Part shown: positions 1 to 64,000 of the stretch, in pieces
Layout: each line of letters opens with the position of its first letter
Position numbering within the stretch: position 1 is the stretch's first letter
Assembly: GCA_963666175.2 (NCBI GenBank)
Contig: CAXXTN010000007.1
Coordinates: 15,041-79,040 of the forward strand
Source of the DNA: Candidatus Poribacteria bacterium
Lineage (GTDB): Bacteria; Poribacteria; WGA-4E; WGA-3G
Reading direction: 5' to 3'
Length of the DNA: 64,000 nt
Position numbers and translations under genes: made by a program
The notes under the pieces: model-generated
The model's input: only the letters and a program-made list of their open reading frames with translations
The model's database searches: none
What the model was told of the DNA's origin: nothing

Positions 1-135
1 CGCTTGATTTCTCATCTCTCTGACCGGTTGATACGCGAGTATCTCTCGCTGTTCAAGGAATACCAACACACCGATCGCATGACCCAACTCCTTCACCCAG
101 AACCTGAGGACACAAAAAAGGGGGACCTCTCATGA
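1..135 (+). CDS. 3' end of an ORF truncated by the window edge (hypothetical)
   Basis: Frame 1 is open from nt 1 to TGA at 133-135 (...EYLSLFKEYQHTDRMTQLLHPEPEDTKKGDLS*). The stop overlaps the next ATG (ATGA at 132-135), which suggests translational coupling. Confidence 0.4.
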   Translation, partial: RLISHLSDRLIREYLSLFKEYQHTDRMTQLLHPEPEDTKKGDLS

Positions 136-1016
136 GCAAACCTCTAACCCGCACGCAAATCAACGAGAAAAAATTCAGACGCATCAACGATAAGTCCCTA
201 CGACAGTTGCTTATCCATCGCTTTCTCAATGACTACGGGTATGACAAAGGCGAAGTCACTGCCACCGCCATTGTTGATGATATTCTCAAGACTGTTGAGG
301 ACTATTTCGTCATTACCCTCCCCTTGGAGAAACTCGCCACCGGTGATCAACTCCCAGATGAGCGTTTCCTCAGTTATGGACAACTTGTTTGGATGGCCGT
401 CCCTATTGACGAACATCCAGAAAGAGGGAAGTCCATCGTCAAAACTCGGATGAAACCCATCATCCTAACCTACCTCGCAACTGAGGATATTGAATCTTTT
501 CGAAACGGATTTACCTCCCGACAACTGCGAATCAATCGCTTGGTCCGCTGGTGTTATCAAGCTTATGACCAAGGTGCCTTATTGACACAACTTGATTTAG
601 CCGTCTTGCTGAACGTCTGCGATGCTGTTGTCTGTGATTATGTCAATGAATGGCAAAAAACCACTGGCGACATCTTGCCCACTCGGGGCAACATCCATGA
701 TTTATCGGGTGCTATTACCCACAAGAAAGAGATCATCACGCTCTATCTTCAAGGACATCTCACTCCCAGAATTGCCGCAAAAACCAAACACTCTAAGGAG
801 GCAGTTGACCGATACATTCGCGACTATGAGAGCATCAAAGTCGTTCGCAACGCAACCGCAGATATTGATACAATCTCACAGATTACACGACTTTCTAAAC
901 GCGTTATCACTCAATATCTTGACCTTATTCCACAGCACCAACTTCAAGCGATGGATGCAAACCTTACCAATTCATCTTCAAACGATGAAACAGGACACCA
1001 AGGAGAAACACAATGA
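132..1016 (+). CDS. Hypothetical HTH-containing protein, DUF1670-like
   Basis: 294-aa ORF. The C-terminal half (GALLTQLDLAVLL...PTRGNIHDLSGAITHKKEIITLYLQGHLTPRIAAKTKHSKEAVDRYIRDYESIK) matches my memory of the DUF1670 pattern, which has two HTH-like segments. Family assignment is tentative. Confidence 0.55.
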   Translation: MSKPLTRTQINEKKFRRINDKSLRQLLIHRFLNDYGYDKGEVTATAIVDDILKTVEDYFVITLPLEKLATGDQLPDERFLSYGQLVWMAVPIDEHPERGKSIVKTRMKPIILTYLATEDIESFRNGFTSRQLRINRLVRWCYQAYDQGALLTQLDLAVLLNVCDAVVCDYVNEWQKTTGDILPTRGNIHDLSGAITHKKEIITLYLQGHLTPRIAAKTKHSKEAVDRYIRDYESIKVVRNATADIDTISQITRLSKRVITQYLDLIPQHQLQAMDANLTNSSSNDETGHQGETQ

Positions 1017-1242
1017 TATCCTAACTCCCTGTTCCAGACGAACTTTATTCAGCAAGACCGGGGTAGTTGCTTTGAAATAGGGTTGATAATCACTACCCGT
1101 TTTGTTATACTTTAGACACGTTTATCGCTAACCGCATCATTTCTTGAAGAAAATGCTAGCGATCCCAACTCAACCCACTCATTAACGATGGTTGCGAAGC
1201 TAATAAAAATCAGCATTCCAGCTATCCTATGGTCATTTGATA

Positions 1243-3825
1243 CTATTTCATTATTAACATCTTCCGCGTTGCAGAAAATTCAGCAGCGGTTAATGTGTAG
1301 AAATACACACCACTTGCAACAGATTCACCGAATTCATTTTTACCATCCCAATATGCTGCACGGTTTTGGTCTTGATAAGTGCCTGCGGACAGATTTCCTA
1401 AGTCAAACTTACGAACTAATGTTCCATCAGCAGCATGAATCGAGATAGTTACATCGGATGGAGTAGATAACTGAAACGGTATCCACGTTTCCGGATTAAA
1501 CGGATTTGGATAGTTGGCAAGAAGTGCTGTCTCTATTGGTGCAAATGACTGCAAGATTTGTTCAAGTACATGTATACCGCGTTGATATGTAGACAAATCC
1601 ACATCTGTATCTTGAATGAATTGGGACGGTTGTTGATTAGCCAGTCTCAACCATTCCTGAACTTCAGCCGCACTGAGATTACCATCTGTATGCAAAGAAA
1701 TAGATGGAGCAGATTCAACATTATTCAACACATTCCCCATTAGGTAAAGATCTAACAGATCAACAGTGCCATCATCGTTTATGTCTGCATCACTTTCACC
1801 TATTTGTCCGAAACTTGCAGCGACCAACACAAGGTCCAGTATATTCAAGACTCCATCTCTATTCACATCAGCGAATATTGTAAGTACTTGAGTTGTATTC
1901 ATCGGCAGCGGGTATGCCCAAAGCAGGACAGTTCCATCATAACTGCCGCTTGCGATCCTAGTACCATCTGGACTGACAGCAACACTTGTAATTGAATATG
2001 TATGTCCTTCAAGCGTATAAAGTTGTTCACCAGTCGCAACATCCCACAAGCGTATGGTTGCATCGTAACTACCACTAACAAGGACTTGTCCATCGGGACT
2101 AAAAACAATACTGGTTGCATTCGCTGGAAGATCTGTGGGGAGATCTCCTATCAATTCTTCAGGTACACCTACAGGTATTGGACGATCAATTGGCCTTCTA
2201 AATGTTTGGAGGAGTTCTGCTGTTACGACATCCCATAAGGACACTGTGTCACCTCCACCACTTGCAAGTTTAGTTCCATCTGGACTAAAAGCAACTGTCC
2301 AAACATCGTCTTCATGCTCACTGATAGTATGTATTTCATCACGCGTTTCAAGGTCCCATATAATGACTTTATCATCACGACTACCACTTGCAAGCATACT
2401 ACCGTCTGGACTGAAAGCAAGGGTTTCAACACCTGCTTCATGCTCAAAAAATCCGCCCATATACCTACCTGTGGCGACATCCCATAGCCGTATACTATCA
2501 TCTTCACTTCCGCTTGCGAGAATACTTCCGTCAGGACTGAATGTGAGACTTATCAAATAAGACCAATGCCCTCTTAGAGTCTTGATGTGTTCACCTGTAA
2601 TTGCGTTCCATAGACGGACGGTATTGTCTTGGCTGCCACTTGCAAGGGTTTTGCCGTCGGGACTAAACACCACTATGTCAACATCACCTTGGTGTCCGAT
2701 CAACGTATGCCGTAACTCTCCTGTATCAGCATCCCACAAACGGATGGTTTTATCCCAACTACGGGTTGCAAGAATGCTTCCATCTTCACTATAAGTAACA
2801 CTGAGAACCACATCAGTATGTCCAGTGATAGTTTCAAGATGTTCTCCTGTAACTGGATTCCATGAACGAATAGAGGCATCCCACGCACCACTTGTAAGGA
2901 CCGAACCATCAGGTGTAAAGTCAAGAAAAATGACATCTGCAGTATGTCCAGTTATGGAATGCAGAAATTCACCTGTTGTTGCATCCCATAGACGAATCGA
3001 ATCATCTTCACCTGTACTCGCAAGAAAACTTCCATCTGGACTAAATTTTATATCATAAATATGTGATGTGTGCCCATGGAGCGTTTTCTTAATTGTCCAT
3101 GTTGATGTATCCCATAGATGAATAATAGAATTCAGATCTCCACTTGCCATGGTTTTTCCATCGGGACTAACAACAACACATGCTACATTGTCACGATGTA
3201 CTTCAAGTGATTGAAGATGCATTCCTGTGTTCACATCCCAGATTCTAAGTGTATCGTCCCGACCCCCAGTAATAAGATTATTACCATCACCACTATAAGC
3301 AACACAATTGATACCATCTGTATGACCTCTCAGTATATGTAGAAGTTCCCCAGTAACAGGATCCCAAATACGAGCTGTTCTATCCCTACTTCCACTCGCA
3401 AATGTGCTTCCATCAGGACTGAATACGAGACTGCGAACACTCCTCCAATGTGTTTCAATCGTATGAAGGATTTCATGTGTCGCAGTATCATAAATTCGGA
3501 TTATCCCATTCGTACTTCCAACAACAAGTAAGCTGCCATCAGGGGAGTAAGTAAGTGCTGAAACACCCCATCCAAATCCATCAAGTAGTGTAATTTCTTC
3601 ATCAGTGGCTGTATCGTATATCCATACGCCAAGAGTACCTGCAACTGCAAGTTGTTTGTTATCAGGTGAATACTGGATTTCATAAAGCCAACCTTTTCCG
3701 AGGCGTGTTGTTGCCCCAACTGGTAAATGCCATTGGGGTGAATCTTGTGCATATAAATGTGGTTGATGTGTTATCGAAACGATCAATATCACCAACAAAA
3801 CAAGTAAATGTTTTCTATACATCAA
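1243..3825 (-). CDS. Secreted multi-WD40 protein with dockerin-type repeat pair and T9SS-type (FlgD-Ig-like) C-terminal sorting domain
   Basis: 860 aa with an N-terminal signal peptide (LLVLLVILIVSITHQPHLYA). It has more than 12 WD40 units (...GHT..V..V.FSPDG..LASGS.D.T+RLWD). The dockerin-like pair is DVNRDGVLNILDLVLV / DINDDGTVDLLDL. The C-terminus is NYPNPFNPETWIPFQL...GVYFYTLTA..FSATRKMLIMK. Confidence 0.9.
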   Translation of the reverse strand: MMYRKHLLVLLVILIVSITHQPHLYAQDSPQWHLPVGATTRLGKGWLYEIQYSPDNKQLAVAGTLGVWIYDTATDEEITLLDGFGWGVSALTYSPDGSLLVVGSTNGIIRIYDTATHEILHTIETHWRSVRSLVFSPDGSTFASGSRDRTARIWDPVTGELLHILRGHTDGINCVAYSGDGNNLITGGRDDTLRIWDVNTGMHLQSLEVHRDNVACVVVSPDGKTMASGDLNSIIHLWDTSTWTIKKTLHGHTSHIYDIKFSPDGSFLASTGEDDSIRLWDATTGEFLHSITGHTADVIFLDFTPDGSVLTSGAWDASIRSWNPVTGEHLETITGHTDVVLSVTYSEDGSILATRSWDKTIRLWDADTGELRHTLIGHQGDVDIVVFSPDGKTLASGSQDNTVRLWNAITGEHIKTLRGHWSYLISLTFSPDGSILASGSEDDSIRLWDVATGRYMGGFFEHEAGVETLAFSPDGSMLASGSRDDKVIIWDLETRDEIHTISEHEDDVWTVAFSPDGTKLASGGGDTVSLWDVVTAELLQTFRRPIDRPIPVGVPEELIGDLPTDLPANATSIVFSPDGQVLVSGSYDATIRLWDVATGEQLYTLEGHTYSITSVAVSPDGTRIASGSYDGTVLLWAYPLPMNTTQVLTIFADVNRDGVLNILDLVLVAASFGQIGESDADINDDGTVDLLDLYLMGNVLNNVESAPSISLHTDGNLSAAEVQEWLRLANQQPSQFIQDTDVDLSTYQRGIHVLEQILQSFAPIETALLANYPNPFNPETWIPFQLSTPSDVTISIHAADGTLVRKFDLGNLSAGTYQDQNRAAYWDGKNEFGESVASGVYFYTLTAAEFSATRKMLIMK

Positions 3826-3845
3826 TTATATTCCTTTCACTTCGC

Positions 3846-3926
3846 AAATTATTGAGTTAATTCTACACATTGCTAAGGCAAGGTTAGTAAACGTTGCCTA
3901 CCGCGGATATAAAGTGTAGATATAAT
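3846..3926 (-). repeat. ~85-bp palindromic intergenic element, copy 1 (REP-like core GGTAGGCAACGTTTACTAACCTTGCC on the minus strand)
   Basis: The reverse complement aligns by eye almost end to end with 10852-10935. Shared segments are attatatctacacttt...cggtaggc..gttt.ctaacc...agcaatgtgtagaatta..tcaataattt. Confidence 0.7.
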
Positions 3927-3979
3927 TTAATATTTCACCATTATATATGAAAAACATATAACAAATTAAACCAACTAAC

Positions 3980-5038
3980 CTAAAACTGTCCAGAAACAGA
4001 AATGCGTTGGGAACCGCCGAGTGAATGACTGTTGAATGCATAGTCAACAAAAAATGTCATATCACTCACCCGCAATTGGAGACCTGATCCTGCAGAAAAA
4101 CCGTGTCCGTTCCAACCACATCGTAATGCAAGGGTATTGAATAGTAGATATTCACCACCTGTACGAAAGACAATTCCACCACCTGAGTCTGTTCCTTCTT
4201 CATAATCGGCTTGATCGGTTTCAAAGTCAATACCAATACTACCATTGCCAAAACTTGGAAAGGTAAATTGATATGCGGCACCGAATCGTAGCCTTCGTCC
4301 CCGTGTGAAAACCGGTTTGTCAACCGTATCCCACCGAATCTGTGTACCTGTTGCATCAAGCAACATTGTACCGACTCTAACACCTGTAATAGGCATTAGT
4401 ATGAGTCCAAGATCAATTCCAAATCCTCTGCCACTGTTATTATATATAGATTGACTGAGCAATTTAACATTTCCACCCACAGCGATCATTGAATGTATTA
4501 GACGTGCATAAGAAATTAGCAGAGCATTATCCGTATTACTGAAATAATCAGCTACTGTAGGTCTATCAATATAAGGTTCACCTTCATCTTTAACACCGTT
4601 TCCATTTGTATCCTGAAAATCTCCGAGATTTCCATTATTATCAATGTCTATGAAGGTCGTTCTTGGAATGTCGTCAATACCAAGGCGAATCCAACTCAAA
4701 CCAATGCTACCAATATCTTCTATTTGATGTACATAGTTGACGAAATTGTAATTCACCAGACCTTTACTGAAGAAACTTCCATCACCAGAACGAAATGTAT
4801 CTGAATACATAGTCGAGAAACTGTTATTCTTCACATTCGTCAATCCCGCTGGATTCCAATAAGTAGCAGTCGAATCGTCAGCAATTGCAACAAATGCACT
4901 CCCCATACCAACTGCACGTGCACCAACACCATGGCTGAGAAATTCTGCTGCATGCGCTCCTTCATCAGCTGCAAAGGACTGAGATGTAACGATTAAATAT
5001 AATACTAACAAGAGACTTAATATGCTTGATATTCTCAT
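3980..5038 (-). CDS. Outer-membrane beta-barrel protein, PorV/PorQ-like
   Basis: 352 aa with a signal peptide ending SFAADEG. The N-terminal motif GVGARAVGMGSAFVAIADDSTATYWNPAGL is typical of PorV/PorQ and FadL-like barrels. The C-terminus ends in F with alternating hydrophobic strands. Confidence 0.55.
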   Translation of the reverse strand: MRISSILSLLLVLYLIVTSQSFAADEGAHAAEFLSHGVGARAVGMGSAFVAIADDSTATYWNPAGLTNVKNNSFSTMYSDTFRSGDGSFFSKGLVNYNFVNYVHQIEDIGSIGLSWIRLGIDDIPRTTFIDIDNNGNLGDFQDTNGNGVKDEGEPYIDRPTVADYFSNTDNALLISYARLIHSMIAVGGNVKLLSQSIYNNSGRGFGIDLGLILMPITGVRVGTMLLDATGTQIRWDTVDKPVFTRGRRLRFGAAYQFTFPSFGNGSIGIDFETDQADYEEGTDSGGGIVFRTGGEYLLFNTLALRCGWNGHGFSAGSGLQLRVSDMTFFVDYAFNSHSLGGSQRISVSGQF

Positions 5039-5046
5039 AATATATT

Positions 5047-7008
5047 TTAGCCAGGTGCAAAATCATAGATGGGTTCACGGATAATAACACTTAACACGCT
5101 CCAGAACGCACCTATGCAATATTCACCAAGGATTACTCCAAAGAAGAAGAAAATCATTTTATGGTAAGTGCTTGGACCTCCGAATCGGAGAGCCATCCAC
5201 TTCAAAAAGGTACTGATTACCAAACAACTCCAAAAATAGCCTACACCAAATGTCATGGATATTGGGTATCCAGCAGGATGTAGGGGCCACCATATAAAAC
5301 GCATCCGCAAAAACATCAAAAGGAATGTAACACCCATTCCACCTGCCATGAAACTCATTGCAGATACATTCGGATCGCGTGGGAATGCAAAAAGACCAGA
5401 TAGCCATCCAAATTGTCCAATATGTCCAACCGATGGACCAATTCCACCTCCCGCACCTGTGACTGCGCCTCCGAGACGATATAGTTCACTTAGTGTTGCC
5501 CAGAATGATGCAAGGGAACCGAGTACAACAGCGATTAGCATTGCCAAAACCAAACGTTTGGTATTCATATTTGCACGTTCAGCCATTTTGAATGCTTCAA
5601 GTTGATGTGGCATGATGTGTTCGCGATAACCGCGTCCACTGAAAAACCAAAAAAATGGAAACACCGTCAGGTTATTCGGTCCGATTCGTCTTGTGCCAAG
5701 AATATTGACTAAAAATTGTTGTGCATTACACATTCCAGCCATCTCATGCGCGGGAGGACCGATTTCTGCACGTACTCGTGTAATACCGATTGAAATCGCA
5801 TAAAAGAAACCGAAGAATGGCAAAATGATTGGAAGTGTCATCCCTGCCTTCAAACAGAACCAGATAATATACAAACTGGCAAGTGCAATTATGAGAAAAG
5901 CAGTTCGATAGCGAATCGGTTCAGTTGAATCATCAATACCATTTGACATACCTAAGATAGTCCTTCCAACCTTTGCTATGTGCCTGCGCGTAACAAGTAG
6001 GGCAATAACAAAAATTGCCATCCACCCACCGATAGATTGTTCACTGCCATAGGGAAATGGTGCTGGAATACCAACTGCACTACCGAAAATACGTTGTAAC
6101 TTCTCAAATAGATAGAAGAACCAAAGCGAGAATGATAGGTCAAGAGGCAATAAAAACCCTAATCCGATGACAAAAGGATACAAAGGAACAGGGATGTTAC
6201 CAACTGCGTTCCACGGTTTCTCAGTGAAGATTGTACCCCAGTTACGTGCATTATGTCGCACACTGAAATCGGGTAAGATTGGGAAAAAATGTGCTAAACC
6301 GTGCCATACATTCGCAGCTGCTGCGATGATGAACCCATACCATAGAATGCGGTTACGAAAGAGTTGTCCTCTACCTCCACCTTCTGTAATTGCCATCGGG
6401 AGTTGAATGATAGGATATGCAAGTTTTTCATGTTCTGTCCACTGTTTTCGGATGAGGACATTCAGACATATCATGATGGCACCAAGAGCCAAGATGAAAG
6501 ATGTCCACCACAATGTAGGCAATATCCATGCCCCACCAATTTTGGCGTTATAAAATGGTGTATCCCCTTCATAGAAACCACGTAGAACTTCTTTATCAGA
6601 CACGACAAGGTGTTGTGGAATATAACTATGGAAGGTATCTGCCCAATCATTTTCTAATGTAGCGAACCAAAATGCGTGTGGAAGCGCAGGAATAGTTAAT
6701 GCCAACGTGTCGTGTCCAGCAAGACCAGATGCAATAGAAAGCATTGCATAGATCGTTATCATCTCCCCTTGAGTTAGTGCGGCTTTCGGCGCTACTCGTT
6801 TTATGAATAGGTTAATCAGAATCAGAAAAAATATATTGAGAACGACATTCCAAAAGAGTGAGATGGTCGTTGGATGTCCAGAATGCCACACACACTCAAC
6901 TTCAATGACCCAGAACACATTGGGTGGTATTAAGAGAATACCAATGAGTATGGCACGCCAAGTGACACCAAAGTCACGTTTAGTATTGGGTTCACTAATA
7001 TTTTGCAC
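5047..7008 (-). CDS. Large polytopic inner-membrane protein of unknown function
   Basis: 653 aa with about 15-16 hydrophobic helices by eye and no catalytic motif that I recognise. Its stop lies 8 nt upstream of the PorV-like start, so the two genes are likely co-transcribed. Confidence 0.7.
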   Translation of the reverse strand: MQNISEPNTKRDFGVTWRAILIGILLIPPNVFWVIEVECVWHSGHPTTISLFWNVVLNIFFLILINLFIKRVAPKAALTQGEMITIYAMLSIASGLAGHDTLALTIPALPHAFWFATLENDWADTFHSYIPQHLVVSDKEVLRGFYEGDTPFYNAKIGGAWILPTLWWTSFILALGAIMICLNVLIRKQWTEHEKLAYPIIQLPMAITEGGGRGQLFRNRILWYGFIIAAAANVWHGLAHFFPILPDFSVRHNARNWGTIFTEKPWNAVGNIPVPLYPFVIGLGFLLPLDLSFSLWFFYLFEKLQRIFGSAVGIPAPFPYGSEQSIGGWMAIFVIALLVTRRHIAKVGRTILGMSNGIDDSTEPIRYRTAFLIIALASLYIIWFCLKAGMTLPIILPFFGFFYAISIGITRVRAEIGPPAHEMAGMCNAQQFLVNILGTRRIGPNNLTVFPFFWFFSGRGYREHIMPHQLEAFKMAERANMNTKRLVLAMLIAVVLGSLASFWATLSELYRLGGAVTGAGGGIGPSVGHIGQFGWLSGLFAFPRDPNVSAMSFMAGGMGVTFLLMFLRMRFIWWPLHPAGYPISMTFGVGYFWSCLVISTFLKWMALRFGGPSTYHKMIFFFFGVILGEYCIGAFWSVLSVIIREPIYDFAPG

Positions 7009-7120
7009 AGATGAAATCCAATCGCTATATCTTAGTCAGCATTCAATGTTCTCTAAAGCAATTACCTCACACATAGAAGGATCTACTTATATTGATGCTT
7101 AAGTTTTAGTATTTCTTCAA

Positions 7121-8599
7121 TTAAAAAATGGTTATAGGCTCGTTCTCTTTCAATTCCCAAACAATATGTCCAAATTTAGATGCACCATCTGAAGTGCCGG
7201 AAAAAGTCTCTGTTTCAATGCCCCAAGCTAATTTATATGCTGATAGGATTTGTGTTAAAGATGTAGATATATCACCATAACCGAGGATAACAACGGTACC
7301 ACCGCCGCCGCCACCTGTGATTTTCGCACCGTATATTCCACCTTGTTCACCTAATTTCTTTGCGATGTTCACAATACCGTCTATTTCAGGTGCGCCTAAA
7401 CCTGCCAAATCACGATAACTGTCATTTGATTCATACATCAAATGACCAGCCTCGGTGAGATAATCATGCACATTCTCAGGATCATCATTTACATTTTTCA
7501 GTGCAGAAATAAATTTTAACACCCGTTCGTTTTCAAAAATGGGATGTTTTGCACAATCTCTGACGGCATAATCCTTATCAGGTTCAACAGTTGTAACAGT
7601 ATCAACTGTTTCTCCGTACTGATCTTGGAAATCACTGCCTCGAATCAGTTGGGGTAATAGATGTTCACAGTGTTCTTGAAATTCTTGCACAGATATTTCG
7701 CAAAGATAGTTTCTATCAAGTTTTTTCCACCCCAGTTCCTTTTTCAATATAGACAAACCCATAAACGCAGCTGTACGGGTGTCAATATAGGCACTACTTT
7801 TCGTGCTTCGAGGCACTTTCGTGTGGATTCCAACAAAACTTACATTCTTAGGGTATTTGACGTTTTCAAGTATATGATCAGGTTGACATAGGATTGATAA
7901 AATCTTGTCCTTTATACCTGAAGTAGAAGTTATCTGATCCATTATGCCACATGGAGCACCGACTACTCTATTTTCAGTAATTTGGGCAAGATGCGCGATT
8001 TCATTTTCCTCTAATTGCAAATCATATAACTGATTAATCCCTGTTAAAGTTGCTACCTCAACTGCTGCGGATGATGCAATACCTGCACCCATTGGGATAT
8101 CGCTTTTGATGATGACCACAGCACCGTGCGGAAACTTATCTACCTTATTTTCTTTTATCAGTGTAAAGAAACAACCGAGTACATATCCTGTCCATGATGA
8201 AAGTGAATCCGTATTGAAGAGTTCTTTGATTTTTGAATAAGATTTTAGGTTACCCTCATCATAGAAATCATCAATAGAAATTCTAACATGTTGCTTAATC
8301 TGACTATTGATTTGAAGTGTAATAGCAGAAAGGGTATTATCTTCTCGCGCTTGACATGCAGCGACGACCGCACGGTTTAATGGCATTTCAAATGTGTGTG
8401 ATCCACAATAATCAGCGATACCACCCATTATATCAAGTCTGGCAGGGGCACGCGTAACTACGATCCTACCATCTTTCTGTAAACCGAAGGAAGAAAAAAT
8501 AGCAGGCGAGTCAGTCTGTAAAAAGTATTCAAGTTCAACAATCTGAAAGGGTTTTACTTTGGGGCCGTGTATCTGCTCAACTTTCATTTGATATATCAA
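7121..8599 (-). CDS. GHMP-family sugar kinase (galactokinase / L-arabinokinase-like)
   Basis: RAPARLDIMGGIADYCGS matches the arabinokinase/galactokinase signature. The GHMP motif PMGAGIASSAAVEVA and a C-terminal KITGGGGGGTVV are also present. Confidence 0.8.
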   Translation of the reverse strand: MIYQMKVEQIHGPKVKPFQIVELEYFLQTDSPAIFSSFGLQKDGRIVVTRAPARLDIMGGIADYCGSHTFEMPLNRAVVAACQAREDNTLSAITLQINSQIKQHVRISIDDFYDEGNLKSYSKIKELFNTDSLSSWTGYVLGCFFTLIKENKVDKFPHGAVVIIKSDIPMGAGIASSAAVEVATLTGINQLYDLQLEENEIAHLAQITENRVVGAPCGIMDQITSTSGIKDKILSILCQPDHILENVKYPKNVSFVGIHTKVPRSTKSSAYIDTRTAAFMGLSILKKELGWKKLDRNYLCEISVQEFQEHCEHLLPQLIRGSDFQDQYGETVDTVTTVEPDKDYAVRDCAKHPIFENERVLKFISALKNVNDDPENVHDYLTEAGHLMYESNDSYRDLAGLGAPEIDGIVNIAKKLGEQGGIYGAKITGGGGGGTVVILGYGDISTSLTQILSAYKLAWGIETETFSGTSDGASKFGHIVWELKENEPITIF

Positions 8600-8703
8600 T
8601 CTGCTGGACAGAGTTCTACTGTATGTTTTTTACAATGTGACTACATATCTCAAAGTCCATTGACTCTTGCTATTTTATACTGAAATGGGTGTATAATATG
8701 AAA

Positions 8704-10584
8704 TTAGTAACGGAGAATCGTCGTTGAATCACCGATGATCCACAAAGTTCCGTTCTCTGTTCTAACAATATCTCTTAGATTGTTTCCAGTGGGTGAGTTT
8801 TGTTTCAACCAAGTCACACCACCATCTTGGGTATGCAATATAATGCCTTTATCACCGACTGCCCAACCTTCTTTCTCAGTAACAAAAAGAACGGCATTTA
8901 TATTTTCTTCTGTAGGTACAGTTTGATCAATCCATGTTCCGCCACCATCAGTCGTGATCATGATTGTACCTTGGTTGCCAACTGCCCAAGCAATTTGTGG
9001 ATTAATTCCATAAACATCCTGTAATTCAGCAGAACCAAATGTTATCTGCCAAGTAGCACCACCATCCGCAGTGCTGGCGATTGTACCTGCAAATCCAACA
9101 ATCCACCCAGTTAGCTTATCAATAAAATGGACACCGAATAGATTGTTAAATCCAGCCCCCTTAAACATAGGGTCAATGTCAACACCTTTCCACGTATCTC
9201 CGGCATCTGATGTTGTCATTACTTTTCCTGTTTCTCCAACAGCCCAAGCGTGGGTAGGAGAGGCGAAACTTAGACCATAAGATCCCATAGCACTTTTCCA
9301 ACTCATAGCACCTTGAAACTGGATTCTTGTTGCTCTACCATGACCTTCATCTCCTGGATCACTCACACTTTTCCAAGTTTTTCCACCATCAAGCGTTTCA
9401 AGCAAAGCAGCATTACTCCCAACAATGTATCCTTTTTTTTCATTTATAAATCCAACACCGAAAAGTTCAAATACATCTCCACTATTTTGTGGTGCCCAAG
9501 TTTTTCCACCATCATTCGTATGTATGACACTTCCAGCTAATCCAACTGCCCATCCGAGATCATTGTTGTGAAAATGTAGCGCACGTAATTCCTTTGCGTT
9601 TGAGACAATATCCCACGTTTCTCCACCATCCATCGTGTGTAGAATTGTTGACTTCTCTCCGACTACCCAAGCTTCGGCAACACTTTTCATGTGCACACCT
9701 TGCAACCGTGATGCAACAGGACGAGAATCAATCGGTTCCCATGTCCTTCCACCATCAAACGTTCTAAGTACAACACCGAATTCAGCTGCAGCAACTCCCA
9801 CATTCTTGTTAGCGAAATGAACATCCCATATAGGTTCTGGCATACCATTGGAATTTGGCACATTGCTCTGCTGTACTTCCCAATTGATACCATCCTGTGT
9901 GGAAACAACAGCACCACCAGCACCCACTGCCCATCCAGTAGTATCATCAAGCATAGAGATTGCATCAAGTGTATTGACCGTTGCACTTGTCTGAAATTCC
10001 CAATTCATTCCACCATCGGTAGTATGAAGCAGAGTACCACCACCACCTGCAGCCCACCCAACATGAGGACTTACAAAGTGTACGCCTTCAATTGTGTTAT
10101 TTGTTTCTATCTCCTGCCGTTGCCAAGAAAGTCCACCGTTGTCTGTATGCATTACAAAACCGCCATCGCCACATGCCCATCCGTTGTGCTCATCTACGAA
10201 TGAGACTCCTAAGAGTGCTACGCGGGTATCTGTAGTTAATTTCGTCCATTCTTGTCCACCATCAACTGTTTTTAGCACCATGCCGTTCTCACCGACAATC
10301 CAACCCATTTTAGGATTAATGAACCTTACTTTCTTAAACTCATTTATGAAAGGCAACATTTGATTGGGTTGTTGTTTCCAAGTCTTACCACCATCAGCAG
10401 TATTCAGAATAGTTGAATTGCTCCCGACAATCCATCCGTTCATATCATCGACAAAAAAGACATCAGAAAAACTTGCCTGCCATGTAGATTCATTAACCAC
10501 TTTCCATTCTTTTTGGGCAAAGACAAACGGTGCAAAACAAAATAATATAGTCAATAGAGATGTGAAAATAATCCTTCGTTTCAT
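8704..10584 (-). CDS. Secreted BNR/Ycf48-like multi-propeller repeat protein
   Basis: More than 12 repeats of the (T/S)xDGGxTW type (TADGGKTW, TVDGGQEW, TDNGGLSW, TTDGGMNW...). I place the start at MKRRIIFTSLL (signal peptide ...FVFAQ). The track ORF extends to 10632. Confidence 0.75.
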   Translation of the reverse strand: MKRRIIFTSLLTILFCFAPFVFAQKEWKVVNESTWQASFSDVFFVDDMNGWIVGSNSTILNTADGGKTWKQQPNQMLPFINEFKKVRFINPKMGWIVGENGMVLKTVDGGQEWTKLTTDTRVALLGVSFVDEHNGWACGDGGFVMHTDNGGLSWQRQEIETNNTIEGVHFVSPHVGWAAGGGGTLLHTTDGGMNWEFQTSATVNTLDAISMLDDTTGWAVGAGGAVVSTQDGINWEVQQSNVPNSNGMPEPIWDVHFANKNVGVAAAEFGVVLRTFDGGRTWEPIDSRPVASRLQGVHMKSVAEAWVVGEKSTILHTMDGGETWDIVSNAKELRALHFHNNDLGWAVGLAGSVIHTNDGGKTWAPQNSGDVFELFGVGFINEKKGYIVGSNAALLETLDGGKTWKSVSDPGDEGHGRATRIQFQGAMSWKSAMGSYGLSFASPTHAWAVGETGKVMTTSDAGDTWKGVDIDPMFKGAGFNNLFGVHFIDKLTGWIVGFAGTIASTADGGATWQITFGSAELQDVYGINPQIAWAVGNQGTIMITTDGGGTWIDQTVPTEENINAVLFVTEKEGWAVGDKGIILHTQDGGVTWLKQNSPTGNNLRDIVRTENGTLWIIGDSTTILRY

Positions 10585-10851
10585 TACAATTCCTCCTCCA
10601 ATTCTCATGATTTTTTTATACAAATAAACCAAATATGTTAAACAAATGCTATCAATTTTATGTGATAATATCTATAAATTCGTTAAAGTATACCACTTCT
10701 CATAATTCTAAGTCAACGATAATTTGGATTGTACCTACTACAGACTAATTGCTAAATTTGTTCTTGTCAAAGTGCGTTAAATTTGCTATGATTGTATGAT
10801 AATCTCACATCAAAATGATTTATAGTAAAACTGATTATGGTGAAGCATAGA

Positions 10852-10935
10852 ATTATATCTACACTTTCTATCAACGGTAGGCGAGGTTTCCTAACCTCAC
10901 TTCAGCAATGTGTAGAATTAATTCAATAATTTACC
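10852..10935 (+). repeat. ~85-bp palindromic intergenic element, copy 2 (REP-like core GGTAGGCGAGGTTTCCTAACCTC)
   Basis: Aligns with the reverse complement of 3846-3926. It lies in the same orientation relative to the downstream gene (10992 +) as copy 1 does relative to the WD40 gene. Confidence 0.7.
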
Positions 10936-10991
10936 ATAGTATTTAGGAGACTGCAATATAACGCAGACAAAACTTGATTTAGGAAAATAGA

Positions 10992-12119
10992 ATGATCAAT
11001 TACGGCAATGGTTCAGTGCATCCTTCAGAACTACAAGAATTTGAAGACGAAAAGACCGGAGCACATATCTATCAACTCACCAACGACAACACAATCAACC
11101 ACAATCTCTATTTCCTCACCCCATCCTTTACACCCGACCAAAAACGCTTAGTTTTCACTTCATATCGATCTGGTAAAGCTAACTTCTATCAACTTGAATT
11201 TCCTGACGGTGAAATAATTCAGATAACTGATGGTGAAGCAGTTCATGGATATTCTGGTGTAATCTCAAAAGATGGAAAGGAACTCTATTATACAGAAGGA
11301 GAAACTATAAAGGCAATTCATCTTGACACACTGGAAGAACGGGTGTTAGCAGAATTTGCTAAGGGAAGTCTCGGTGAATGCAGTGTGAGTGCTGATGAGC
11401 AGTATATAGTTACTGCAATGAAACGTGATGACAAATCACACATTACCGTAACTGCAACCGATGGCAGTGGTGGTGACATCATCTATACCTCACCCAATCA
11501 GACAATTATTCATCCACAGTTCCATCCTACGCATGCAGACCTTATTGCTTATTCGGGGGATCCAGCACCACGCATGTGGACGATTAAACGTGATGGATCT
11601 GATAACCGAAATCTCTATCAACATGATAACAATGAGTTTCTTGTGCATGAAACCTTTCTTGGTTCACAAGACGAATTGATCGTTACACATTGGCCCTATT
11701 CTCTACGGCGTATATCGCTGGATTCTCTTGAGATGCGAACTATCGCCGATTTTAATGCGTGGCACATTGCAAGTAATCGCGCAGGAACAAAGGTATTGTG
11801 CGATACGGTTCACCCTGATATTGGGTTGCGGTTGGCTGATGTGGAAACGGGAGAACATTCGCCTATCTGTTATCCTCAGAGTTCGTCAAGCGGAAGTCAG
11901 TGGAAAAAAGATAGATATGCCGTTGCTGAAGATTGGGCAGCTGCGCAACAATCAGGTGATAGAGAAAAAGCGTTGAGTTGGATGGAGATGAAGGTGGATA
12001 CCGTGTATGGACCACAGTGGACACATCCGCATCCATCGTTTAGTCCTGACGAAACATCCGTGGTATATACATCAGATGTATCGGGTCATTCACAGGTTTA
12101 TGTTGCAGTGATTCCGTGA
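10992..12119 (+). CDS. Oligogalacturonate lyase (PL22)-like beta-propeller protein
   Basis: The N-terminus D.KTGAHIYQLT...HNLYF...FTPDQKRLVFTS.RSGKANFYQL and the C-terminus QWTHPHPSFSPDETSVVYTSDVSGHSQVYVA resemble enterobacterial Ogl as I remember it (...THPHPSFTPDDKQVLFTSD). Confidence 0.65.
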   Translation: MINYGNGSVHPSELQEFEDEKTGAHIYQLTNDNTINHNLYFLTPSFTPDQKRLVFTSYRSGKANFYQLEFPDGEIIQITDGEAVHGYSGVISKDGKELYYTEGETIKAIHLDTLEERVLAEFAKGSLGECSVSADEQYIVTAMKRDDKSHITVTATDGSGGDIIYTSPNQTIIHPQFHPTHADLIAYSGDPAPRMWTIKRDGSDNRNLYQHDNNEFLVHETFLGSQDELIVTHWPYSLRRISLDSLEMRTIADFNAWHIASNRAGTKVLCDTVHPDIGLRLADVETGEHSPICYPQSSSSGSQWKKDRYAVAEDWAAAQQSGDREKALSWMEMKVDTVYGPQWTHPHPSFSPDETSVVYTSDVSGHSQVYVAVIP

Positions 12120-12156
12120 TAATGGTAGAAGAAACGCACTATAAGGTAGAATGCTA

Positions 12157-12846
12157 TTAGTCAATCAGGAAAGGTAGAATCTGTTGTAAAGCATCCTCTT
12201 GTTTCGCAAAGTCTTTTAGTTCAGGATTAAGGCTTATCGCTTTTGCTAAGGATTTTACAGATTCTGTTGCTTCATCAGTAAGTGCATAAGCAATTGCCAG
12301 ATTATAGTGAAGAAGAGGTGCATCAGGAAAGGATTGAAGCGCGTGGAGACATATCTCACGAGCATTTGTCGGTTCGTTCATCCGTAAATAAACAGTCGCG
12401 AAATTCACATAACCTTCAGGAATGTCTGGATTCATTTGAATTACTTTTTTGAAGGTGTCAACCGCTTCTGTAAATTGACCAGCAAACATATATGCTTGTC
12501 CCAGATTGTTATATGCCGAAGGTTCATTTTTGAAGAATATTGTACGACTTTTGTTTTTGATAGCTTTCTGATACGATTCAATTGCCTTTTCGTGTTCTCC
12601 GTTTCGCATCAAGAATAGTGCTTTTCTATAGTTGTCATTGAACAGCGATTGATGCTGCCACACCCATAAGAATAGTACAGTCGCTGCAATACAAAATGTC
12701 ATGCAACCGATTCTGAATCCTTTATTTGTAGGTGCTTGCTCAGTATCAGAATCTTCTAATGCATCTGTTTCATTATTGATGTTAGAGTCTGATACAACAT
12801 TTTCTATAGGTTCTTGACTCTGATTTGAAGTATCGTTATTATTCAT
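12157..12846 (-). CDS. Membrane-anchored TPR-repeat protein
   Basis: 229 aa with one TM helix (IGCMTFCIAATVLFLWVW). It is followed by about 4 TPR-like units (A...Y..A+......P...AY.NLG.AY...G.+.EA). Confidence 0.75.
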   Translation of the reverse strand: MNNNDTSNQSQEPIENVVSDSNINNETDALEDSDTEQAPTNKGFRIGCMTFCIAATVLFLWVWQHQSLFNDNYRKALFLMRNGEHEKAIESYQKAIKNKSRTIFFKNEPSAYNNLGQAYMFAGQFTEAVDTFKKVIQMNPDIPEGYVNFATVYLRMNEPTNAREICLHALQSFPDAPLLHYNLAIAYALTDEATESVKSLAKAISLNPELKDFAKQEDALQQILPFLID

Positions 12847-12911
12847 AATTTGCTACAATATAGTAATTGCTTTTTGAGTATAATCATTTTTTCTGAGGAA
12901 TATTACAAGTA

Positions 12912-13961
12912 ATGAAAACTTACGGTTTTGGTATCATAGGCTGCGGAATGATTTCAGATTTTCATTCAGCAGCAATTGCTGATTTAGAACATGGAAAGTT
13001 AGTAGCAGTGAGTTCTCGTAATGCTGACAATGCAAAACGACTCACTGATAAATACAATGTTGACGGTTATACTGATTACAACGAGATGCTCAAACGCGAT
13101 GACCTTGATATAGTGTGTGTCTGTACTCCCAGTGGTGCACATCTTGAACCTGCTGTTGCCGCTGCAGAAGCAGGTAAACATGTTATCGTAGAAAAGCCGC
13201 TTGAAATAACATTGCAACGTTGTGATGAAATAATACAAGCCTGTAATGATGCAGATGTTCGTCTATGTGCCATTTTCAATTCCCGTTTTACCGAAGGTGC
13301 TCAACTCATAAAATCTACCATTGATAGCGGACGGTTCGGTAAGTTAACATTAGGTAGTGCATATATCAAATGGTACCGTTCTCAAGAATACTATGATAGT
13401 GGCGGTTGGCGTGGCACTTGGAACCTTGATGGTGGTGGTGCATTGATGAATCAATCTATTCACGCCATTGACCTGCTTCAATATTATATGGGTCCTATCA
13501 AGTCTGTACATGCATTTACAGATACTTTAGCACACGAACGCATTGAAGTAGAAGATGCGGCAGTTGCAGCGCTTCGGTTTGAAAACGGTGCATTAGGTGT
13601 TATTGAAGGCACGACTGCTGCTTATCCCGGTATGTTCAAAAAGACCGAAATCTGTGGTACGAAAGGCACTGCCATATTGGAAGAAGAGGACATTACAAAA
13701 TGGGAATTTGATCCTGAACTTCCTGAAGATGCAGAGATACGTGAGAAATTCGCGCAACACACTGATACCGGCGGCGGTGCATCCGATCCACGCGCAATCA
13801 ATAACGACAATCACAGAAGACAGATGGAAAACTTTATCTATGGTCTTGAAACTGATGCATCCCATTTAGTTGACGGTCGTGAAGGTCGAAAAGCAGTTGA
13901 AATTATCCTCGCTATCTATCAGTCAAGTCATGAAGGTCGTATCGTTGAATTGCCTCTCTAA
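12912..13961 (+). CDS. Gfo/Idh/MocA family NAD(P)-dependent oxidoreductase
   Basis: N-terminal Rossmann motif GIIGCGMIS. The motifs GKHVIVEKPL and the GGGALMNQSIHAIDLL region are also present. Confidence 0.85.
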   Translation: MKTYGFGIIGCGMISDFHSAAIADLEHGKLVAVSSRNADNAKRLTDKYNVDGYTDYNEMLKRDDLDIVCVCTPSGAHLEPAVAAAEAGKHVIVEKPLEITLQRCDEIIQACNDADVRLCAIFNSRFTEGAQLIKSTIDSGRFGKLTLGSAYIKWYRSQEYYDSGGWRGTWNLDGGGALMNQSIHAIDLLQYYMGPIKSVHAFTDTLAHERIEVEDAAVAALRFENGALGVIEGTTAAYPGMFKKTEICGTKGTAILEEEDITKWEFDPELPEDAEIREKFAQHTDTGGGASDPRAINNDNHRRQMENFIYGLETDASHLVDGREGRKAVEIILAIYQSSHEGRIVELPL

Positions 13962-14051
13962 ATAACTGTTTCATAGTGGTGCGATTCATTACGCCTCGGA
14001 CATTCAAACACACAATTTTAAAGCATTTATTGGATTTGTAATTCATAGACA

Positions 14052-15017
14052 TTACGGATAGTCAAACACTATCTTAACCGCTTCGTTTTTCTTATGAAGT
14101 GCCATCTCAAAGCCCTTCTGTGCTTCGGTAAATGGTAAATGATGTGTGATTATCGGTGATACATCTATTCGTCCCTGAGCAATCATATCCATTGCTAATG
14201 GGAAGTCATTCAATACATCTGGTCCAACAGAACCGATAAATCTTATGTTCTTTCTGAAAAACTCAGAGAAGTGAAAATTATACACCTCATCGTCCGGCAC
14301 ACCAAATGCCAAAAGAGTTCCGCCACGTTTTAGTAGTTGTAGACACGTGTTAATTGTCTCAGTTTGATGTCCCACAACTTCAATAACAAGATCAGCCATT
14401 CTCCCATCTGTAATCTCTGTTACAGCAGAAACAATATCTTCATTCGCAGAATTTACCGTATGTGTTGCACGCATCTGTTTTGAAACTTCAAGACGAAAGT
14501 CAACCAAATCGGTTGTGATGATAGTTTTTGCCCCGAGATTACTAATCATGTGAGCAATCAGTAATCCCATCGGTCCTTGACCAATAATGACAACATCCTT
14601 ATTGAGTAGGTTGTCTAACTTGCGACAAGCCCATACCACTGTCCCTAATGGTTGTGACATTAGCATGCAATCTTTTCTATGAAAATCTACTAAAGGAATA
14701 GTCACACTCTCATCAGATAGAAAGTATTCTGAACATCCGCCAACATGTCTTGGGAGTGCGAGAACTTCATCTCCCACTTTGAATTTCTTTGACTTACTAC
14801 CAACGATTACACCAATTGCTTCATGAATTGAGAGTCCCTTTCCAAGTGGATACTGCTTAGAGGGTTTTTCCAGAACGAAATGTGGCATGTCACTTCCACA
14901 GATTGCACTATGTAGTGTTCTAATCATCACTGTGCCATCAGGATAATCTGCAAGATCCGGTTTGTCAATATCAATTATTTCTATTTGAAACGGGGCAACG
15001 ACCTGTCCTGCTTTCAT
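14052..15017 (-). CDS. Zn-dependent medium-chain dehydrogenase/reductase (sorbitol/threonine dehydrogenase-like)
   Basis: Contains the catalytic-Zn motif AICGSDMPHF and the nucleotide-binding motif VIIGQGPMGLL. Length is MDR-typical at 321 aa. Confidence 0.8.
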   Translation of the reverse strand: MKAGQVVAPFQIEIIDIDKPDLADYPDGTVMIRTLHSAICGSDMPHFVLEKPSKQYPLGKGLSIHEAIGVIVGSKSKKFKVGDEVLALPRHVGGCSEYFLSDESVTIPLVDFHRKDCMLMSQPLGTVVWACRKLDNLLNKDVVIIGQGPMGLLIAHMISNLGAKTIITTDLVDFRLEVSKQMRATHTVNSANEDIVSAVTEITDGRMADLVIEVVGHQTETINTCLQLLKRGGTLLAFGVPDDEVYNFHFSEFFRKNIRFIGSVGPDVLNDFPLAMDMIAQGRIDVSPIITHHLPFTEAQKGFEMALHKKNEAVKIVFDYP

Positions 15018-15062
15018 AAAAACTCCTTTTTTCTTCCTCTAAAACCATACTAAATACTATAT

Positions 15063-16043
15063 TTATAAGGCAGAAATTGTAGATAATGCTTCAGCATGTA
15101 ATATCCCGTTAGTAGCAACCACCCCTCGATTGTTTATCATCCGTCTTCCACTAAGATAACTGAGCGGGGTCCCATTTGCATCTGTAACTTTTCCACCTGC
15201 CTCCTCAACAACTATCTGTCCTGCAGCGTGATCCCAGATACATTCTCTATAATCAGGATATTTAGGATTCGGAAGACGAAGATAAAGAGAGGCTTCACCA
15301 CGCGCTACAACACCATATTTCGCTTGGCTATCTATTTGTAGTGGTGGTTTGTTGAGACCAAGTTGCTTTGCAATTTTTATATGTGTATTGCCGTCACCGT
15401 GTGTGGATTCAAAACTTTCTGCCAATCGTGAGGAATCTTCTGATACATTTGCTTTTCCTATATATGCTCCATTAGATGTATAAATAGATGTTCCTTCACC
15501 TTTAGCAGCGACAAAAAGGCAGCCTCGATCAGAATCCGGATCGTCCAATAATAGAGGGAGATTTGGACAACCTAAAACACCCAGTTGTGCTTCACCATTG
15601 ACTATCCAGGCTAATGCAATTGCATACTGATTTTGCCGCAGAAAACCTTTCGTTCCATCAATCGGATCAAGTGTCCAGAAACTATCAACAGTTTCACCAT
15701 CTCCCAAATCTATCCAATCACAGACGATATTAGGCGAGATAGTGTTCTTTTTCTGTGTTTCTTCTGGAACAAAACAATTTACGTATTCTGTCACACGTTC
15801 AAGAAGCTCTGGATTTTGTTTGAGGGAATACGAATTTTCTTCAGCAATAATGATGTCATTAGGAAAGACCTCGCTTATTGCTTTGCATATCAGGGCTTGT
15901 GAACCGAAATCAGCAACGGTGACAGGACTTCGGTCTTGCTTTCGGATAGCATCGGATGATACCATCTCTGATTGCACTTGAGAACAGAGTTTACTTGCTA
16001 TATTAACTGCATCAACTGCAATCTCAGTTTTTCGCTTAAGCAT
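15063..16043 (-). CDS. 3'(2'),5'-bisphosphate nucleotidase (HAL2/SAL1-type, inositol monophosphatase superfamily)
   Basis: DRSPVTVADFGSQALI, EE...WTLDPIDGTKGF and WDHAAG are the IMPase-superfamily metal motifs in their HAL2/SAL1-like form. Confidence 0.8.
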   Translation of the reverse strand: MLKRKTEIAVDAVNIASKLCSQVQSEMVSSDAIRKQDRSPVTVADFGSQALICKAISEVFPNDIIIAEENSYSLKQNPELLERVTEYVNCFVPEETQKKNTISPNIVCDWIDLGDGETVDSFWTLDPIDGTKGFLRQNQYAIALAWIVNGEAQLGVLGCPNLPLLLDDPDSDRGCLFVAAKGEGTSIYTSNGAYIGKANVSEDSSRLAESFESTHGDGNTHIKIAKQLGLNKPPLQIDSQAKYGVVARGEASLYLRLPNPKYPDYRECIWDHAAGQIVVEEAGGKVTDANGTPLSYLSGRRMINNRGVVATNGILHAEALSTISAL

Positions 16044-16068
16044 GTGTTAATGTGTTAATTCCAAATTA

Positions 16069-18675
16069 TTATTTGGAACCGCCTTCTGTCTTCATAAACT
16101 GAATGCTTGCGTGGATCAATGAGTCAGTTGCTCCAAACGTCAATTGGTATATCGGTTTACCCCAACTATACTTATATTCACTCCCATACGCTGATACCCC
16201 TGTTGGGATATAGTTTTCAGGCACATGTATAAATACAGAACCTTCAACTTGACGAGGAGGCTGACAGATGACAAGGTAACTTTGGCTATAGTCATCCCAC
16301 CCAGCAGATAGAATCTCAACACTTCCTTGTGTATAATGCATATCTGTTGAAAGTAATTGAGGTGTTTGTTGTTGTTCTCTCAAACACAATAATTTCGCTG
16401 AACGAGGATCCATATTCAACAAGGTTACATTTTTGGATACAATACCTAAATAATGACACATCCAAAAATCGTGTACAAGGTAATCTTTTCCAGGATTAAG
16501 CCCTATTTCATCTAAATTCAATTGCAAATCATCCTGTTGATCTTTCCAATTAAAGATACCTATGAGTTCCCATGATTCTCTATCCGTTTCAATAGGTAAG
16601 TACCATATACGTGGAAGAATTTCATCAAATACGTCAACTGATTTCGCTGCATGTCCTATAAGTGGAAATATCTTTGCAGCTAATTCAGCACGATGCTTTG
16701 AAATTTGATTAGGATTGTTTGCAAATTGTACCGATCCACCACTCATTGCAGCAGCGGTCAACTCAACCATTGTCTCATTCACAGGACGAGGTTCGTCAAC
16801 AACTAAGTCCCCAAAAACATGTTTCCACAAAACATCATATTCGTTTAAGTAACCTGCATAACGGCAGAGTCTATGTTTTGTCCCTTTTTGTTGATGCCAA
16901 CTTTCCGTGTTTTCAACATTCTTCAGTCTCAGTTGCGGATAATTTACAGCAAAACTGCCAATACTAACACTATCAATTGCATTATATCCTGCAAGGGTCA
17001 CCTCATTCTTGGATGATGCGGATGCATCTTTCAGAACTTTTATCGCACACCTGTATAGTTCTGCAGATGACAGAGATTTTTCATACCAAGTTGTATTCTG
17101 TGCAACAGACATCATTCCACTTGTATAACTTGATAAATCAACCTTAATCTTGTCAAAACCCCATTCATCTACCATCCTTTTAATAACATTTCGGATGTGC
17201 CTTTGAACTTTAGGGTGTGAAGCATCTAAGATAGAAACAGCATTATCTCTATCAGGCAGATGAACTTCAATAGGTTCATTTGCTTTGATATGCGCAGATT
17301 TTTCATTAGTTTCTGAATGTCCAGAAGACTTGTACCGTAAACAGGCTTTAGGATTCCTCTTAATAAAATCAGAATTACGATCCATAGCATAAGGATCAAT
17401 ACAAATTCCTGCTTTATAACCACTCGTATGAATCATATCAACGACAGATGCCATTCCTTCTGGAAAACTATCTCGGTTAAGAGATAAGATACCTGGATGT
17501 AGTTGCCACCCTGATTCTATATGAATGTAATCTATTCCTCCAGCGAAATCAGGATTAAATAACGGACTATTGGAGATCGATTCTACCTCTCTCCTAATCG
17601 TTTTTGCACTTACATTTCCTTGCATGTTGTCAATTGCAAAACTCCATCCAACATCAGATTTGTTAGTTATAACATAAGGTGACTTGTTGCTGATGTTAGT
17701 ATCTTGTTTTGTTGATATATTACCTTCAGCTGCTTGTCGTTGTATATAGCGAATGTAGGATGACTTGGCATCATCTGTAAAATCTATATATCCGATTTCT
17801 GATGAGATTAATTTACCTGATGGACACTCTGTATCTTCACAATCGTTATAGAGTGACCATGATGTCAGCCCTTGTTGAGTTTTACGCTTTGATTTTTCAT
17901 ACCCCATTTGCATCCGAGGCCACCACTTATCAGTCGTGATGAACCCAAATATTAGTGACTTTTTACTAACTGTGTCGTGAAGTATTCCATCCTGACATGG
18001 CTGTACGGTGTTATCACGATTAAAGTGAAATCCGTCGTAGATCTTATGACGCGCACTAGAACTGGGAGAAATCGGAGGTACCCTCAAGAATAGATTATAT
18101 TGAGAGGGATGACTATCCAATTGGATTACACCATGTTGGGGAGAAATATCAATCAATGTGATATTTGCTAAAGATATCGGTGTGTTGTTACGGTTTTCTA
18201 CCTCAACTTTCAATAAAATATATGGTTGGTCCACATAACAGTTAAGGTATGTATGAATACGGACACCGGATTCATCGGTCTGATCATCCTTACCGGTTGA
18301 AAATTCTTCAGAAGAACTTGATTTGGAAGGATTTTCTAAGTTGTCTGAATTACCGTTTGAGGTGCTTTGTTTGGATTTCCTTGTTCGTTCAGGATCTGTA
18401 GTTGTTTCGTAGGTAAAATGTAGTGTTTGGTAAGTTCCATAAGCATCTGTGTTTACAGGTTCAGTATGGAATTCACGAAACCCAGGATTCAGTGTTTTTA
18501 AAGTGGTTCCATCAGCAAAACTTATATGTGTGAATCCATTCTTTATGATAGACTTGCCATTATTATCACTATAATTCCACGTTCCTTTTGTTAGATTATA
18601 TTCAATTTTGTATTTTTGATGGTTAATTACAACGAGTTTCCCTTGTCGAGAAATGGATAGGTCCTCAAGTTTCAT
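16069..18675 (-). CDS. Large glycoside-hydrolase-like protein (TIM-barrel, alpha-galactosidase/GH36-like, tentative)
   Basis: 868 aa. The central segment IDYIHIESGWQ...GYKAGICIDPY...WGFDKIKVDL resembles clan GH-D barrels. The N-terminus carries a low-complexity S/N/E-rich insert. Family is not secure. Confidence 0.4.
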   Translation of the reverse strand: MKLEDLSISRQGKLVVINHQKYKIEYNLTKGTWNYSDNNGKSIIKNGFTHISFADGTTLKTLNPGFREFHTEPVNTDAYGTYQTLHFTYETTTDPERTRKSKQSTSNGNSDNLENPSKSSSSEEFSTGKDDQTDESGVRIHTYLNCYVDQPYILLKVEVENRNNTPISLANITLIDISPQHGVIQLDSHPSQYNLFLRVPPISPSSSARHKIYDGFHFNRDNTVQPCQDGILHDTVSKKSLIFGFITTDKWWPRMQMGYEKSKRKTQQGLTSWSLYNDCEDTECPSGKLISSEIGYIDFTDDAKSSYIRYIQRQAAEGNISTKQDTNISNKSPYVITNKSDVGWSFAIDNMQGNVSAKTIRREVESISNSPLFNPDFAGGIDYIHIESGWQLHPGILSLNRDSFPEGMASVVDMIHTSGYKAGICIDPYAMDRNSDFIKRNPKACLRYKSSGHSETNEKSAHIKANEPIEVHLPDRDNAVSILDASHPKVQRHIRNVIKRMVDEWGFDKIKVDLSSYTSGMMSVAQNTTWYEKSLSSAELYRCAIKVLKDASASSKNEVTLAGYNAIDSVSIGSFAVNYPQLRLKNVENTESWHQQKGTKHRLCRYAGYLNEYDVLWKHVFGDLVVDEPRPVNETMVELTAAAMSGGSVQFANNPNQISKHRAELAAKIFPLIGHAAKSVDVFDEILPRIWYLPIETDRESWELIGIFNWKDQQDDLQLNLDEIGLNPGKDYLVHDFWMCHYLGIVSKNVTLLNMDPRSAKLLCLREQQQTPQLLSTDMHYTQGSVEILSAGWDDYSQSYLVICQPPRQVEGSVFIHVPENYIPTGVSAYGSEYKYSWGKPIYQLTFGATDSLIHASIQFMKTEGGSK

Positions 18676-18735
18676 GCACGTTTTCCTTTGTCAGACAATT
18701 AAACACGATATTTATATTTGTTAATCAGAGAATAC

Positions 18736-19302
18736 TCAATGCTGTTTAATTCGGTAAAAACTCAAACATGTATCTCCATACTGCATGTTTCTATAACAAC
18801 TTAGTCTATTAAATACAGATGGTAGTTCTCTCTGTTTACGATGCTCTAAAAGAAGTATACCGGATGCGTCAAGAACACTTGTGTCAGAAATGTAGGATAG
18901 GCAGTGATTGTATAGATTAGAATTGTATGGAGGATCTAAATAGATAAGTTCAAATGACTTGGATTGTTGATGTAACTGATCAATTCCCCGTATTGCATTT
19001 GCACGTATCATCTGCACCTCAGGTTGGTTGATATCTAATCCTATCACTTTTAAGTTCTTTTCAATCAGCCGAAGACACATCGGATTTTTATCTAAAAAGG
19101 TAACCTCTTTAGCACCACGACTCAGTGCCTCAATTCCAATATTACCAGTTCCTGCACACAAATCTAAAAATTTTGCATCAATTACACGATCTCGTATAAT
19201 ACTGAAGATAGACTCTTTAACCCTATCACTTGTTGGACGCACAACTGTGCCTTTAAGGGAAGTAAGACTTCTTCCTTTGTATCTCCCCGCAATTACACGC
19301 AT
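18736..19302 (-). CDS. rsmD: 16S rRNA (guanine966-N2)-methyltransferase RsmD
   Basis: Contains MRVIAGRYKGRSL...RPTSDRVKESIFS, the SAM motif LDLCAGTGNIGIEALSRGA and the catalytic DPPY. Size is typical at 188 aa. Confidence 0.85.
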   Translation of the reverse strand: MRVIAGRYKGRSLTSLKGTVVRPTSDRVKESIFSIIRDRVIDAKFLDLCAGTGNIGIEALSRGAKEVTFLDKNPMCLRLIEKNLKVIGLDINQPEVQMIRANAIRGIDQLHQQSKSFELIYLDPPYNSNLYNHCLSYISDTSVLDASGILLLEHRKQRELPSVFNRLSCYRNMQYGDTCLSFYRIKQH

Positions 19303-19399
19303 TGATTACACCTTTGCAAGGAATACATAGTATAATGGTATAGGTAAGACTGATGCATTTTGGCAAAATAATTGCCTAAATGTATCTGTAACCGAAAAA

Positions 19400-20722
19400 T
19401 TAAACAAACAATTCTTCAATTACACTACCATCATCTACGACACGAATTGGTCTTCCAGAACGCGACATGTTCTCTTCCTGATAATCAATGCCAAGTGCAA
19501 AGCAAAGTGAAGCAAACAAGTCAGGGACGGCTACCTTGCCAGAAACGACTTTAGTACCATCTTCATTCGTGCTGCCAACAACTTGTCCACCACGTACGCC
19601 ACCACCTGCTACGACAGCAGACCAACCATTCGGGTGGTGATCGCGTCCATCATTCATATTAATTTTCGGTGTGCGACCAAATTCACCAAGCCAAAGCACA
19701 ACTGTCTCATCAAGAAGATCACGTTCACTTAATTCTTTAATAAGCATAGCATAAGCCGGGTCAACAACATCAAGAAGGCCTTTTGTTCTTTCAAAGTTAT
19801 TTTCATGCGTATCCCAACCATCAAGTGTGATTTCAACAAACTTTACACCAGACTCAATAAGTCTTCGTGCCATCAGACAACCTTGTCCAAACTTGGTCTT
19901 ACCGTAAGCTTGCCGCACTTCTTCCGGTTCCTCATCAAGTTCAAATGCCTTGATTTTTGGGGAGTTAATCAACTCATCTGCTTTCTTGTATATGGCTTCG
20001 TGAGTCTCTGTACCAATACCAGATCGTTTGCTGATGAAATCTTTTTCCAGATTCTTAAGCATTTTGAGACGTTCACGGAAACGGTGTGTATCCATCTGTT
20101 TCGGATACTTAATATCTTCAACTTCTTCCATAGGGTTATTTACCACAAAAGGATCGTGTGATGCACCCAAAAACCCACCAGAATAGGTTGGAGAACTAAT
20201 ATTAACACATGCGGGGAGTTTAGACTCATCGTCATCAAGATAATATGAAGTCAATGACCCTAATGTAGGATGTCGTACAGCACCACCAGGTGCATAACCG
20301 GTATGTAACAAATATCGCGCCCGTTCATGATTACCTTCGCGGGATACCATCGACCGAATAATAGAAAGGTGGTGTGCTTGTTCTGCAAGGTTCGGTAAAT
20401 GCTCTGATATTTCTATACCCTTAACACTAGTAGGAATCGCTTTGAAAGGTCCACTATTTTTCTCCGATGGATCTTTCGGATCAAAAGTATCTAATTGACT
20501 TGGACCGCCACTCATAAACATTACGATACACTGTTTAGCGCGGGGTATCACTGATTCTAACTGTGCGTTTGCAGTAGTTCCAAAATGCTGCATCGCAACA
20601 AGTCCCAGAAAACTACTGACTCCGTATTTAAAGAAACTACGACGGGAAATTTCATTATGCCATATCTCAGGTGTGTCGTATTCGGGCACCCAAATTTCTG
20701 TTCTCATTCCTCTCTTCAGCAT
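19400..20722 (-). CDS. DUF1501 domain protein (sulfatase-fold, Tat-exported)
   Basis: Twin-arginine signal SRRSFFKYGV. DUF1501 hallmarks are present: MSGGPSQLDTFDPK, DGWDTHENN, GEFGRTP, GRDHHP. Confidence 0.85.
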   Translation of the reverse strand: MLKRGMRTEIWVPEYDTPEIWHNEISRRSFFKYGVSSFLGLVAMQHFGTTANAQLESVIPRAKQCIVMFMSGGPSQLDTFDPKDPSEKNSGPFKAIPTSVKGIEISEHLPNLAEQAHHLSIIRSMVSREGNHERARYLLHTGYAPGGAVRHPTLGSLTSYYLDDDESKLPACVNISSPTYSGGFLGASHDPFVVNNPMEEVEDIKYPKQMDTHRFRERLKMLKNLEKDFISKRSGIGTETHEAIYKKADELINSPKIKAFELDEEPEEVRQAYGKTKFGQGCLMARRLIESGVKFVEITLDGWDTHENNFERTKGLLDVVDPAYAMLIKELSERDLLDETVVLWLGEFGRTPKINMNDGRDHHPNGWSAVVAGGGVRGGQVVGSTNEDGTKVVSGKVAVPDLFASLCFALGIDYQEENMSRSGRPIRVVDDGSVIEELFV

Positions 20723-21567
20723 ATCTTAGGCAAGTAATATCACCTTCGAATGCATCTCCTTTATTTTTGTTACCCGCAACCAACGTCATCAGGAACACAC
20801 CTGCGGGAAAGATGTCAATTTGACGCAGTTTTGCACGCGGACTTTACAATTTTCGATCTGCTATGATTTTCAACGAACTAACAATTCCATTGGTAAAGAT
20901 TAAATATATAGTAACATAATAATTATACGTAATCAAGTAAAAAGTTTGAAAGTGTAATTTGGTGTGTGTAAAGTTTTTGCACAAGTCTAAATTTAGGTCT
21001 ATGTTGCGATGTATATAGAGAATGGTATCCATTCCAAATAGTCTTAAAATAAAATAGGAGAGGATACCAATAAGCCAATTTATCTCTTAATCTTCATTTG
21101 GTGTCAATTTAAGTGAAACACCTTTAACCATTAGTCACGTATGAAGATAAATCTATTAAAAGGGTAATCATAACCACCCCGGAACTTGTTGGAGCACTTT
21201 GTAAGCGCGATTGTCAAACCCGTAGGCGGGGAATCATGGCGAATACCATACGCGTATTCGCCAAAGGCATTCATACCGTTGATTTGTCGCTTTGTAAGCG
21301 CGATTGTCTTTGATCTCAAATTACCCAATTTATTACTTAATCTTCATACGGGACGATATGTGGGGTCAATGCGATAAGTTTTAACATATCGTCCCTAATG
21401 AAGATTAATTTATTAAACGGGTAATCTTAATCACCCCAAACTCCGTAGGCGCGCTTTGATGAAGATTAATTTATTAAACGGGTAATCTTAATCACGCCAA
21501 AACTTGTAGGAGCACTTTGTAAGTGTGCTTGTCCAACCCCTGTAGGAGCACTTTTTAAGCGCGATTG

Positions 21568-21831
21568 TCAACTTTTTCCACGCACTACACGCTTACACGC
21601 CAAATAATGCTTACGAGACGCACGAATCCGCCTGCCGAACTCACGAAGCAAACATTCATAAGGTGTATCAACTGCATTCGGAACACACCCGCGCGAAAGC
21701 TTACGAGACTCCCAATACCAACGATAATACGAACCAACACTCACACCCGCTTTTTCACATGCTAAACTCACAGAAGTACGCCTTAGCAACACAACCAGAT
21801 CAGCAATAACCCTTGTAGCAACCGCATTCAA
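21568..21831 (-). pseudogene. Remnant of an IS transposase N-terminal HTH ORF (IS3-orfA-like)
   Basis: This 87-aa ORF (...IADLVVLLRRTSVSLACEKAGVSVGSYYRWYWESRKL...) has the HTH pattern of IS3-type OrfA. No catalytic transposase ORF follows, and the downstream DNA is occupied by REP-like repeats. Confidence 0.4.
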
Positions 21832-22013
21832 CCCTCCTTTTTCGCGAAGGTTTTTATTATCATTTTTTCCAAAAACACCAAATTATAATGCAATTAATGC
21901 AAAATATTTCTTGCAAAATATTTTTATGGACACCATATTTTCAACCCAAAACATAACATAGAGTGTGTAAAGTTTTTGATGCAGATACAAACTTCTGTTT
22001 TCTTTAGTCGCGT

Positions 22014-22128
22014 ATGAAGTTTAATTTATTAAACGGGTAATTCTCATTTTCTCAAACACGGTAGGAGCGGTTTCCTAACCGCTCCGGACTTCTCAAGGAA
22101 ATTACCCGATTTATTTTTTAATCTTCAT
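22014..22128 (+). mobile_element. 115-bp MITE-like element (imperfect ~28-nt TIRs around a GTAGG-headed hairpin)
   Basis: Left end is atgaagtttaatttattaaacgggtaat and right end is attacccgatttattttttaatcttcat. The central hairpin is ggtaggagcggtttcctaaccgctcc. A ~105-nt core is identical by eye to the inverted copy at 63739-63853. Confidence 0.75.
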
Positions 22129-23106
22129 ACGGGACTAAAGAGTTTGAGGTTGTTCGTTTTCTATAAACATTCCATCCCTACGGGACTAAAGAAACAGAAA
22201 TTTATATCTCTGTGCCAAAAACTTTACACTCCCCCAATTACACAGGGTTATTTATAGTAAGACTTACAATTAATGAAACATATTGTCCCAATTGCAAATT
22301 TATAGAATGTCCGAGGCGCAATGAATTGCGCGACTACAAACGCGTTATTCTAAATGTAAAATGTATTGTTAATTTCAAATTTTACTATAGTTTTAGGTAT
22401 TTCTGCTGTATTTCATTACAAACGTTAATGGTTTTGAGATACGATTTAGCTTGTGAACACAACATGGTAGTAGGTACGCTCAGCGTGCCGTCCATACAGA
22501 TAGGATTACGGCACACGGAGTGTGCCTACTACTATGCATCGCTACAAGTCAACCCTAACTCTTAGTAAAACTCAACAACGTGCAATTTATAAAACTAAAT
22601 AACCCTGCCAATTACATCATACTGTTGATTTTTCCATAAGTTTCTGCTATACTGTGCATTTATAGTAGATTTCGAAATTGCTTGAATACTCTGCATAAGC
22701 GAGGTTAGGAACCTCCAAATCAAGGTTGAATACACTTATGGTATTCAACGCCTACTTGTAAATGTAAGAGACGCAATGTTGAAGATTAATTTATTGAACA
22801 GGTAATCTTACACATCCAAAACTTGTAGGCGCGCTTTGTAAGCGCGCAGGACTTCTATCTCAAATTACCCTATTTCTTTCTTAATCTTCATGAAGTTAAT
22901 ACCCAAGACGGTTGAGGCGGTTTCCTAACCGCTTTGGAACCCACAAGAAAGCTGACTGTGAAAGGTTTTAGCTCAAATTCGGTAGAATACGCGTATGATA
23001 TTCTGCATTGGTTAGGAAACCACACCTACTGTCTTGACATTTAGCATTTGTAGATAAACACAAGAAAAACCGAAAACGAATTAATCTTGTAAAAATGGTA
23101 TTTCTC

Positions 23107-23136
23107 TTTACAAACGTTAGGTAGTTATGTTAATAT
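23107..23136 (+). promoter_or_regulatory. Candidate sigma70-type promoter upstream of the PspA/AAA+ module
   Basis: TTTACA (23107-23112), 18-nt spacer, TAATAT (23131-23136). It lies about 100 nt upstream of the first gene. Sequence pattern only. Confidence 0.25.
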
Positions 23137-23239
23137 ATGTGAGGTAATTATAGCTAGAAATTATAGGTAATTAGGCTGAACAGCAACTATCAAAGTAGAT
23201 TTTTATACAGCTGCTCCAGATAATGACAGTGTATGCAAT

Positions 23240-24082
23240 TTGGTGATAAAGTTGATTGATAAGAAATTATTTCTTCAGAAATATCTACTCCACCTTATTA
23301 ACAATCCATTTACCATTTACCCATTTGCTGCGGGAGTACTTGGGGTTTTCGCTTCATGGGTTTTCAATTTAGAACCACAGATATTATATTTGTTTGCTGG
23401 TGCTGTCGTCGGTCTTGGGTTACCAATAGGGGCATTGATAACGAAGTGGACTTCTGGCACAGATGACATTGCAAAAAAGGTTCATGAGGAACTTCTTCAT
23501 GATGCACATCAAAAACAGGAAGAGGAACTGAACGCACTGCATCAGCAATTGCTGAAAGATGGTGATCAAAGAACAGAACAGATGCTTGAAGAACTGCGGA
23601 TGTTACACGAATCTTTTCAAGAAGAGGCAATGGATACAGGTTGGATGGCTTCTTTACCACTTACCGTAAGTGCTGAAATCGCGGGTAAAGTCTCAGATCT
23701 CTTCAATCAAGCAGTTCAATGTCTCAAAGACACTTTGAAGATGTATGAGAAATCAAAAGATTCAAAATTAGCGACCGTCAAACGGGTGCTTCAGCAACAC
23801 AGAGAGCAACAAATTGTTGATGTTCAGCAGACAATAGTTCAACTTACAAATCTATATGCTCGTGTAATAACGCTTAGTCCTGAAAGCAATGAGACTGAAC
23901 TCTCACGGCTTCGCACTGAACTTGATGAAAGCCTTGCATTTGCCAAGAAAGTTGACGAGCAAATACGAGAATCTACACCAAATATTGATGTTGATTTGTC
24001 TAATGTGGAAACTTCAATTGGAGAATCAACAATTACAACGCATCAGAATGTTGAATCTACGGAAGAAAGCAATTATCAGTGA
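23240..24082 (+). CDS. Membrane-anchored coiled-coil protein (two N-terminal TM helices plus ~200-aa helical region)
   Basis: The TM helices are FTIYPFAAGVLGVFASWVF and ILYLFAGAVVGLGLPIGALI. A charged heptad-like helical sequence follows. No in-frame ATG precedes the TM helices, so the start must be TTG (23240) or GTG (23243). Confidence 0.7.
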   Translation: MVIKLIDKKLFLQKYLLHLINNPFTIYPFAAGVLGVFASWVFNLEPQILYLFAGAVVGLGLPIGALITKWTSGTDDIAKKVHEELLHDAHQKQEEELNALHQQLLKDGDQRTEQMLEELRMLHESFQEEAMDTGWMASLPLTVSAEIAGKVSDLFNQAVQCLKDTLKMYEKSKDSKLATVKRVLQQHREQQIVDVQQTIVQLTNLYARVITLSPESNETELSRLRTELDESLAFAKKVDEQIRESTPNIDVDLSNVETSIGESTITTHQNVESTEESNYQ

Positions 24083-24124
24083 ATATGATTGATATGAATC
24101 CATTTTTAACACTGGAGGTAATCA

Positions 24125-24892
24125 ATGCAAAACGGAATCACGCGTTTATACAATGCTATCTGGTATACACAAGTTGGACGTGCACTTGAACAGAAGGATA
24201 TAGAAAAAACAGAAAAAGAATACATAGATATTACACATGATACTCTTGTTGTCGACTTTGATAAGAACCGTGAAGATACTCAAACCAGAAAACATGGTAA
24301 AAGCCTTTGGAGTAAATCTGAAGTTTTACCCGATTCCAAAGTTAACAGCAAAACATCCGGGATAGTAACTCAGAAAGTCCTTATAGATAATCTTGATGCT
24401 GTCAGACAGACTTATGAAGACATAATCAACGATAAAAGGAATAATATTCAACGATACAAACTTGCAATAGGACAACTCATTCCTCTTATAGAACAGAAAA
24501 AGAATTCACTGAAAAGTATTTTAGATGATATGGATAAGCTTGAAAAGTTGAAGAAGGCAGCAATTGCTAAGTCTAAAAACATTTCCTTAGAACTAAAAGA
24601 ATCTGGTTTATCAGATAGAGAGATAGAACGGCATCCAGACTATACACGATGCCTCAGTTCATATAATGATTTCGATTCTACCGTCAAGGAGAAAAACGTT
24701 CGTGTGGACGAACTTGAACAGGATATTGAACGTGCACAAGCAGATATTGAACATCATAAATCTAATATCACACACCTTCACCGTGATGTAGAAAAGATAA
24801 AAACAGAACAATCTGAAGCGATAGCAGACCTTATTACTGCTCGTGAAAAAGGGAAAATTAATGAAGTTTTATCGGATATCAAAGTAGAATGA
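24125..24892 (+). CDS. PspA/IM30-family (ESCRT-III fold) protein, divergent paralog with an N-terminal insertion
   Basis: The N-terminus MQNGITRLYNAIWYT..GRA and residues ~90-255 align by eye with the downstream paralog. Roughly two-thirds of residues are identical over the stretch I aligned. A ~60-aa insert follows the first helix. Confidence 0.75.
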   Translation: MQNGITRLYNAIWYTQVGRALEQKDIEKTEKEYIDITHDTLVVDFDKNREDTQTRKHGKSLWSKSEVLPDSKVNSKTSGIVTQKVLIDNLDAVRQTYEDIINDKRNNIQRYKLAIGQLIPLIEQKKNSLKSILDDMDKLEKLKKAAIAKSKNISLELKESGLSDREIERHPDYTRCLSSYNDFDSTVKEKNVRVDELEQDIERAQADIEHHKSNITHLHRDVEKIKTEQSEAIADLITAREKGKINEVLSDIKVE

Positions 24893-24953
24893 TATTAAAT
24901 CAAGAAATAACAAATTGTGAATAATCAATTCATTTCATATAGGAGGATTTACT

Positions 24954-25790
24954 ATGGCAAACGGATTCACCCGTTTTTTCAAAGCGATCTGGTATACACT
25001 TACTGGTCGCGCACATGATCAAGCTGACAAATTGATGGAAGACCCTCATGCTATCCGCGGAGCTTATGAGGGTATTATCCGTGATAAACAAGACAATATC
25101 CAACAATACAAGCAAGCAATTGGCCAACTAATTGCACTTGTTGAACAGAAAAAGAACTCACTCAAGGCACTTACCGATGATATAGACAGACTCGAAAAGA
25201 TGAAGGCAGGTGCAATTGCTAAGGCAAAAAGTACGGCTGCAGAATTGCAGCAGGCTGGTACACCAGATGAAGAGATCAAACAACATCCAGAATATGTCCG
25301 ATGTGTTGGCTCATATAACGATTTTCATTCAACTTTGGAGGAGAAAAACGCAAGAATCTCCGAACTTGAAGCAGATATTGATAGGGCACAAAATGATATT
25401 GAAGCACACAAACTTCAAATTACTGGACTTGCCCGTGATCTTGATAAAATTAAAACAGAACAATCTGAGGCCGTTGCTGATCTCATTACTGCCAACCAAC
25501 AAGAGGAAATTGCAGATATGTTGTCTGGTATTAGCACAGATGGAACTTCTGCAGAATTGTCACGTATGCGTGAAATTCGTGAAAAAGCAAAAGGACGTGC
25601 AGTCGTAGCACAAGAACTCGCTGGTACAGACACACGTGCAGAAGAAGAGGAATTTCTTGCTGCAGCAAGGACTACTTCTGCTTCCGATGAGTTTGATTCG
25701 CTAATTTTCGGAGCACAACAAACCGATACACCAGCACAAACTGATGAGGCAACGAGCGAATCACAGAGTGATTCAGAACTGCCGTTATAA
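24954..25790 (+). CDS. pspA: PspA/IM30-family (ESCRT-III fold) protein
   Basis: MANGFTRFFKAIWYTLTGRAHDQADKLMEDPHAIRGAYEGIIRDKQDNIQQYKQAIGQLIA follows the PspA pattern (M.(I/L)F.R....+......L+K.EDP...+...I.+M...L......A+A). It has long coiled-coil helices and an acidic C-terminal tail. Confidence 0.8.
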   Translation: MANGFTRFFKAIWYTLTGRAHDQADKLMEDPHAIRGAYEGIIRDKQDNIQQYKQAIGQLIALVEQKKNSLKALTDDIDRLEKMKAGAIAKAKSTAAELQQAGTPDEEIKQHPEYVRCVGSYNDFHSTLEEKNARISELEADIDRAQNDIEAHKLQITGLARDLDKIKTEQSEAVADLITANQQEEIADMLSGISTDGTSAELSRMREIREKAKGRAVVAQELAGTDTRAEEEEFLAAARTTSASDEFDSLIFGAQQTDTPAQTDEATSESQSDSELPL

Positions 25791-25882
25791 TTCTCTAAAA
25801 TAAGTTAATTCATATCTGCGGGTAATCCTGCCTATTCAATACATACTGTATTTGGGGCATAGATACCCGCTTGATATGTTAC

Positions 25883-26030
25883 TATAACCTAAGTTGCCAC
25901 CATTAGTTGGAGTGGTTTCCAACCACGATTGTTATGAAGAGGCACTAAAATATGCAGAATTCCTTTGTTTCTTCGTTTGACAAAGTAATTCGATGATTAA
26001 TATTCAGTAGGTAGCAACTTAGGTTACTAT
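25883..26030. repeat. ~150-bp MITE/REP-like element inside the PspA/AAA+ gene cluster
   Basis: The TIRs are tataacctaagttgccacc (25883-25901) and ggtagcaacttaggttacta (to ~26029). The internal unit ccattagttggagtggtttccaaccacgatt recurs at 47.2 kb and 54.7 kb. Confidence 0.65.
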
Positions 26031-26053
26031 ATCAAATATAAGAGAGATTGTTA

Positions 26054-27856
26054 ATGAACGTAAACACATGGCATCAGGAGAATACACCGAGTTGTTGGGA
26101 AAGGGTTTTAGAAAGGCTTAAGTCGTTTGAGGCACAAGTACACCACATAAAAGAAACAAAAAGGCTATCAGCGATACCGCCTCAAATTCTAGATTCTTTC
26201 TACCAGTTTCACGATGACTTGATTGCTGAAACAAGTGATACTTTGCGTTCATATCAAAATACTCAGTCTTTAGACTCTCTACATACAGTATTGGATAATT
26301 CATTCGTTGAGGCAATTTGGTTATCACTTGACCAATATCCCGAACTTGTCAATCACAAAGATATAGAAAACCTTGACACTGCAGGTTCCAAAATCTTCAC
26401 ACGCTTTTCCCCTGATGCCCCAACAGATGTCGCTGATAGAGAGAAATTAAAATCTAAGATTCAACAGATTTTTAAATTATCTTCGGATTCATTAGAAAAA
26501 CTGACAAGTAAACTTGGTAATCGGACTGCACCATTACAACACAGGCATCAAATTATGAGATGTCTACAGACACGATTCAATCTGGTATCTGGAAATCCTG
26601 AATTGGATTGCGATGCACTCAGACTGTTTCAAGAATTATATCCCACTGCCCCTTTTGATGTCGGGGAAGTAAAACTGATAAAAACCTGTTCCGCACTTTA
26701 TTTCTGTTTGCCTTCTAAAGTGAAGGAGATTGACACAGAATCTTCAGGTAATATAAAGTCTGAAGAAACAGATAAATCTCATAATGTAAAGTCAGATAAT
26801 AAATTAGGATACGCGCAATTTCTCAGAAGGATTTGGCAGGTTGAACCTTTCGCACACTTTCCAGTCTTTGGTACATTTAACGCAGAGGAACTTGATCCCA
26901 GTTTCCGGTCAATGATTGCTGATGACACTGGTTTATCTATTGATTTGGTAACAACGACACTCACACGGATGATCGGCTTTCTACCCATAGAGGAACTGGA
27001 TAAATACCTTATTCATGACACTTGGGGACATCAATGGCAAGAGAGTTTACTTGATTTTGAGGATCTTTATACAGAATTATCTCTTTTTGATCGTCCACTG
27101 TCTGTCATGGAATCTGCTTCTGTCTTAGGTGAACATACTACATTCGGAGATGCGTTTCTCAAAACTGCTTCGGGGAAAATACAACTGGATCCGGAAATTC
27201 TTACGAAATTTATAGATTCTGAGTTGTATGAACGGTCTATAGTCGCATTTACACCTATTTTAGCTGAAATGTTAGCGGATGTTGTAGAATACAAATTCCT
27301 AAAACTACATCCTGAACAGGTTGACTTAATGCCAAGTTCGTCCCTACTTAAGGACTATCCAAGCAAACTGGATTTAACGCTTGAGGATCTACACAACTGT
27401 TTTGAACGCGCATCTGAAGCATTTCAAACGTGGGTCGACTCAGATGAAGCAAAAAATAGATTACATAATGAGATATGCGAAAAATTTGATATTCAAGATA
27501 GTGAAAGTAACTACAAAGAATTGAATGACATTCTTGAAAATGCCGTCGTGATTTGTAAAGAACGACTTGAAAGGTTTTATCAACCTGAATGGTATTGGGA
27601 AAGAACCGAAGACAACAGTCTGAAACTCAACGCATTTAGTTTCGCCGCACTCAACTTTCTCCGTATTCATACCGCTTTCTTACATACATATCAAAGACTT
27701 TCACAGATTGAAACTTCGTATGGTTTTATGGATGCACTTGTTCTGGCAATGGGAGCTTTCTTTGAAAAGGAACCGCAACGACATATTTGGCAACTTGACA
27801 GTTTTTTGACTGAAGGTTTTCTACCACGATGGGAAATGTTTGCTCAGGCAAATTAA
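26054..27856 (+). CDS. Hypothetical ~600-aa mostly helical protein (no recognised family)
   Basis: Long ORF with coding-like composition. I prefer the ATG at 26054 (MNVNTWHQ); the track starts at TTG 26048. The only notable motif is YLIHDTWGHQWQE. The stop lies 26 nt before the AAA+ gene. Confidence 0.7.
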   Translation: MNVNTWHQENTPSCWERVLERLKSFEAQVHHIKETKRLSAIPPQILDSFYQFHDDLIAETSDTLRSYQNTQSLDSLHTVLDNSFVEAIWLSLDQYPELVNHKDIENLDTAGSKIFTRFSPDAPTDVADREKLKSKIQQIFKLSSDSLEKLTSKLGNRTAPLQHRHQIMRCLQTRFNLVSGNPELDCDALRLFQELYPTAPFDVGEVKLIKTCSALYFCLPSKVKEIDTESSGNIKSEETDKSHNVKSDNKLGYAQFLRRIWQVEPFAHFPVFGTFNAEELDPSFRSMIADDTGLSIDLVTTTLTRMIGFLPIEELDKYLIHDTWGHQWQESLLDFEDLYTELSLFDRPLSVMESASVLGEHTTFGDAFLKTASGKIQLDPEILTKFIDSELYERSIVAFTPILAEMLADVVEYKFLKLHPEQVDLMPSSSLLKDYPSKLDLTLEDLHNCFERASEAFQTWVDSDEAKNRLHNEICEKFDIQDSESNYKELNDILENAVVICKERLERFYQPEWYWERTEDNSLKLNAFSFAALNFLRIHTAFLHTYQRLSQIETSYGFMDALVLAMGAFFEKEPQRHIWQLDSFLTEGFLPRWEMFAQAN

Positions 27857-27882
27857 CACAAAAGACTGATCTTTCTTGAAGG

Positions 27883-29739
27883 GTGGAGGACAAGACGATC
27901 GCTATCAAAGACCCTACCTACAAATTCCGAACAGAAGCTGGATTACTAATAAATTCCGGCACATCGCGTAGCATCGTACTTCACGGAAATATACACGACA
28001 TTTTTTATGTTTCCGATGAAGATACCGAGGATTATATCCCACTCGTGTCATTTCTGACACATAGCTGGGATATTTCTGGTTATATCTTAATAGTCTACGA
28101 ACTCAATGGACCTCTCCGTTTTTTACATACAAGCGATCGTGAAAGGGTTAAGAACGCTTTCAATTCTTGGAGAGGAACTGCTGAGCCTTCCAAATCCAAA
28201 ACTCCCAGCCATTTCGCAGAACTAGGTAGTATAGAAGAGGCAGGAAGCAAGGCAGATAAAACTGAGGACACATTTGAACAATATCTTAACGAAGCCATCG
28301 GTAGTCCCACATTGGCTCTTGAACTTCTCCGACAGTTCTGTTTGATTTCTCGTTTTACGAATGTCAATGGTGATCGTTTATTGGATGAAAAACTACTCAT
28401 CCTTATAGAAGCAACTGATATGTTATTGCCAGAAGGTGAGATACGAACTTTAAGTTTGGCTGACAGACATAGGGTTAGTATCATTCAAGATTGGGTTTCT
28501 GATTCTGAGTTCATGAAAGGAACAGATACCGTTGTCTTTATCTCTGAATCTAAGAGTCTAATTAACTCCAGAATCACACGCCTTCCACAAGTAGTTGATG
28601 TAGAAATCCAATCTCCAGATGTGGAAGCACGGAAACACTTTATTTCATGGTTTAATAGAACGCAAAAAGAAAAGAAAAAAGAACTTAATCTATGGGGGAG
28701 TCAATCTCAACTTGCAGTCCTAACTGCGGGATTATCATTACAAGCATTACGGCAGATGCTTGTATCTGCTTGTTATTCTGGTGAGAAACTTCAACCTGAT
28801 ATTGTAATTGAGAAAGTATCAGAATTCATACAAGCAGAATTAGGTGAAGATGTCGTTGAGTTTAAAAAACCTGGACATACACTTACAGATATAGTTGGTA
28901 ATAACAAACTGATTGAGTTTTTGAGATCACAGATTATACCGCGCATCACTTCTACTGGAAAGGATTCAATATCTGGACTAAGTGTCTGTGGACCTATTGG
29001 CAGCGGAAAGACATTCATCTTTGAGGGACTTGCGGGGGAATTGGACATACCTGTTTTAGTTCTGAAGAACATCCGTAGTATGTGGTTTGGTCAAACAGAT
29101 GTCATTTTTGAAAGACTCAGACGGCTACTGATGGCACTTGTAAATGTGCTTATTTTTGTTGATGAAGCAGATACACAATTCGGCGATGTTGGCAAGGATG
29201 CACATGCAACGGAACGGAGACTTACTGGTAAGATTCAAGCGATGATGTCCGATCCGCAACTACGTGGGAATATCACATGGCTATTGATGACTGCGCGTAT
29301 CTATAATCTCTCGCCAGACCTACGTCGAGAGGGTAGGGTTGGTGATATTGTTATTCCAGTTCTTGATCCTTCGGGAGAAGATCGGAAAACTTTCCTTCAA
29401 TGGACATTGAGCAATGTCTACACTGAAACAATATCGGACGAGGCATTTGAACTCTTGTTATCGCACACTGAAGGGTATTCTGCTGCGAGTTTTGCATCAC
29501 TTCGTGCAGACCTTGAGGCTGCAAAAAATCGTCAAGGTGAGTTAACTGTTGACGAGATCATTGATGTCATATCAGATAGAATTCTACCCAATATCGGTCC
29601 AATTCGACGTTATCAAACATTGCAAGCGTTTCTGAATTGCACACGCAAATCTCTACTTCCAGTGGATTATTCACCAGAAACAAGGGAATCATGGTTAGAA
29701 CAGATTGCACAATTGGAAGTGATGGGGATTAGAGGGTAA
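27883..29739 (+). CDS. Tandem AAA+ ATPase: degenerate N-terminal AAA-like domain plus active classical-AAA C-terminal domain
   Basis: GTG start. D2 has Walker A GPIGSGKT (28990-29013) and Walker B LIFVDEAD (29149-29172). Its SRH-like segment is LLMTARIYNLSPDLRREGRVGDIVIPVLDPSGEDRKTF (compare ATNRP..LDPALLRPGRFD..I...LPD...R). D1 shows the same layout with both motifs destroyed (SIVLHGNIHDIF; LILIEATDML). Confidence 0.85.
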   Translation: MEDKTIAIKDPTYKFRTEAGLLINSGTSRSIVLHGNIHDIFYVSDEDTEDYIPLVSFLTHSWDISGYILIVYELNGPLRFLHTSDRERVKNAFNSWRGTAEPSKSKTPSHFAELGSIEEAGSKADKTEDTFEQYLNEAIGSPTLALELLRQFCLISRFTNVNGDRLLDEKLLILIEATDMLLPEGEIRTLSLADRHRVSIIQDWVSDSEFMKGTDTVVFISESKSLINSRITRLPQVVDVEIQSPDVEARKHFISWFNRTQKEKKKELNLWGSQSQLAVLTAGLSLQALRQMLVSACYSGEKLQPDIVIEKVSEFIQAELGEDVVEFKKPGHTLTDIVGNNKLIEFLRSQIIPRITSTGKDSISGLSVCGPIGSGKTFIFEGLAGELDIPVLVLKNIRSMWFGQTDVIFERLRRLLMALVNVLIFVDEADTQFGDVGKDAHATERRLTGKIQAMMSDPQLRGNITWLLMTARIYNLSPDLRREGRVGDIVIPVLDPSGEDRKTFLQWTLSNVYTETISDEAFELLLSHTEGYSAASFASLRADLEAAKNRQGELTVDEIIDVISDRILPNIGPIRRYQTLQAFLNCTRKSLLPVDYSPETRESWLEQIAQLEVMGIRG

Positions 29740-29775
29740 AATAAATTCAATCAAATTCACATTATACCTCCACCA

Positions 29776-32736
29776 TTAATCTATAGCATTAGCAATTAAC
29801 ACAAGGTCTTGTATATTGACAACACCATCTCCGTTCACATCGGCACGATTCAATGTTCCTGTTTTACCAAAACTGGTAGCAACTTTTACCAAATCCAATA
29901 TGTCTACTACACCATCGTCATTTATATCAACTTGGATTATACTATCTTTCTCAATTTTGTGCCATTCTTGTACCACGTTTCCTAATACATCAACGACTTG
30001 GAGTCCAACAGATGTCTGAGGTGTAGCATACGAATCGGATACAATGAATTCAATCGTTTCGGTTTCACTGTCCAATCTTTTACATCCTATCACCTTTGTT
30101 CCTTTTATAGGGTCCTCAAATGCTGAAGGTGTAAGTAGCTGTGCTTGATGTAACCCATCAGAGTCCGACACCTCAAAACGGAAACGGACTGTATTGCGTG
30201 AAGTGTAATGTGGTAATAAACGGAGGATATTTGTTGTCACATCATCATCGTTTTGAGTTGCGTTGAATGCCGGATGTACACTCAAAAAATCAGCAGAACA
30301 TGTAGTGAGTTTTTCAATATAACCACTACTCGCAGACATTAGATTCGGTTCCCGAAAATCGTGATATAAGCCAAGAGCGTGTCCAAGTTCGTGAGCAACA
30401 ATGCGAAAACTGAAACAGTCATCTACGGCAGGAAACATCGCAACTCCTCCGCCAGATGGATGGACACCACCCAACCCGCACACATTGATGCCAAAAATGT
30501 TCCCACTCATCTCCAGAAAAACAACAAGAATGTTTTTTGATATGTCAAATCTTGGACTGATTTCCTCAGTAATTTTTATAAATGCTTGGTCTCTATAGTA
30601 TGCTTCTTCGTATCTTCCTACAATATGATGCACAACTAAGTTGTCATCTGCATCAGTTTCATAAGTAAATGTGTTTATACCAAAACCGTGATCTTTCATC
30701 TCTTGAGCATAGAATGATTTGACATTCACCATGACTCTATCTACCTGCGTATTTATTCTTTGTTGAAGTAGACGGTCCTTTGGACGAAAGTAAATAATCC
30801 GTACATTCGTATTGTTTTTTCTTTTTTGTTGAAGTTGTGAAATCCCTTCCAGCAATTCTTGATTTTGTTCGCGCAATCTCCCGAAATCCCATAGGATGAC
30901 TGTACCATCTTGGCTTGCGCTCGTAAGTGTTGTGCCATCTGGAGAAAACGCAACGGAACGCACTGTGTGGGTATGTCCCGTTAGCGTATCAACGGAATAT
31001 CCAGTCTTAGTATCCCACAATCGCACAGTTCCGTCCTCCGCACCGCTTGCAATAGTACTGCCATCTGGTGAAAACGCAACTGATCGCACACTGTAAGTAT
31101 GTCCTACTAACGCAGCTTTAGTCTCTGTAGTCTTCGCATCCCATAATCGTACAGTACTGTCTCGACTTCCACTGGCAATAGTATTGCCATCTGGGGAAAT
31201 GGCAACACTAAAAACCCTATCGGAGTGGCCTCTAAACGTTGCTTTAAGTTGCTTCGTTTCTACATCCCACAAACGTACTGTGTTATCTCTACTACCAGTT
31301 GCGATTGTATTTCCATCATCAGAATATGCAACACTTAGAATTCTCCAAGTATGTCCCGGTAACGCAGCAATAAGTTGCCATGTTTTAGCATCCCATATAC
31401 GTAGCATTTTATCTTCTCCGCCACTTGCAAATGTGTTTCCATCTGGTGAGAACGCAACACTATAAACAGCAAAACTATCTCCCATTAGTGTAGATTTGAG
31501 ATATTGACTTTCCGTATCCCACAACAGAATTTCGTTGTCACGATAGCCACCACTACTGACAATTGTTTTTGCGTCAGGTGAAAACGCCATTGATACAACG
31601 CGAAATGGATGTGCGGTAAAGGAAGATAAAAGTCGACCTGTTTCCACATGCCACAATTGTATTTTGCCATCTTCACTTCCATTTGCAAGAAGAGCACCAT
31701 CTTTTGAATAGGCAATAGAGATTTTGCTGTTGGTATAGTCCATTAAAGTTACGGAGGGTTCCCATGTGTTGACATCCCACACTATGACCGTCCCATCTTC
31801 ACTTCCACTGGCAAAGATTGTGCCATCAAGAGAAAATGATACCGAGGTCACACCTTTTGTATGTTCAATGAGCGTAGTGACAAGATAACCCGTTTCTGCA
31901 TCCCACAAACGTACTGTATTGTCACTACTGCCACTTAATATCCATCTACTATCAGGAGAATATGTGATTGATGTTACTGCATCTGTATGTCCTTTTAGTG
32001 TGTTGATTAATTCTCCTGTATCAGCATTCCATATACGTACCGTATTATCACTACTACCACTTGCAAACCATCTGCCATTCGGAGAAAATGCTACAGAATG
32101 TACCCATCCGGTATGATCTGTAAGCGTAAAGAGAAGCTGTCCAATATGAGCATCCCAGACTCGTACCGAACTGTCTTCACTACCACTGATAAGTCTTCCA
32201 CCATCAGGTGAGTAGGCAATGGAAGTCACCCAGCGCGTGTGTCCAGAAAGAGTTCCAATGAGTTGGTTTGTACGAACATCCCATAGGCGTATTGTATTAT
32301 CCCAACTTCCACTTGCAATTGTACTCTCAACAGGTGAATAATCCACTGTACTCACTCTGTCGGTGTGTGCAGAGAGGATTGCAATCCGTTCACCTGTTGC
32401 AGCATTCCACAAACGGACGGTGCCATCTTCATTTGCGCTTGCCAGAACGCTACCGTCTTGTGAAAACGCGGCACTTGATGTAGAACCCGCATATCCTTTG
32501 AGTAAAGGTAGTTCATCACCGGTGTCTATATTGTAGCTCCATATCCCGGCAGAAGTAGCGATGATAAGCCGTGTCATGTCTGGAGTAAAAGTGATTCCAT
32601 TTATTCTACCTTTCCCTAAGCGCACTTTCGCATTTTCAGGAAGATACGAATATGGACCGTTCTGTGCAAAACTCAAATGTGAAATAGTTATTGAAATGAG
32701 ACATAGGCTTGATACGAGAATAAGAGATTTTCTCAT
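29776..32736 (-). CDS. Secreted multi-WD40 protein fused to a metzincin-type zinc metallopeptidase domain and a C-terminal dockerin pair
   Basis: 986 aa with a signal peptide. It has about 13 WD40 units. HELGHALGLYHD fits the HExxHxxGxxH consensus and is encoded around 30361-30396. The C-terminus is DINDDGVVDILDLVKV / DVNGDGVVNIQDLVLIA. No T9SS-type CTD is present. Confidence 0.85.
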   Translation of the reverse strand: MRKSLILVSSLCLISITISHLSFAQNGPYSYLPENAKVRLGKGRINGITFTPDMTRLIIATSAGIWSYNIDTGDELPLLKGYAGSTSSAAFSQDGSVLASANEDGTVRLWNAATGERIAILSAHTDRVSTVDYSPVESTIASGSWDNTIRLWDVRTNQLIGTLSGHTRWVTSIAYSPDGGRLISGSEDSSVRVWDAHIGQLLFTLTDHTGWVHSVAFSPNGRWFASGSSDNTVRIWNADTGELINTLKGHTDAVTSITYSPDSRWILSGSSDNTVRLWDAETGYLVTTLIEHTKGVTSVSFSLDGTIFASGSEDGTVIVWDVNTWEPSVTLMDYTNSKISIAYSKDGALLANGSEDGKIQLWHVETGRLLSSFTAHPFRVVSMAFSPDAKTIVSSGGYRDNEILLWDTESQYLKSTLMGDSFAVYSVAFSPDGNTFASGGEDKMLRIWDAKTWQLIAALPGHTWRILSVAYSDDGNTIATGSRDNTVRLWDVETKQLKATFRGHSDRVFSVAISPDGNTIASGSRDSTVRLWDAKTTETKAALVGHTYSVRSVAFSPDGSTIASGAEDGTVRLWDTKTGYSVDTLTGHTHTVRSVAFSPDGTTLTSASQDGTVILWDFGRLREQNQELLEGISQLQQKRKNNTNVRIIYFRPKDRLLQQRINTQVDRVMVNVKSFYAQEMKDHGFGINTFTYETDADDNLVVHHIVGRYEEAYYRDQAFIKITEEISPRFDISKNILVVFLEMSGNIFGINVCGLGGVHPSGGGVAMFPAVDDCFSFRIVAHELGHALGLYHDFREPNLMSASSGYIEKLTTCSADFLSVHPAFNATQNDDDVTTNILRLLPHYTSRNTVRFRFEVSDSDGLHQAQLLTPSAFEDPIKGTKVIGCKRLDSETETIEFIVSDSYATPQTSVGLQVVDVLGNVVQEWHKIEKDSIIQVDINDDGVVDILDLVKVATSFGKTGTLNRADVNGDGVVNIQDLVLIANAID

Positions 32737-32882
32737 GTGTTTTCCTTGAAGGGTAAACCAAACTACTTGTACCTGAGTGGATTAGGACAAGTTACAGACG
32801 ATATTGGAAAGAATACATAGAAAGAAAACATACGGGGCAAATTCCCGTCTGTTCAATTGAATAAATTATAATCTGAATACAC

Positions 32883-34982
32883 TTACTTCAGGATTAGCAT
32901 TTTCCGGGTTGCAGAAAATTTTCCTGCTGTGATTCTATAGAAATAGATTCCACTAGCAACAGACTCACCTATATCATTTGTGCCATCCCAATACGCAGCT
33001 TGACTACGAGTTTGATATAAGCCAGCAGATTGATGACCAAGGTCAAATTGACGCACAATACTACCATGTGCATCATAAATGCTGATTTGCACCTCACTCG
33101 GTTTTGCTAAACGATAAGGTATCCATGTCTCAGGATTAAATGGGTTTGGGTAATTTGGTAGTAATGCTGATGATTGCGGAATTAAGGTTGCTAAGAGTTG
33201 TTCAAGTACCTGAATCCCTCGGTCATACGTTCGCTTGGGTTGATGTACAGACCTATCAATCGGCAAAGGTGACAATTGCTTTGAAACCTTTAACGACTGT
33301 TTCATCTGCACAGTATTAAGCTCCTGCTTAGCAAGCTGCAGCCACTGCTGTACTTGTGATGCGTGTAGTCCTTTAGCTGATGGGGCAGCAAGATTGCCAT
33401 TCCCAAAGCCGTTCGCTACTATGACCAGATCTTGAAAATTCACCAATCCATCACCATTGAGGTCGGCTTCCAGGGCACTTGAATCTCCGAATTTAGATGC
33501 GACCAATACTAAATCTAATATGTTGATAACATTGTCGTCGTTCAAGTCGCCAATCAGTGGCAGCCGATAGCCGGGAGTGCCAAGACTCATTTCTTCTGAC
33601 ACACCATCATCATATCCGAGACCATCTTTGTAGCCACTTTCATCCCATGCTTCTGCTTGATATCCGATAATATCAGGTTTTGACCGATACCATGCGACAT
33701 CAGTAGTTAGTAGAGGTGCAGTTACGGGTTTCACAGGACGATTCGGAAAATAATTACCAACGGTATCTTCATACCCACCATCAGCACTTTGCAGGAATAA
33801 CGCAAAATCAGTTGGTGGTAATCTGAAGGTTTCATCAATGACATAACTAACAGAACCGTCTCCAGGATCTGCTAATAAACTATCAGATGAATTCGGATCT
33901 GTATTTACAATCAACATCACCTCACCAGCAGGAATCGTTTCTCCTGTGGGAAATGTAATTGTAGTCATTCCTGAACCCGCGTGAATTGTCATCTGCCAAC
34001 CAGATAGGTCAATATCTTTATCACTAATATTTCGGAGCTCCAACCAATCATGTACATCGTTTGCCCCGTTATACAATTCGTTAAAGATAATTCTATCCAT
34101 AGAAAGCAGCGGCACCAGTTGATCAATTTCAACACTACTGACAGATGGCACCGCATCAACTTCTCCGAAACCTACTCCATGCACAATAAGAAGACAGTCA
34201 TTATTTGAGAGGGTATAACCTGGAGGACAACTTGTATCAGTTGAATTGGTAACATTAATAGTAACACTGATTGAATCCTCACTATTTGTCTGTTCTCCAG
34301 CGAACACATTAACAGTTACCGAATAGGAATTCTTAACTTCATAATCAAGCGCGGCTTCTGTTTTCAACTGCCCTGTACTTCCATCAATCTTAAATGAACT
34401 CGCATCTGTGCCACTAAGTGTGTACTTATCAAGATTGCTATTAAAGTTACTTGCGGCAACAGGATTACCGATGTTTGTATTAGCAGCCGTATTTTCGGCT
34501 ATAGAGCGGGTTGTACTATCTCCATCTGAAAACTGCAAGGATACATCAGTGACATTGATGGTGACAGAGATTGTATCTGTATCGGTGTAATTAGTAACTA
34601 TCGGACCAGTAATTGAATCTGAAAGAGGACTAAGACGGCCTTTTTGTGCCGCAACCGTTAATGAATAAGAAGACTTAGTTTCATAATCAAGTACAGTATT
34701 CGTTTTCAATTGTCCTGTACTACTATTAATAGTAAAGGAACTTGCATCGGTTCCCCTAATGACATATCGTCCTAATGAGGTACTAAAATTATGTGCTGAT
34801 ACAGCACTACCAACATTCGTATTTGTTGAAACATTTTCTGCAACGGATCGGGTAGTACTATCATCATGATAATGACCGGAGTCACCGCTATGTGCAAAAC
34901 AAGTACCCACAATACTCCAACACAGAAAAATGCCTACAAATACTTTTGCATAGACTCTTCTTTTTACAATCGTATGCTTCAT
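32883..34982 (-). CDS. Secreted cadherin-repeat / lamin-tail-domain protein with dockerin pair and T9SS-type CTD
   Basis: Two cadherin-like units (F.I...TGQLKT...LDYE.K.SYS+TV). An LTD-like segment follows (IIFNELYNG..DVHDWLELRNISDKDIDLSGWQM). Then come DLNDDNVINILDLVLV / DLNGDGLVNFQDLVIV and NYPNPFNPETWIPYRL...FSATRKMLILK. Confidence 0.8.
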   Translation of the reverse strand: MKHTIVKRRVYAKVFVGIFLCWSIVGTCFAHSGDSGHYHDDSTTRSVAENVSTNTNVGSAVSAHNFSTSLGRYVIRGTDASSFTINSSTGQLKTNTVLDYETKSSYSLTVAAQKGRLSPLSDSITGPIVTNYTDTDTISVTINVTDVSLQFSDGDSTTRSIAENTAANTNIGNPVAASNFNSNLDKYTLSGTDASSFKIDGSTGQLKTEAALDYEVKNSYSVTVNVFAGEQTNSEDSISVTINVTNSTDTSCPPGYTLSNNDCLLIVHGVGFGEVDAVPSVSSVEIDQLVPLLSMDRIIFNELYNGANDVHDWLELRNISDKDIDLSGWQMTIHAGSGMTTITFPTGETIPAGEVMLIVNTDPNSSDSLLADPGDGSVSYVIDETFRLPPTDFALFLQSADGGYEDTVGNYFPNRPVKPVTAPLLTTDVAWYRSKPDIIGYQAEAWDESGYKDGLGYDDGVSEEMSLGTPGYRLPLIGDLNDDNVINILDLVLVASKFGDSSALEADLNGDGLVNFQDLVIVANGFGNGNLAAPSAKGLHASQVQQWLQLAKQELNTVQMKQSLKVSKQLSPLPIDRSVHQPKRTYDRGIQVLEQLLATLIPQSSALLPNYPNPFNPETWIPYRLAKPSEVQISIYDAHGSIVRQFDLGHQSAGLYQTRSQAAYWDGTNDIGESVASGIYFYRITAGKFSATRKMLILK

Positions 34983-35224
34983 AAAAGATTCTCCCCGATA
35001 AAATAATAGCCCAAGGCTTTATTTATATCTAATTGTTACAAAACGATTAGTTTTATTAATATTGAATGAGGATACAATATCTTATAAGGTATCAATAATT
35101 CATTCAAACTTTGTGTTTAATCAGCAAATTAAATCATGATTTTACCTGATTGTCAAATAAAGTTGGGTTTGAATCGGAAGAAACGCACATTATTATCAAA
35201 AACATTCAAATTCTTGAACTGATA

Positions 35225-36376
35225 TTATATCAGTAAGCTAACCACATCACCACTTGCAGCGGAACGGTAGCCAGCACAAATAATCTCAATGGAGTGCGCA
35301 GCAAATTCAGCATTCATTTCACTTTCAACACCATTTTCAATACAGTCAACAAACGCACTGAACTCTCGTTGTCCGTCATTTTCACTGACCACATCTATCC
35401 AATGTTGTTTTGGTCGCATTCCAATTTCTGATTGTGTGCTGCTCCACATTCCCATCGGATCAAGTGGGTGTGGAGTTGGTGGTTCAAATGCAGGTTCTGC
35501 AGCAAACACCTCCAATCTATTTGATGAAGCATCAAATGTCAATGTAGAATCACTTCCAACAAGATGTACCTTCCTAATCCCACCTTGTGGATGACTCTGC
35601 CACCCATATCGTCCTGCAGCAATCGTACCAGTAATCCCACCTTCTAATGATAATACCATAGCACCGAAATCTTCAACATCACAACCATCATGTTCTTTGA
35701 AAAAATAATTTCCAGTACCACAGAATACTTGCTCCACTCGTTTACCTGTCAACCAGTTCACCATTGACACAGCATAAACACCGATATCAAACATCTCTGG
35801 TTTTGCTTCCACGAAGCTATACCTTTCTAAACTCGGGTATTGTGTTCGTTTTTGTCCAACAGGTGCACTTCCCGGATGTCCTTTTGCAAACATAACATCA
35901 CAATGAATTGCTTGAAGTTCCCCAATGTGTCCACTATCCAGTGCTTGTTTCACCGTCCGTGCCCACGAACTATGTATGTTGCTGAACATCTGTGTCTTTA
36001 CACCACTATTTGTAACAGCATCAACGATTTGTTGTACATCTTTTGCATTCAGTGCCATCGGTTTATCAAGATAGATATGCTTTCCTGCTTCTGCACATTT
36101 CGTCCCAACACGACCACGCCGTTCAACTTCAGTGCATAAACTAACAATATGCACATCTTCACGCGCTAAAGCTTCATCAAGATTAGGAATGAATGGTAAC
36201 TGTCGTTCTTTTGCAAGTGATTGGGCTAATTCAATCCGTTCCACAGGTGCATCCTGTTCATCTGCAATTGCTATGAGTTGACATCGGGAATCATTGGCAA
36301 ATAATACCGAATAATTTTCCTGGTGTGTCCGATGTCCACCGAGTAATAGGACTCCGTATTTTCCATTTGTTGCCAT
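35225..36376 (-). CDS. Gfo/Idh/MocA family oxidoreductase
   Basis: Contains a Rossmann-like N-terminus, the motif GKHIYLDKPM and a C-terminal alpha/beta dimerisation-type region. Confidence 0.8.
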   Translation of the reverse strand: MATNGKYGVLLLGGHRTHQENYSVLFANDSRCQLIAIADEQDAPVERIELAQSLAKERQLPFIPNLDEALAREDVHIVSLCTEVERRGRVGTKCAEAGKHIYLDKPMALNAKDVQQIVDAVTNSGVKTQMFSNIHSSWARTVKQALDSGHIGELQAIHCDVMFAKGHPGSAPVGQKRTQYPSLERYSFVEAKPEMFDIGVYAVSMVNWLTGKRVEQVFCGTGNYFFKEHDGCDVEDFGAMVLSLEGGITGTIAAGRYGWQSHPQGGIRKVHLVGSDSTLTFDASSNRLEVFAAEPAFEPPTPHPLDPMGMWSSTQSEIGMRPKQHWIDVVSENDGQREFSAFVDCIENGVESEMNAEFAAHSIEIICAGYRSAASGDVVSLLI

Positions 36377-36378
36377 GC

Positions 36379-36822
36379 TTATCCCTCCACCCTAATAGGT
36401 TGATCGCTTGCAAGTGCCTGTGTGATAGTTTCTGTTAGTGCCTCTATCCTTCCAAGTTGTGGTGGTGTCCCACTGAGATAATGTCTCCCAATCGGTGTTT
36501 CATGATAGATCACACCTTTGTTTCCTACTAACATGATGTCAATCGCTGTTTCGGTTTCAACGCGATTGACACTCAATATTGACATCTGTCCATCAACATA
36601 TTTCACCATTACTGTCACTTGTGTTGCGTTTGCATCTTCCTGTGCATAAACAGTCTGTGGATTTGATTGTATCCATCCATTTGACAGTGCTGCAATTTCT
36701 GCTGCTGGTTGAAGTAGAGTGGTATTCTCACTTGCAACATTGAAGACACATCTCAAAAACACAGGACTCCCAATCCGATCCTTTTCAATAACTGATTCAA
36801 CCGACTTTTTTAGTAATTCCAT
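36379..36822 (-). CDS. Small hypothetical protein coupled to the downstream Gfo/Idh/MocA gene
   Basis: I place the start at MELLKKSV, preceded by GGAAGGAGAAAAT. The stop lies 2 nt before the next start. The longer track ORF (to 36972) reads into a MITE and is not credible. Confidence 0.6.
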   Translation of the reverse strand: MELLKKSVESVIEKDRIGSPVFLRCVFNVASENTTLLQPAAEIAALSNGWIQSNPQTVYAQEDANATQVTVMVKYVDGQMSILSVNRVETETAIDIMLVGNKGVIYHETPIGRHYLSGTPPQLGRIEALTETITQALASDQPIRVEG

Positions 36823-36848
36823 ATTTTCTCCTTCCGATTCTGTAACAT

Positions 36849-37021
36849 GGGTGTGTAAAGTTATTGGCAAAATATGCCAGTCACCATTGTAGGAGCAGGT
36901 CTCTGTGCCCGCCCGTTGCCTGACAGGACAAGGAATGGCGGGGCACAGAGACCCCGCACTACAATTGGTCACAGGTCCTTCACTTGAATTGACGCCTACG
37001 GTGACAAAACTTTACACACCC
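36849..37021. mobile_element. 173-bp MITE bounded by GGGTGTGTAAAGTT... / ...AAACTTTACACACCC inverted repeats
   Basis: The terminal inverted repeats are seen directly. The interior is a long GTAGG-headed hairpin (ccattgtaggagcaggtctctgtgcccgcc ... ggcggggcacagagaccccgcactacaattgg). The same termini occur at 20961, 21961, 22233, 63443 and 63907. Confidence 0.7.
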
Positions 37022-37135
37022 AGTACCGTATTATAATTGACTGTTCTAACTTTTCATGCTATATTTACATGATGTTTGGTAGTAATCCACACCAAACTGA
37101 CTTCACTCATCATACACAATTTTCGGAGGACAATT

Positions 37136-37501
37136 ATGCCATTAAAGACTTTAAAAGAACTTGTTGCAGAAGCAAAAGATAATGTTGGACACATTTCACC
37201 TGATGAACTTACGGATGCAGGCGAGTCCGTCATCCTTATTGATGTTCGGGATGAACCAGACTATGAAGAAGAACATCTACCAAATGCTGTCTCACTCCCT
37301 CGCGGTTATCTTGAACTTGACATTGATGAGATAACAACTGATGAGAACACGCATATTGTAACCTATTGTGGTGGTGGAACTCGTGCTACCCTATCTGCAA
37401 ACACCTTAAAAAACATGGGTTATGAGAATGTCTCAGTACTAACAGGAGGCTTTCGGGGTTGGAAATCATCAGGACTACCAACTGAAAAATCTGATATCTA
37501 A
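37136..37501 (+). CDS. Rhodanese-domain sulfurtransferase
   Basis: The start MPLKTLKEL is preceded by GGAGG. The single rhodanese domain has the active-site loop YCGGGTRA. Confidence 0.8.
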   Translation: MPLKTLKELVAEAKDNVGHISPDELTDAGESVILIDVRDEPDYEEEHLPNAVSLPRGYLELDIDEITTDENTHIVTYCGGGTRATLSANTLKNMGYENVSVLTGGFRGWKSSGLPTEKSDI

Positions 37502-37607
37502 CAATCTATATGTGTAGATTAGCATAAATCAATTGCCCTGTCAATTTCAGGATTATTGGTATTCTGAACGTTTCGCATCTATGATATGAACGTCCACAAA
37601 CTTTTAC

Positions 37608-38696
37608 ATGGATACTTTGGAGGCTTATATGCCATACATATCAAAATCTTATCTCTATTTACGTTATACCGTCAATTCTTTACTAATTATATGTATGATT
37701 GTTTCGCTATTACTGATAAGTAGTTGTAGTGATCAAAAACAACAGCTGAACGTCTTTACATGGTCTGGCTACGTCAATGATGAGATACGAACTGGATTTG
37801 AAAAGGAATTTGGTGTTAAAGTTGTTGTTGACACCTATGCTACAAACGAAGATCTTCTTGCTAAATTATCGGTTGGTGCTTCAGGATACGATATCATTAT
37901 GCCATCAGATTATATGGTTTCTATCATGATTAAATCAAATCTGTTAGCTGAGTTAAATCGAGATAATATCCCTAATTTTGATTCTATCAGTCCCGATTAC
38001 CTTGACAAGTACTTTGATCCTGAAAACCGTTATTCAGTTCCTTACACATTTGGCACAGCAGGAATCGCTTATGATTCAGATGTAGTTTCTCCCGCACCTG
38101 ATAGCTGGACAGTACTATGGAATGAAAAATATAAGAATCAATTCAGTATTCTTGATGACCCGCGTGAAACACCTGGATTAGCATTAAAAATGCTTGGATA
38201 TAGTCTCAATACAACCGATCCAGAAGAACTAAATCAAGCTAAAGAGAAATTAATTGAGCAAAAACCACTTGTAAAACAATACAAGAATGAGGCTGAAGAA
38301 CTTCTTATAGCAGGAGAAGTTGTAATGGCACACTGTTGGAGCGGTGATGCATTTCGCGCTGCAGCAGAACGTCCCTCTCTACGTTATGTAATTCCTAAAG
38401 AGGGGTCAAGTCAATTCATTGATAATGTCTGTATTCCAAAATCTGCACCAAATAAAGACCTTGCTGAAAAGTTTGTCAACTACCTTCTTCGTCCAGAGAT
38501 CAATGCAAGTGTATCTGCATTTACCAAGTATGGCACTTGTGTTCCTGCGGCTAAGGAACACCTACCCGATGAAATACTAAAACACGAATTTATCTATCCA
38601 TCTGTCGAAGTGTTGCAATCCCTTGAATGGATAAAAGACCTTGGAGATTTCTCAACCCAATACAGTCGCGCATGGGAGGAAATAAAGGCGAAATAA
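37608..38696 (+). CDS. Spermidine/putrescine ABC-transporter substrate-binding lipoprotein (PotD/PotF-like), orphan
   Basis: Lipobox LLISSC. LNVFTWSGYV...FEKEFGVKVVVDTYATNEDLLAKL..GASGYDIIMPSDYMV is the classic PotD N-terminus. No permease or ATPase genes are adjacent. Confidence 0.8.
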   Translation: MDTLEAYMPYISKSYLYLRYTVNSLLIICMIVSLLLISSCSDQKQQLNVFTWSGYVNDEIRTGFEKEFGVKVVVDTYATNEDLLAKLSVGASGYDIIMPSDYMVSIMIKSNLLAELNRDNIPNFDSISPDYLDKYFDPENRYSVPYTFGTAGIAYDSDVVSPAPDSWTVLWNEKYKNQFSILDDPRETPGLALKMLGYSLNTTDPEELNQAKEKLIEQKPLVKQYKNEAEELLIAGEVVMAHCWSGDAFRAAAERPSLRYVIPKEGSSQFIDNVCIPKSAPNKDLAEKFVNYLLRPEINASVSAFTKYGTCVPAAKEHLPDEILKHEFIYPSVEVLQSLEWIKDLGDFSTQYSRAWEEIKAK

Positions 38697-39065
38697 TTCA
38701 TTTTTAACAAACAATCCTTGTAGATTGAGTCTGTACAATCATCATACTCAATCTCTATCGCCTCTCAGAGATATTAAATTGTTGAGATTCTGTATTTTCT
38801 GAATCACAGATTTATGCCGATTGCACCAAATCAACGGTATAAATGTATTTGCGATATACTTCGGGAACCTCTTGCTATAATATTGAGACAGAATTTTGCG
38901 AATAGCTTCAAATAGTCTATGAAAAATAGGTTAAGTCATCCATAGTTTTCTGAAATATTTTGGACATGTGAAAAAAGCGAGAATAACATAAAACAAAATC
39001 GTCCAGGCAATGAAATCCAGAGGTACTCAATTGGTAAATAATTGCGCATCTTGATATAAACCTAG

Positions 39066-39165
39066 TAGGTTGGGTAGAGGAACGAAACCAATGGGGTAGA
39101 GAAATGAAACCAAACATGTTTGGATTTTCAAAGAAATGTTGGGATTCGTTCCGCTACCTAACCTA
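39066..39165. repeat. ~100-nt long hairpin repeat (GTAG-headed arms)
   Basis: The arms taggttgggtagaggaacgaaacc and gggattcgttccgctacctaaccta are inverted complements. The centre holds the perfect palindrome ccaaacatgtttgg. Confidence 0.6.
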
Positions 39166-39208
39166 AAGACTTGACAATTGAATGTCTCTGCTATGAAATA
39201 TGAATTTC

Positions 39209-39237
39209 TTTCTTATTATGAAATAGTATGGTATAAT
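39209..39237 (+). promoter_or_regulatory. Candidate extended -10 promoter for lysC
   Basis: TGgTATAAT at 39229-39237, with a weak -35 (tttctt) 17 nt upstream. It is compatible only with the downstream TTG start at 39276. Confidence 0.3.
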
Positions 39238-39275
39238 TGTTCTTAATAACATACATAATTTATGGAGGATTTGGA

Positions 39276-40640
39276 TTGATAAAAGTATCAAAGTTTGGCG
39301 GGAGTTCTCTCGCCAAAGGAGAGCAGATTCGTCAAGTCTGCGACATCATCACCGATGACCCTGCACGCAGAATAGTCGTTGTATCAGCACCCGGAAAACG
39401 ACACGACAATGACATCAAAGTCACCGACCTGCTTATTGCAGCTGCCTCTCAACGATTGATGGGAAAGATCGGTGCATCCGAATGTGCAGAAGTTATTGAA
39501 CGTTACCGTAATATTGCTATTGAATTGGAACTTCCCTCAGAGATTATTGAAGCTATAGCACACGACTTCACCGAACGTCTTGAGGGCAACACAGATGATG
39601 CGGATCTTTATATGGATACGATGAAGGCGGGTGGCGAAGATAATTGTGCCCGTTTGATTGCTCAGGTGTTGCAGTCACGTGAGGTTGAAGCACATTATGT
39701 AAATCCGAAAGATGCTGGACTACTCCTTTCAGATGAACCGGGGAATGCACATGTACTACCAGAAGCATATAACCGTTTGCGTACGTTAAATGAACGTCAA
39801 GGTATAACCATTTTTCCAGGCTTTTTCGGTTATTCAAATGACGGACACATTGTAACTTTCTCTCGTGGTGGTTCTGACATTACAGGAGCAATTCTCGCCA
39901 GTGCCGTTCGTGCAGAAGTATATGAGAATTTCACAGATGTTGACTCTGTGTTCGCAGCAAATCCATCTATTATATCAGATCCTGCCGCAATTTCAGAACT
40001 TACCTACCGTGAAATGCGCGAGTTATCTTATGCAGGATTCTCTGTGTTTCACGATGAAGCACTTGAACCTGTTTATCGTGCTATGGTGCCTGTCCACATC
40101 CGTAATACAAATAATCCTGAAGCTGCTGGCACACTGATTATTCCTGAATGTAACTCAAGGAAAACCCCAGTTGTCGGCATCGCAGCAATGAGCAATGTCT
40201 GTTGTGTATATCTCAGCAAATATCTGATGAATCGTCAGATAGGATTCGGAAGACGTTTATTACAGATATTGGAAGCAGAAAACATCTCTTTTGAACATGT
40301 TCCATCAGGTATTGACAACATGTCAGTTATCATACGCGAAGAGAACCTACCATCAGAAAAAGAGAAACGTGTTGTAGAAAAGATAAGACAAACACTTGCA
40401 CCAGAAGATGTCTCTGTTCAACGAGGATTATCTCTCATCATGGTTGTTGGTGAAGGGATGCAGCATACTGTTGGAGTAGCCGCGCAGGCAACCTGTGCCT
40501 TAGCAAGGTCTGATGTTAATATAGAAATTATCAACCAAGGTTCAAATGAAGTCAGTATGATGTTCGGTGTAAAGTCATCTGATATGGAAGTTGCAGTTCA
40601 AGCACTCTACAAGGAATTTTTTGATGGTCATAACAGTTAA
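39276..40640 (+). CDS. lysC: Aspartate kinase
   Basis: (L)IKVSKFGGSSLA with GGAGGA 8 nt upstream of the TTG. Also present are VVVVSAPG, FPGFFGYS..G.IVTFSRGGSD and C-terminal ACT-type repeats. Confidence 0.85.
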   Translation: MIKVSKFGGSSLAKGEQIRQVCDIITDDPARRIVVVSAPGKRHDNDIKVTDLLIAAASQRLMGKIGASECAEVIERYRNIAIELELPSEIIEAIAHDFTERLEGNTDDADLYMDTMKAGGEDNCARLIAQVLQSREVEAHYVNPKDAGLLLSDEPGNAHVLPEAYNRLRTLNERQGITIFPGFFGYSNDGHIVTFSRGGSDITGAILASAVRAEVYENFTDVDSVFAANPSIISDPAAISELTYREMRELSYAGFSVFHDEALEPVYRAMVPVHIRNTNNPEAAGTLIIPECNSRKTPVVGIAAMSNVCCVYLSKYLMNRQIGFGRRLLQILEAENISFEHVPSGIDNMSVIIREENLPSEKEKRVVEKIRQTLAPEDVSVQRGLSLIMVVGEGMQHTVGVAAQATCALARSDVNIEIINQGSNEVSMMFGVKSSDMEVAVQALYKEFFDGHNS

Positions 40641-41448
40641 ACCAAAAGAATTATCTGCGGGTAAACTCTCAGATAAACATGTCAAACAAGCCATTGAAGC
40701 GATCCTTATTGATGGGTATGTTGTTCTGGAGAACATTATCAAACATGAACATTTGGATATCTTGAGGGAACGCATGGATGCCGATTCGCAAAAGTTGATA
40801 AAAGCTGGAAAATGGGGTGGGGCAGGAATGCTCAAAGGACATCTACAACAGGGACCTCCACCGTTTGCTCCTTATATTTTTAGCGACATTGTTGCGAATC
40901 CCTATGTCATACAGGTGACAAAGGAATTGCTTGGAGAGGGAGTCTACAACAATTTTTACAACGGAAACACGAATTGTCCAGGTAGTGGCATACAACCGCT
41001 TCATCGAGATAGTGATCATTTGTGGCAAAATCAGGAAGTTGCTCATCCAACGGCTGAGGTTGTTGTGAATATATCTCCTCAGGATACAACGGAGGAAAAT
41101 GGGAGTGTAGAGTTGTGGCCGGGTTCGCATCTGGATGTGAGTGGCAGACATATTGATGATGACCATGAAGCTGAACGTCGTGAAACAGCACCACCGATAC
41201 GGGGAAGTGCGAAAAAAGGGAGCGTATTAATACGCGATATGCGTCTTTGGCATAGAGGTGTACCGAACTGTTCTGACGAACCACGACATATGATTGCGAT
41301 GATTCACCGAATCCGCTGGCTCCGTTCAGGGAGACGCTTAAAGTATCAAACTGGATGTGAAAAAGCATTTGAGAACAGTGAACTTGATCATAATGCCGAA
41401 TTTGTTGATGAGAAATTGGATGACTATCTCTTCACTCCTAAATTCTAA
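40624..41448 (+). CDS. Phytanoyl-CoA dioxygenase (PhyH)-family 2OG-Fe(II) oxygenase
   Basis: Contains the HxD motif PLHRDSD, GSVELWPGSH and the distal His in RLWHRGVPN. The start is either M at 40591 or, as I prefer, 40624. Either start overlaps the 3' end of lysC. Confidence 0.75.
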   Translation: MVITVKPKELSAGKLSDKHVKQAIEAILIDGYVVLENIIKHEHLDILRERMDADSQKLIKAGKWGGAGMLKGHLQQGPPPFAPYIFSDIVANPYVIQVTKELLGEGVYNNFYNGNTNCPGSGIQPLHRDSDHLWQNQEVAHPTAEVVVNISPQDTTEENGSVELWPGSHLDVSGRHIDDDHEAERRETAPPIRGSAKKGSVLIRDMRLWHRGVPNCSDEPRHMIAMIHRIRWLRSGRRLKYQTGCEKAFENSELDHNAEFVDEKLDDYLFTPKF

Positions 41449-41475
41449 GTAATTGACAACCATGAGGTATAGACG

Positions 41476-43974
41476 ATGAGAAGATTCGGAACTCAAGGTC
41501 CTGTTAATTCTCAAGAACACTATGTAGTGTCACGTAGTAATGAACTTGCTGATTACATTGACCGTGTGAAACAAGGCAGATACATCGTACTTTTTGCTCC
41601 ACGTCAAAGTGGAAAGACGACATTCTTCAAAGACGCACTCAAGGTGCTTTCGGAAGAAAACGAATCTTTTTTTCCAATTCAACTCAATTTTGAGATTTAT
41701 AAAAATTGTTCACCCGAAGTATTCTATCAGGATATACTTGAAGACATTCGTGAAGAAATTCAAACGATCTATAGTAAACGGGGTGTTAATCATTCATCTA
41801 AACTTATAGAATATTTTGAGAGTACACAATTAACGAACCATATTGATTTTGGTCGTTTTCTTAGACAATTAGCTAATTTTCTCATACAAGAGTCAGATGC
41901 ATCTATAATTCCGCGTGTTGTTATAATAATCGACGAATTTGATGGAATACCACAAACTGTTGTGAGCGACTTTCTACATACACTCCGAAGGATTTATCTT
42001 TCTGATAGAGTGGTTCGCTCCCCGTATAGTGTTGGTATTGTCGGTGTAAAGAGCATTACACAACTGAACTATGATCGCTCTGTTTCACCATTTAATATTC
42101 AAGACGAGTTCACGTTACCAAACTTTTCACATCAACAGGTACGTGAATTGTTCGGTCAATATACGGATGAAGTTGGACAATTAATTGCTCCAGATGTCTT
42201 GGAGTTACTTCATAAACAGACCTCTGGACAACCCTTTCTCGTTAATCGACTTGCTCAGATTCTAACTGAGGATCTTGATATTGCAAAGAGCGATACAATT
42301 GAGATATCACACTTTCTGCAAGCACACGCTATTCTCCTTGAAGAACGAAACACAAACATAGACCATCTGACAACAAATATTCGTAGGGATCGTAAGTATG
42401 AATCGATGTTGATGGAAATAGCTTTTTCTGATGATGGAAAACGATTTAACTTACGAAATGAGACTATTAGTGATCTTGTAACATACGGTGTCATAAAAAA
42501 AGGTGAAGATGGACTATGTGAAATATTAAATCCGATTTATCTGTATTGTATTATTCAAACATTTCAACCACCTGGAAATGGTCTTGAAAGTGAATATTTC
42601 TCTGATGACGGTCCATTAGATTTTACTGGATATTTGACTTCATCTGGGAAGATACAGATGGATGCATTGATAGACAATTTCATTGCGCGTGTTGGATATA
42701 AAATACTACAAGTTCCAGATACACCACAAGAATTTGTTGGACAATATTTGCTTTCAGCGTATTTAGACCAGTTTGTTCAGACAGTAGGTGCATCAATTCG
42801 TTTAGAAGTTCAGACAGGGAGAGGTCGAGCAGACATTGTCGTCTCTCATAACGGTGATCAATATATCATTGAAACAAAGGTATGGCGAAGCGAACGACGT
42901 TATGAATTAGGAAAACAGCAACTTGCAGAATATATGAAATTGGAAAATACTACGCAAGGTTACTATGTAGTATTTGACCATCGTGAGAACCCAAGTCCCT
43001 TAGTTGAAACTGACACCATGGATGACTTGACCATTCGGAGTTATGTAATTCCAGTTCTACAAAAGCCGCCTTCCCAACATCTTTCTGAACAGCAATTCTC
43101 GTATTTAAGTCAGGAAACACAAGATTTGGTGACGAGTATGAAATATGAAACAAACTGGCTGCCTGCTGAACCCGATCTTAAAACAGTTTGTAAAAACTAT
43201 GAAGACCCAATCTATTCCCTTTCACAAGCAGAGATTCCTGCAATTATCCTTCGTAATGCCTATTCACCAGAACAATGTGCAGGTCTTATAAATCGCTTTA
43301 CCAATATGGGATTGATGCGAGATGAAGCTGATATGAACTCAGCAGACAAACGGACGAGAATTGATATTGGAACAAGCCTTGGTAATCGAGGAAACGACAA
43401 AGAAGATTTTTTGGCACACGCGAAAGCCACACACCATCTTTTTAAACATATGTTTGATGGATTTGCCAATCCAGTTGACCTGATTTATGAATCACTTGCA
43501 GCACTTTCTCCAGGAAAGGATGTAAAGGTTGCACGTGAAGAAGATGGTTCTCTCTATGGTCCTGCCATCTTTCGCGTTCATTATGAAACGCATAGTTACA
43601 AACCACACATTGACAGCGTAAAATATCGCGAACAACGAACTGATTATGCTGTCTATCGTTTTGAACACCAATTCGCGGGTGTTTTGTGTATTCAAAATGC
43701 AGATGCAAATGGGAAAGGAACTCAAGCCATATTACACCGTTGTCTATGGTCAGAAGCTGTTCAACCTTACATTGCTGAAGAAACATTCGACCAATATGCT
43801 GCTGAGAATAGTATAGAGAACTGTCAAGTTGATTTGAAACAGGGTGATCTCTACTTTTTCAATACACGATGTATCCACGAAGTTCCTGCTGTTCAAGGAA
43901 CTCGCGCCAGAATTGTTTTGGCAGTATTTATCGGTTATTCTCCTGATGAAGACGAAATCTATGTTTGGTCGTGA
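41476..43974 (+). CDS. Fusion protein: AAA_35/ORC-like P-loop ATPase + PD-(D/E)XK nuclease-like domain + 2OG-Fe(II) dioxygenase-like domain
   Basis: Walker A is APRQSGKTT (aa 41-49) and Walker B is VVIIIDEFD. SGQPFLVNRL resembles the TGGHPYLV motif of AAA-like domain proteins. GRGRADIVVSHNGDQYIIETKVW (aa ~448-470) fits the D...ExK nuclease core. The C-terminal domain has H-I-D (aa 711-713), CIHEV (H801) and RARIVLAVF. Confidence 0.8.
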   Translation: MRRFGTQGPVNSQEHYVVSRSNELADYIDRVKQGRYIVLFAPRQSGKTTFFKDALKVLSEENESFFPIQLNFEIYKNCSPEVFYQDILEDIREEIQTIYSKRGVNHSSKLIEYFESTQLTNHIDFGRFLRQLANFLIQESDASIIPRVVIIIDEFDGIPQTVVSDFLHTLRRIYLSDRVVRSPYSVGIVGVKSITQLNYDRSVSPFNIQDEFTLPNFSHQQVRELFGQYTDEVGQLIAPDVLELLHKQTSGQPFLVNRLAQILTEDLDIAKSDTIEISHFLQAHAILLEERNTNIDHLTTNIRRDRKYESMLMEIAFSDDGKRFNLRNETISDLVTYGVIKKGEDGLCEILNPIYLYCIIQTFQPPGNGLESEYFSDDGPLDFTGYLTSSGKIQMDALIDNFIARVGYKILQVPDTPQEFVGQYLLSAYLDQFVQTVGASIRLEVQTGRGRADIVVSHNGDQYIIETKVWRSERRYELGKQQLAEYMKLENTTQGYYVVFDHRENPSPLVETDTMDDLTIRSYVIPVLQKPPSQHLSEQQFSYLSQETQDLVTSMKYETNWLPAEPDLKTVCKNYEDPIYSLSQAEIPAIILRNAYSPEQCAGLINRFTNMGLMRDEADMNSADKRTRIDIGTSLGNRGNDKEDFLAHAKATHHLFKHMFDGFANPVDLIYESLAALSPGKDVKVAREEDGSLYGPAIFRVHYETHSYKPHIDSVKYREQRTDYAVYRFEHQFAGVLCIQNADANGKGTQAILHRCLWSEAVQPYIAEETFDQYAAENSIENCQVDLKQGDLYFFNTRCIHEVPAVQGTRARIVLAVFIGYSPDEDEIYVWS

Positions 43975-44137
43975 CACAACGTCTTATGGCTATCAATTTT
44001 CAGACGACTAAGATTCAAACAATAGAGACCTTCCCGTCATTGAATGACCTTCAAGTACATAATACTTCTTAAAGGACATTATCAAATGCTAAACCCCAAC
44101 TCTATTTGGAATAATACAGAAAAGGATATCCTCCATA

Positions 44138-47026
44138 ATGAAAATAGATAGAATAGTTTCTTTGCTAATTTTACTTACTATTTCACCACTATTCCTGACT
44201 AACGTCATTGCTCAAACTTCAAGTCAATTTAATCTACCTGAGAATGCAACTGCACGACTTGGTAAAGGTAGGTTGAGTGAAGTCGAATATTCTCCAGACG
44301 GTTCACATTTGGCAGTGGTCAGTTCCATCGGTATTTGGCTCTATGATACACAAACTTATACAGAAACAGCACTACTTACAGGAGATACTGAGACAGTCTA
44401 TTGTGTTGCTTTCAGTTCAGATAGTCAAACGCTTGCAAGTGGCAATGGTGATGGTTCTATATTACTCTGGGATGTTTCTACAGGTACAAATCTACATACA
44501 TTTACAGGACACACGGATGTTGTCTTAAGCGTAGCATTTAGTTCGGATGGACAGACTCTTGCAAGTGGTAGCGGTGATGGGACAATACGACTTTGGAATT
44601 ATTCAACACGCGAATATCAGAGAACACTTTCTGGACATTTTGATTCAGTTACAAGTGTAGTGTTCAGTTCAGGAGGGACAACGCTTGCAAGTGGAAGTTT
44701 GGATACATCTGTTCAGATATGGGATGTTGCCACAGGAGAACAGGAACACGTTCTTATTGGTCATGAAGATTCTATATATAGTGTCGCCTTCAGTCCAACT
44801 GAATCGACCCTGGCAAGTGCGAGTCGTGATGGAACAATCCGGTTGTGGTATACTGCCTTTGGTGTATTAAAGCAGACATTAATCGGACATGAAAGTTCTG
44901 TATATGATGTTGCATATAGTCCCAATGGCAATACAATTGCCAGTAGTAGTGCTGATGGATCTGTACTTTTGTGGGATTCCGTTTCTGGTCAAGCACAACA
45001 AGCCCTTATTGGTCATACTCACGTTGTGCTGAGCGTTGCATTCAATTCCACTGGCGGAACGATAGCCAGTGGTGGCGCAGATGGGACTGTCCGATTATGG
45101 GATGCAACCTTTGGTGGACAACGACAAGCACTTACTGGATATACAAGTTATATCTTAGATACTGCCTTTAGTACCGATGGTAGTACAATTGCAAGTAGTG
45201 GATCGGATGCTGCAATTAATTTGTGGAATGCAAATACAGGTCAACATAACCAGGAATTGTTAGGACATGAGGATTGGATTTGGAGTATTGTATATAGTCC
45301 TGATGGTAGCACAATTGCAAGTGGTAGTGATGACGGCACAATACGGTTATGGGATAGCTCCACAGGTGAACCTCAGAGAACTTTTGAAGGACATACAGAT
45401 TGGGTCTGGAGTGTAGCATATAGTCCTGATGGTAGCACAATTGCAAGTGGTAGTGAAGATGGGACAATACGGCTATGGGATGCAGTCCTGGGTGGTAACA
45501 TCATGACACTTGATGAACAGGGTGGCTCAATACTTAGCGTCGCATTTAGTCCCGATGGTAAAATGATTGCAAGTGGCAGTACCGATGAAACAATACGATT
45601 ATGGGATGCAGTTACTGGTGAACTTAAACAGACGTTTATTGGACATACGGATTATGTCAGAAGTGTTGCATTTAGTCCCAATGGAAATATCCTAGCAAGT
45701 GGGAGCGATGATGGTACTGTGCGACTATGGGATACTATTTTTGGTGTAGAATTGGAGAGATTTACTGAACATACAGGTTTAGTCTGGAGTGTAGCATTTA
45801 ATAGTAGTGGTGATATTCTTGCAAGTGGCAGTAACGACAGGACTGTTCGCCTATGGGATACTATATCTGGTCAACTCCTACAGACTTTAACAGGACATAC
45901 AAGTGGTATATTAAGTGTTGCATTTAACCCAAGTGGAAACACGCTTGCAAGTGCAAGTTCTGATGGCACAGTCCTTGTATGGAATTATACGCCACCCTTA
46001 ACCTCATATCCTACTGTAAATCTTTCTCCAACTCCCGTACAATCCTCAGCGATCGGTGGACTCTTAACATTCAATCTCAATATAGAAGATGCAGGAAGTA
46101 TTTTTGGATATCAAGCAACCATCAGATATGATGAATCCGCATTGCGTTATGTAAGTAGTTCAAATTCAGATTTCCTTGCATTTGGAGCCTATTCTGTCTC
46201 ACCTATAATTCAAGACAATTCTGTCACAATTGCTGCAACATCTCTTGGTGGACAAAGTTTTGGTGCAGGGACATTGGCTAGTCTTACATTTGAAGTGGTA
46301 TCCCTAAAGCCCTCCACAATAACTGTTTCTAAGGTTAGATTGACTGACTTCTCAGGGAAAGTATATTACGCTAGGGTTGGTGTGGCACAGATAACTGAAC
46401 CTATGCGGCAACAAGGTGACCTAAATGGTGATGGCGTTGTGAACATTCAAGATTTGACTTTAGTTGCATCAAACTTTTCACAGGAGGGAGAAAATCTGGC
46501 AGATGTCAATGGTGACGGTATTGTTGATATTGTGGACCTAACAATTGTAGCCGCAGCAATGGTTTCTTCTACTCCAGCTGCACCCGAAAAATGGATGGAC
46601 GGTGTTGAGTATACTCTTACAAGATCAGAAGTGCAAGCGTGGTTGGATGAAGCAAAACAATTGACATTGACAGATCCTACTTTTCAACGCGGTATTTTAG
46701 TCTTGGAACAACTACTTGTAGTATTAACACCGGAAAAAACTATCCTGTTACCAAACTTCCCGAATCCATTCAATCCTGAAACTTGGATTCCATACCAACT
46801 GTCTGAATCCGCAGCTGTGGCTATCCAGATCTATGCTACGGATGGACATTTGATACGCACATTAGATATTGGTAATCAATCTGCTGGACATTATCAACAC
46901 AAGGATAATGCAGCGTATTGGGATGGAACAAACAACTTAGGTGAACTCGTTTCAAGCGGTGTTTATTATTATACATTAACTGCTGGAAAGTATACTGCAA
47001 CCCGTAAAATGTTGATTTTGAAATAA
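44138..47026 (+). CDS. Secreted multi-WD40 protein with cohesin-like domain, dockerin pair and T9SS-type CTD
   Basis: 962 aa with a signal peptide and about 14 WD40 units. The cohesin-like segment at ~46015-46395 reads LTFNLNIEDAGSIFGYQATIRYDESALRYV...GAGTLASLTFEVVS. Then come DLNGDGVVNIQDLTLV / DVNGDGIVDIVDLTIV and NFPNPFNPETWIPYQL...YTATRKMLILK. Confidence 0.9.
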   Translation: MKIDRIVSLLILLTISPLFLTNVIAQTSSQFNLPENATARLGKGRLSEVEYSPDGSHLAVVSSIGIWLYDTQTYTETALLTGDTETVYCVAFSSDSQTLASGNGDGSILLWDVSTGTNLHTFTGHTDVVLSVAFSSDGQTLASGSGDGTIRLWNYSTREYQRTLSGHFDSVTSVVFSSGGTTLASGSLDTSVQIWDVATGEQEHVLIGHEDSIYSVAFSPTESTLASASRDGTIRLWYTAFGVLKQTLIGHESSVYDVAYSPNGNTIASSSADGSVLLWDSVSGQAQQALIGHTHVVLSVAFNSTGGTIASGGADGTVRLWDATFGGQRQALTGYTSYILDTAFSTDGSTIASSGSDAAINLWNANTGQHNQELLGHEDWIWSIVYSPDGSTIASGSDDGTIRLWDSSTGEPQRTFEGHTDWVWSVAYSPDGSTIASGSEDGTIRLWDAVLGGNIMTLDEQGGSILSVAFSPDGKMIASGSTDETIRLWDAVTGELKQTFIGHTDYVRSVAFSPNGNILASGSDDGTVRLWDTIFGVELERFTEHTGLVWSVAFNSSGDILASGSNDRTVRLWDTISGQLLQTLTGHTSGILSVAFNPSGNTLASASSDGTVLVWNYTPPLTSYPTVNLSPTPVQSSAIGGLLTFNLNIEDAGSIFGYQATIRYDESALRYVSSSNSDFLAFGAYSVSPIIQDNSVTIAATSLGGQSFGAGTLASLTFEVVSLKPSTITVSKVRLTDFSGKVYYARVGVAQITEPMRQQGDLNGDGVVNIQDLTLVASNFSQEGENLADVNGDGIVDIVDLTIVAAAMVSSTPAAPEKWMDGVEYTLTRSEVQAWLDEAKQLTLTDPTFQRGILVLEQLLVVLTPEKTILLPNFPNPFNPETWIPYQLSESAAVAIQIYATDGHLIRTLDIGNQSAGHYQHKDNAAYWDGTNNLGELVSSGVYYYTLTAGKYTATRKMLILK

Positions 47027-47134
47027 GTAATTCTCAAATCTATGGGCAATGTATGAAAGTAGGATTATTCATTGCCAGGGTTATTTAGAATTTGGTCATT
47101 CTTGTGTTTTTTCACAAATGCTAAACGCTCCAAA

Positions 47135-48161
47135 CCGGTTGGTGCGGTTTCCTAACCGCACTATAGGCGTCAATTTAGCAATTACCCAACCCCGCTTCCA
47201 TTGTTGGAGTGGTTTCTAACCACGATTATGTGGCTTTTCCATTGTTGGAGGGGTTTGTAACCCCGATTATCAGGTTTTTGCTCAAAAAATCGGGGTTACA
47301 AACCCCTCCAACAAATGCGGTTATCCTTAAATTGACGCCTATGGTGCGGTTTCCTAACCGCACCAACCGGTGTCTATTTAGTGGTTTCTAGTTGTCTGAT
47401 ATTGATGCCTTCAGTCCCGTAGGGACGATATATTTATAGAAGACGTTATCCCCATCCTTCTTGAGTTCCGTAGGAACGGAATGTCTATACTTTGTTTGGG
47501 TTATCCACATTCCGTTCCTACGGAACTCAAGAGATTCATTGCTCTGTTTTCTATAAACATCGCGTCCCTACGGGACTGAGGACACTAATAAAATGGATTG
47601 ATCTTCTTAAATTGACGCTCAAATAACTAAGAATTCGTAGGCGGGGAATGCCAAATGGCATTCATACCCGGGGAACGCCAAAGGGCGTTCCATAGGCGTC
47701 AATTTAAGGATATATTTATCTGTGAAGGATTTTGGATGTCTATTTTTATCATACACACCTTTCGCACCGCTGGTGCTTGGTTTCTTGTGGTCAACATTTT
47801 CTATACACCTTTCGCACCGCTGGTGCTGATATGCGATTTATAAAAGCCTCAGAGAGGCGACAGGTGTATAGCACGTAATATCAACACGGACGAAAGCCCC
47901 AGCGGGGCGACAGGTGTATAAAATGCACAAACTTTACTCACTAAATTGACGCCTATGGGGAACGCCAAAGGGCGTTCATACCGTTGATTTCTTGATTTGG
48001 CGCTTTGTAAACGCGCCTACTTCGGGTTGTGGTTGTTAAATTGATGCCTATGCCAGAATACGCCAAATCAACGGTATGAATCATGGAGCATGCCGCACGC
48101 GCATGCTTCTTTAGGCATTCCCCGTGTGGTATTCTGCATTGGTTAGGAAACCGTACCTACC
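47135..48161. repeat. ~1-kb BIME-like cluster of nested palindromic elements between WD40 paralogs
   Basis: It contains a fully nested 244-bp palindrome (47135-47378) and a 167-bp element with cagtcccgtagggacgatat TIRs (47412-47578). It also contains aaattgacgc...gcgtcaattt units (47609-47705, ~47941-48045) and a 2+2 inverted 26-nt array (47753-47920). The terminal unit is ggttaggaaaccgtacctacc. Confidence 0.85.
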
Positions 48162-48752
48162 GACTTGTGTACTAACATTGAGTAAATCTCTATTTTGGAA
48201 AATACTTAGAACTAAATAGCCCTGCTTCATAACCCATTGTTTATGACGCATTCCTCTCTTTTCAATTACCTCATCCCTGTTGACTATGGCATAAGTCTGT
48301 CCTATTTGCAAAATCCAGAATATTCTCAAGTTCTATTCCTTCTAAATGCACTAATCTGTGCAGCATGCTAATTGTATGCACATTTTGGTGCAGAATGACT
48401 ATTTCCAATAGCAATTCTGATAAATAAGACTTTAGAATGCAATTGTAGGTTCACACTGCGGGAAGAATGTAGGAGAGGTAATGAATTCAGCGAAAACAAA
48501 TGTGTCTTCAGTTAATGAGAAGTAGCGAATTAGAAGTCAGTAATATGGCAACTGGCATAAGATTTGCTATGATTATGTAGGAGTTCGCGTTCATTTTGAA
48601 TTGACAAGTTTGATAAAAAGCGGATGTTAACTTCTAATAATATTCCTTAGTAGGTCATCCTTAGAACTAAATTGTCCTGACTCTTACAATCTCTCAGCAG
48701 GAGACTAATCTGCAACGCGTTGGGTGGTCATACGAAAAGAGGAGACATAGTT

Positions 48753-51284
48753 ATGAGAACATTACATCTATCAATTGCATTATGTATTTCCATTCTTGTT
48801 TTTCTTCCCTCAAATGCCTTTGCTGAAGATTATTCTAACTGGAGTTTGCCAGAGGGGGCAAAATTACGTATTGGCAAAGGAAGTGTGGGTAGTTTACGGT
48901 TTTCAGATGATGGCAATCGACTAATTGTTGGTGGTAGTATAGGTTATTGGATATATGACGCGCATTCTGGTGTGGAACTTGATTTAATTCCAGCGAATCC
49001 AAATAACATAATTGGCATGAGTCCTCATGGACAAATGTATGTAGAAAGAACTCTTGACCATACAGTAAATGTCCGAAATTTATCAGATCGTAGCGTCATA
49101 ACAACTTTACAAGGGGATAATTCTGATATCTATTATGTGCGATTTAATCTTGAAAAGAACATACTTGCAAGTGACATTGGTGGTGAAATACGTGTATGGG
49201 ATCTTAGCACAGGTGAACTAAAGACCTCTATTGATTTAGAAACAGATTGGATATATGATGTTGTCTTGAGTCCAGATGGAACAAAACTTGCGAGCATCAG
49301 TAAAGATTCAGATGATCGTGTATTTCAATTATGGGATGTCGCTACAGGTTCACATATAACCACATTATCCACATTTGCGTTCAATATTCGCGAGCTTGTT
49401 TTCACTCCCGACAGCAATATGATTATAAGTGGAAGTGAAAATTCTATCCAATTTTGGGATATTGCTGCTGGGAAAAGAACCCTTAATTTCAGGACTCCAT
49501 ACTTTCATAAACTTGCTGTAAGTCCAGATGGAAACAAACTTGTGACTCGTGGTCAAGGAGGATTACATTTTTGGGACATAGAAACAGGGAATTATCTTGC
49601 TAATTTTGGTGAACATCAGTTGGGATGTTGTTCTATTGCATTTAGTCCAGATGGAAAAACGTTGGCAAGTGGTGGTGGTGGGAGTAGTGAACTGTATCTG
49701 TGGGATATAGCAAGTGGTGATCGTAAGTTAACGATTTTTGGACATATAAAAGGGGTTGCGAGTTTAGCAATCAGTCCAAATGGTAATATCCTCGCCTCAT
49801 CAAATTGGGATAACATCCACTTTTGGGATCCTAACACAGGTGAATACAAGCAGATGATATATGGACGTGGACGGCACTCATATCATACTAATTTAGTTTT
49901 CAGTCCCGATGGAAACACACTTGCCAGTATAGATTATGGGGCAATTCACCTTTGGGATATTTCAAACAAAACACAAATAACGACCATTTATAGTTGGTAT
50001 GGACATGGACCTGGACCGGAAAACCCACCTACATCATCAGACGGATATAACTCAGTTGCCTTTAGTCCAGATGGTCAATACATTGCCTCTGGACATGGTG
50101 ATAATACAATACATTTTTGGTATAAAGGACGAACCTATATAGACGTGCTTAAAGGACATACTGACAAAGTAACTTCAATTGCATTCTTTAATGATAGTCA
50201 CATGCTTGTTAGTGGCAGCCATGATGGCACAGTACGTTTATGGGATTTTAATTCCCGAACAAATTTAGAAACTTTTACCGGACATACAGATAAGATTAAT
50301 TCTATTGCATTAAGTCCAGATGACAGTATTGTTGCAAGTGGAAGTGATAATAATACGATTATTATAAGGGATATTACAACTGGTCATCAGAAGGTAATAC
50401 AGACAGATCATACTGAGGGGGTACACGAACTTACATTTAGTATTGATGGGAAGACACTTGTCAGTTGTGGAAATTGGAAGGATTCGATCATACAGATATG
50501 GGATGTTACCAATGCAGAATTGATTACAAACATCACAACACATACTTATGGAGGTGGCGTAGTTGACTTTAGTCCTGATGGTAGAACTCTAATAAGTGGG
50601 AGTCGTGATGGAACTATTCTGTTTTGGGATTACAATCAGTTAATTGGTGATGATGTTGAAACACAAGAAATAGCTGAAGATGCGAATCGTGATGGCATTA
50701 TAAATCTTCAGGACTTGATTTTTGTTGCGTCCCAATTTGGAGAAGTCGGAAATTCCAATACAGCTGATGTCAATGGGGATGGCGTTATCAATATCGCGGA
50801 TATCCTACTAGTTGCTGCTGCACTTGCTAATGAGAATGCAGCACCATCTAATTATTCTAAATTAGATAACGTATTAGATGCTGCAGTAGTTGAACAATGG
50901 TTAATTCAAGCACAACGTCTCAACAGGAATATACCGAAATTCCAGATAGGTATTGCAGTTCTTAGGCAACTATTAGCTGCGATGACACCAGAAAAGACGA
51001 TGCTTTTGGCTAACTATCCAAACCCATTCAATCCTGAAACTTGGATACCGTATCAGTTAGCAGAGCATGCGGATGTAACACTACGCATCTATTCTTCTGA
51101 TGGACAGTTGATTCGGACAATAGCATTGGGTAATCAATCTTCTGGGATGTATCAGAATCGTAGCCGGGCAGCATATTGGGATAGCAACAATGAAAATGGT
51201 GAACCTGTCGCAAGCGGAGTCTATTTCTATACACTAACTGCTGGGAACTTCACAGCAACACGTCGAATGGTCATACGAAAATAG
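48753..51284 (+). CDS. Secreted multi-WD40 protein with dockerin pair and T9SS-type CTD
   Basis: I place the start at MRTLHLSIAL (signal peptide ...SNAFAEDY). It has more divergent WD40 units. The C-terminal region reads DANRDGIINLQDLIFV / DVNGDGVINIADILLV and NYPNPFNPETWIPYQL...FTATRRMVIRK. Confidence 0.9.
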   Translation: MRTLHLSIALCISILVFLPSNAFAEDYSNWSLPEGAKLRIGKGSVGSLRFSDDGNRLIVGGSIGYWIYDAHSGVELDLIPANPNNIIGMSPHGQMYVERTLDHTVNVRNLSDRSVITTLQGDNSDIYYVRFNLEKNILASDIGGEIRVWDLSTGELKTSIDLETDWIYDVVLSPDGTKLASISKDSDDRVFQLWDVATGSHITTLSTFAFNIRELVFTPDSNMIISGSENSIQFWDIAAGKRTLNFRTPYFHKLAVSPDGNKLVTRGQGGLHFWDIETGNYLANFGEHQLGCCSIAFSPDGKTLASGGGGSSELYLWDIASGDRKLTIFGHIKGVASLAISPNGNILASSNWDNIHFWDPNTGEYKQMIYGRGRHSYHTNLVFSPDGNTLASIDYGAIHLWDISNKTQITTIYSWYGHGPGPENPPTSSDGYNSVAFSPDGQYIASGHGDNTIHFWYKGRTYIDVLKGHTDKVTSIAFFNDSHMLVSGSHDGTVRLWDFNSRTNLETFTGHTDKINSIALSPDDSIVASGSDNNTIIIRDITTGHQKVIQTDHTEGVHELTFSIDGKTLVSCGNWKDSIIQIWDVTNAELITNITTHTYGGGVVDFSPDGRTLISGSRDGTILFWDYNQLIGDDVETQEIAEDANRDGIINLQDLIFVASQFGEVGNSNTADVNGDGVINIADILLVAAALANENAAPSNYSKLDNVLDAAVVEQWLIQAQRLNRNIPKFQIGIAVLRQLLAAMTPEKTMLLANYPNPFNPETWIPYQLAEHADVTLRIYSSDGQLIRTIALGNQSSGMYQNRSRAAYWDSNNENGEPVASGVYFYTLTAGNFTATRRMVIRK

Positions 51285-51294
51285 GAGGTAAGAA

Positions 51295-53844
51295 ATGAAG
51301 ACAACACGATACATTATTATACTGATTGTTCTGTTTTCAACTATCTTTTCATCAAGTGCTTTATCGCAAGATTACATGCAGTGGGGTTTGCCAGAAGGTG
51401 CGAAAATGCGTATTGGTAAAGGGGAGATATACGGTAAAATCGCTTTCTCTCCAGATAGTTCTTTACTGGCAGCCGCAAGTTCTATCGGTGTCTGGATTTA
51501 TGATGGACATACGGGAGAAGAACTCAAATTGCTAACAGCAGATTTAGATTATTACTCAAACCTTGCCTTCAGTCCCAATGGTAAAACTGTTGCGTGTAAT
51601 AATTCCAACGAAGTTTATTTATGGGATGTTGACACTGGTAGTCTCAAACTGACAATATCTGATCATAGTCGACCTATTTCAGGTATAACATTCAATCCGA
51701 ATGGCGAAACGTTCGCGACAGGTGGTAATTATGACAAAGATGGCACGATCAAATTTTGGGAAGTCTCAACGGGGACATTAATCAGTACAATCGTTGCTCA
51801 TGATCGTAGTATTAGAACCATCACCTTCAGTCCAGATGGAACGAATCTGGCAAGTATCGGCTATGAAGGTGAAATTACAACGATGAAATTATGGGATGTT
51901 GAAACAAATGAACTCAAAACATCTTTCATTTTGGCAGAAGATAGGTTTCCATACGATACTGAAATTGCATTTAGTCCGGACGGTAACACGATTGCCACTT
52001 GTGGTGGAAGATGGACAGCACATATTTTCCTTTGGGATATAGCAAGTGGTTCACTAAAAGACACCCTGATAGGACATACAGGTGGTGTCTTCGATATTGC
52101 ATTCAGTCCAGATGGGAGCACACTTGCAAGTGGTAGTTTTGATAAAACAGTCTGTCTGTGGGATGTTTCTACAGGTGACCATAAATCTACAATCATTGCA
52201 CATACTGACTACATTACGAGTGTTGCATACAGTCCTGATGGATCTACATTAGCAAGTTATGGTCAGGATGGAACTATCATTCTGTGGGATACAGAGGATT
52301 TTGAACAGAGAACAACAATCACTGGACATATTTCAGGTTACCCAAGGATAGCATTTAGTCCAGATGGAAACACAATTGTAAGTGGAAGTAGTGATAAAAC
52401 CTTGAGACTATGGGATACTACAACAGGTAGAAATATAAAATCATTTGTTGGACATATAGGTCCAGTTATTTCCATTGACTTTAGTCCAGATGGACGGACT
52501 ATAGCAAGTAGCGGAGGAACTGTTGTTGGTGATAGATGGTTCGCTGAAGACTACCCGATTAGGTTATGGGATGTTTCCTCTGGTTCTCAGATAGCAACAA
52601 TAATTGGCCATGAGAGAGATACTTACCGTGTCAACTTTAGTCCGGATGGAGGGTTACTCACGACTTACGCAACTGACAGAAAACCGATTTTTTGGGATGC
52701 AACCACAGGCAATTATCTATGGACATTCACGGGAAATTGGGAAGATGTTGGGTCTATGGCATTCAGTCCAGATGGACAGAAAATCGTGTATGGAAATACC
52801 GATGGTATATACCTATGGGATATAATTAGTCGGAAACAAATTGCAAAATACAATGGTTCTATACCTAAAACCACCAACATCGTTATTAGTCCTGATGGGA
52901 ACACTATTGCTGCCGGTGGTAATGGTCAGGAAGTGCATCTGTGGAAGGTATATACTGGAGAAAGAAGAACCTTTATGACAGGGCATGAGGGTCTATTTAA
53001 AACAGTACTTTTCAGTCCAGATGGAGAAACCATCATAACTGCTGGTGGATGGGAAGATGGAAGACTGCAATTTTGGGATCCGGAAACTGGTGTTTTCAAA
53101 TTTATGTTACGCATGCCACTCGGTGTATATAGGTTAGCATTTAGTCCATATGGTAAGACACTTGCTTCATCGCACGAAGGTGGTACAATACTTCTTTGGG
53201 ACTATGCGTCCTTCTTCAACACAACAAGACATGCAGCAGATGTCAACAACGACGGTGTTGTCGATATAAATGACTTAGTAGTGGTTGCTGCAAATTTTGG
53301 GAAAACTGGAATAAACGATGCGGATGTGAATGGAGATGGAGTCGTTGACATAGCGGATCTAATTTTAGTGGCAGGTGCTATTGAAAATGCAGCTGCTACA
53401 CCTTCCACTTTACGTTTTAATAGTGAGTTTTCTCTCACAAAATCTATTGTGCAAGGCTGGCTGACACAAACCCAAGAACTTGACATATCTGATGTAGGAA
53501 TGCAAAAAGGAGTTCAATTTCTTGAACAATTATTACTCGCATTTACTCCACAGAAAACCACACTACTTCCCAACTATCCAAATCCATTTAATCCTGAAAC
53601 TTGGATACCGTATCAGCTGTCCGAGTTATCGACTGTGACGATAGAGATATATTCATCTGAAGGACAGTTGATACGAACTTTAGATATTGGAGAAAGGACT
53701 GCAGGACAATATCAAAACAAAGGGCGCGCTGCCTATTGGAATGGAAAAAATGAGTCAGGTGAACCTGTCGCAAGTGGTGTGTATTTCTATACGTTAACTG
53801 CTGGACAGTATTCTGCGACGCGTAAAATGTTGATACGGAAATAA
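51295..53844 (+). CDS. Secreted multi-WD40 protein with dockerin pair and T9SS-type CTD
   Basis: AGGAGG lies 6 nt upstream of the ATG, and the start is 10 nt after the previous stop. It has a signal peptide and WD40 units. The C-terminal region reads DVNNDGVVDINDLVVV / DVNGDGVVDIADLILV and NYPNPFNPETWIPYQL...YSATRKMLIRK. Confidence 0.9.
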   Translation: MKTTRYIIILIVLFSTIFSSSALSQDYMQWGLPEGAKMRIGKGEIYGKIAFSPDSSLLAAASSIGVWIYDGHTGEELKLLTADLDYYSNLAFSPNGKTVACNNSNEVYLWDVDTGSLKLTISDHSRPISGITFNPNGETFATGGNYDKDGTIKFWEVSTGTLISTIVAHDRSIRTITFSPDGTNLASIGYEGEITTMKLWDVETNELKTSFILAEDRFPYDTEIAFSPDGNTIATCGGRWTAHIFLWDIASGSLKDTLIGHTGGVFDIAFSPDGSTLASGSFDKTVCLWDVSTGDHKSTIIAHTDYITSVAYSPDGSTLASYGQDGTIILWDTEDFEQRTTITGHISGYPRIAFSPDGNTIVSGSSDKTLRLWDTTTGRNIKSFVGHIGPVISIDFSPDGRTIASSGGTVVGDRWFAEDYPIRLWDVSSGSQIATIIGHERDTYRVNFSPDGGLLTTYATDRKPIFWDATTGNYLWTFTGNWEDVGSMAFSPDGQKIVYGNTDGIYLWDIISRKQIAKYNGSIPKTTNIVISPDGNTIAAGGNGQEVHLWKVYTGERRTFMTGHEGLFKTVLFSPDGETIITAGGWEDGRLQFWDPETGVFKFMLRMPLGVYRLAFSPYGKTLASSHEGGTILLWDYASFFNTTRHAADVNNDGVVDINDLVVVAANFGKTGINDADVNGDGVVDIADLILVAGAIENAAATPSTLRFNSEFSLTKSIVQGWLTQTQELDISDVGMQKGVQFLEQLLLAFTPQKTTLLPNYPNPFNPETWIPYQLSELSTVTIEIYSSEGQLIRTLDIGERTAGQYQNKGRAAYWNGKNESGEPVASGVYFYTLTAGQYSATRKMLIRK

Positions 53845-53960
53845 TTATAATTGCAGAATTGAGATGGCATATCTTTGTGTCTGTCCACTATTGTTAACAT
53901 TCTCATCTAATAAATCGGGGTTACAGTCACTCCAACCTATAATAGGTGGCAACTTGGTAT

Positions 53961-54659
53961 CTATAGTAAAGCGTCTGCCAATTCGGTAAAATCATTCACT
54001 GTCACATCGGGTTGAAAATGCGTATCCTCATAAGGTAAATCGTAACGGTTGACATACGCACCACTGTATCCACAAGAACGCGCTCCCATGACATCAAACG
54101 AATTTGCTGATACCATCAAGCATTCGTTCACTTCAAGACCTAATCTGCCTGCCGCACAACGATAGACTGCGGGATGTGGTTTGAATGCCCCTACAGATGT
54201 AACTGAGATTACATTGTCAAAATCCCATTCTACTCTTTGCATTACAAGATGATCTAAAAAATCTGGATCTCCGTTAGATAATATGACTAACTTATATTCA
54301 GATTTTAGGCGTTCAAGCGCAGGTAATACCTCTGGAAATGGGGATAGATGCTGCCACCCATGCATAAACTCATCAACAGTATCATTTGAAGTAGCAATTC
54401 CGTTCAGTCTAAGTGTCCAATGAAGTGCACGACGTACCACTTCCAGATATCCACTATGTCCGAGCATCAAGATCGTATCCTGATATTGTTCAATCCGCTG
54501 TCTATGTCGCCACTGTTCCCAAAAGGCATCAGCAGTTATCTTTTTAAAATCACGAACATCTAAAGATTCATGGATGAAGGGTATTAGATTTCCACCTAAA
54601 TCTAATATTGTACCAAATAAATCAAAGGTAAGTACTTTTGTGTTATTGATTTTAGTCAT
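53961..54659 (-). CDS. HAD-superfamily hydrolase (type II haloacid dehalogenase-like)
   Basis: Motif I is LTFDLFGTILD and motif IV is ILSNGD. I prefer the start at MTKINNTK; the track extends to 54686. Confidence 0.65.
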   Translation of the reverse strand: MTKINNTKVLTFDLFGTILDLGGNLIPFIHESLDVRDFKKITADAFWEQWRHRQRIEQYQDTILMLGHSGYLEVVRRALHWTLRLNGIATSNDTVDEFMHGWQHLSPFPEVLPALERLKSEYKLVILSNGDPDFLDHLVMQRVEWDFDNVISVTSVGAFKPHPAVYRCAAGRLGLEVNECLMVSANSFDVMGARSCGYSGAYVNRYDLPYEDTHFQPDVTVNDFTELADALL

Positions 54660-54683
54660 AATATATCCATAAATGTGTATCAC

Positions 54684-54813
54684 CATTTGTTGGAGGGTGT
54701 GTCAACACGATTTGTAAAACCTAAACTGTAAATCGTGGTTGGTAACCCCTCCAACAAATGATAAATTGTGGTTGCAAACCACTCCAACAATGGTCAGATT
54801 CTTAAATTGACAC
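54684..54813. repeat. REP-like hairpin pair (GTTGGAG-headed units)
   Basis: One hairpin is catttgttggaggg...cccctccaacaaatg. The inverted unit attgtggttgcaaaccactccaacaatgg and cttaaattgac follow. All are shared with the 47.2-kb and 25.9-kb repeats. Confidence 0.65.
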
Positions 54814-54816
54814 TTG

Positions 54817-55842
54817 TTATGTTAATTCAACTGTTTTTCCTGTTGCCATTGCCTCAAATGCTGCGTCAATCACACGCATCTGATTGATGCAACTTTCTGG
54901 TGAAATACGGTGCGGCTGTCCGGTTTTCAAACATTCACACATGTGCTCAAGCTGCATTGCGAACTGATTAACAGGATCAATATCTATCACTTGATGGCCT
55001 TCTCTGTTCTGTAGAACAATTTTGACAGGAGAACCTCCATTATTCCATGCAGCATCAATGCGAAGCATGCCACCTAAACCAGTCATTTCAGCATATTGAC
55101 CACCAGCACAATTGAAACCAGTAGAAATCTGGGCAGTCTTTTCATCAGGAAAAACTAAGAGTAAGTATGAGGCATCATCAACTTCCAATCCTGCTTGTGA
55201 TGCGCCTGATACCCGAATCGGTTCTGCCCCGAACATAAACCGAGCATGGTGGATATTGTAGCAAGCCAAATCATATATACTACCACCACCCTTCGCTTTA
55301 TTGAACCGCCAATTTGCTTCTGGTTTACGTGTTTCAGCACTGCCTCCTCCACCACCAGTACAAAAGGTACTGCGGAGTGTCATAAATTCACCAATAGCCC
55401 CAGAATCTATTAACTCCTTCGCCTTTATGTGCATCGGATGATGGCGGAACTTAAACGCTTCTGCTACGAGGATTCCGTTGTCTTGTGCTGCACCAACGAA
55501 TGCCTCTGCTTCTGCGGCTGTGGATGTGAACGGTTTCTCACACAGAATTGCTTTCACTTGACGTGACTTTGAAATATGAATTCCGACTTCAGCATGAAAA
55601 GCACCCCACGTACATATTACAGCAATATCCAAATCCTCTTTTTCCAACATCTCATCCAAATCGGTATAACGATTTTCTTCAGGTACATCAAACTGCTCAC
55701 CGAACCCTTTCACTGCACCTTCAGAAACATCACAGATAGCAGCCAATTCAGCACTGGGTGCATGTTGACACGCGCCACCATGTGCACGGGCAATTCCGCC
55801 AGTTCCAACAAGTCCAACTTGGTATATTCCATCTCTTGGCAT
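54817..55842 (-). CDS. Gfo/Idh/MocA family oxidoreductase
   Basis: Contains VGLVGTGGIARAH, AILCEKPF and a typical C-terminal domain. Confidence 0.85.
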   Translation of the reverse strand: MPRDGIYQVGLVGTGGIARAHGGACQHAPSAELAAICDVSEGAVKGFGEQFDVPEENRYTDLDEMLEKEDLDIAVICTWGAFHAEVGIHISKSRQVKAILCEKPFTSTAAEAEAFVGAAQDNGILVAEAFKFRHHPMHIKAKELIDSGAIGEFMTLRSTFCTGGGGGSAETRKPEANWRFNKAKGGGSIYDLACYNIHHARFMFGAEPIRVSGASQAGLEVDDASYLLLVFPDEKTAQISTGFNCAGGQYAEMTGLGGMLRIDAAWNNGGSPVKIVLQNREGHQVIDIDPVNQFAMQLEHMCECLKTGQPHRISPESCINQMRVIDAAFEAMATGKTVELT

Positions 55843-55873
55843 AATTGTTCCCCTCTTTATAAGGTATATGTGA

Positions 55874-56608
55874 CTATAATGTTAGTGAATATCCATTTTC
55901 AACGATAGCTTCTTGTAAAAAACCAAATGGTAATTCACAAGGTCGGTCCACCCGTTTCCAACGTTCAACCGCCTCTGGACGGACAATTATCCGACCTAAC
56001 GGCATATCTAAGAATTCTTCTAATTTTTCAAGTGTTTCATCTTGCTTTAACACAAAATCCTCAAAACGGATTTGAATAATATGTTGCGGTTTTGGTGTAG
56101 CTTTCATCAACTGGTATTGATAGTACCAAGATATTGCGCGTCTTTCGTAGACATCATCAGTCTGTTCATATTCAATGCCAAAGTCGCGTAGATTATCTGT
56201 TTTGTGACTACCTAATATACAATCTCTTGGATCCCGAATCCAATGAATATATTTTATATCAGGAAACATTCTTGTTATCCAAGGGTATACAAGTGTTGTC
56301 TCAGGTATCTTCCATCCTTTGTATGCAGATTTGTCCTGTAACACATCCTTAAGATATGTGTTAATTAACTCCTCAAATTCAGGGTCAATGAACTTCGTGA
56401 AAAGTGGATCGAAATTCCAAGATAATCCTCCTTTCCATTTGACATATTTTGCCATGACTTTGCAGGCGTCGTACATAGTAAAAGGTGGGATCTTATCTCC
56501 AGATGGATTTAGTTGACTTCCCATATAGACCCCGCTTGCATACAATGTATGTGAAATGGCACGCGTGCCAGAATGTCCTCGTCCTATCACTGTGATTATG
56601 GTTTCCAT
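55874..56608 (-). CDS. Sulfotransferase-family protein
   Basis: The N-terminal PAPS 5'-phosphosulfate-binding-type loop is VIGRGHSGTRA. Size is ~240 aa, with a RDPRD segment typical of small bacterial sulfotransferases. Confidence 0.6.
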   Translation of the reverse strand: METIITVIGRGHSGTRAISHTLYASGVYMGSQLNPSGDKIPPFTMYDACKVMAKYVKWKGGLSWNFDPLFTKFIDPEFEELINTYLKDVLQDKSAYKGWKIPETTLVYPWITRMFPDIKYIHWIRDPRDCILGSHKTDNLRDFGIEYEQTDDVYERRAISWYYQYQLMKATPKPQHIIQIRFEDFVLKQDETLEKLEEFLDMPLGRIIVRPEAVERWKRVDRPCELPFGFLQEAIVENGYSLTL

Positions 56609-56831
56609 AGATTCTTATTCAATCCAACAAACTAAGAAATAACTTGCTTATCTCATTCATTTTATGATATAAATTATTAGAGTATATTCCTTGAAGTTAT
56701 CCTCCAAATGAACTATGTTAGTAGATAGTAGAGGAACACTGTCAGAAAACGTCATTTAATTTTAACAGAATTTTGATAGAAAGAAAAGGATTTTTTTGAA
56801 AGTTGACTTTCTAATTGAAAGGGGACCAAAT

Positions 56832-57986
56832 ATGCAGAAGTTGTTTGCGATATTATTTCTATGTGTAATCGTATTTTCATCCTTGAATTGTGATAACGTA
56901 AAAAGGGTTCTGACTCCTAAACCTGAACCGACTATAAAGATAGGTTTTGTTGTTGCTGGTCAACGTGTGACTTATCCGAATGGTGCTGAGATGGCGATTA
57001 CAGAAATCAATCAGCAAGGTGGTCTATTTGACATGCCTGTTGAATTGATAGGTCATATTAACACAGAGGCAGTGTTGGATGATTCTGTCCAACTTGCAGA
57101 GGAACTAATTGTTGAAGACGGGATAGTTGCACTGATTGGTCCTAATCGGTCTTCACATGCTGCAGTAGTAGGACCGGTCGCACAGAAACATCGAATACCG
57201 ATGGTGACGACAACTGCCACCAATCCTGCTGTTACTCAGGCGGGTGATTTTGTTTTCATGGCTTCCTTCACGGACAGTTTTCAAGGTGCTGTCATGGCAC
57301 AATTTGCGAAAATGGAACTCGGTATTGAGACTGCAGCTATCATTACTCGAAAGGGTGATCTCTATACGGAAGGTATTTCTGAGTTCTTTGCTACAAACTT
57401 TAATATGCTCGGAGGAACTGTGGCTATACATGAATTCTATGAAGCAGACACTACAGACTTTACAGACCATCTAACGCGCATTTCTGATATGCAACCTGAT
57501 GCTCTCTTCACTGCAGGTTTTGTTCAAGATATTGCATCCATTACGCAACAAGCACGTGCAATTCCAATGAAGAATTCCGATGGTGAATCGACTATATTTC
57601 TTGGGGCAGATTCTTGGGACAGTATTTTGTTATTTGAAGATGAAAATGCAGAGATAGAAGGAAGTTTCTTCAGTGGACACTTTTCACCAGATACTGATCA
57701 ACCAAATGCACGCGCATTTGTAGACACTTATGAATCAATCTACGAATCCACCCCGACGGGTGGTGTTGCAGTAAGTTACGATGCAGTAAAATTGCTGTTT
57801 GAAGCAATAGAAAGAGCGGGAAGTCTTGATTCAGAAGCAATACGAGATCAACTCGCAGCCACAAAGAACTATGTTGGTGCAACAAATATCGCAAGCTATA
57901 ATGAACTCCGTCAACCCACTAAGAGTGCGGTGATTTTCACTATTAAAGATGGAGAAAAACAGTTCTATATGCAGATTGATCCATAA
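56832..57986 (+). CDS. Type-1 periplasmic binding protein (branched-chain amino acid/LivJ-like ABC substrate-binding protein), orphan
   Basis: The start MQKLFAILFLCVIVFSSLNC gives a signal or lipoprotein-like N-terminus. IKIGFVVAG...GAEMAITEINQQGG...PVELI is the LivJ-family N-terminal pattern. Confidence 0.75.
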   Translation: MQKLFAILFLCVIVFSSLNCDNVKRVLTPKPEPTIKIGFVVAGQRVTYPNGAEMAITEINQQGGLFDMPVELIGHINTEAVLDDSVQLAEELIVEDGIVALIGPNRSSHAAVVGPVAQKHRIPMVTTTATNPAVTQAGDFVFMASFTDSFQGAVMAQFAKMELGIETAAIITRKGDLYTEGISEFFATNFNMLGGTVAIHEFYEADTTDFTDHLTRISDMQPDALFTAGFVQDIASITQQARAIPMKNSDGESTIFLGADSWDSILLFEDENAEIEGSFFSGHFSPDTDQPNARAFVDTYESIYESTPTGGVAVSYDAVKLLFEAIERAGSLDSEAIRDQLAATKNYVGATNIASYNELRQPTKSAVIFTIKDGEKQFYMQIDP

Positions 57987-58090
57987 AGACTGTTATTTTT
58001 GCCTGAATTAGGATTAGATATCTGAATAAATTCTACTTCAGTGTACCTCATGATTAGTTTTACCATATTCACTACAGAATCCAACATCAT

Positions 58091-58165
58091 TGTAGGTCGT
58101 GATCTCTGTTCTCTGTCGTAACTTTCGAATAATTTAAGACATGACAGATAGAGACCGCGCCTACA
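58091..58165. repeat. GTAGG-headed REP-like hairpin
   Basis: tgtaggtcgtgatctctgttctctgtc pairs with gacagatagagaccgcgcctaca. It belongs to the same subfamily as the hairpins at 36889 and 63483. Confidence 0.55.
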
Positions 58166-58217
58166 AGTGATTTATGAGAAACGCTTTAAATCCTTCAAAG
58201 AAGAGTAGACAAAATAG

Positions 58218-59333
58218 ATGTTTCAGAATGTAGCCGAAATTTTCAGACTATTTACTTCTGCACTCGTGCAGTGGATATTGTATGCTCAAAGGTTACCTAA
58301 AGATTTTTCACCAACTCGTATACTTGTGGTAAAACTTGATCACATCGGTGATGTTTTATTAGCAACCCCAGTTTTTTCCAATCTTAGACAGGCATATCCA
58401 AATACTGAACTTCACGCTCTATGTGGTAAATGGAGTCGCGTTATTCTAGATAACCATCCAGATGTTGATAAGACGATTGAATATAATTCTCCCGTATTTT
58501 GTAGATCTGAAGTGCCTACATCTCTAAAGCAGACAGGACAACTCTTAAAGAACTTGCGTCATCAAAACTATGATTTGCTAATAGAACTACGCGGAGATTG
58601 GCGTATTATCTGGTTTTCTTTCTTAAAGGTAAGTCCAAGACGATTATGTCGTGCTTCCCTTCAGGTAACAAAGAAGTTAGGTTTTCAAAAGTTTAGCAGC
58701 AGACATGATTCAAGTAGAAATTTGGATATCCTAAAGCAAGCTGGTATTCCAACACCTATACTCAATACTACGTTTTCTATATCTGCAGAAAACGAAGAGT
58801 GGGCATCCAAACTTCTTGAAGAACACGAAATAGAACGTGAACTTCCTATAATCACAATGCATCCAGGATCCCCAATTAGTATAAAAAGGTGGCAACCAGA
58901 ACGATTTGCCGAATTGGCGGATTGGTTAATTGTCAAGAAACGCGCACAAATCCTGTTTGTAGGAGTTCCAGATGAAATTCCAATAATAACACAAATACAA
59001 GAATTAATGCAGAACATGTCTGTTAGTTTAGCTGGTAAAACAACTATTCCAAAGTTGGCATCCATTTTAAAGAATAGTAGTATGTTTATTGGTAATGACA
59101 GTGGACCTATGCATCTTGCTGCTGCTGTAAATATACCAACGATTGGAATTTACGGTCCAGGAGATCCGAAAAGGTTCGGACCTATAGGCGAGAAGTGTCA
59201 TACTATACAGAAAAAACCTGATTGTCCGCCATGTAAAGGTGATATATGTAAATTTGGAGAAGAAGGATGTATGGCTAAAATTCAAACAATTGATGTAATT
59301 GAGACAGTTGAAAAAGTGGGTTATATTGGATGA
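58218..59333 (+). CDS. Glycosyltransferase family 9 (heptosyltransferase-like)
   Basis: Contains ILVVKLDHIGDVLLATPVF..L...YP and GNDSGPMHLAAAVNIPTIGIYGP. Confidence 0.8.
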   Translation: MFQNVAEIFRLFTSALVQWILYAQRLPKDFSPTRILVVKLDHIGDVLLATPVFSNLRQAYPNTELHALCGKWSRVILDNHPDVDKTIEYNSPVFCRSEVPTSLKQTGQLLKNLRHQNYDLLIELRGDWRIIWFSFLKVSPRRLCRASLQVTKKLGFQKFSSRHDSSRNLDILKQAGIPTPILNTTFSISAENEEWASKLLEEHEIERELPIITMHPGSPISIKRWQPERFAELADWLIVKKRAQILFVGVPDEIPIITQIQELMQNMSVSLAGKTTIPKLASILKNSSMFIGNDSGPMHLAAAVNIPTIGIYGPGDPKRFGPIGEKCHTIQKKPDCPPCKGDICKFGEEGCMAKIQTIDVIETVEKVGYIG

Positions 59334-59385
59334 TTTGTCTTTTTCTATTTGAAAAATCTGAACAACAATGATTAAGAAATAAATT

Positions 59386-59414
59386 GTTTACAAATTTAAC
59401 TAAATCTGATATAT
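59386..59414 (+). promoter_or_regulatory. Candidate sigma70 promoter
   Basis: TTTACA (59386-59391), 17-nt spacer, TATATT (59409-59414). Confidence 0.35.
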
Positions 59415-59457
59415 TAAATCAACAATATACATTTTGTGTGCCGTAGTTAAGAAAGCT

Positions 59458-59502
59458 GCCCCATTTTGTGCAGCTTAAGATTTGAGATGCACAGAATGGG
59501 GC
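59458..59502 (+). other. 15-bp stem-loop in the long leader upstream of the DUF4159 gene
   Basis: gccccattttgtgca pairs with tgcacagaatggggc, with 15 of 15 pairs including one G-U wobble. The loop is 15 nt. No T-tract follows, so it is not a canonical terminator. Confidence 0.45.
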
Positions 59503-59707
59503 AACAATAGATCACTTATATGCCATACTACCACATATACTTAGACTTCAGTTTTGGCATACAAATTGCATAAAACATTCGTAGGTTTAGTATTATACTT
59601 TTTTCAAATTATTTTAGTAGGTTATATTAAAAACGATTTCTAACATCATTAGTATTAGTAGGTTGTATCAAAAACTAACAAGATACATTATTTTATGAGG
59701 TGAAATA

Positions 59708-61189
59708 ATGAGTGCAAAAAGAACATCAGCAGCGTTAATGACTGCATTGCTGATCCACGGACTCCTTATTGCGATTGCGGGTCTCTATTTTGTGACGACA
59801 ACGCAGACCTTTAAGGATTTAGTTGGGGTGGAAACACTTGAACCACCAGAACCACCGAAACCTAAAGTGCGGAAACCAATCGTTGAAAAGATTGTTAAAC
59901 CAATAGTACCGGTAGAAAGCACGGTAGTTGTTGAACAGGTACAAGTTCAACCCCGTTTAACAACCGCATTTTCGCCAAAGGTTACCGAAAATGTAACGCA
60001 AACATCCTTACAATTTTCTAACCAAGCAGTGAAGGTTGATGCCCCCATCAATCCAAACGTGCCGAAGGTTGTTAATCCAAATGCTCCAATACCTGAGGTA
60101 GTTACACATACGGATCTTCCAGTGTCTGATGCACCAAGTGCTTTAGCATTTGCTGGACCCGCAGCGAGTGCGCCTTCCGCAGGTCCCACAAACATTGTTC
60201 GTGGTATTGCAGGAAGTCCAGTGCAGGTGAAAATGACATTTAAACGTCCCGCTGGCTTAGCTATGGTTGAAAACGTTGGTGTCGCACGAGATGCGTTGGG
60301 TGATGTTGCTGAAAGCATCACACTTGGTAACGTTGAAGTTCCTCCATTACCCAAGGGCGAACCGGGTGGACGTGTCATCGGTAAAGGTCGTGACATTCGC
60401 GGTGTGCTTCGTTTCACACGAATTCGTCATACACTTTCTGACTGGTGGGCAGATTCTTCATCCTTGAACGCGCTTACAAAATGGCTTAACGAGAAAACCA
60501 AAATTAAAACAGACATGAACGTTGAAGGTGGTTCTCTCAAACTGACAGATGCAAACTTATACAAAACACCACTCGCATTTTTGACAGGTCACGATCCCGC
60601 AATGGTGCGTTCACGTAACTTGCTCGGTAAACAGTATGGTGGTGGTAAAATGGATAGCAGATTTACCGAATCTGAAGCCGCTGGTCTCCGTAAGTACCTT
60701 GTTGAAAAGGGTGGATTCCTTGTCTTTGATGACTGCGGTGTGAATGCTCCTGCACAAGCAATGGTTCGGTTGTTCATTTCACAGATGCGTTATGTCATGC
60801 CCGAATATCAGATTGAACGTGTTGACAACCAACACGAGATCTATGATAACTTCTATGAAATGGGCGGTCCTCCCGTTGGATTCGATATTTTCTGGTGGGG
60901 CACAAGACCTCCGAGACGGAATTATCTTGAAGGATTCTCGGTTGGTGATAAATTGTCAGTTCTCGTCGTTCGCCGTGATTATATGTGCGCAATGGAATCT
61001 GTCAGTCTGCCAACACGGAGTGTCCACTATTCACCTGGTGTCTATCGCTTTATGACAAATGTTGTTGTTTATGCATTGACACACGGTAAAATTTCCGATT
61101 ATTCTGGTTATGTTCCCGAAGATACTTTGGCACAGAAAGAACTTCCGACTCGGGCACCAGAAGCAGCTAAAATTGGCGCGACTAAATAG
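59708..61189 (+). CDS. Membrane-anchored protein with Pro-rich linker and C-terminal DUF4159 domain
   Basis: GAGGTG RBS. The N-terminal TM helix is ALMTALLIHGLLIAIAGLYFV, followed by EPPEPPKPKVRKP. The C-terminus (FLTGHD...SEAAGLRKYLVEKGGFLVFDDCG...HEIYDNFYEM) matches the DUF4159 pattern. Confidence 0.7.
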   Translation: MSAKRTSAALMTALLIHGLLIAIAGLYFVTTTQTFKDLVGVETLEPPEPPKPKVRKPIVEKIVKPIVPVESTVVVEQVQVQPRLTTAFSPKVTENVTQTSLQFSNQAVKVDAPINPNVPKVVNPNAPIPEVVTHTDLPVSDAPSALAFAGPAASAPSAGPTNIVRGIAGSPVQVKMTFKRPAGLAMVENVGVARDALGDVAESITLGNVEVPPLPKGEPGGRVIGKGRDIRGVLRFTRIRHTLSDWWADSSSLNALTKWLNEKTKIKTDMNVEGGSLKLTDANLYKTPLAFLTGHDPAMVRSRNLLGKQYGGGKMDSRFTESEAAGLRKYLVEKGGFLVFDDCGVNAPAQAMVRLFISQMRYVMPEYQIERVDNQHEIYDNFYEMGGPPVGFDIFWWGTRPPRRNYLEGFSVGDKLSVLVVRRDYMCAMESVSLPTRSVHYSPGVYRFMTNVVVYALTHGKISDYSGYVPEDTLAQKELPTRAPEAAKIGATK

Positions 61190-61234
61190 CGAATTACTTT
61201 CGTTATATTCAGTTCTAATTCAAACGATATGATT

Positions 61235-61277
61235 TCTCCCGATAAAGACGCTTAGTCCTTATCGGGAGACTTTTTTG
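61235..61277 (+). terminator. Rho-independent terminator
   Basis: tctcccgataa...ttatcgggaga forms an 11-bp stem followed by cTTTTTT, about 45 nt after the stop at 61189. Confidence 0.7.
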
Positions 61278-61356
61278 TAGGGTTTACAACATTGTTGAAA
61301 ATTGAAAACACCTATAGATATTCAAACAGATTTCATCCTATTATATATCAATATAA

Positions 61357-62202
61357 ATGAAAGAGGTAAAACACAAATTGAAACTCGGTGTATCTACATA
61401 TTCTTATTGGCATTTCACTCCTGAACGAATACCTATTGAGCACGTCATAGAGGAAGCAGCACGGCTTGAACTAGATGGAATTGAAATCTTACATCAACAG
61501 ATGTCTTCCGAAGCAACTCCATATTTACAGAAACTCAAACGACACGCATTCGTTCATGGACTTGATCTCTATGCACTTTCTATCCATCAAGGTTTCGTGT
61601 CGCCGGAAGAACAGACGCGGCAAAGAAATATCAATCATACTATACATTGCATACGTTTAGCACATGAACTTGGAATCCCTTCAATCCGTCTCAATTCTGG
61701 ACGGTGGGGAACTATCAAATCATTCACAGATTTGATGAATACTGAGGGACAGGAACCATCACTTCCAGATCATACGGAAGATGAAGCGTTTGAATGGGTT
61801 ATCGCTTCTATCGAAGAATGTCTGCCAGATGCAGAGAGATATGGTGTAATTCTTGGTCTTGAAAATCATTGGGGATTGACATGCACACCAGAAGGGGTTA
61901 ATCGGATAGTTTCTGCAATTGACTCTGAATGGTTGAAAGTTACTATGGATTGCGGAAATTTCCTCTCTGATCCTTATGAAAAGTTGGAACAGATTGCACC
62001 TGATGCAGTCCTTGTTCATGCAAAGACATACTATGGCGGTGGAGAATGGTATACGTTAGAACTTGATTATAGTAAGATTGGTGAGATACTAAGCAGTGTC
62101 GGTTTCAACGGCTATGTCTCCATAGAATTTGAAGGCAAAGAGGATGCACACAACGGGGTTCCACAGAGTGTGGAGATGTTGCGTAACACCCTCAAGTTAT
62201 AA
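61357..62202 (+). CDS. Sugar phosphate isomerase/epimerase (xylose isomerase-like TIM barrel)
   Basis: Contains LGVSTYSYW, DGIEI, ILGLENHWG and the general AP_endonuc_2-like layout. Confidence 0.8.
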   Translation: MKEVKHKLKLGVSTYSYWHFTPERIPIEHVIEEAARLELDGIEILHQQMSSEATPYLQKLKRHAFVHGLDLYALSIHQGFVSPEEQTRQRNINHTIHCIRLAHELGIPSIRLNSGRWGTIKSFTDLMNTEGQEPSLPDHTEDEAFEWVIASIEECLPDAERYGVILGLENHWGLTCTPEGVNRIVSAIDSEWLKVTMDCGNFLSDPYEKLEQIAPDAVLVHAKTYYGGGEWYTLELDYSKIGEILSSVGFNGYVSIEFEGKEDAHNGVPQSVEMLRNTLKL

Positions 62203-62246
62203 GCCAATCAGATTCAGCATCTGAACTGCAACAGATACTTATAGAT

Positions 62247-63359
62247 CTAACTGGTTTCCCAAGGTGCGACTTCACCAACTTCCGGTGGCGCGGGAAAACG
62301 ACTCAAGACATCAACAGGTTTTCCCAAATCTGATGATTCAATTACACGTTCACATATCTCTATCACATGGCGCGCCTGCGCGCCATTGCACCGCGGGTTA
62401 CGATCATTTCTAATTGCATCAGCAAAATCAACTACACCTTTTCCCCAATCCAGACCCGTATGTGATTTAGGTGGAGAATCTTCATCTTGCCACCCTGACT
62501 GCGGTGTGAATTTCTTTATACCGCGTCCATCATCATGTGCTTGCAGTGAGAAACCACCTTTTGTCCCGTGTATCTCATACGGTGGGATCTGCGAAGTTAC
62601 AGTAAAGCTGTGATAGATGAAACCGTGTGATCCGCCGTCTTGTGGAACGTCAAACTCAAGCACAGCAAACCCGTGATCTTTTTCTGTTACTTCAAACTCA
62701 GTGCCTTGTCGTGGTCCTGTTGTTAAGACTCGTTTAGGTACAGCAACCCTTGCAAATCCGTGAACAGTTTTCACAGGTCCAATCATTGTTGTCATAGCGG
62801 TTAAGGGATATGGGGCAACATCTCTAAATGGTCCCGCATGCATCAAAAACGCATCTGCACTTGGATGCCAATGTTCCAAAGGTCCGCCGAAGTTGCCAAT
62901 CGCAGAGATCACATCACCTATTTCTCCATCACGAATCCGTTTCCAAACATTCTGTTGCACATATCCAAGAATTGCCGATGGCGCACATGCAAGTTTTAAC
63001 CTCATAGTTTCGGCAGTCTCTACAAGTTCATTTGCTTCATCTGTCGTAATCGAAATCGGTTTCTCAGAATATACATGCTTTCCAGCTTTCAAAGCCGCCA
63101 ACGACACTGGATAATGTGAAATATGGAGTGTTAAATTAACAATGGCTTCTACATTTGGATCGTTGAATACTGCTTCAAGAGATGGATAGACTTTACCACC
63201 ATTTCTCTCTGCAAGAGCTGACGCGCGTCCTTCGTCCTGATCATAAAAGCCAACCAATTCAATATGGTCTGGATATGCTTGACAACGTGGTTGATATCCA
63301 CCTGCTGCAATCATACCGCACCCGACAATCACTGTTCGCAATGGTGTAATGTTAGACAT
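62247..63359 (-). CDS. Gfo/Idh/MocA family oxidoreductase
   Basis: Contains VIVGCGMIAAGGY and GKHVYSEKPI, with a typical C-terminal domain. Confidence 0.85.
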   Translation of the reverse strand: MSNITPLRTVIVGCGMIAAGGYQPRCQAYPDHIELVGFYDQDEGRASALAERNGGKVYPSLEAVFNDPNVEAIVNLTLHISHYPVSLAALKAGKHVYSEKPISITTDEANELVETAETMRLKLACAPSAILGYVQQNVWKRIRDGEIGDVISAIGNFGGPLEHWHPSADAFLMHAGPFRDVAPYPLTAMTTMIGPVKTVHGFARVAVPKRVLTTGPRQGTEFEVTEKDHGFAVLEFDVPQDGGSHGFIYHSFTVTSQIPPYEIHGTKGGFSLQAHDDGRGIKKFTPQSGWQDEDSPPKSHTGLDWGKGVVDFADAIRNDRNPRCNGAQARHVIEICERVIESSDLGKPVDVLSRFPAPPEVGEVAPWETS

Positions 63360-63442
63360 ATCATTCTCCTTGTTTATTCACACCAAATTTTTGCATTAGC
63401 ATATCAGATTATTCGTTTTATTCCAAACTGATTCTATTTACT

Positions 63443-63907
63443 GGGTGCGTAAAGTTTTTGCACAAACTGCTCATTCTCCATTGTAGGGCGGGGTCTCTGT
63501 GTCCCGCCGCAACTGATTTCATAAGAGATTGCGGGTACAGGACACATAGGTGTTGTAAACATAAGGAAATATTGTTAATATGAACCATACTCTTCAGTCC
63601 CGTAGGGACGATATGTTTATAGAAAAAGAGTTCCCATGCCTTTTTAGTCCCGTAGGGACGATATGTTTATTTTTCTATGTCGTTCCTATGGAACTCAAGA
63701 TAGGGTGATAACGTCTTTCTATAGACATATCGTCCCTAATGAAGATTAAAAAATAAATCGGGTAATTTCCTTGAGAAGTCCGGAGCGGTTAGGAAACCGC
63801 TCCTACCGTGTTTGAGAAAATGAGAATTACCCGTTTAATAAATTAATCCTCATACGGGACTAAAGAGAACAAAAGTTTGTACCTTTGTACAAAAACTTTA
63901 CACACCC
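63443..63907. mobile_element. ~465-bp composite element bounded by GGGTGCGTAAAGTTTTTGCACA / TGTACAAAAACTTTACACACCC inverted repeats
   Basis: The TIRs are seen directly. The interior holds a GTAGG hairpin at 63483, gtcccgtagggacgatatgtttat units at 63595-63737, and a complete 115-bp MITE at 63739-63853. Confidence 0.7.
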
Positions 63908-64000
63908 GCAGGCAGTGATCTGTTGATAACCGAGAGTAAAACCAAGAACAGATCGCACCATTAACACTAAAGGCAATGAAAAAACAGGTAGAGAAAATCA

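Follow-up and report, generated by a model that had tools for sequence, protein, structure and literature searches.

The question raised by this locus is whether a bacterial PspA protein, which belongs to the ESCRT-III superfamily, is served by an ATPase of its own that acts on its polymers, as Vps4 does on ESCRT-III. If PspA is paired with its own two-ring AAA+ motor, this could account for the recycling of the polymers by which PspA repairs bacterial membranes. The host is a sponge symbiont (Poribacteria), and the window, i.e., the whole 64,000-nucleotide stretch of DNA that was analysed, contains five adjacent genes that had been predicted to form an ESCRT-III/Vps4-like membrane-remodelling module. 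We consider it an evenly balanced proposition that the locus is the Poribacteria variant of a widespread bacterial module, consisting of a divergent PspA/IM30 protein and a dedicated type-II classical AAA+ ATPase. It counts as a variant of a known module because the class is already present in the survey of Ravi et al. (mSystems 2024, PMC11237479).

Layout of the locus

Five open reading frames lie on the forward strand: g1 (23240-24082, 280 aa), g2 (24125-24892, 255 aa), g3 (24954-25790, 278 aa), g4 (26048-27856, 602 aa) and g5 (27883-29739, 618 aa). The gaps between them are 42, 61, 257 and 26 nt, exactly as first read from the sequence. In public databases g4 is recorded as a 600-aa protein with an ATG start at 26054, which makes the g3-g4 gap 263 nt. 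Both neighbours are unrelated genes encoded on the other strand: a divergent gene (19400-20722, minus strand) lies upstream across a 2.5-kb spacer, and a convergent gene (29776-32736, minus strand) lies 36 nt past the g5 stop. The upstream spacer (20723..23239) is poor in genes and rich in repeats (direct and inverted families D1-D5 and I1-I17), and its dispersed motifs are found elsewhere in the window at a frequency far above chance. The earlier observation of five same-strand genes set apart from their neighbours is confirmed.

A small inverted-repeat element of 164 nt (25874..26037, inverted repeat I12) occupies the spacer between g3 and g4. Its 28-nt arms (25874-25901 and 26010-26037) are 79% complementary, and within it are a hairpin (25912-25926) resembling the core of the window's dispersed repeat and a sigma-70-like promoter site (25977-26004) recognised by consensus match alone. 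As the corresponding gap is only 33-215 nt in related Poribacteria, the earlier suggestion that it was enlarged by an inserted repeat appears reasonable.

PspA proteins and an adjacent membrane protein

The measure used for PspA/IM30 was a score at or above the Pfam gathering threshold for PF04012 (33.9 bits) over most of the model. The g3 product (24954..25790, forward strand) is marginal by this measure, with a score of 34.9 bits (E=1.5e-8), a single bit over the cutoff, and its match covers nearly the full model (profile positions 3-206 of 220). Its best matches among solved structures in the PDB were Vipp1 and PspA (2e-4). So narrow a margin could mean that g3 and g2 have been mistaken for PspA and are no more than generic coiled-coil proteins, whose adjacency to the ATPase would carry no ESCRT-III-related meaning; many spurious matches (SMC, Rad50, LmuB) were indeed seen, and the g3 family profile reached an E value of only ~0.01 against the PDB. 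However, 7 of the 20 PDB matches of that profile, including four of the top five, were Vipp1/PspA entries, and PF04012 was matched by 15 of 41 family members (E<1e-3) whereas any other family was matched by at most 2. The N terminus points in the same direction: an amphipathic helix, alpha0, is followed by an 'EDP' signature that opens the alpha1 hairpin, in register with Vipp1. The conserved sequence of this helix is M-F-G-A-I-x-R-W-x-K-A-x-G-Y-L-L-T-G, then (E/N)(D/N)P, and its hydrophobic moment in g3 is higher than the protein's average without being extreme. Such neighbours were also classed as PspA in an independent survey (PMC11237479). A misread coiled coil is thus very unlikely and g3 is, as judged from these comparisons, a full-length but divergent PspA/IM30 protein of the ESCRT-III superfamily.

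An acidic C-terminal tail is conserved in g3 (nt 25629-25787), ending in E-L-P-L (nt 25776-25787). Among full-length PspA copies, 79 of 79 and 64 of 66 end in [LIV]-P-x(1-2), a C terminus that 14 of 16 short paralogs lack. We regard the [LIV]-P-x C terminus as a candidate handle for the ATPase. PspA also keeps the tail in five metagenome loci that have no ATPase within 5-7 kb; hence, the tail may serve another partner.

The g2 product (24125..24892, forward strand) had no Pfam match of its own and was assigned to PspA because of its 59% identity to g3 over 170 aa, to which the first 25 aa can be added. It retains alpha0 and the region from the hairpin to alpha4, with an insertion of ~60 aa behind alpha0, whereas alpha5 and the C-terminal tail are missing. 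The predicted pair of PspA/IM30 paralogs therefore stands as a relationship, but by its sequence g2 is a truncated derivative of PspA and not a second full PspA. Short extra copies of this kind occur only in g4-type Poribacteria loci and in three close Poribacteria relatives without g4.

Ahead of the PspA genes, g1 (23240..24082, forward strand) encodes a membrane protein with two TM helices predicted from hydropathy (residues 24-42 and 47-69; nt 23309-23446); its cytoplasmic part is predicted to comprise five helices. Two motifs, LD.L...L..DGDPRTE..L.DLR.L and EL.RLR.ELD.SL, are conserved. Searches with g1 gave neither a Pfam family nor any signal of PspA or Snf7, none of 23 family members had a Pfam match to Snf7 or PspA, and hhalign gave a probability of 1.7% for a relationship between the g1 and PspA families. 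AF2 modelled g1 with low confidence (pLDDT 58.6), and Foldseek matched the model to designed repeats, BAR and IncA alone, all at E>0.018. In 30 genome loci, and in 51 of the 60 from metagenomes, a g1 homologue lies immediately 5' of PspA, with a gap of typically 0-80 nt. A small membrane protein gene directly 5' of a PspA homologue is likewise found in LiaI-LiaH of Bacillus and PspB/PspC-PspA of E. coli, although the sequence of g1 has no relationship to LiaI, PspB or PspC (no Pfam match). PspB, PspC and PspF were absent from the five proteins in Pfam and NCBIfam searches, as had been predicted. By analogy with the LiaI/PspB/PspC-type anchors, g1 is likely to recruit the PspA homologue, and we propose it as a membrane anchor or nucleator for PspA.

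The tandem AAA+ ATPase

The last gene had been predicted to encode a tandem ATPase of the classical AAA clade, and this part of the prediction held. The second domain of g5 (D2, 28885..29739, forward strand) is predicted to be active; it matched PF00004 (E=6.9e-14), a family matched by all 43 members of the g5 family. It contains a Walker A motif, GPIGSGKT (28990-29013); a pore loop 1, R-S-M-W-F-G-Q-T (29074-29097); a Walker B pair, D427-E428 (29161-29166), in VDEAD; and a second region of homology, T470-G487, with R482 and R485 (29290-29343). Within the family G370, G373, G375 and K376 are invariant and D427, E428 and R485 nearly so. The two-arginine segment (MTAR...DLRREGR) reads R-E-G-R and not P-G-R, contrary to the motif first described. 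The position of the sensor-1 Asn is occupied by Ala, and the neighbouring Thr470 is conserved. A lid motif, GYSAASF, fits the position of the class motif G(Y/F)S..D, and a C-terminal extension (R..Q.L.A...CT...LLP) is specific to the family.

The first domain (D1, 27883..28860, forward strand) is a degenerate AAA domain that is probably ATPase-dead. Walker A is lacking in every family member, with a conserved G-N..D-L-F in its place, and Walker B reads IEATD instead of DEAD. Alignment of the N-terminal half of the family with its C-terminal half by hhalign nevertheless gave a probability of 96.7% (E=4.5e-10) over residues 170-320, a stretch that starts at the Walker B strand and reaches the lid. 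A dead first ring with a working second ring is also the arrangement of Pex1-Pex6. On the basis of these alignments, g5 is a tandem AAA+ protein of the classical clade with a dead D1 and a putatively active D2, and full-length relatives can be followed down to 25-30% identity.

Membership of the classical AAA clade does not make an ATPase Vps4-like, and this element of the original prediction was not upheld. No MIT domain (PF04212) was detected in g5 or in the 43 family members, and g5 has neither the Vps4 beta-domain nor the C-terminal helix (Vps4_C, PF09336). It scored 30.6 bits against the CdvC model NF041006 (cutoff, 650), and Vps4 was not among its best 60 solved-structure matches. In per-domain PDB comparisons Cdc48 (~38 bits), katanin (36.7), PAN (35.3) and Msp1 (34.8) were essentially equal. 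With two AAA domains in addition, g5 was rejected as an orthologue of Vps4. The similarity to the ESCRT-III/Vps4 (CdvB/CdvC) pair is one of arrangement: a polymer gene of the ESCRT-III superfamily, here from the PspA and not the Snf7 branch, lies beside a classical AAA+ gene with an aromatic pore loop, and the conserved tail of PspA could act as a MIM. The best per-domain similarity in the PDB and NCBIfam is to type-II classical AAA+ unfoldases. When g5 was aligned to Cdc48 D1 and D2, its SMWFG matched SMWFGESE of Cdc48, and the pore loop S-M-W-F-G is identical to that of D2 in the likewise tandem Cdc48/p97/VAT proteins. In contrast to these, D1 of g5 is far more degenerate, the C-terminal extension is its own, no double-psi-barrel N-domain was detected and only one stretch matched the CDC48 model TIGR01243 (41.3 bits; cutoff, 802.65).

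Would such an ATPase take PspA polymers apart? It might instead be a holdase or assembly factor that keeps PspA soluble or loads it onto g1 and the membrane, an explanation we regard as doubtful. HSP70B-CDJ2 both assembles and disassembles VIPP1 oligomers, which offers a precedent for assisted assembly, and a dead D1 ring could serve as a binding platform. Sequestration provides a second parallel, as PspA of E. coli is held by PspF, an AAA+ protein genetically tied to it (reviewed in PMC7619361). Unlike PspF, however, g5 belongs to the translocases of the classical clade and has no sigma-54 interaction motif, HTH or other DNA-binding domain. Moreover, with its aromatic pore loop, its Walker B glutamate and its two arginine fingers, D2 retains everything expected in a processive translocase, so unfolding or extraction fits better than static binding.

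A function in anti-phage defence or abortive infection, with the AAA+ protein as a sensor or effector that sets off membrane disruption, is highly improbable. Repeats flank the locus, and the P-loop region weakly matches IetA/IteA in PADLOC and NCBIfam (E=1e-4; 4 of 43 members). These matches, however, are limited to the generic Walker A region and are well under family assignment. There is no partner protease or nuclease in the locus, g1 and g4 had no PADLOC match, and g2 and g3 gave coiled-coil noise alone. Unlike in a defence island, the gene order is kept across phyla, among housekeeping-like neighbours.

Conservation of the locus and proposed function

The linkage of PspA and the ATPase holds in both directions and in many phyla, usually with g1 directly before PspA. 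A PspA gene lies 5' of the ATPase on the same strand in 67 of 80 ATPase-anchored genome loci, and of the 37 PspA-anchored metagenome loci in which the downstream sequence is long enough, 32 have the ATPase 3' of PspA. PspA is missing from 13 ATPase loci, about six of which are on contigs too short to show it, and about eight ATPase loci lack a neighbouring PspA in spite of adequate flanking sequence. The PspA-linked loci are labelled Poribacteria, Planctomycetota, Verrucomicrobiota, Lentisphaerota, Hydrogenedentota, Acidobacteriota (Thermoanaerobaculia), Nitrospiraceae, Desulforapulum, Proteobacteria and CSSED10-310. PVC-group bacteria, Poribacteria and their allies are lineages noted for internal membranes. 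The core order g1, PspA, ATPase is found repeatedly, both within Poribacteria and in MAGs whose labels name at least nine further phyla or candidate divisions, whereas the exact set of five genes, including g4 and additional PspA copies, is confined to 12 of the 80 genome loci, all from a subset of Poribacteria. Across phyla it is thus the core of the gene order first noted, and not the set of five, that is conserved.

The original prediction stated that genomic surveys had already observed PspA beside AAA+ ATPases of two domains, and this is correct. Ravi et al. described PspA beside 'inactive classical AAA + classical AAA' (Text S2.2 and Table S3), with AEY64321.1/AEY64320.1 of Clostridium sp. 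BNL1100 and the OGG56892.1 locus of Ca. Handelsmanbacteria as exemplars, and proposed a role in ATP-dependent remodelling (PMC11237479). Their module includes a membrane-anchored partner with a divergent Snf7 domain, and the gene order in Handelsmanbacteria is PspA, SBP, TM, ABC, TM-Snf7, AAA. The window shares the PspA gene adjoining a two-domain AAA+ with an inactive N-terminal copy and the membrane-anchored helical partner; g5 is likened to their ATPases on the strength of the published description. The window differs in its gene order (g1, PspA, ..., AAA) from the Handelsmanbacteria example, and in having no transporter, the Poribacteria-only g4 and an extra truncated PspA. No experimental study of any member of the module was found in the literature.

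A NitT/TauT-type ABC importer takes the position of g4 in most non-Poribacteria loci with g1; it separates PspA from the ATPase in 17 non-Poribacteria and five Poribacteria genome loci and in most metagenome loci. This frequent partner is left unexplained by a pure polymer-recycling model. An alternative that the importer would favour, but which is unlikely, is that the ATPase acts on membrane proteins and not on PspA, either as an extractor resembling Msp1, FtsH or Pex1-6 or as an assembly chaperone for the importer, g1 or other envelope complexes, while PspA merely seals or stabilises the membrane as extraction proceeds. The similarity to Msp1 and the ATPase loci that lack PspA would suit such a role. 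However, the smallest recurrent unit is a dyad of PspA and ATPase without any membrane-protein gene (more than 25 genome loci, gaps of 10-126 nt), the window has no transporter, and hydropathy revealed no TM segment or membrane-targeting feature in g5.

Gene linkage by itself does not point to a substrate; that the ATPase acts on PspA and disassembles its polymers is what we infer. We would give an equal chance to the proposal that g5 threads and recycles PspA polymers and to its failure. In such a mechanism, g1 would anchor or nucleate PspA polymers at the inner membrane, on its cytoplasmic side. A hexamer of g5 would grip a PspA subunit, perhaps by the acidic tail, which is conserved and ends in [LIV]-P-x-COOH, and pull it through the D2 pore at the expense of ATP; subunits would thereby be extracted, so that the polymer is remodelled or recycled. 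The net outcome would resemble that of Vps4 on ESCRT-III, with a different motor and a different recognition device. More tentatively, g1, PspA and the AAA+ protein may be a true bacterial counterpart of ESCRT-III/Vps4, in which a dedicated and independently recruited Cdc48-like translocase reads the invariant C terminus of an anchored polymer; this system would be widespread in the PVC group, Poribacteria and allies, and rewired in Poribacteria to an enzyme-like g4 and tail-less PspA 'caps'.

In the Poribacteria lineage, the ancestral importer would have been replaced by g4 and tail-less copies such as g2 added; these may co-polymerise as subunits beyond the grip of the ATPase, acting as caps or modulators. 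The g4 product (26054..27856, forward strand) is a soluble, mainly helical protein for which AF2 gave a pLDDT of 78 and a pTM of 0.77. It is the orphan it was predicted to be, with no family in Pfam, NCBIfam or PADLOC and no Foldseek match in the PDB or BFVD. Its homologues number only 204, and all those with a source name are labelled Poribacteria; the 12 genome loci with g4 comprise 11 titled Poribacteria and one 'uncultured bacterium' MAG. It has an invariant cluster rich in His, Asp and Glu (IHDTWGHQWQE, ELYER and AE.LADVVE), and it probably bears a metal or catalytic site.

Conservation of the PspA and AAA+ gene pair

A PspA-family gene linked to a gene for a tandem classical AAA+ ATPase constitutes a real and conserved module. 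In the window this module comprises five genes on the + strand: g1 (23240-24082, 280 aa), encoding a two-TM protein; g2 (24125-24892, 255 aa) and g3 (24954-25790, 278 aa), encoding PspA-family proteins; g4 (26048-27856), an orphan ORF of 602 aa that public collections hold in a 600-aa form starting at the ATG at 26054; and g5 (27883-29739, 618 aa), encoding the ATPase. The original prediction of five same-strand reading frames, separated in order by gaps of 42, 61, 257 and 26 nt, was borne out to the exact coordinate. An exhaustive representative search with g5 yielded 236 clusters at E<1e-30, and full-length relatives with both domains were found at identities as low as about 28%; the best matches with a source name are labelled Candidatus Poribacteria, a sponge-symbiont phylum. 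A genome scan anchored on the ATPase (query alignment of 14 sequences) returned 80 loci, all ORFs of which were examined with phmmer and hmmsearch. In 67 of these 80 loci the ATPase gene is preceded on its own strand by a g3-like PspA gene; of the 13 loci without PspA, about six are on contigs that end too soon to reveal it. The reverse test took the PspA subfamily as its anchor in a metagenome scan, and here the ATPase was found downstream in 32 of 37 loci with sufficient downstream sequence, while g1 was directly upstream in 51 of 60 with sufficient upstream sequence. Hence, the linkage of PspA and ATPase holds in both directions.

Three architectures were observed. The first (A) is a bare PspA-ATPase dyad, with gaps of 10-126 nt, found in many Poribacteria and in Nitrospiraceae, Thermoanaerobaculia, Hydrogenedentales and several Planctomycetota. 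The second (B) has the order g1, PspA, solute-binding protein, permease, ABC ATPase and AAA+, and is carried by Verrucomicrobiota, Lentisphaerota/Victivallales, Planctomycetota, Hydrogenedentota, CSSED10-310, Desulforapulum, a proteobacterium and also some Poribacteria, there with an extra DUF481 protein. Its transporter is of the NitT/TauT type (an SsuA/'urea'-like solute-binding protein, TIGR03427, E~1e-46; a TauC-like BPD_transp_1 permease; ABC_tran). The ATPase might act on membrane proteins, extracting them or chaperoning their assembly, the ABC importer with which it is linked in architecture B being one example; we consider this rather unlikely, and the dyads of architecture A consist of PspA and the ATPase alone. 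The third (C), to which the window belongs, starts with g1, continues with between two and four copies of PspA, the final one alone being full-length, and ends with g4 and AAA+; in one lineage of Poribacteria, g4 has taken over the position of the importer. This architecture was detected at 12 loci; 11 of them are titled Candidatus Poribacteria and the other comes from an 'uncultured bacterium' MAG (L031). Absence of this gene order from related genomes had been named beforehand as an outcome that would speak against the module; the core order recurs, but the five-gene version is lineage-specific.

The DUF481 protein (PF04338, E~1e-10) occurs in the PspA-ABC-AAA+ operon of one Poribacteria lineage (L025 7136-7948; L027 5196-6086; L028; L032). 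We take this family to be an outer-membrane beta-barrel, which, if correct, would hint at communication between the module and the outer membrane. One Poribacteria genome has a 1392-aa ORF between g4 and the ATPase (L011 597-2471, 3060-7238, 7980-9818); therefore, adjacency of these two genes is not absolute.

The encoded proteins

The original prediction of two PspA/IM30 paralogs holds for g3, which scores above the gathering threshold of PF04012, PspA_IM30 (34.9 bits versus 33.9; E=1.5e-8; model positions 3-206 of 220), whereas g2 is a truncated paralog and not a second complete PspA. Among solved structures, Vipp1/PspA were the sole meaningful matches to g3 (2e-4), with an alignment that stays in register from the 'EDP' that opens helix alpha1, and they again came out on top, weakly (E~0.01), with the family profile. 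PF04012 was also the only family to recur among 41 relatives of g3, matching 15 members as compared with at most two for any other family. We accept g3 as a divergent PspA, with modest support; that it is not truly a PspA appears very unlikely in view of these matches, slight as the margin over the gathering score is. The g2 protein is 59% identical to g3 across 170 residues plus the first 25, has an insertion of ~60 aa behind helix alpha0 and ends before alpha5 and the C-terminal tail. In short paralogs (L002 3784-4542; L004 4250-5032; window 24125-24892) the insertion after alpha0 looks as if the 'ADRLMENPEAVR.AYEDI' segment had been duplicated internally, a pattern suggestive of repeated unequal recombination inside the array of PspA genes.

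Full-length members of the PspA subfamily share a conserved alpha0 (MFGAI.RW.KA.GYLLTG), a conserved segment after alpha5 (ELAGTD...QE.EFL.YA....EFD.LIGLA) and an acidic linker with a [LIV]-P-x(1-2)-COOH end, which in g3 reads E-L-P-L. This C-terminus is present in 79/79 metagenomic and 64/66 genomic full-length copies and is missing in 14/16 short paralogs. By analogy with the MIM tails of ESCRT-III, which are bound by the MIT domain of Vps4, the tail readily suggests itself as a candidate handle by which PspA could be docked or threaded. It is, however, retained in five loci with no ATPase nearby; hence, the motif does not discriminate and was rejected as a marker of ATPase presence, and its role as a handle is hypothetical.

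The ATPase was originally placed in the clade that includes Vps4/CdvC. Membership of the classical AAA clade stood, with PF00004 present in 43/43 family members, but g5 has two AAA domains as opposed to the one of Vps4, no MIT or Vps4_C domain was found in the 43 members, and the CdvC equivalog model gave g5 only 30.6 bits against a cutoff of 650 (CDC48, 41.3; PAN, 29.8). Nothing was found to tie the ATPase to Vps4 specifically: across the family, models for CDC48 matched 38 members (best 1e-27), CdvC 26 (2e-13), PAN 19 (3e-25) and FtsH 15; per-domain scores against solved structures were about equal for Cdc48 D1 (37.9 bits), katanin (36.7), PAN (35.3) and Msp1 (34.8); and Vps4 was absent from the top 60 structure matches. 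We infer that g5 is not a Vps4 orthologue. Its single PF00004 domain (residues 368-488), the C-terminal domain D2, has Walker A (GPIGSGKT), Walker B (VDEAD), a pore loop, S-M-W-F-G, identical to that of Cdc48 D2, an SRH with two arginines (DLRREGR) and a lid motif, GYSAASF. The N-terminal half lacks a Walker A, yet hhalign pairs residues 170-320 with the C-terminal AAA domain over a stretch that begins at the Walker B strand and reaches the lid (probability 96.7%, E=4.5e-10), and g5 is therefore, as judged from sequence, a tandem AAA+ protein with a predicted dead D1 and live D2. The ATPase might instead serve as a holdase or loader; given the intact motifs of D2, we regard this as unlikely.

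The g1 protein has two hydrophobic segments (residues 24-42 and 47-69) followed by about five helices, with motifs conserved across phyla. No relation between the g1 and PspA families was detectable with hhalign (probability 1.7%), none of 23 g1 family members matched Snf7 or PspA in Pfam, and the family profile gave only noise against the PDB. Its AF2 model is poor (pLDDT 58.6), and the Foldseek matches to it, which were designed helical repeats, BAR and IncA, all fell short of significance. For g4, no family was found in Pfam, NCBIfam or PADLOC; a weak Pfam match to terpene synthase (E=0.009) was dismissed. Only 204 homologues were detectable, and all those with a source name are labelled Poribacteria. 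The AF2 model of g4 is reasonable (pLDDT 78, pTM 0.77) and had no fold match in PDB or BFVD by Foldseek. An invariant His/Asp/Glu-rich cluster (IHDTWGHQWQE, ELYER, AE.LADVVE) looks like a metal or catalytic site. The operon as a whole might be taken for a defence system, an identity that we reject as extremely improbable because PADLOC gave only P-loop or coiled-coil noise.

A possible route to polymer turnover

Comparative genomics had already revealed this class of module: Ravi et al. (mSystems 2024, PMC11237479; preprint 2020) reported it together with membrane-anchored divergent Snf7 and other helical proteins, and proposed ATP-dependent membrane remodelling. The window is thus a new variant of a class known from comparative genomics. 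Our analysis quantifies the linkage both ways, distinguishes three architectures, points to a motif at the C-terminus of PspA as a candidate for recognition and describes how, in Poribacteria specifically, an orphan protein has replaced the ABC importer. Our literature searches found no experimental work on the PspA-tandem AAA+ module, nor any paper that connects Poribacteria with PspA.

The demonstrated parts are a PspA-family protein, a two-TM partner, a predicted translocase-competent D2 behind a dead D1, and tight operonic linkage. We propose that g1 would recruit or nucleate PspA polymers at the inner membrane, that a g5 hexamer would grip a PspA subunit, possibly via the C-terminal tail, and thread it through D2, and that removal of subunits would remodel or recycle the polymer. 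To this model as a whole we would give an even chance. The proposed outcome is like that of Vps4 acting on ESCRT-III, but the motor would be Cdc48-like and there is no MIT-MIM device. A 2025 review considers that a Vps4-like ATPase appears to be absent in bacteria and that turnover of PspA/Vipp1 polymers must proceed otherwise (PMC7619361); the bidirectionally linked operon is a concrete candidate for a system by which bacteria would use ATP to recycle their ESCRT-III-like polymers. If this is true, either a classical AAA+ unfoldase was joined to an ESCRT-III-type polymer on more than one occasion, or this pairing has an earlier origin than had been assumed, and a minimal two- or three-protein system would be available for reconstitution. 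The window organism is uncultured; the module class offers a direct experimental handle on the turnover of these polymers.

Repeats and flanking genes

The operon is flanked upstream by a - strand gene (19400-20722), across a 2.5-kb stretch dense in dispersed MITE-like repeats, and downstream by a convergent - strand gene (29776-32736). MITE-like families fill the intergenic DNA at 20723-23239 and occur also at 10885, 47146, 47348, 48141 and 63787-63853, frequently as inverted pairs; a 28-mer, ATGAAGATTAATTTATTAAACGGGTAAT, has six copies in the window versus 0 expected, and a hairpin core, GGTTTCCTAACC, has eight versus 0.8. The originally suggested repeat insertion between g3 and g4 is plausible, since a 164-nt inverted-repeat element lies there (25874-26037) and in related genomes this spacer measures no more than 33-215 nt. 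Promoter and terminator scans of the operon gave matches at consensus level only, with no clear terminator after g5, and no structured RNA in the spacers was matched by Rfam across 20500-30500. A promoter-like consensus match (TTGACA-16 nt-AATATT, 25977-26004) falls within the inserted element that precedes g4; hence, g4 and g5 might also be transcribed apart from g1-g3.

As read from its translation, the convergent gene at 29776-32736 encodes 986 aa with many WD40 repeats, an HExxH zinc-metalloprotease-like motif (HELGHALGLYHD) and C-terminal dockerin-like repeats. The next gene (32883-34982, -) encodes a secreted-looking protein of 699 aa whose translation has repeated cadherin-like segments, dockerin-like repeats and a sorting-domain-like C-terminal end. 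Both genes look inserted, because related Poribacteria have a gene of ~383 aa directly downstream of the ATPase, whose counterpart in the window is at 35225-36376.

Follow-up and report, generated by a model that had tools for sequence, protein, structure and literature searches.

The window, a 64,000-nt stretch of Candidatus Poribacteria DNA (contig CAXXTN010000007.1), carries a conserved gene row, lysC-PhyH-(ATPase)-dioxygenase, on the forward strand. The first gene encodes a lysC-type aspartokinase with AA_kinase and ACT domains (Pfam; maximal-ORF coordinates 39237..40640) and is found directly upstream in every orthologous locus. Its homologs are 450 to 458 aa long, and the true start is therefore probably slightly downstream of the maximal-ORF start. 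The second gene encodes a PhyH-family Fe(II)/2OG dioxygenase (PF05721, 62.6 bits against a cut-off of 22). Its maximal ORF covers 40591..41448 (+), and homologs support the ATG at 40624 as the start (40624..41448, 274 aa). The metal and 2OG residues H127-x-D129, H210 and R221 were located by eye. As the first-pass annotation had claimed, this gene overlaps the lysC stop codon (40638-40640), by 17 nt, and ends 27 nt before the next ORF. PhyH orthologs (274 to 279 aa, 73 to 98% identity) are annotated as PhyH family or not at all. The gene occurs in 14 of the 15 ATPase-bearing loci, L003 being the exception, and likewise in L093 and L095, which makes it a usual neighbor and not an obligatory one. 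The overlapping genes and very short spacers in the row are consistent with one transcript.

The PhyH gene is followed by a single uninterrupted ORF (41476..43974, forward strand) for an 832-aa protein made up of an ATPase, a PD-(D/E)XK domain, a linker and a WelO5-like dioxygenase. The three-domain fusion proposed earlier was found as described: the domain calls were correct, with the C-terminal part now refined to the WelO5 family by Pfam, AF2 and Foldseek, and all seven residues named (H711, D713, H801, R812, D453, E466 and K468) are present. The AF2 model of the whole protein has a pTM of 0.50. Residues 1-420 (41476..42735) form an AAA_35-type P-loop ATPase with a helical, winged-helix-like extension (PF14516, residues 8-318, 47.7 bits against a cut-off of 27). 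Walker A is 41-APRQSGKTT-49 (nt 41596-41622) and Walker B is 150-IIIDEFD-156 (nt 41923-41943); since Walker A begins at residue 41, there is no signal peptide-like N-terminus. G46, K47 and T49 are found in 46/46 aligned sequences and T48 in 45/46, and D153/E154 of Walker B in 46/46. The family-wide motifs SPFN (residues 204-207) and GQP (251-253) are also present. The ATPase motifs are kept in family members with identity as low as 23%. Searched against the PDB, the family profile matched an archaeal ATPase (2fna, E 4.5e-4) and ORC4 (E 1.1e-3).

Residues 421-526 (42736..43053) form a PD-(D/E)XK-type domain with D453 and E466-x-K468, listed as Pfam DUF8371/PF28130 among the database's precomputed hits. 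PDDEXK_9 (PF08011) scored 21.2 bits, under its curated cut-off of 25.5, and NERD, PDDEXK_3 and Cas4 matches were also sub-threshold. The domain model (AF2, pLDDT 83.6) has an alpha-beta-beta-beta-alpha-beta core. Foldseek with this model gave no match at E<1e-3; the top matches were McrC (probability 0.96) and BglII (0.94), followed by splicing endonuclease, DdmD, CinB, PspGI and EndoMS at 0.30 to 0.91. Conservation of the putative catalytic residues is high: D453 occurs in 46/46 aligned sequences and E466 and K468 in 45/46 each; in the wider family E466 never varies, and D453 and K468 each reach at least 90% conservation. Motif, topology and weak fold matches are the basis for predicting a nuclease here, with no above-threshold Pfam match. 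The same two-part plan of about 500 to 550 aa, an N-terminal ORC/archaeal-type P-loop ATPase and a C-terminal PD-(D/E)XK domain, is known from DUF1703 (AAA-ATPase_like PF09820 plus PDDEXK_9 PF08011). Both families have expanded lineage-specifically into many divergent paralogs in host-associated bacteria, with 25 divergent DUF1703 paralogs in a Cardinium symbiont (PMC6387759). The window protein differs in being AAA_35 plus DUF8371, and falls under both DUF1703 Pfam cut-offs (PF09820 was missed at 15.2 bits against 26.1). By inference the ATPase-nuclease is an NTP-driven protein that works on nucleic acids, broadly similar in kind to the DUF1703 family.

Residues 555-832 (43138..43974) are equivalent to a free-standing 278-aa dioxygenase gene of sister lineages. 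WelO5 profile PF22814 matches residues 572-832 with 94.5 bits (cut-off 27) over positions 9-277 of 277. The metal-binding residues are H711 (nt 43606-43608), D713 (43612-43614) and H801 (43876-43878), and R812 (43909-43911) is the 2OG-binding residue; all four are found in 47/47 aligned sequences. Modeling bore out the WelO5-type fold (AF2 pLDDT about 90; Foldseek against WelO5, E 1e-14, TM 0.73 to 0.80). WelO5, AmbO5 and Wi-WelO15 (PDB 5iqs, 5iqt, 6gem) are carrier-protein-independent Fe(II)/2OG halogenases of PF22814. The window dioxygenase aligns with this group at the second His and the 2OG-binding Arg and shares its conserved C-terminal IYxWS end; identity between WelO5 and the window dioxygenase is only 16 to 18%, and the window has no hapalindole-type biosynthetic cluster. 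WelO5, which binds chloride, has H-x-G, whereas H-x-D is found in the window protein and in each of its 47 aligned relatives. The best PDB match, by phmmer as well as by structure in Foldseek, is the G166D (H-x-D) variant 5iqu. The G166D variant of WelO5 carries out hydroxylation instead of halogenation. Judged from its residues, the metal site is of the hydroxylase form and not of the halogenase form. The second-best structural neighbor is SadA, the N-substituted L-amino acid dioxygenase of Burkholderia ambifaria (3w20/3w21; E 2e-8, TM 0.61 to 0.66), an enzyme that likewise hydroxylates small molecules, stands alone and carries a carboxylate facial triad. Identity to SadA is low (15 to 18%), and nothing indicates N-acyl amino acids as substrates of the window enzyme. 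We infer that the dioxygenase is a small-molecule hydroxylase with a carboxylate metal site and not a halogenase. The lysC neighbor hints only loosely at amino-acid chemistry.

A disordered linker (43057..43152, residues 528-559, pLDDT below 50) lies between the two halves. Nine sister Poribacteria loci (L004, L005, L007, L015 and L017-L021) have two genes at the same place, an ATPase-nuclease of 538 to 551 aa followed by a WelO5-like dioxygenase of 278 to 282 aa. Comparison with these split loci placed the former stop codon and intergenic spacer at about nt 43096-43137, with M555 (nt 43138) as the former dioxygenase start. A possible join near nt 43050-43200 had been flagged; it is there as an old gene boundary and not as an assembly or frameshift artefact. 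One might suspect a sequencing or assembly error, either a lost stop codon or a frameshift that merged two genuine genes, because sister lineages have two genes and a single in-frame TGA sets L004 (81% identical) apart from the fused forms. Such an error is highly improbable: read-through is found in 17 protein clusters from independent assemblies (70 to 95% identity), 16 of them 834 to 835 aa long and one truncated at 788 aa, with linkers that vary in sequence yet remain in frame. The samples and assemblers behind these clusters are independent of one another, and some of the sequences lie on multi-megabase contigs or in GTDB representative genomes. It was concluded that the three-domain protein is real. 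Besides the window, five loci (L001, L002, L003, L013 and L014) read through, making six fused loci. All six group with L004 and L005 in one clade of a neighbor-joining tree (no support values). The states found at this one locus form a series: separate genes with a short spacer (about 20 to 40 nt in L007-type loci, with the dioxygenase in a different frame), a spacer in frame but containing stops, one remaining stop, and read-through.

The ATPase gene is an optional member of the lysC-PhyH-dioxygenase row. In L093 this row lacks it and contains a 73-nt gap. L095 keeps the synteny of the window, and its 373-aa gene joins residues 1 to ~23 to residue ~480 onward; the deletion (about residues 24-479) removes Walker A, Walker B and D453/E466/K468 and leaves the dioxygenase part intact (86% identity). 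Dioxygenase orthologs also stand free elsewhere, within Poribacteria at 77 to 94% identity and in Caldilineaceae and other genomes outside Poribacteria at 63 to 68%, where they occur alone in varied metabolic contexts with no ATPase found nearby. The ATPase-nuclease in turn belongs to an old Poribacteria paralog set, at least four per genome, of single genes between unrelated housekeeping genes. At 71 paralog loci (ATPase-nuclease 56 to 64% identical), the neighborhoods contain no WelO5 gene, lysC or close PhyH homolog; some flanks carry unrelated PhyH-family genes at just 22 to 28%. At comparable ATPase divergence, dioxygenase identity was 84.8% for fused-fused, 82.5% for split-split and 83.6% for fused-split pairs, so that fusion has left the constraint on the dioxygenase unchanged. 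The natural variants indicate that the two halves probably work independently rather than as a combined machine.

With a probability of about 0.68, we consider the 832-aa protein to have arisen by read-through in one lineage, which fused two neighboring co-directional genes whose functions are independent. One gene encodes an AAA_35 ATPase that ends in a PD-(D/E)XK domain; it is a member of the old paralog set and lies between PhyH and the dioxygenase gene. The other encodes the strongly conserved, usually free-standing WelO5-family enzyme of a presumably older lysC-PhyH-dioxygenase row. The stop codon of the ATPase gene was lost in one subclade of this sponge-symbiont Poribacteria lineage, and as a result translation enters the frame of the dioxygenase after about 14 former spacer codons. 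Most likely the two activities sit next to each other in the product, joined by a flexible linker of roughly 30 residues, presumably without cross-talk between the halves. Loss of a stop codon between adjacent co-directional genes is a general fusion mechanism in bacteria. Here the full series of intermediates is seen at one locus, and the only unusual aspect is the resulting domain combination. The architecture is new and its origin ordinary. The earlier claim of rarity is in keeping with the search result: no other protein matched both halves among the best 150 of 2862 hits, with 1.84 billion representatives searched.

The pair could instead cooperate, with the fusion fixing a partnership in the Rosetta-stone sense. 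In that case an NTP-switched nuclease would have the dioxygenase as its effector, or as its sensor of O2, 2OG, Fe or some metabolite, in a conflict- or defense-like device or in oxidative modification coupled to cleavage, both of which the first-pass annotation had raised. ATPase and dioxygenase genes are adjacent with little or no spacer in 15/15 ATPase-bearing loci, a tight and old arrangement that speaks against independence, and are fused in six. The fusion has also persisted over 70 to 95% protein identity with all catalytic motifs of the three domains intact, as a functional link would likewise produce. The RADAR defense system pairs an RdrA-type ATPase with a metabolite-modifying enzyme (PMC9994260), and the window ATPase shows a weak, non-significant profile match to RdrA (E 0.02). 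A distant family member (P0265) has a TIR domain at the C-terminal position where the dioxygenase sits here; in the TIR-bearing AAA_35 relatives (P0265 and P0328) TIR follows the nuclease domain or replaces it. The scaffold therefore accepts C-terminal enzymatic add-ons in conflict-looking proteins, a point that goes against independence and is left to conflict logic for the ATPase-nuclease half alone. RdrA and the TIR-bearing relatives are NTPase conflict proteins with swappable C-terminal effectors or a partner enzyme. The add-on here differs in being a housekeeping-like enzyme captured from a neighbor gene by stop-codon loss, and the two parts are dispensable in both directions (L093 and L095). 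Cooperation is also hard to reconcile with the partnerless paralog loci, the lone orthologs in other phyla, a fusion that does not recur among the hits searched, equal dioxygenase evolution in fused and split forms, and nearest structures (WelO5, SadA) that are small-molecule enzymes. PADLOC gave no significant match and no defense island was seen in the window. We regard cooperation as unlikely. The split sister genes at the same place, L093 and L095 argue against a single defense device and against hydroxylation coupled to cleavage alike.

In a regulatory role, the ATPase-nuclease would be a nucleotide switch of STAND or ORC type that uses its PD-(D/E)XK and winged-helix parts to bind DNA and regulates the operon of lysC, PhyH and the dioxygenase gene; through fusion, the regulator would be physically attached to an enzyme of which it senses the substrate or the product. 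The ORC/archaeal-ATPase-like signature with its GxP-like motif, the gene spacing that fits one transcript and an N-terminal receiver domain in one distant relative (P0261) agree with this. Paralogs are found at eight or more additional conserved syntenic positions, on either side of functionally unrelated neighbors (miaA/mnmA; between a cytochrome-c assembly gene and hemA; PorV; an epimerase; a 3-keto-disaccharide hydrolase; WYL/DarT-Macro genes), and are therefore a poor fit to a dedicated regulator per operon. The operon also exists without the ATPase gene (L093) and with the gene destroyed (L095). The strictly kept nuclease triad is unusual for a pure DNA-binding role. A regulatory role is quite improbable. 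The PD-(D/E)XK part looks catalytically competent.

The read-through fusion retains a relic of the old dioxygenase start (43128..43140), an SD-like GGTGA (43128-43132) upstream of the M555 ATG (43138-43140). Split forms have GGAGG 6 nt upstream of the dioxygenase ATG, and the fused L001, L002, L003, L013 and L014 have GGAGA at the same distance despite their differing linkers. GGAG(A/G) is thus retained upstream of M555 in five of the six fused loci. The old ATG and this Shine-Dalgarno-like motif may permit internal initiation at M555 and separate synthesis of the dioxygenase.

The fusion gene (nt 41476–43974, + strand) appears in the ORF scan as a single reading frame of 832 codons without interruption. 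Pfam places an AAA_35 ATPase domain (PF14516) at residues 8–318 (47.7 bits; cut-off 27) and a WelO5 family domain (PF22814) at residues 572–832 (94.5 bits; cut-off 27; profile positions 9–277 of 277). Between them, at residues 430–502, lies a sub-threshold PD-(D/E)XK signal (PDDEXK_9, 21.2 bits against 25.5; NERD, PDDEXK_3 and SfsA weaker). The three-domain architecture reported in the first-pass annotation was borne out, with AAA_35 and WelO5 seen at the Pfam level and PD-(D/E)XK at the motif level, and all the motifs were found: Walker A (41-APRQSGKTT-49), Walker B (150-IIIDEFD-156), D453, E466-T-K468, H711-I-D713, H801 and R812. The proteins closest to the fusion form 17 clusters with 70 to 95% identity, of which 16 are 834 to 835 aa long and one is truncated (788 aa). 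They share with it the Pfam trio PF14516, PF28130 (DUF8371) and PF22814, and their named sources are Candidatus Poribacteria. Since 17 clusters are built alike, the long ORF is not an error of the window assembly; an assembly artefact was ruled out because independent assemblies carry the same fusion. The AlphaFold2 model of the whole protein has a mean pLDDT of 77 and a pTM of 0.50, with a confident C-terminal domain (pLDDT ~90), a moderately confident ATPase/helical part and disordered residues 528–559. Foldseek with this full-length model returned dioxygenase matches only from the PDB. The architecture is new, yet its parts are of known kinds and the mechanism that joined them is an ordinary one.

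The N-terminal part is a member of AAA_35 with intact Walker A and Walker B motifs. In the alignment of 79 relatives, G46, K47, T49, D153 and E154 are kept in 46/46 sequences and T48 in 45/46, so that GKTT and DE are present in 45 to 46 of 46 close relatives; they are also kept across 26 relatives of 23 to 67% identity. The nuclease residues named as catalytic are conserved among homologues as well (D453 46/46, E466 45/46, K468 45/46), and family-wide E466 is invariant and D453 and K468 are at least 90% conserved. Residues 365–531 were modelled separately (pLDDT 83.6, pTM 0.81). This domain model shows an alpha-beta-beta-beta-alpha-beta core (H56-73, E76-80, E88-94, E97-106, H109-126, E130-137) in which D453 opens strand 2 and E466-x-K468 lies in strand 3, as in a PD-(D/E)XK core. 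Foldseek with the nuclease domain put McrC (probability 0.96) and BglII (0.94) on top, followed by weaker matches (0.30 to 0.91) to a splicing endonuclease, DdmD, CinB, PspGI and EndoMS; no match was below E 1e-3. Cas4 matched the nuclease part weakly (E 0.04–0.06) in the PADLOC scan and in a PDB search with a 26-member family profile, and the N-terminal part of that profile matched the archaeal ATPase 2fna (E 4.5e-4) and ORC4 (E 1.1e-3).

Walker A/B, the D...E-x-K triad and two further motifs, SPFN and GQP, are all retained in relatives with 23 to 39% identity (~510 to 550 aa). STAND NTPases consist of a P-loop NTPase, a helical GxP module, a winged helix, a C-terminal repeat/sensor region and an N-terminal effector. 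The fusion has a GQP motif (residues 251–253) and helical domains. It carries no STAND repeat sensor or N-terminal effector; NPHP3_N and AAA_16 matches are weak and occur in relatives. The closest described analogue in plan is DUF1703 (PF09820 + PF08011). Membership was rejected with both Pfam thresholds missed (PF09820, 15.2 bits against 26.1; PF08011, 21.2 against 25.5), and the ATPase-nuclease proteins are therefore taken as a related but distinct family (AAA_35 + DUF8371). DUF1703 proteins occur as many paralogues in some symbionts, insect ones among them, and their role is undetermined (PMC6387759). A literature search on AAA_35/PF14516 found no relevant publication, unrelated matches only. 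Extra domains are found in a few distant relatives: an N-terminal receiver domain in P0261, a second ATPase in P0307, and a C-terminal TIR behind the nuclease domain in P0265, while in P0328 a TIR replaces the nuclease domain. The TIR fusions point to a role in biological conflicts for at least some members of the ATPase-nuclease family.

The C-terminal part of the fusion is a member of the Fe(II)/2-oxoglutarate (2OG) dioxygenase superfamily, with a DSBH fold, a metal triad and a 2OG-binding basic residue, and scores above the gathering threshold of the WelO5 family PF22814. The DSBH lies in residues 560–832 (AF2, pLDDT ~90) and resembles WelO5 at TM 0.73 to 0.80 on the target (Foldseek, E ~1e-14). 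The facial triad described as intact in the first reading is so throughout the relatives: H711, D713, H801 and R812 are kept in 47/47 sequences of the 79-relative alignment. WelO5 structures came first in the Foldseek search of the PDB, with the G166D variant 5iqu on top, followed by the N-substituted L-amino-acid dioxygenase SadA. The PDB sequence search also led to WelO5, with 5iqu as the best match. In WelO5-type aliphatic halogenases Gly or Ala stands in for the carboxylate ligand (H-x-G/A) and so leaves room for a halide to coordinate. WelO5 halogenases have H-x-G, whereas the fusion (H711-I-D713) and all 47 aligned relatives have H-x-D; the C-terminal part is therefore taken as a hydroxylase-type member. 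Placement among the WelO5-type halogenases was rejected on this H-x-D, and the best PDB match, 5iqu, points the same way. The NCBIfam scan gave weak matches only, including HilA at the C-terminal end of the dioxygenase, and no function was transferred.

Free-standing WelO5-like proteins (277 to 279 aa) with 63 to 68% identity to the fusion part are found outside Poribacteria, in Caldilineaceae and others. Their genes occur singly in diverse metabolic contexts and have no ATPase, PhyH or lysC gene close by. One of them comes after a creatininase-family gene (L094:7237-8837) and another after a neutral ceramidase-family gene (L009:7613-9837). Such neighbours may hint at the substrate class, though the two contexts are mutually inconsistent. 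This H-x-D member of the WelO5 family, so well conserved across phyla, is a candidate selective aliphatic hydroxylase.

In other Poribacteria the orthologous row has two genes in place of the fusion, an ATPase-nuclease of 538 to 551 aa followed by a WelO5-like protein of 278 to 282 aa, with lysC and PhyH upstream (split loci L004, L005, L007, L015 and L017-L021). At junctions of the L007 type the first protein ends in '...SESRFS' with two stops, and after a short spacer the dioxygenase gene begins in a different frame. In L005 the spacer is in frame and has two stops. L004 differs from the fused forms by one in-frame TGA as the sole difference ('...SRES', stop, 'SLETSMKPEKNWLPAEPDL', against '...SQETQDLVTSMKYETNWLPAEPDL' in the window), and the junction is read through in the window and in the fused loci L001, L002, L003, L013 and L014. 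It follows from this junction series that M555 (nt 43138) is the former start codon of the dioxygenase. In the neighbour-joining tree, which carries no support values, the fused forms group with L004 and L005. The L007-type split orthologues stand apart from the fused clade, a placement to which no weight is given. The single TGA of L004 (L004:3861-3866), where fused forms have Gln, comes from a relative with 81% identity on a short Logan contig; it could reflect a genuine re-splitting of the gene, a codon that is read through, or an error of sequencing. In split forms GGAGG lies 6 nt 5' of the dioxygenase ATG. GGAGA is found at the same distance in five of six fused loci despite differing linkers, and the window has GGTGA. 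Judging from the retained GGAG(A) motif, separate initiation of the dioxygenase may persist in fused forms.

Each half is also found at this locus or elsewhere without the other. L093 lacks the ATPase gene: its row consists of lysC, PhyH and the dioxygenase, with a gap of 73 nt, and all three genes are 77 to 78% identical to those of the window. L095, a 4.78-Mb contig, has window-like flanking genes and a gene at the locus encoding 373 aa, in which ATPase residues 1 to ~23 are joined in frame to residue ~480 onward. This deletion removes Walker A/B, the helical part and D453/E466/K468, and leaves the linker and the dioxygenase (86% identical) intact. The break (L095:6001-7122) lies between two short stretches that resemble each other, 'ELADY' (around residue 23 of the window protein) and 'QLAEY' (around residue 482), and their similarity suggests a deletion by microhomology. 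An exhaustive HMMER search with the whole protein against 1.84 billion cluster representatives gave 2862 matches; none of the best 150 spans both halves, each covering either residues 1–540 or residues 556–832. At like ATPase divergence (60 to 76% identity) the dioxygenases share 84.8% identity among fused forms, 82.5% among split forms and 83.6% when a fused form is compared with a split one; at this level of comparison there is no sign of the fusion having altered the dioxygenase. The pattern of a coupled pair of the Rosetta-stone kind was not found, as the fusion is confined to one Poribacteria clade and each half persists without the other. The natural controls at one locus (absent, separate, fused and internally deleted) indicate that the halves are independent of each other.

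We consider the protein an incidental read-through fusion, with a probability of about two-thirds. Its N-terminal 526 residues would act as the free-standing paralogues do, presumably by NTP-dependent nucleic-acid binding and cleavage, and perhaps with a part in defence or an origin as a selfish element. The C-terminal 278 residues would be a hydroxylase that uses Fe(II), 2OG and O2 and shares its small-molecule substrate with the free-standing orthologues, an activity that is probably part of the lysC-PhyH-dioxygenase row. The two halves would be tied by a flexible linker, presumably with no cross-talk between them. The main rival is a real functional partnership of the halves: the two genes have long been close neighbours, the fusion has been retained with every motif intact, and distant relatives carry a TIR in the same position. 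We regard such a partnership as unlikely. An adaptive fusion is improbable indeed; here an NTP-switched PD-(D/E)XK nuclease would have recruited a WelO5-type oxygenase as an attached sensor or effector where relatives carry TIR, yielding a nucleic-acid-targeting device with O2, 2OG or a metabolite as its gate, or one acting on its target by oxidative modification. We know of no described class of oxygenase-gated or target-oxidising nucleic-acid devices, and if the fusion proved functional, no ATPase-nuclease scaffold with an oxygenase attached would have come before it. Taken as an incidental read-through product, the fusion can be traced stepwise to a single stop codon lost between adjacent genes, and it serves as a caution and a teaching example of a protein that looks like a new conflict system.

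The row begins with the aspartokinase gene lysC (nt 39237–40640, + strand; AA_kinase and ACT domains by Pfam), whose end is overlapped by the PhyH-family ORF (nt 40591–41448, + strand; PF05721) located 27 nt 5' of the fusion ORF. The PhyH start is put at the ATG at 40624, with a 17-nt overlap with the lysC stop, because homologues are 274 to 279 aa long. The encoded protein is a PhyH family member (62.6 bits against 22) with H127-x-D129 and H210 read from the sequence, and its relatives are unnamed Poribacteria orthologues. The PhyH gene, noted as a neighbour in the first-pass annotation, is present in 14 of 15 ATPase-bearing loci and in L093 and L095; it is missing in L003, where lysC directly overlaps the fusion gene. 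PhyH belongs to the older lysC-PhyH-dioxygenase row and not to the ATPase gene. A Poribacteria PhyH enzyme demethylates 2'-O-methyl nucleosides (PMC12709175); this function was not carried over to the PhyH neighbour, which shows 25% identity to that enzyme over part of its length and is of a different subfamily. The NCBIfam match of the PhyH neighbour to ectoine hydroxylase (24 bits against 336) led to no transfer of function. Just upstream of lysC, insertion-sequence genes or remnants are found in two relatives, IS605-type TnpA/TnpB in L093 (L093:3910-5481) and IS630-type fragments in L001 (L001:4376-5229), and the row thus seems to have a rearrangement site at its left border. At E<=1 Rfam gave no match upstream of lysC or across nt 36900–44300, neither a lysine riboswitch nor an RNA element of another kind. 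Promoter-like and terminator-like sites in nt 38600–44300 occurred at the shuffled expectation and carry no information on operon structure.

The PADLOC-DB 2.0 scan gave no significant defence model (best E 2e-4 for a generic 2OG model and 1.6e-3 for LmuA, nuclease part). The neighbours in the window are lysC, PhyH, WD40 and secreted proteins, a solute-binding protein and an oxidoreductase, which do not make a defence island. The earlier proposal that the whole fusion follows conflict or defence logic, or couples hydroxylation to cleavage, is not supported: no significant PADLOC match was found, sister genomes have two genes, and the halves persist apart.

A search with a profile of the ATPase-nuclease family (8-sequence alignment) found at least 578 relatives across genomes, one per species, and the best 80 are all from Poribacteria. 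Among these best 80 loci, only nine (at least 65% identical) are in the lysC-PhyH-...-dioxygenase row, and up to four copies occur per chromosome. The other 71 paralogue loci (56 to 64% identical; L022-L092) have no WelO5, lysC or close PhyH homologue within 8 kb; some of their flanks hold unrelated PhyH-family genes (22 to 28% identical). The paralogues occupy at least eight further conserved syntenic positions. In these the gene follows miaA and mnmA, separates a ccsA-like cytochrome-c assembly gene from hemA, precedes PorV, an epimerase gene or a 3-keto-disaccharide hydrolase gene, or adjoins WYL and DarT-Macro genes (examples are L054:6970-9602, L060:7110-11097 and L070:8001-10570). They are often co-directional with their neighbours, and the spacers are often a few to ~100 nt. 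In a neighbour-joining tree without support values the Poribacteria copies are monophyletic against the outgroups, and most of the syntenic groups each form a clade; the paralogues are therefore old and do not stem from recent transposition. A recent mobile element was ruled out for the ATPase gene, as the paralogues are 56 to 64% identical to the ATPase-nuclease of the window and each has its own conserved position. The set resembles the DUF1703 expansions of Cardinium and Rickettsia symbionts. It represents phylum-wide old paralogues of an uncharacterised AAA_35 + PD-(D/E)XK family, present as lone genes in or beside housekeeping operons. This family and the H-x-D enzyme of the WelO5 family are possibly worth more than the fusion itself.

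One group of paralogues lies directly upstream of a gene for a 389 to 395 aa DarT + Macro protein (L053:9694-10866; also L033, L036 and L044), and other members of this group adjoin a WYL-domain protein instead. DarT is an ssDNA thymidine ADP-ribosyltransferase. Of all the paralogue contexts, this DarT-Macro/WYL neighbourhood alone has the look of a defence locus.

The rest of the window fits Poribacteria, with several WD40 proteins and a cadherin/Por_Secre_tail protein. A 602-aa ORF (nt 26048–27856, + strand) with no Pfam match at E<=1e-5 is followed after 26 nt by a 618-aa protein (nt 27883–29739, + strand) whose sole match is a classical AAA domain (residues 368–488); together they form an uncharacterised gene pair. 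The 699-aa protein at nt 32883–34982 (- strand) has cadherin, lamin-tail, FlgD-Ig and type IX secretion (Por_Secre_tail) domains and is probably a secreted adhesin. WD40 proteins are eukaryote-like repeat proteins typical of sponge symbionts. Four large ones (849 to 986 aa) are encoded within 25 kb, at nt 29776–32736 (- strand) and at nt 44138–47026, 48720–51284 and 51295–53844 (+ strand). The one directly downstream of the fusion is 962 aa long and has 13 repeats and, judged by eye, a C-terminal secretion/sorting-like tail.
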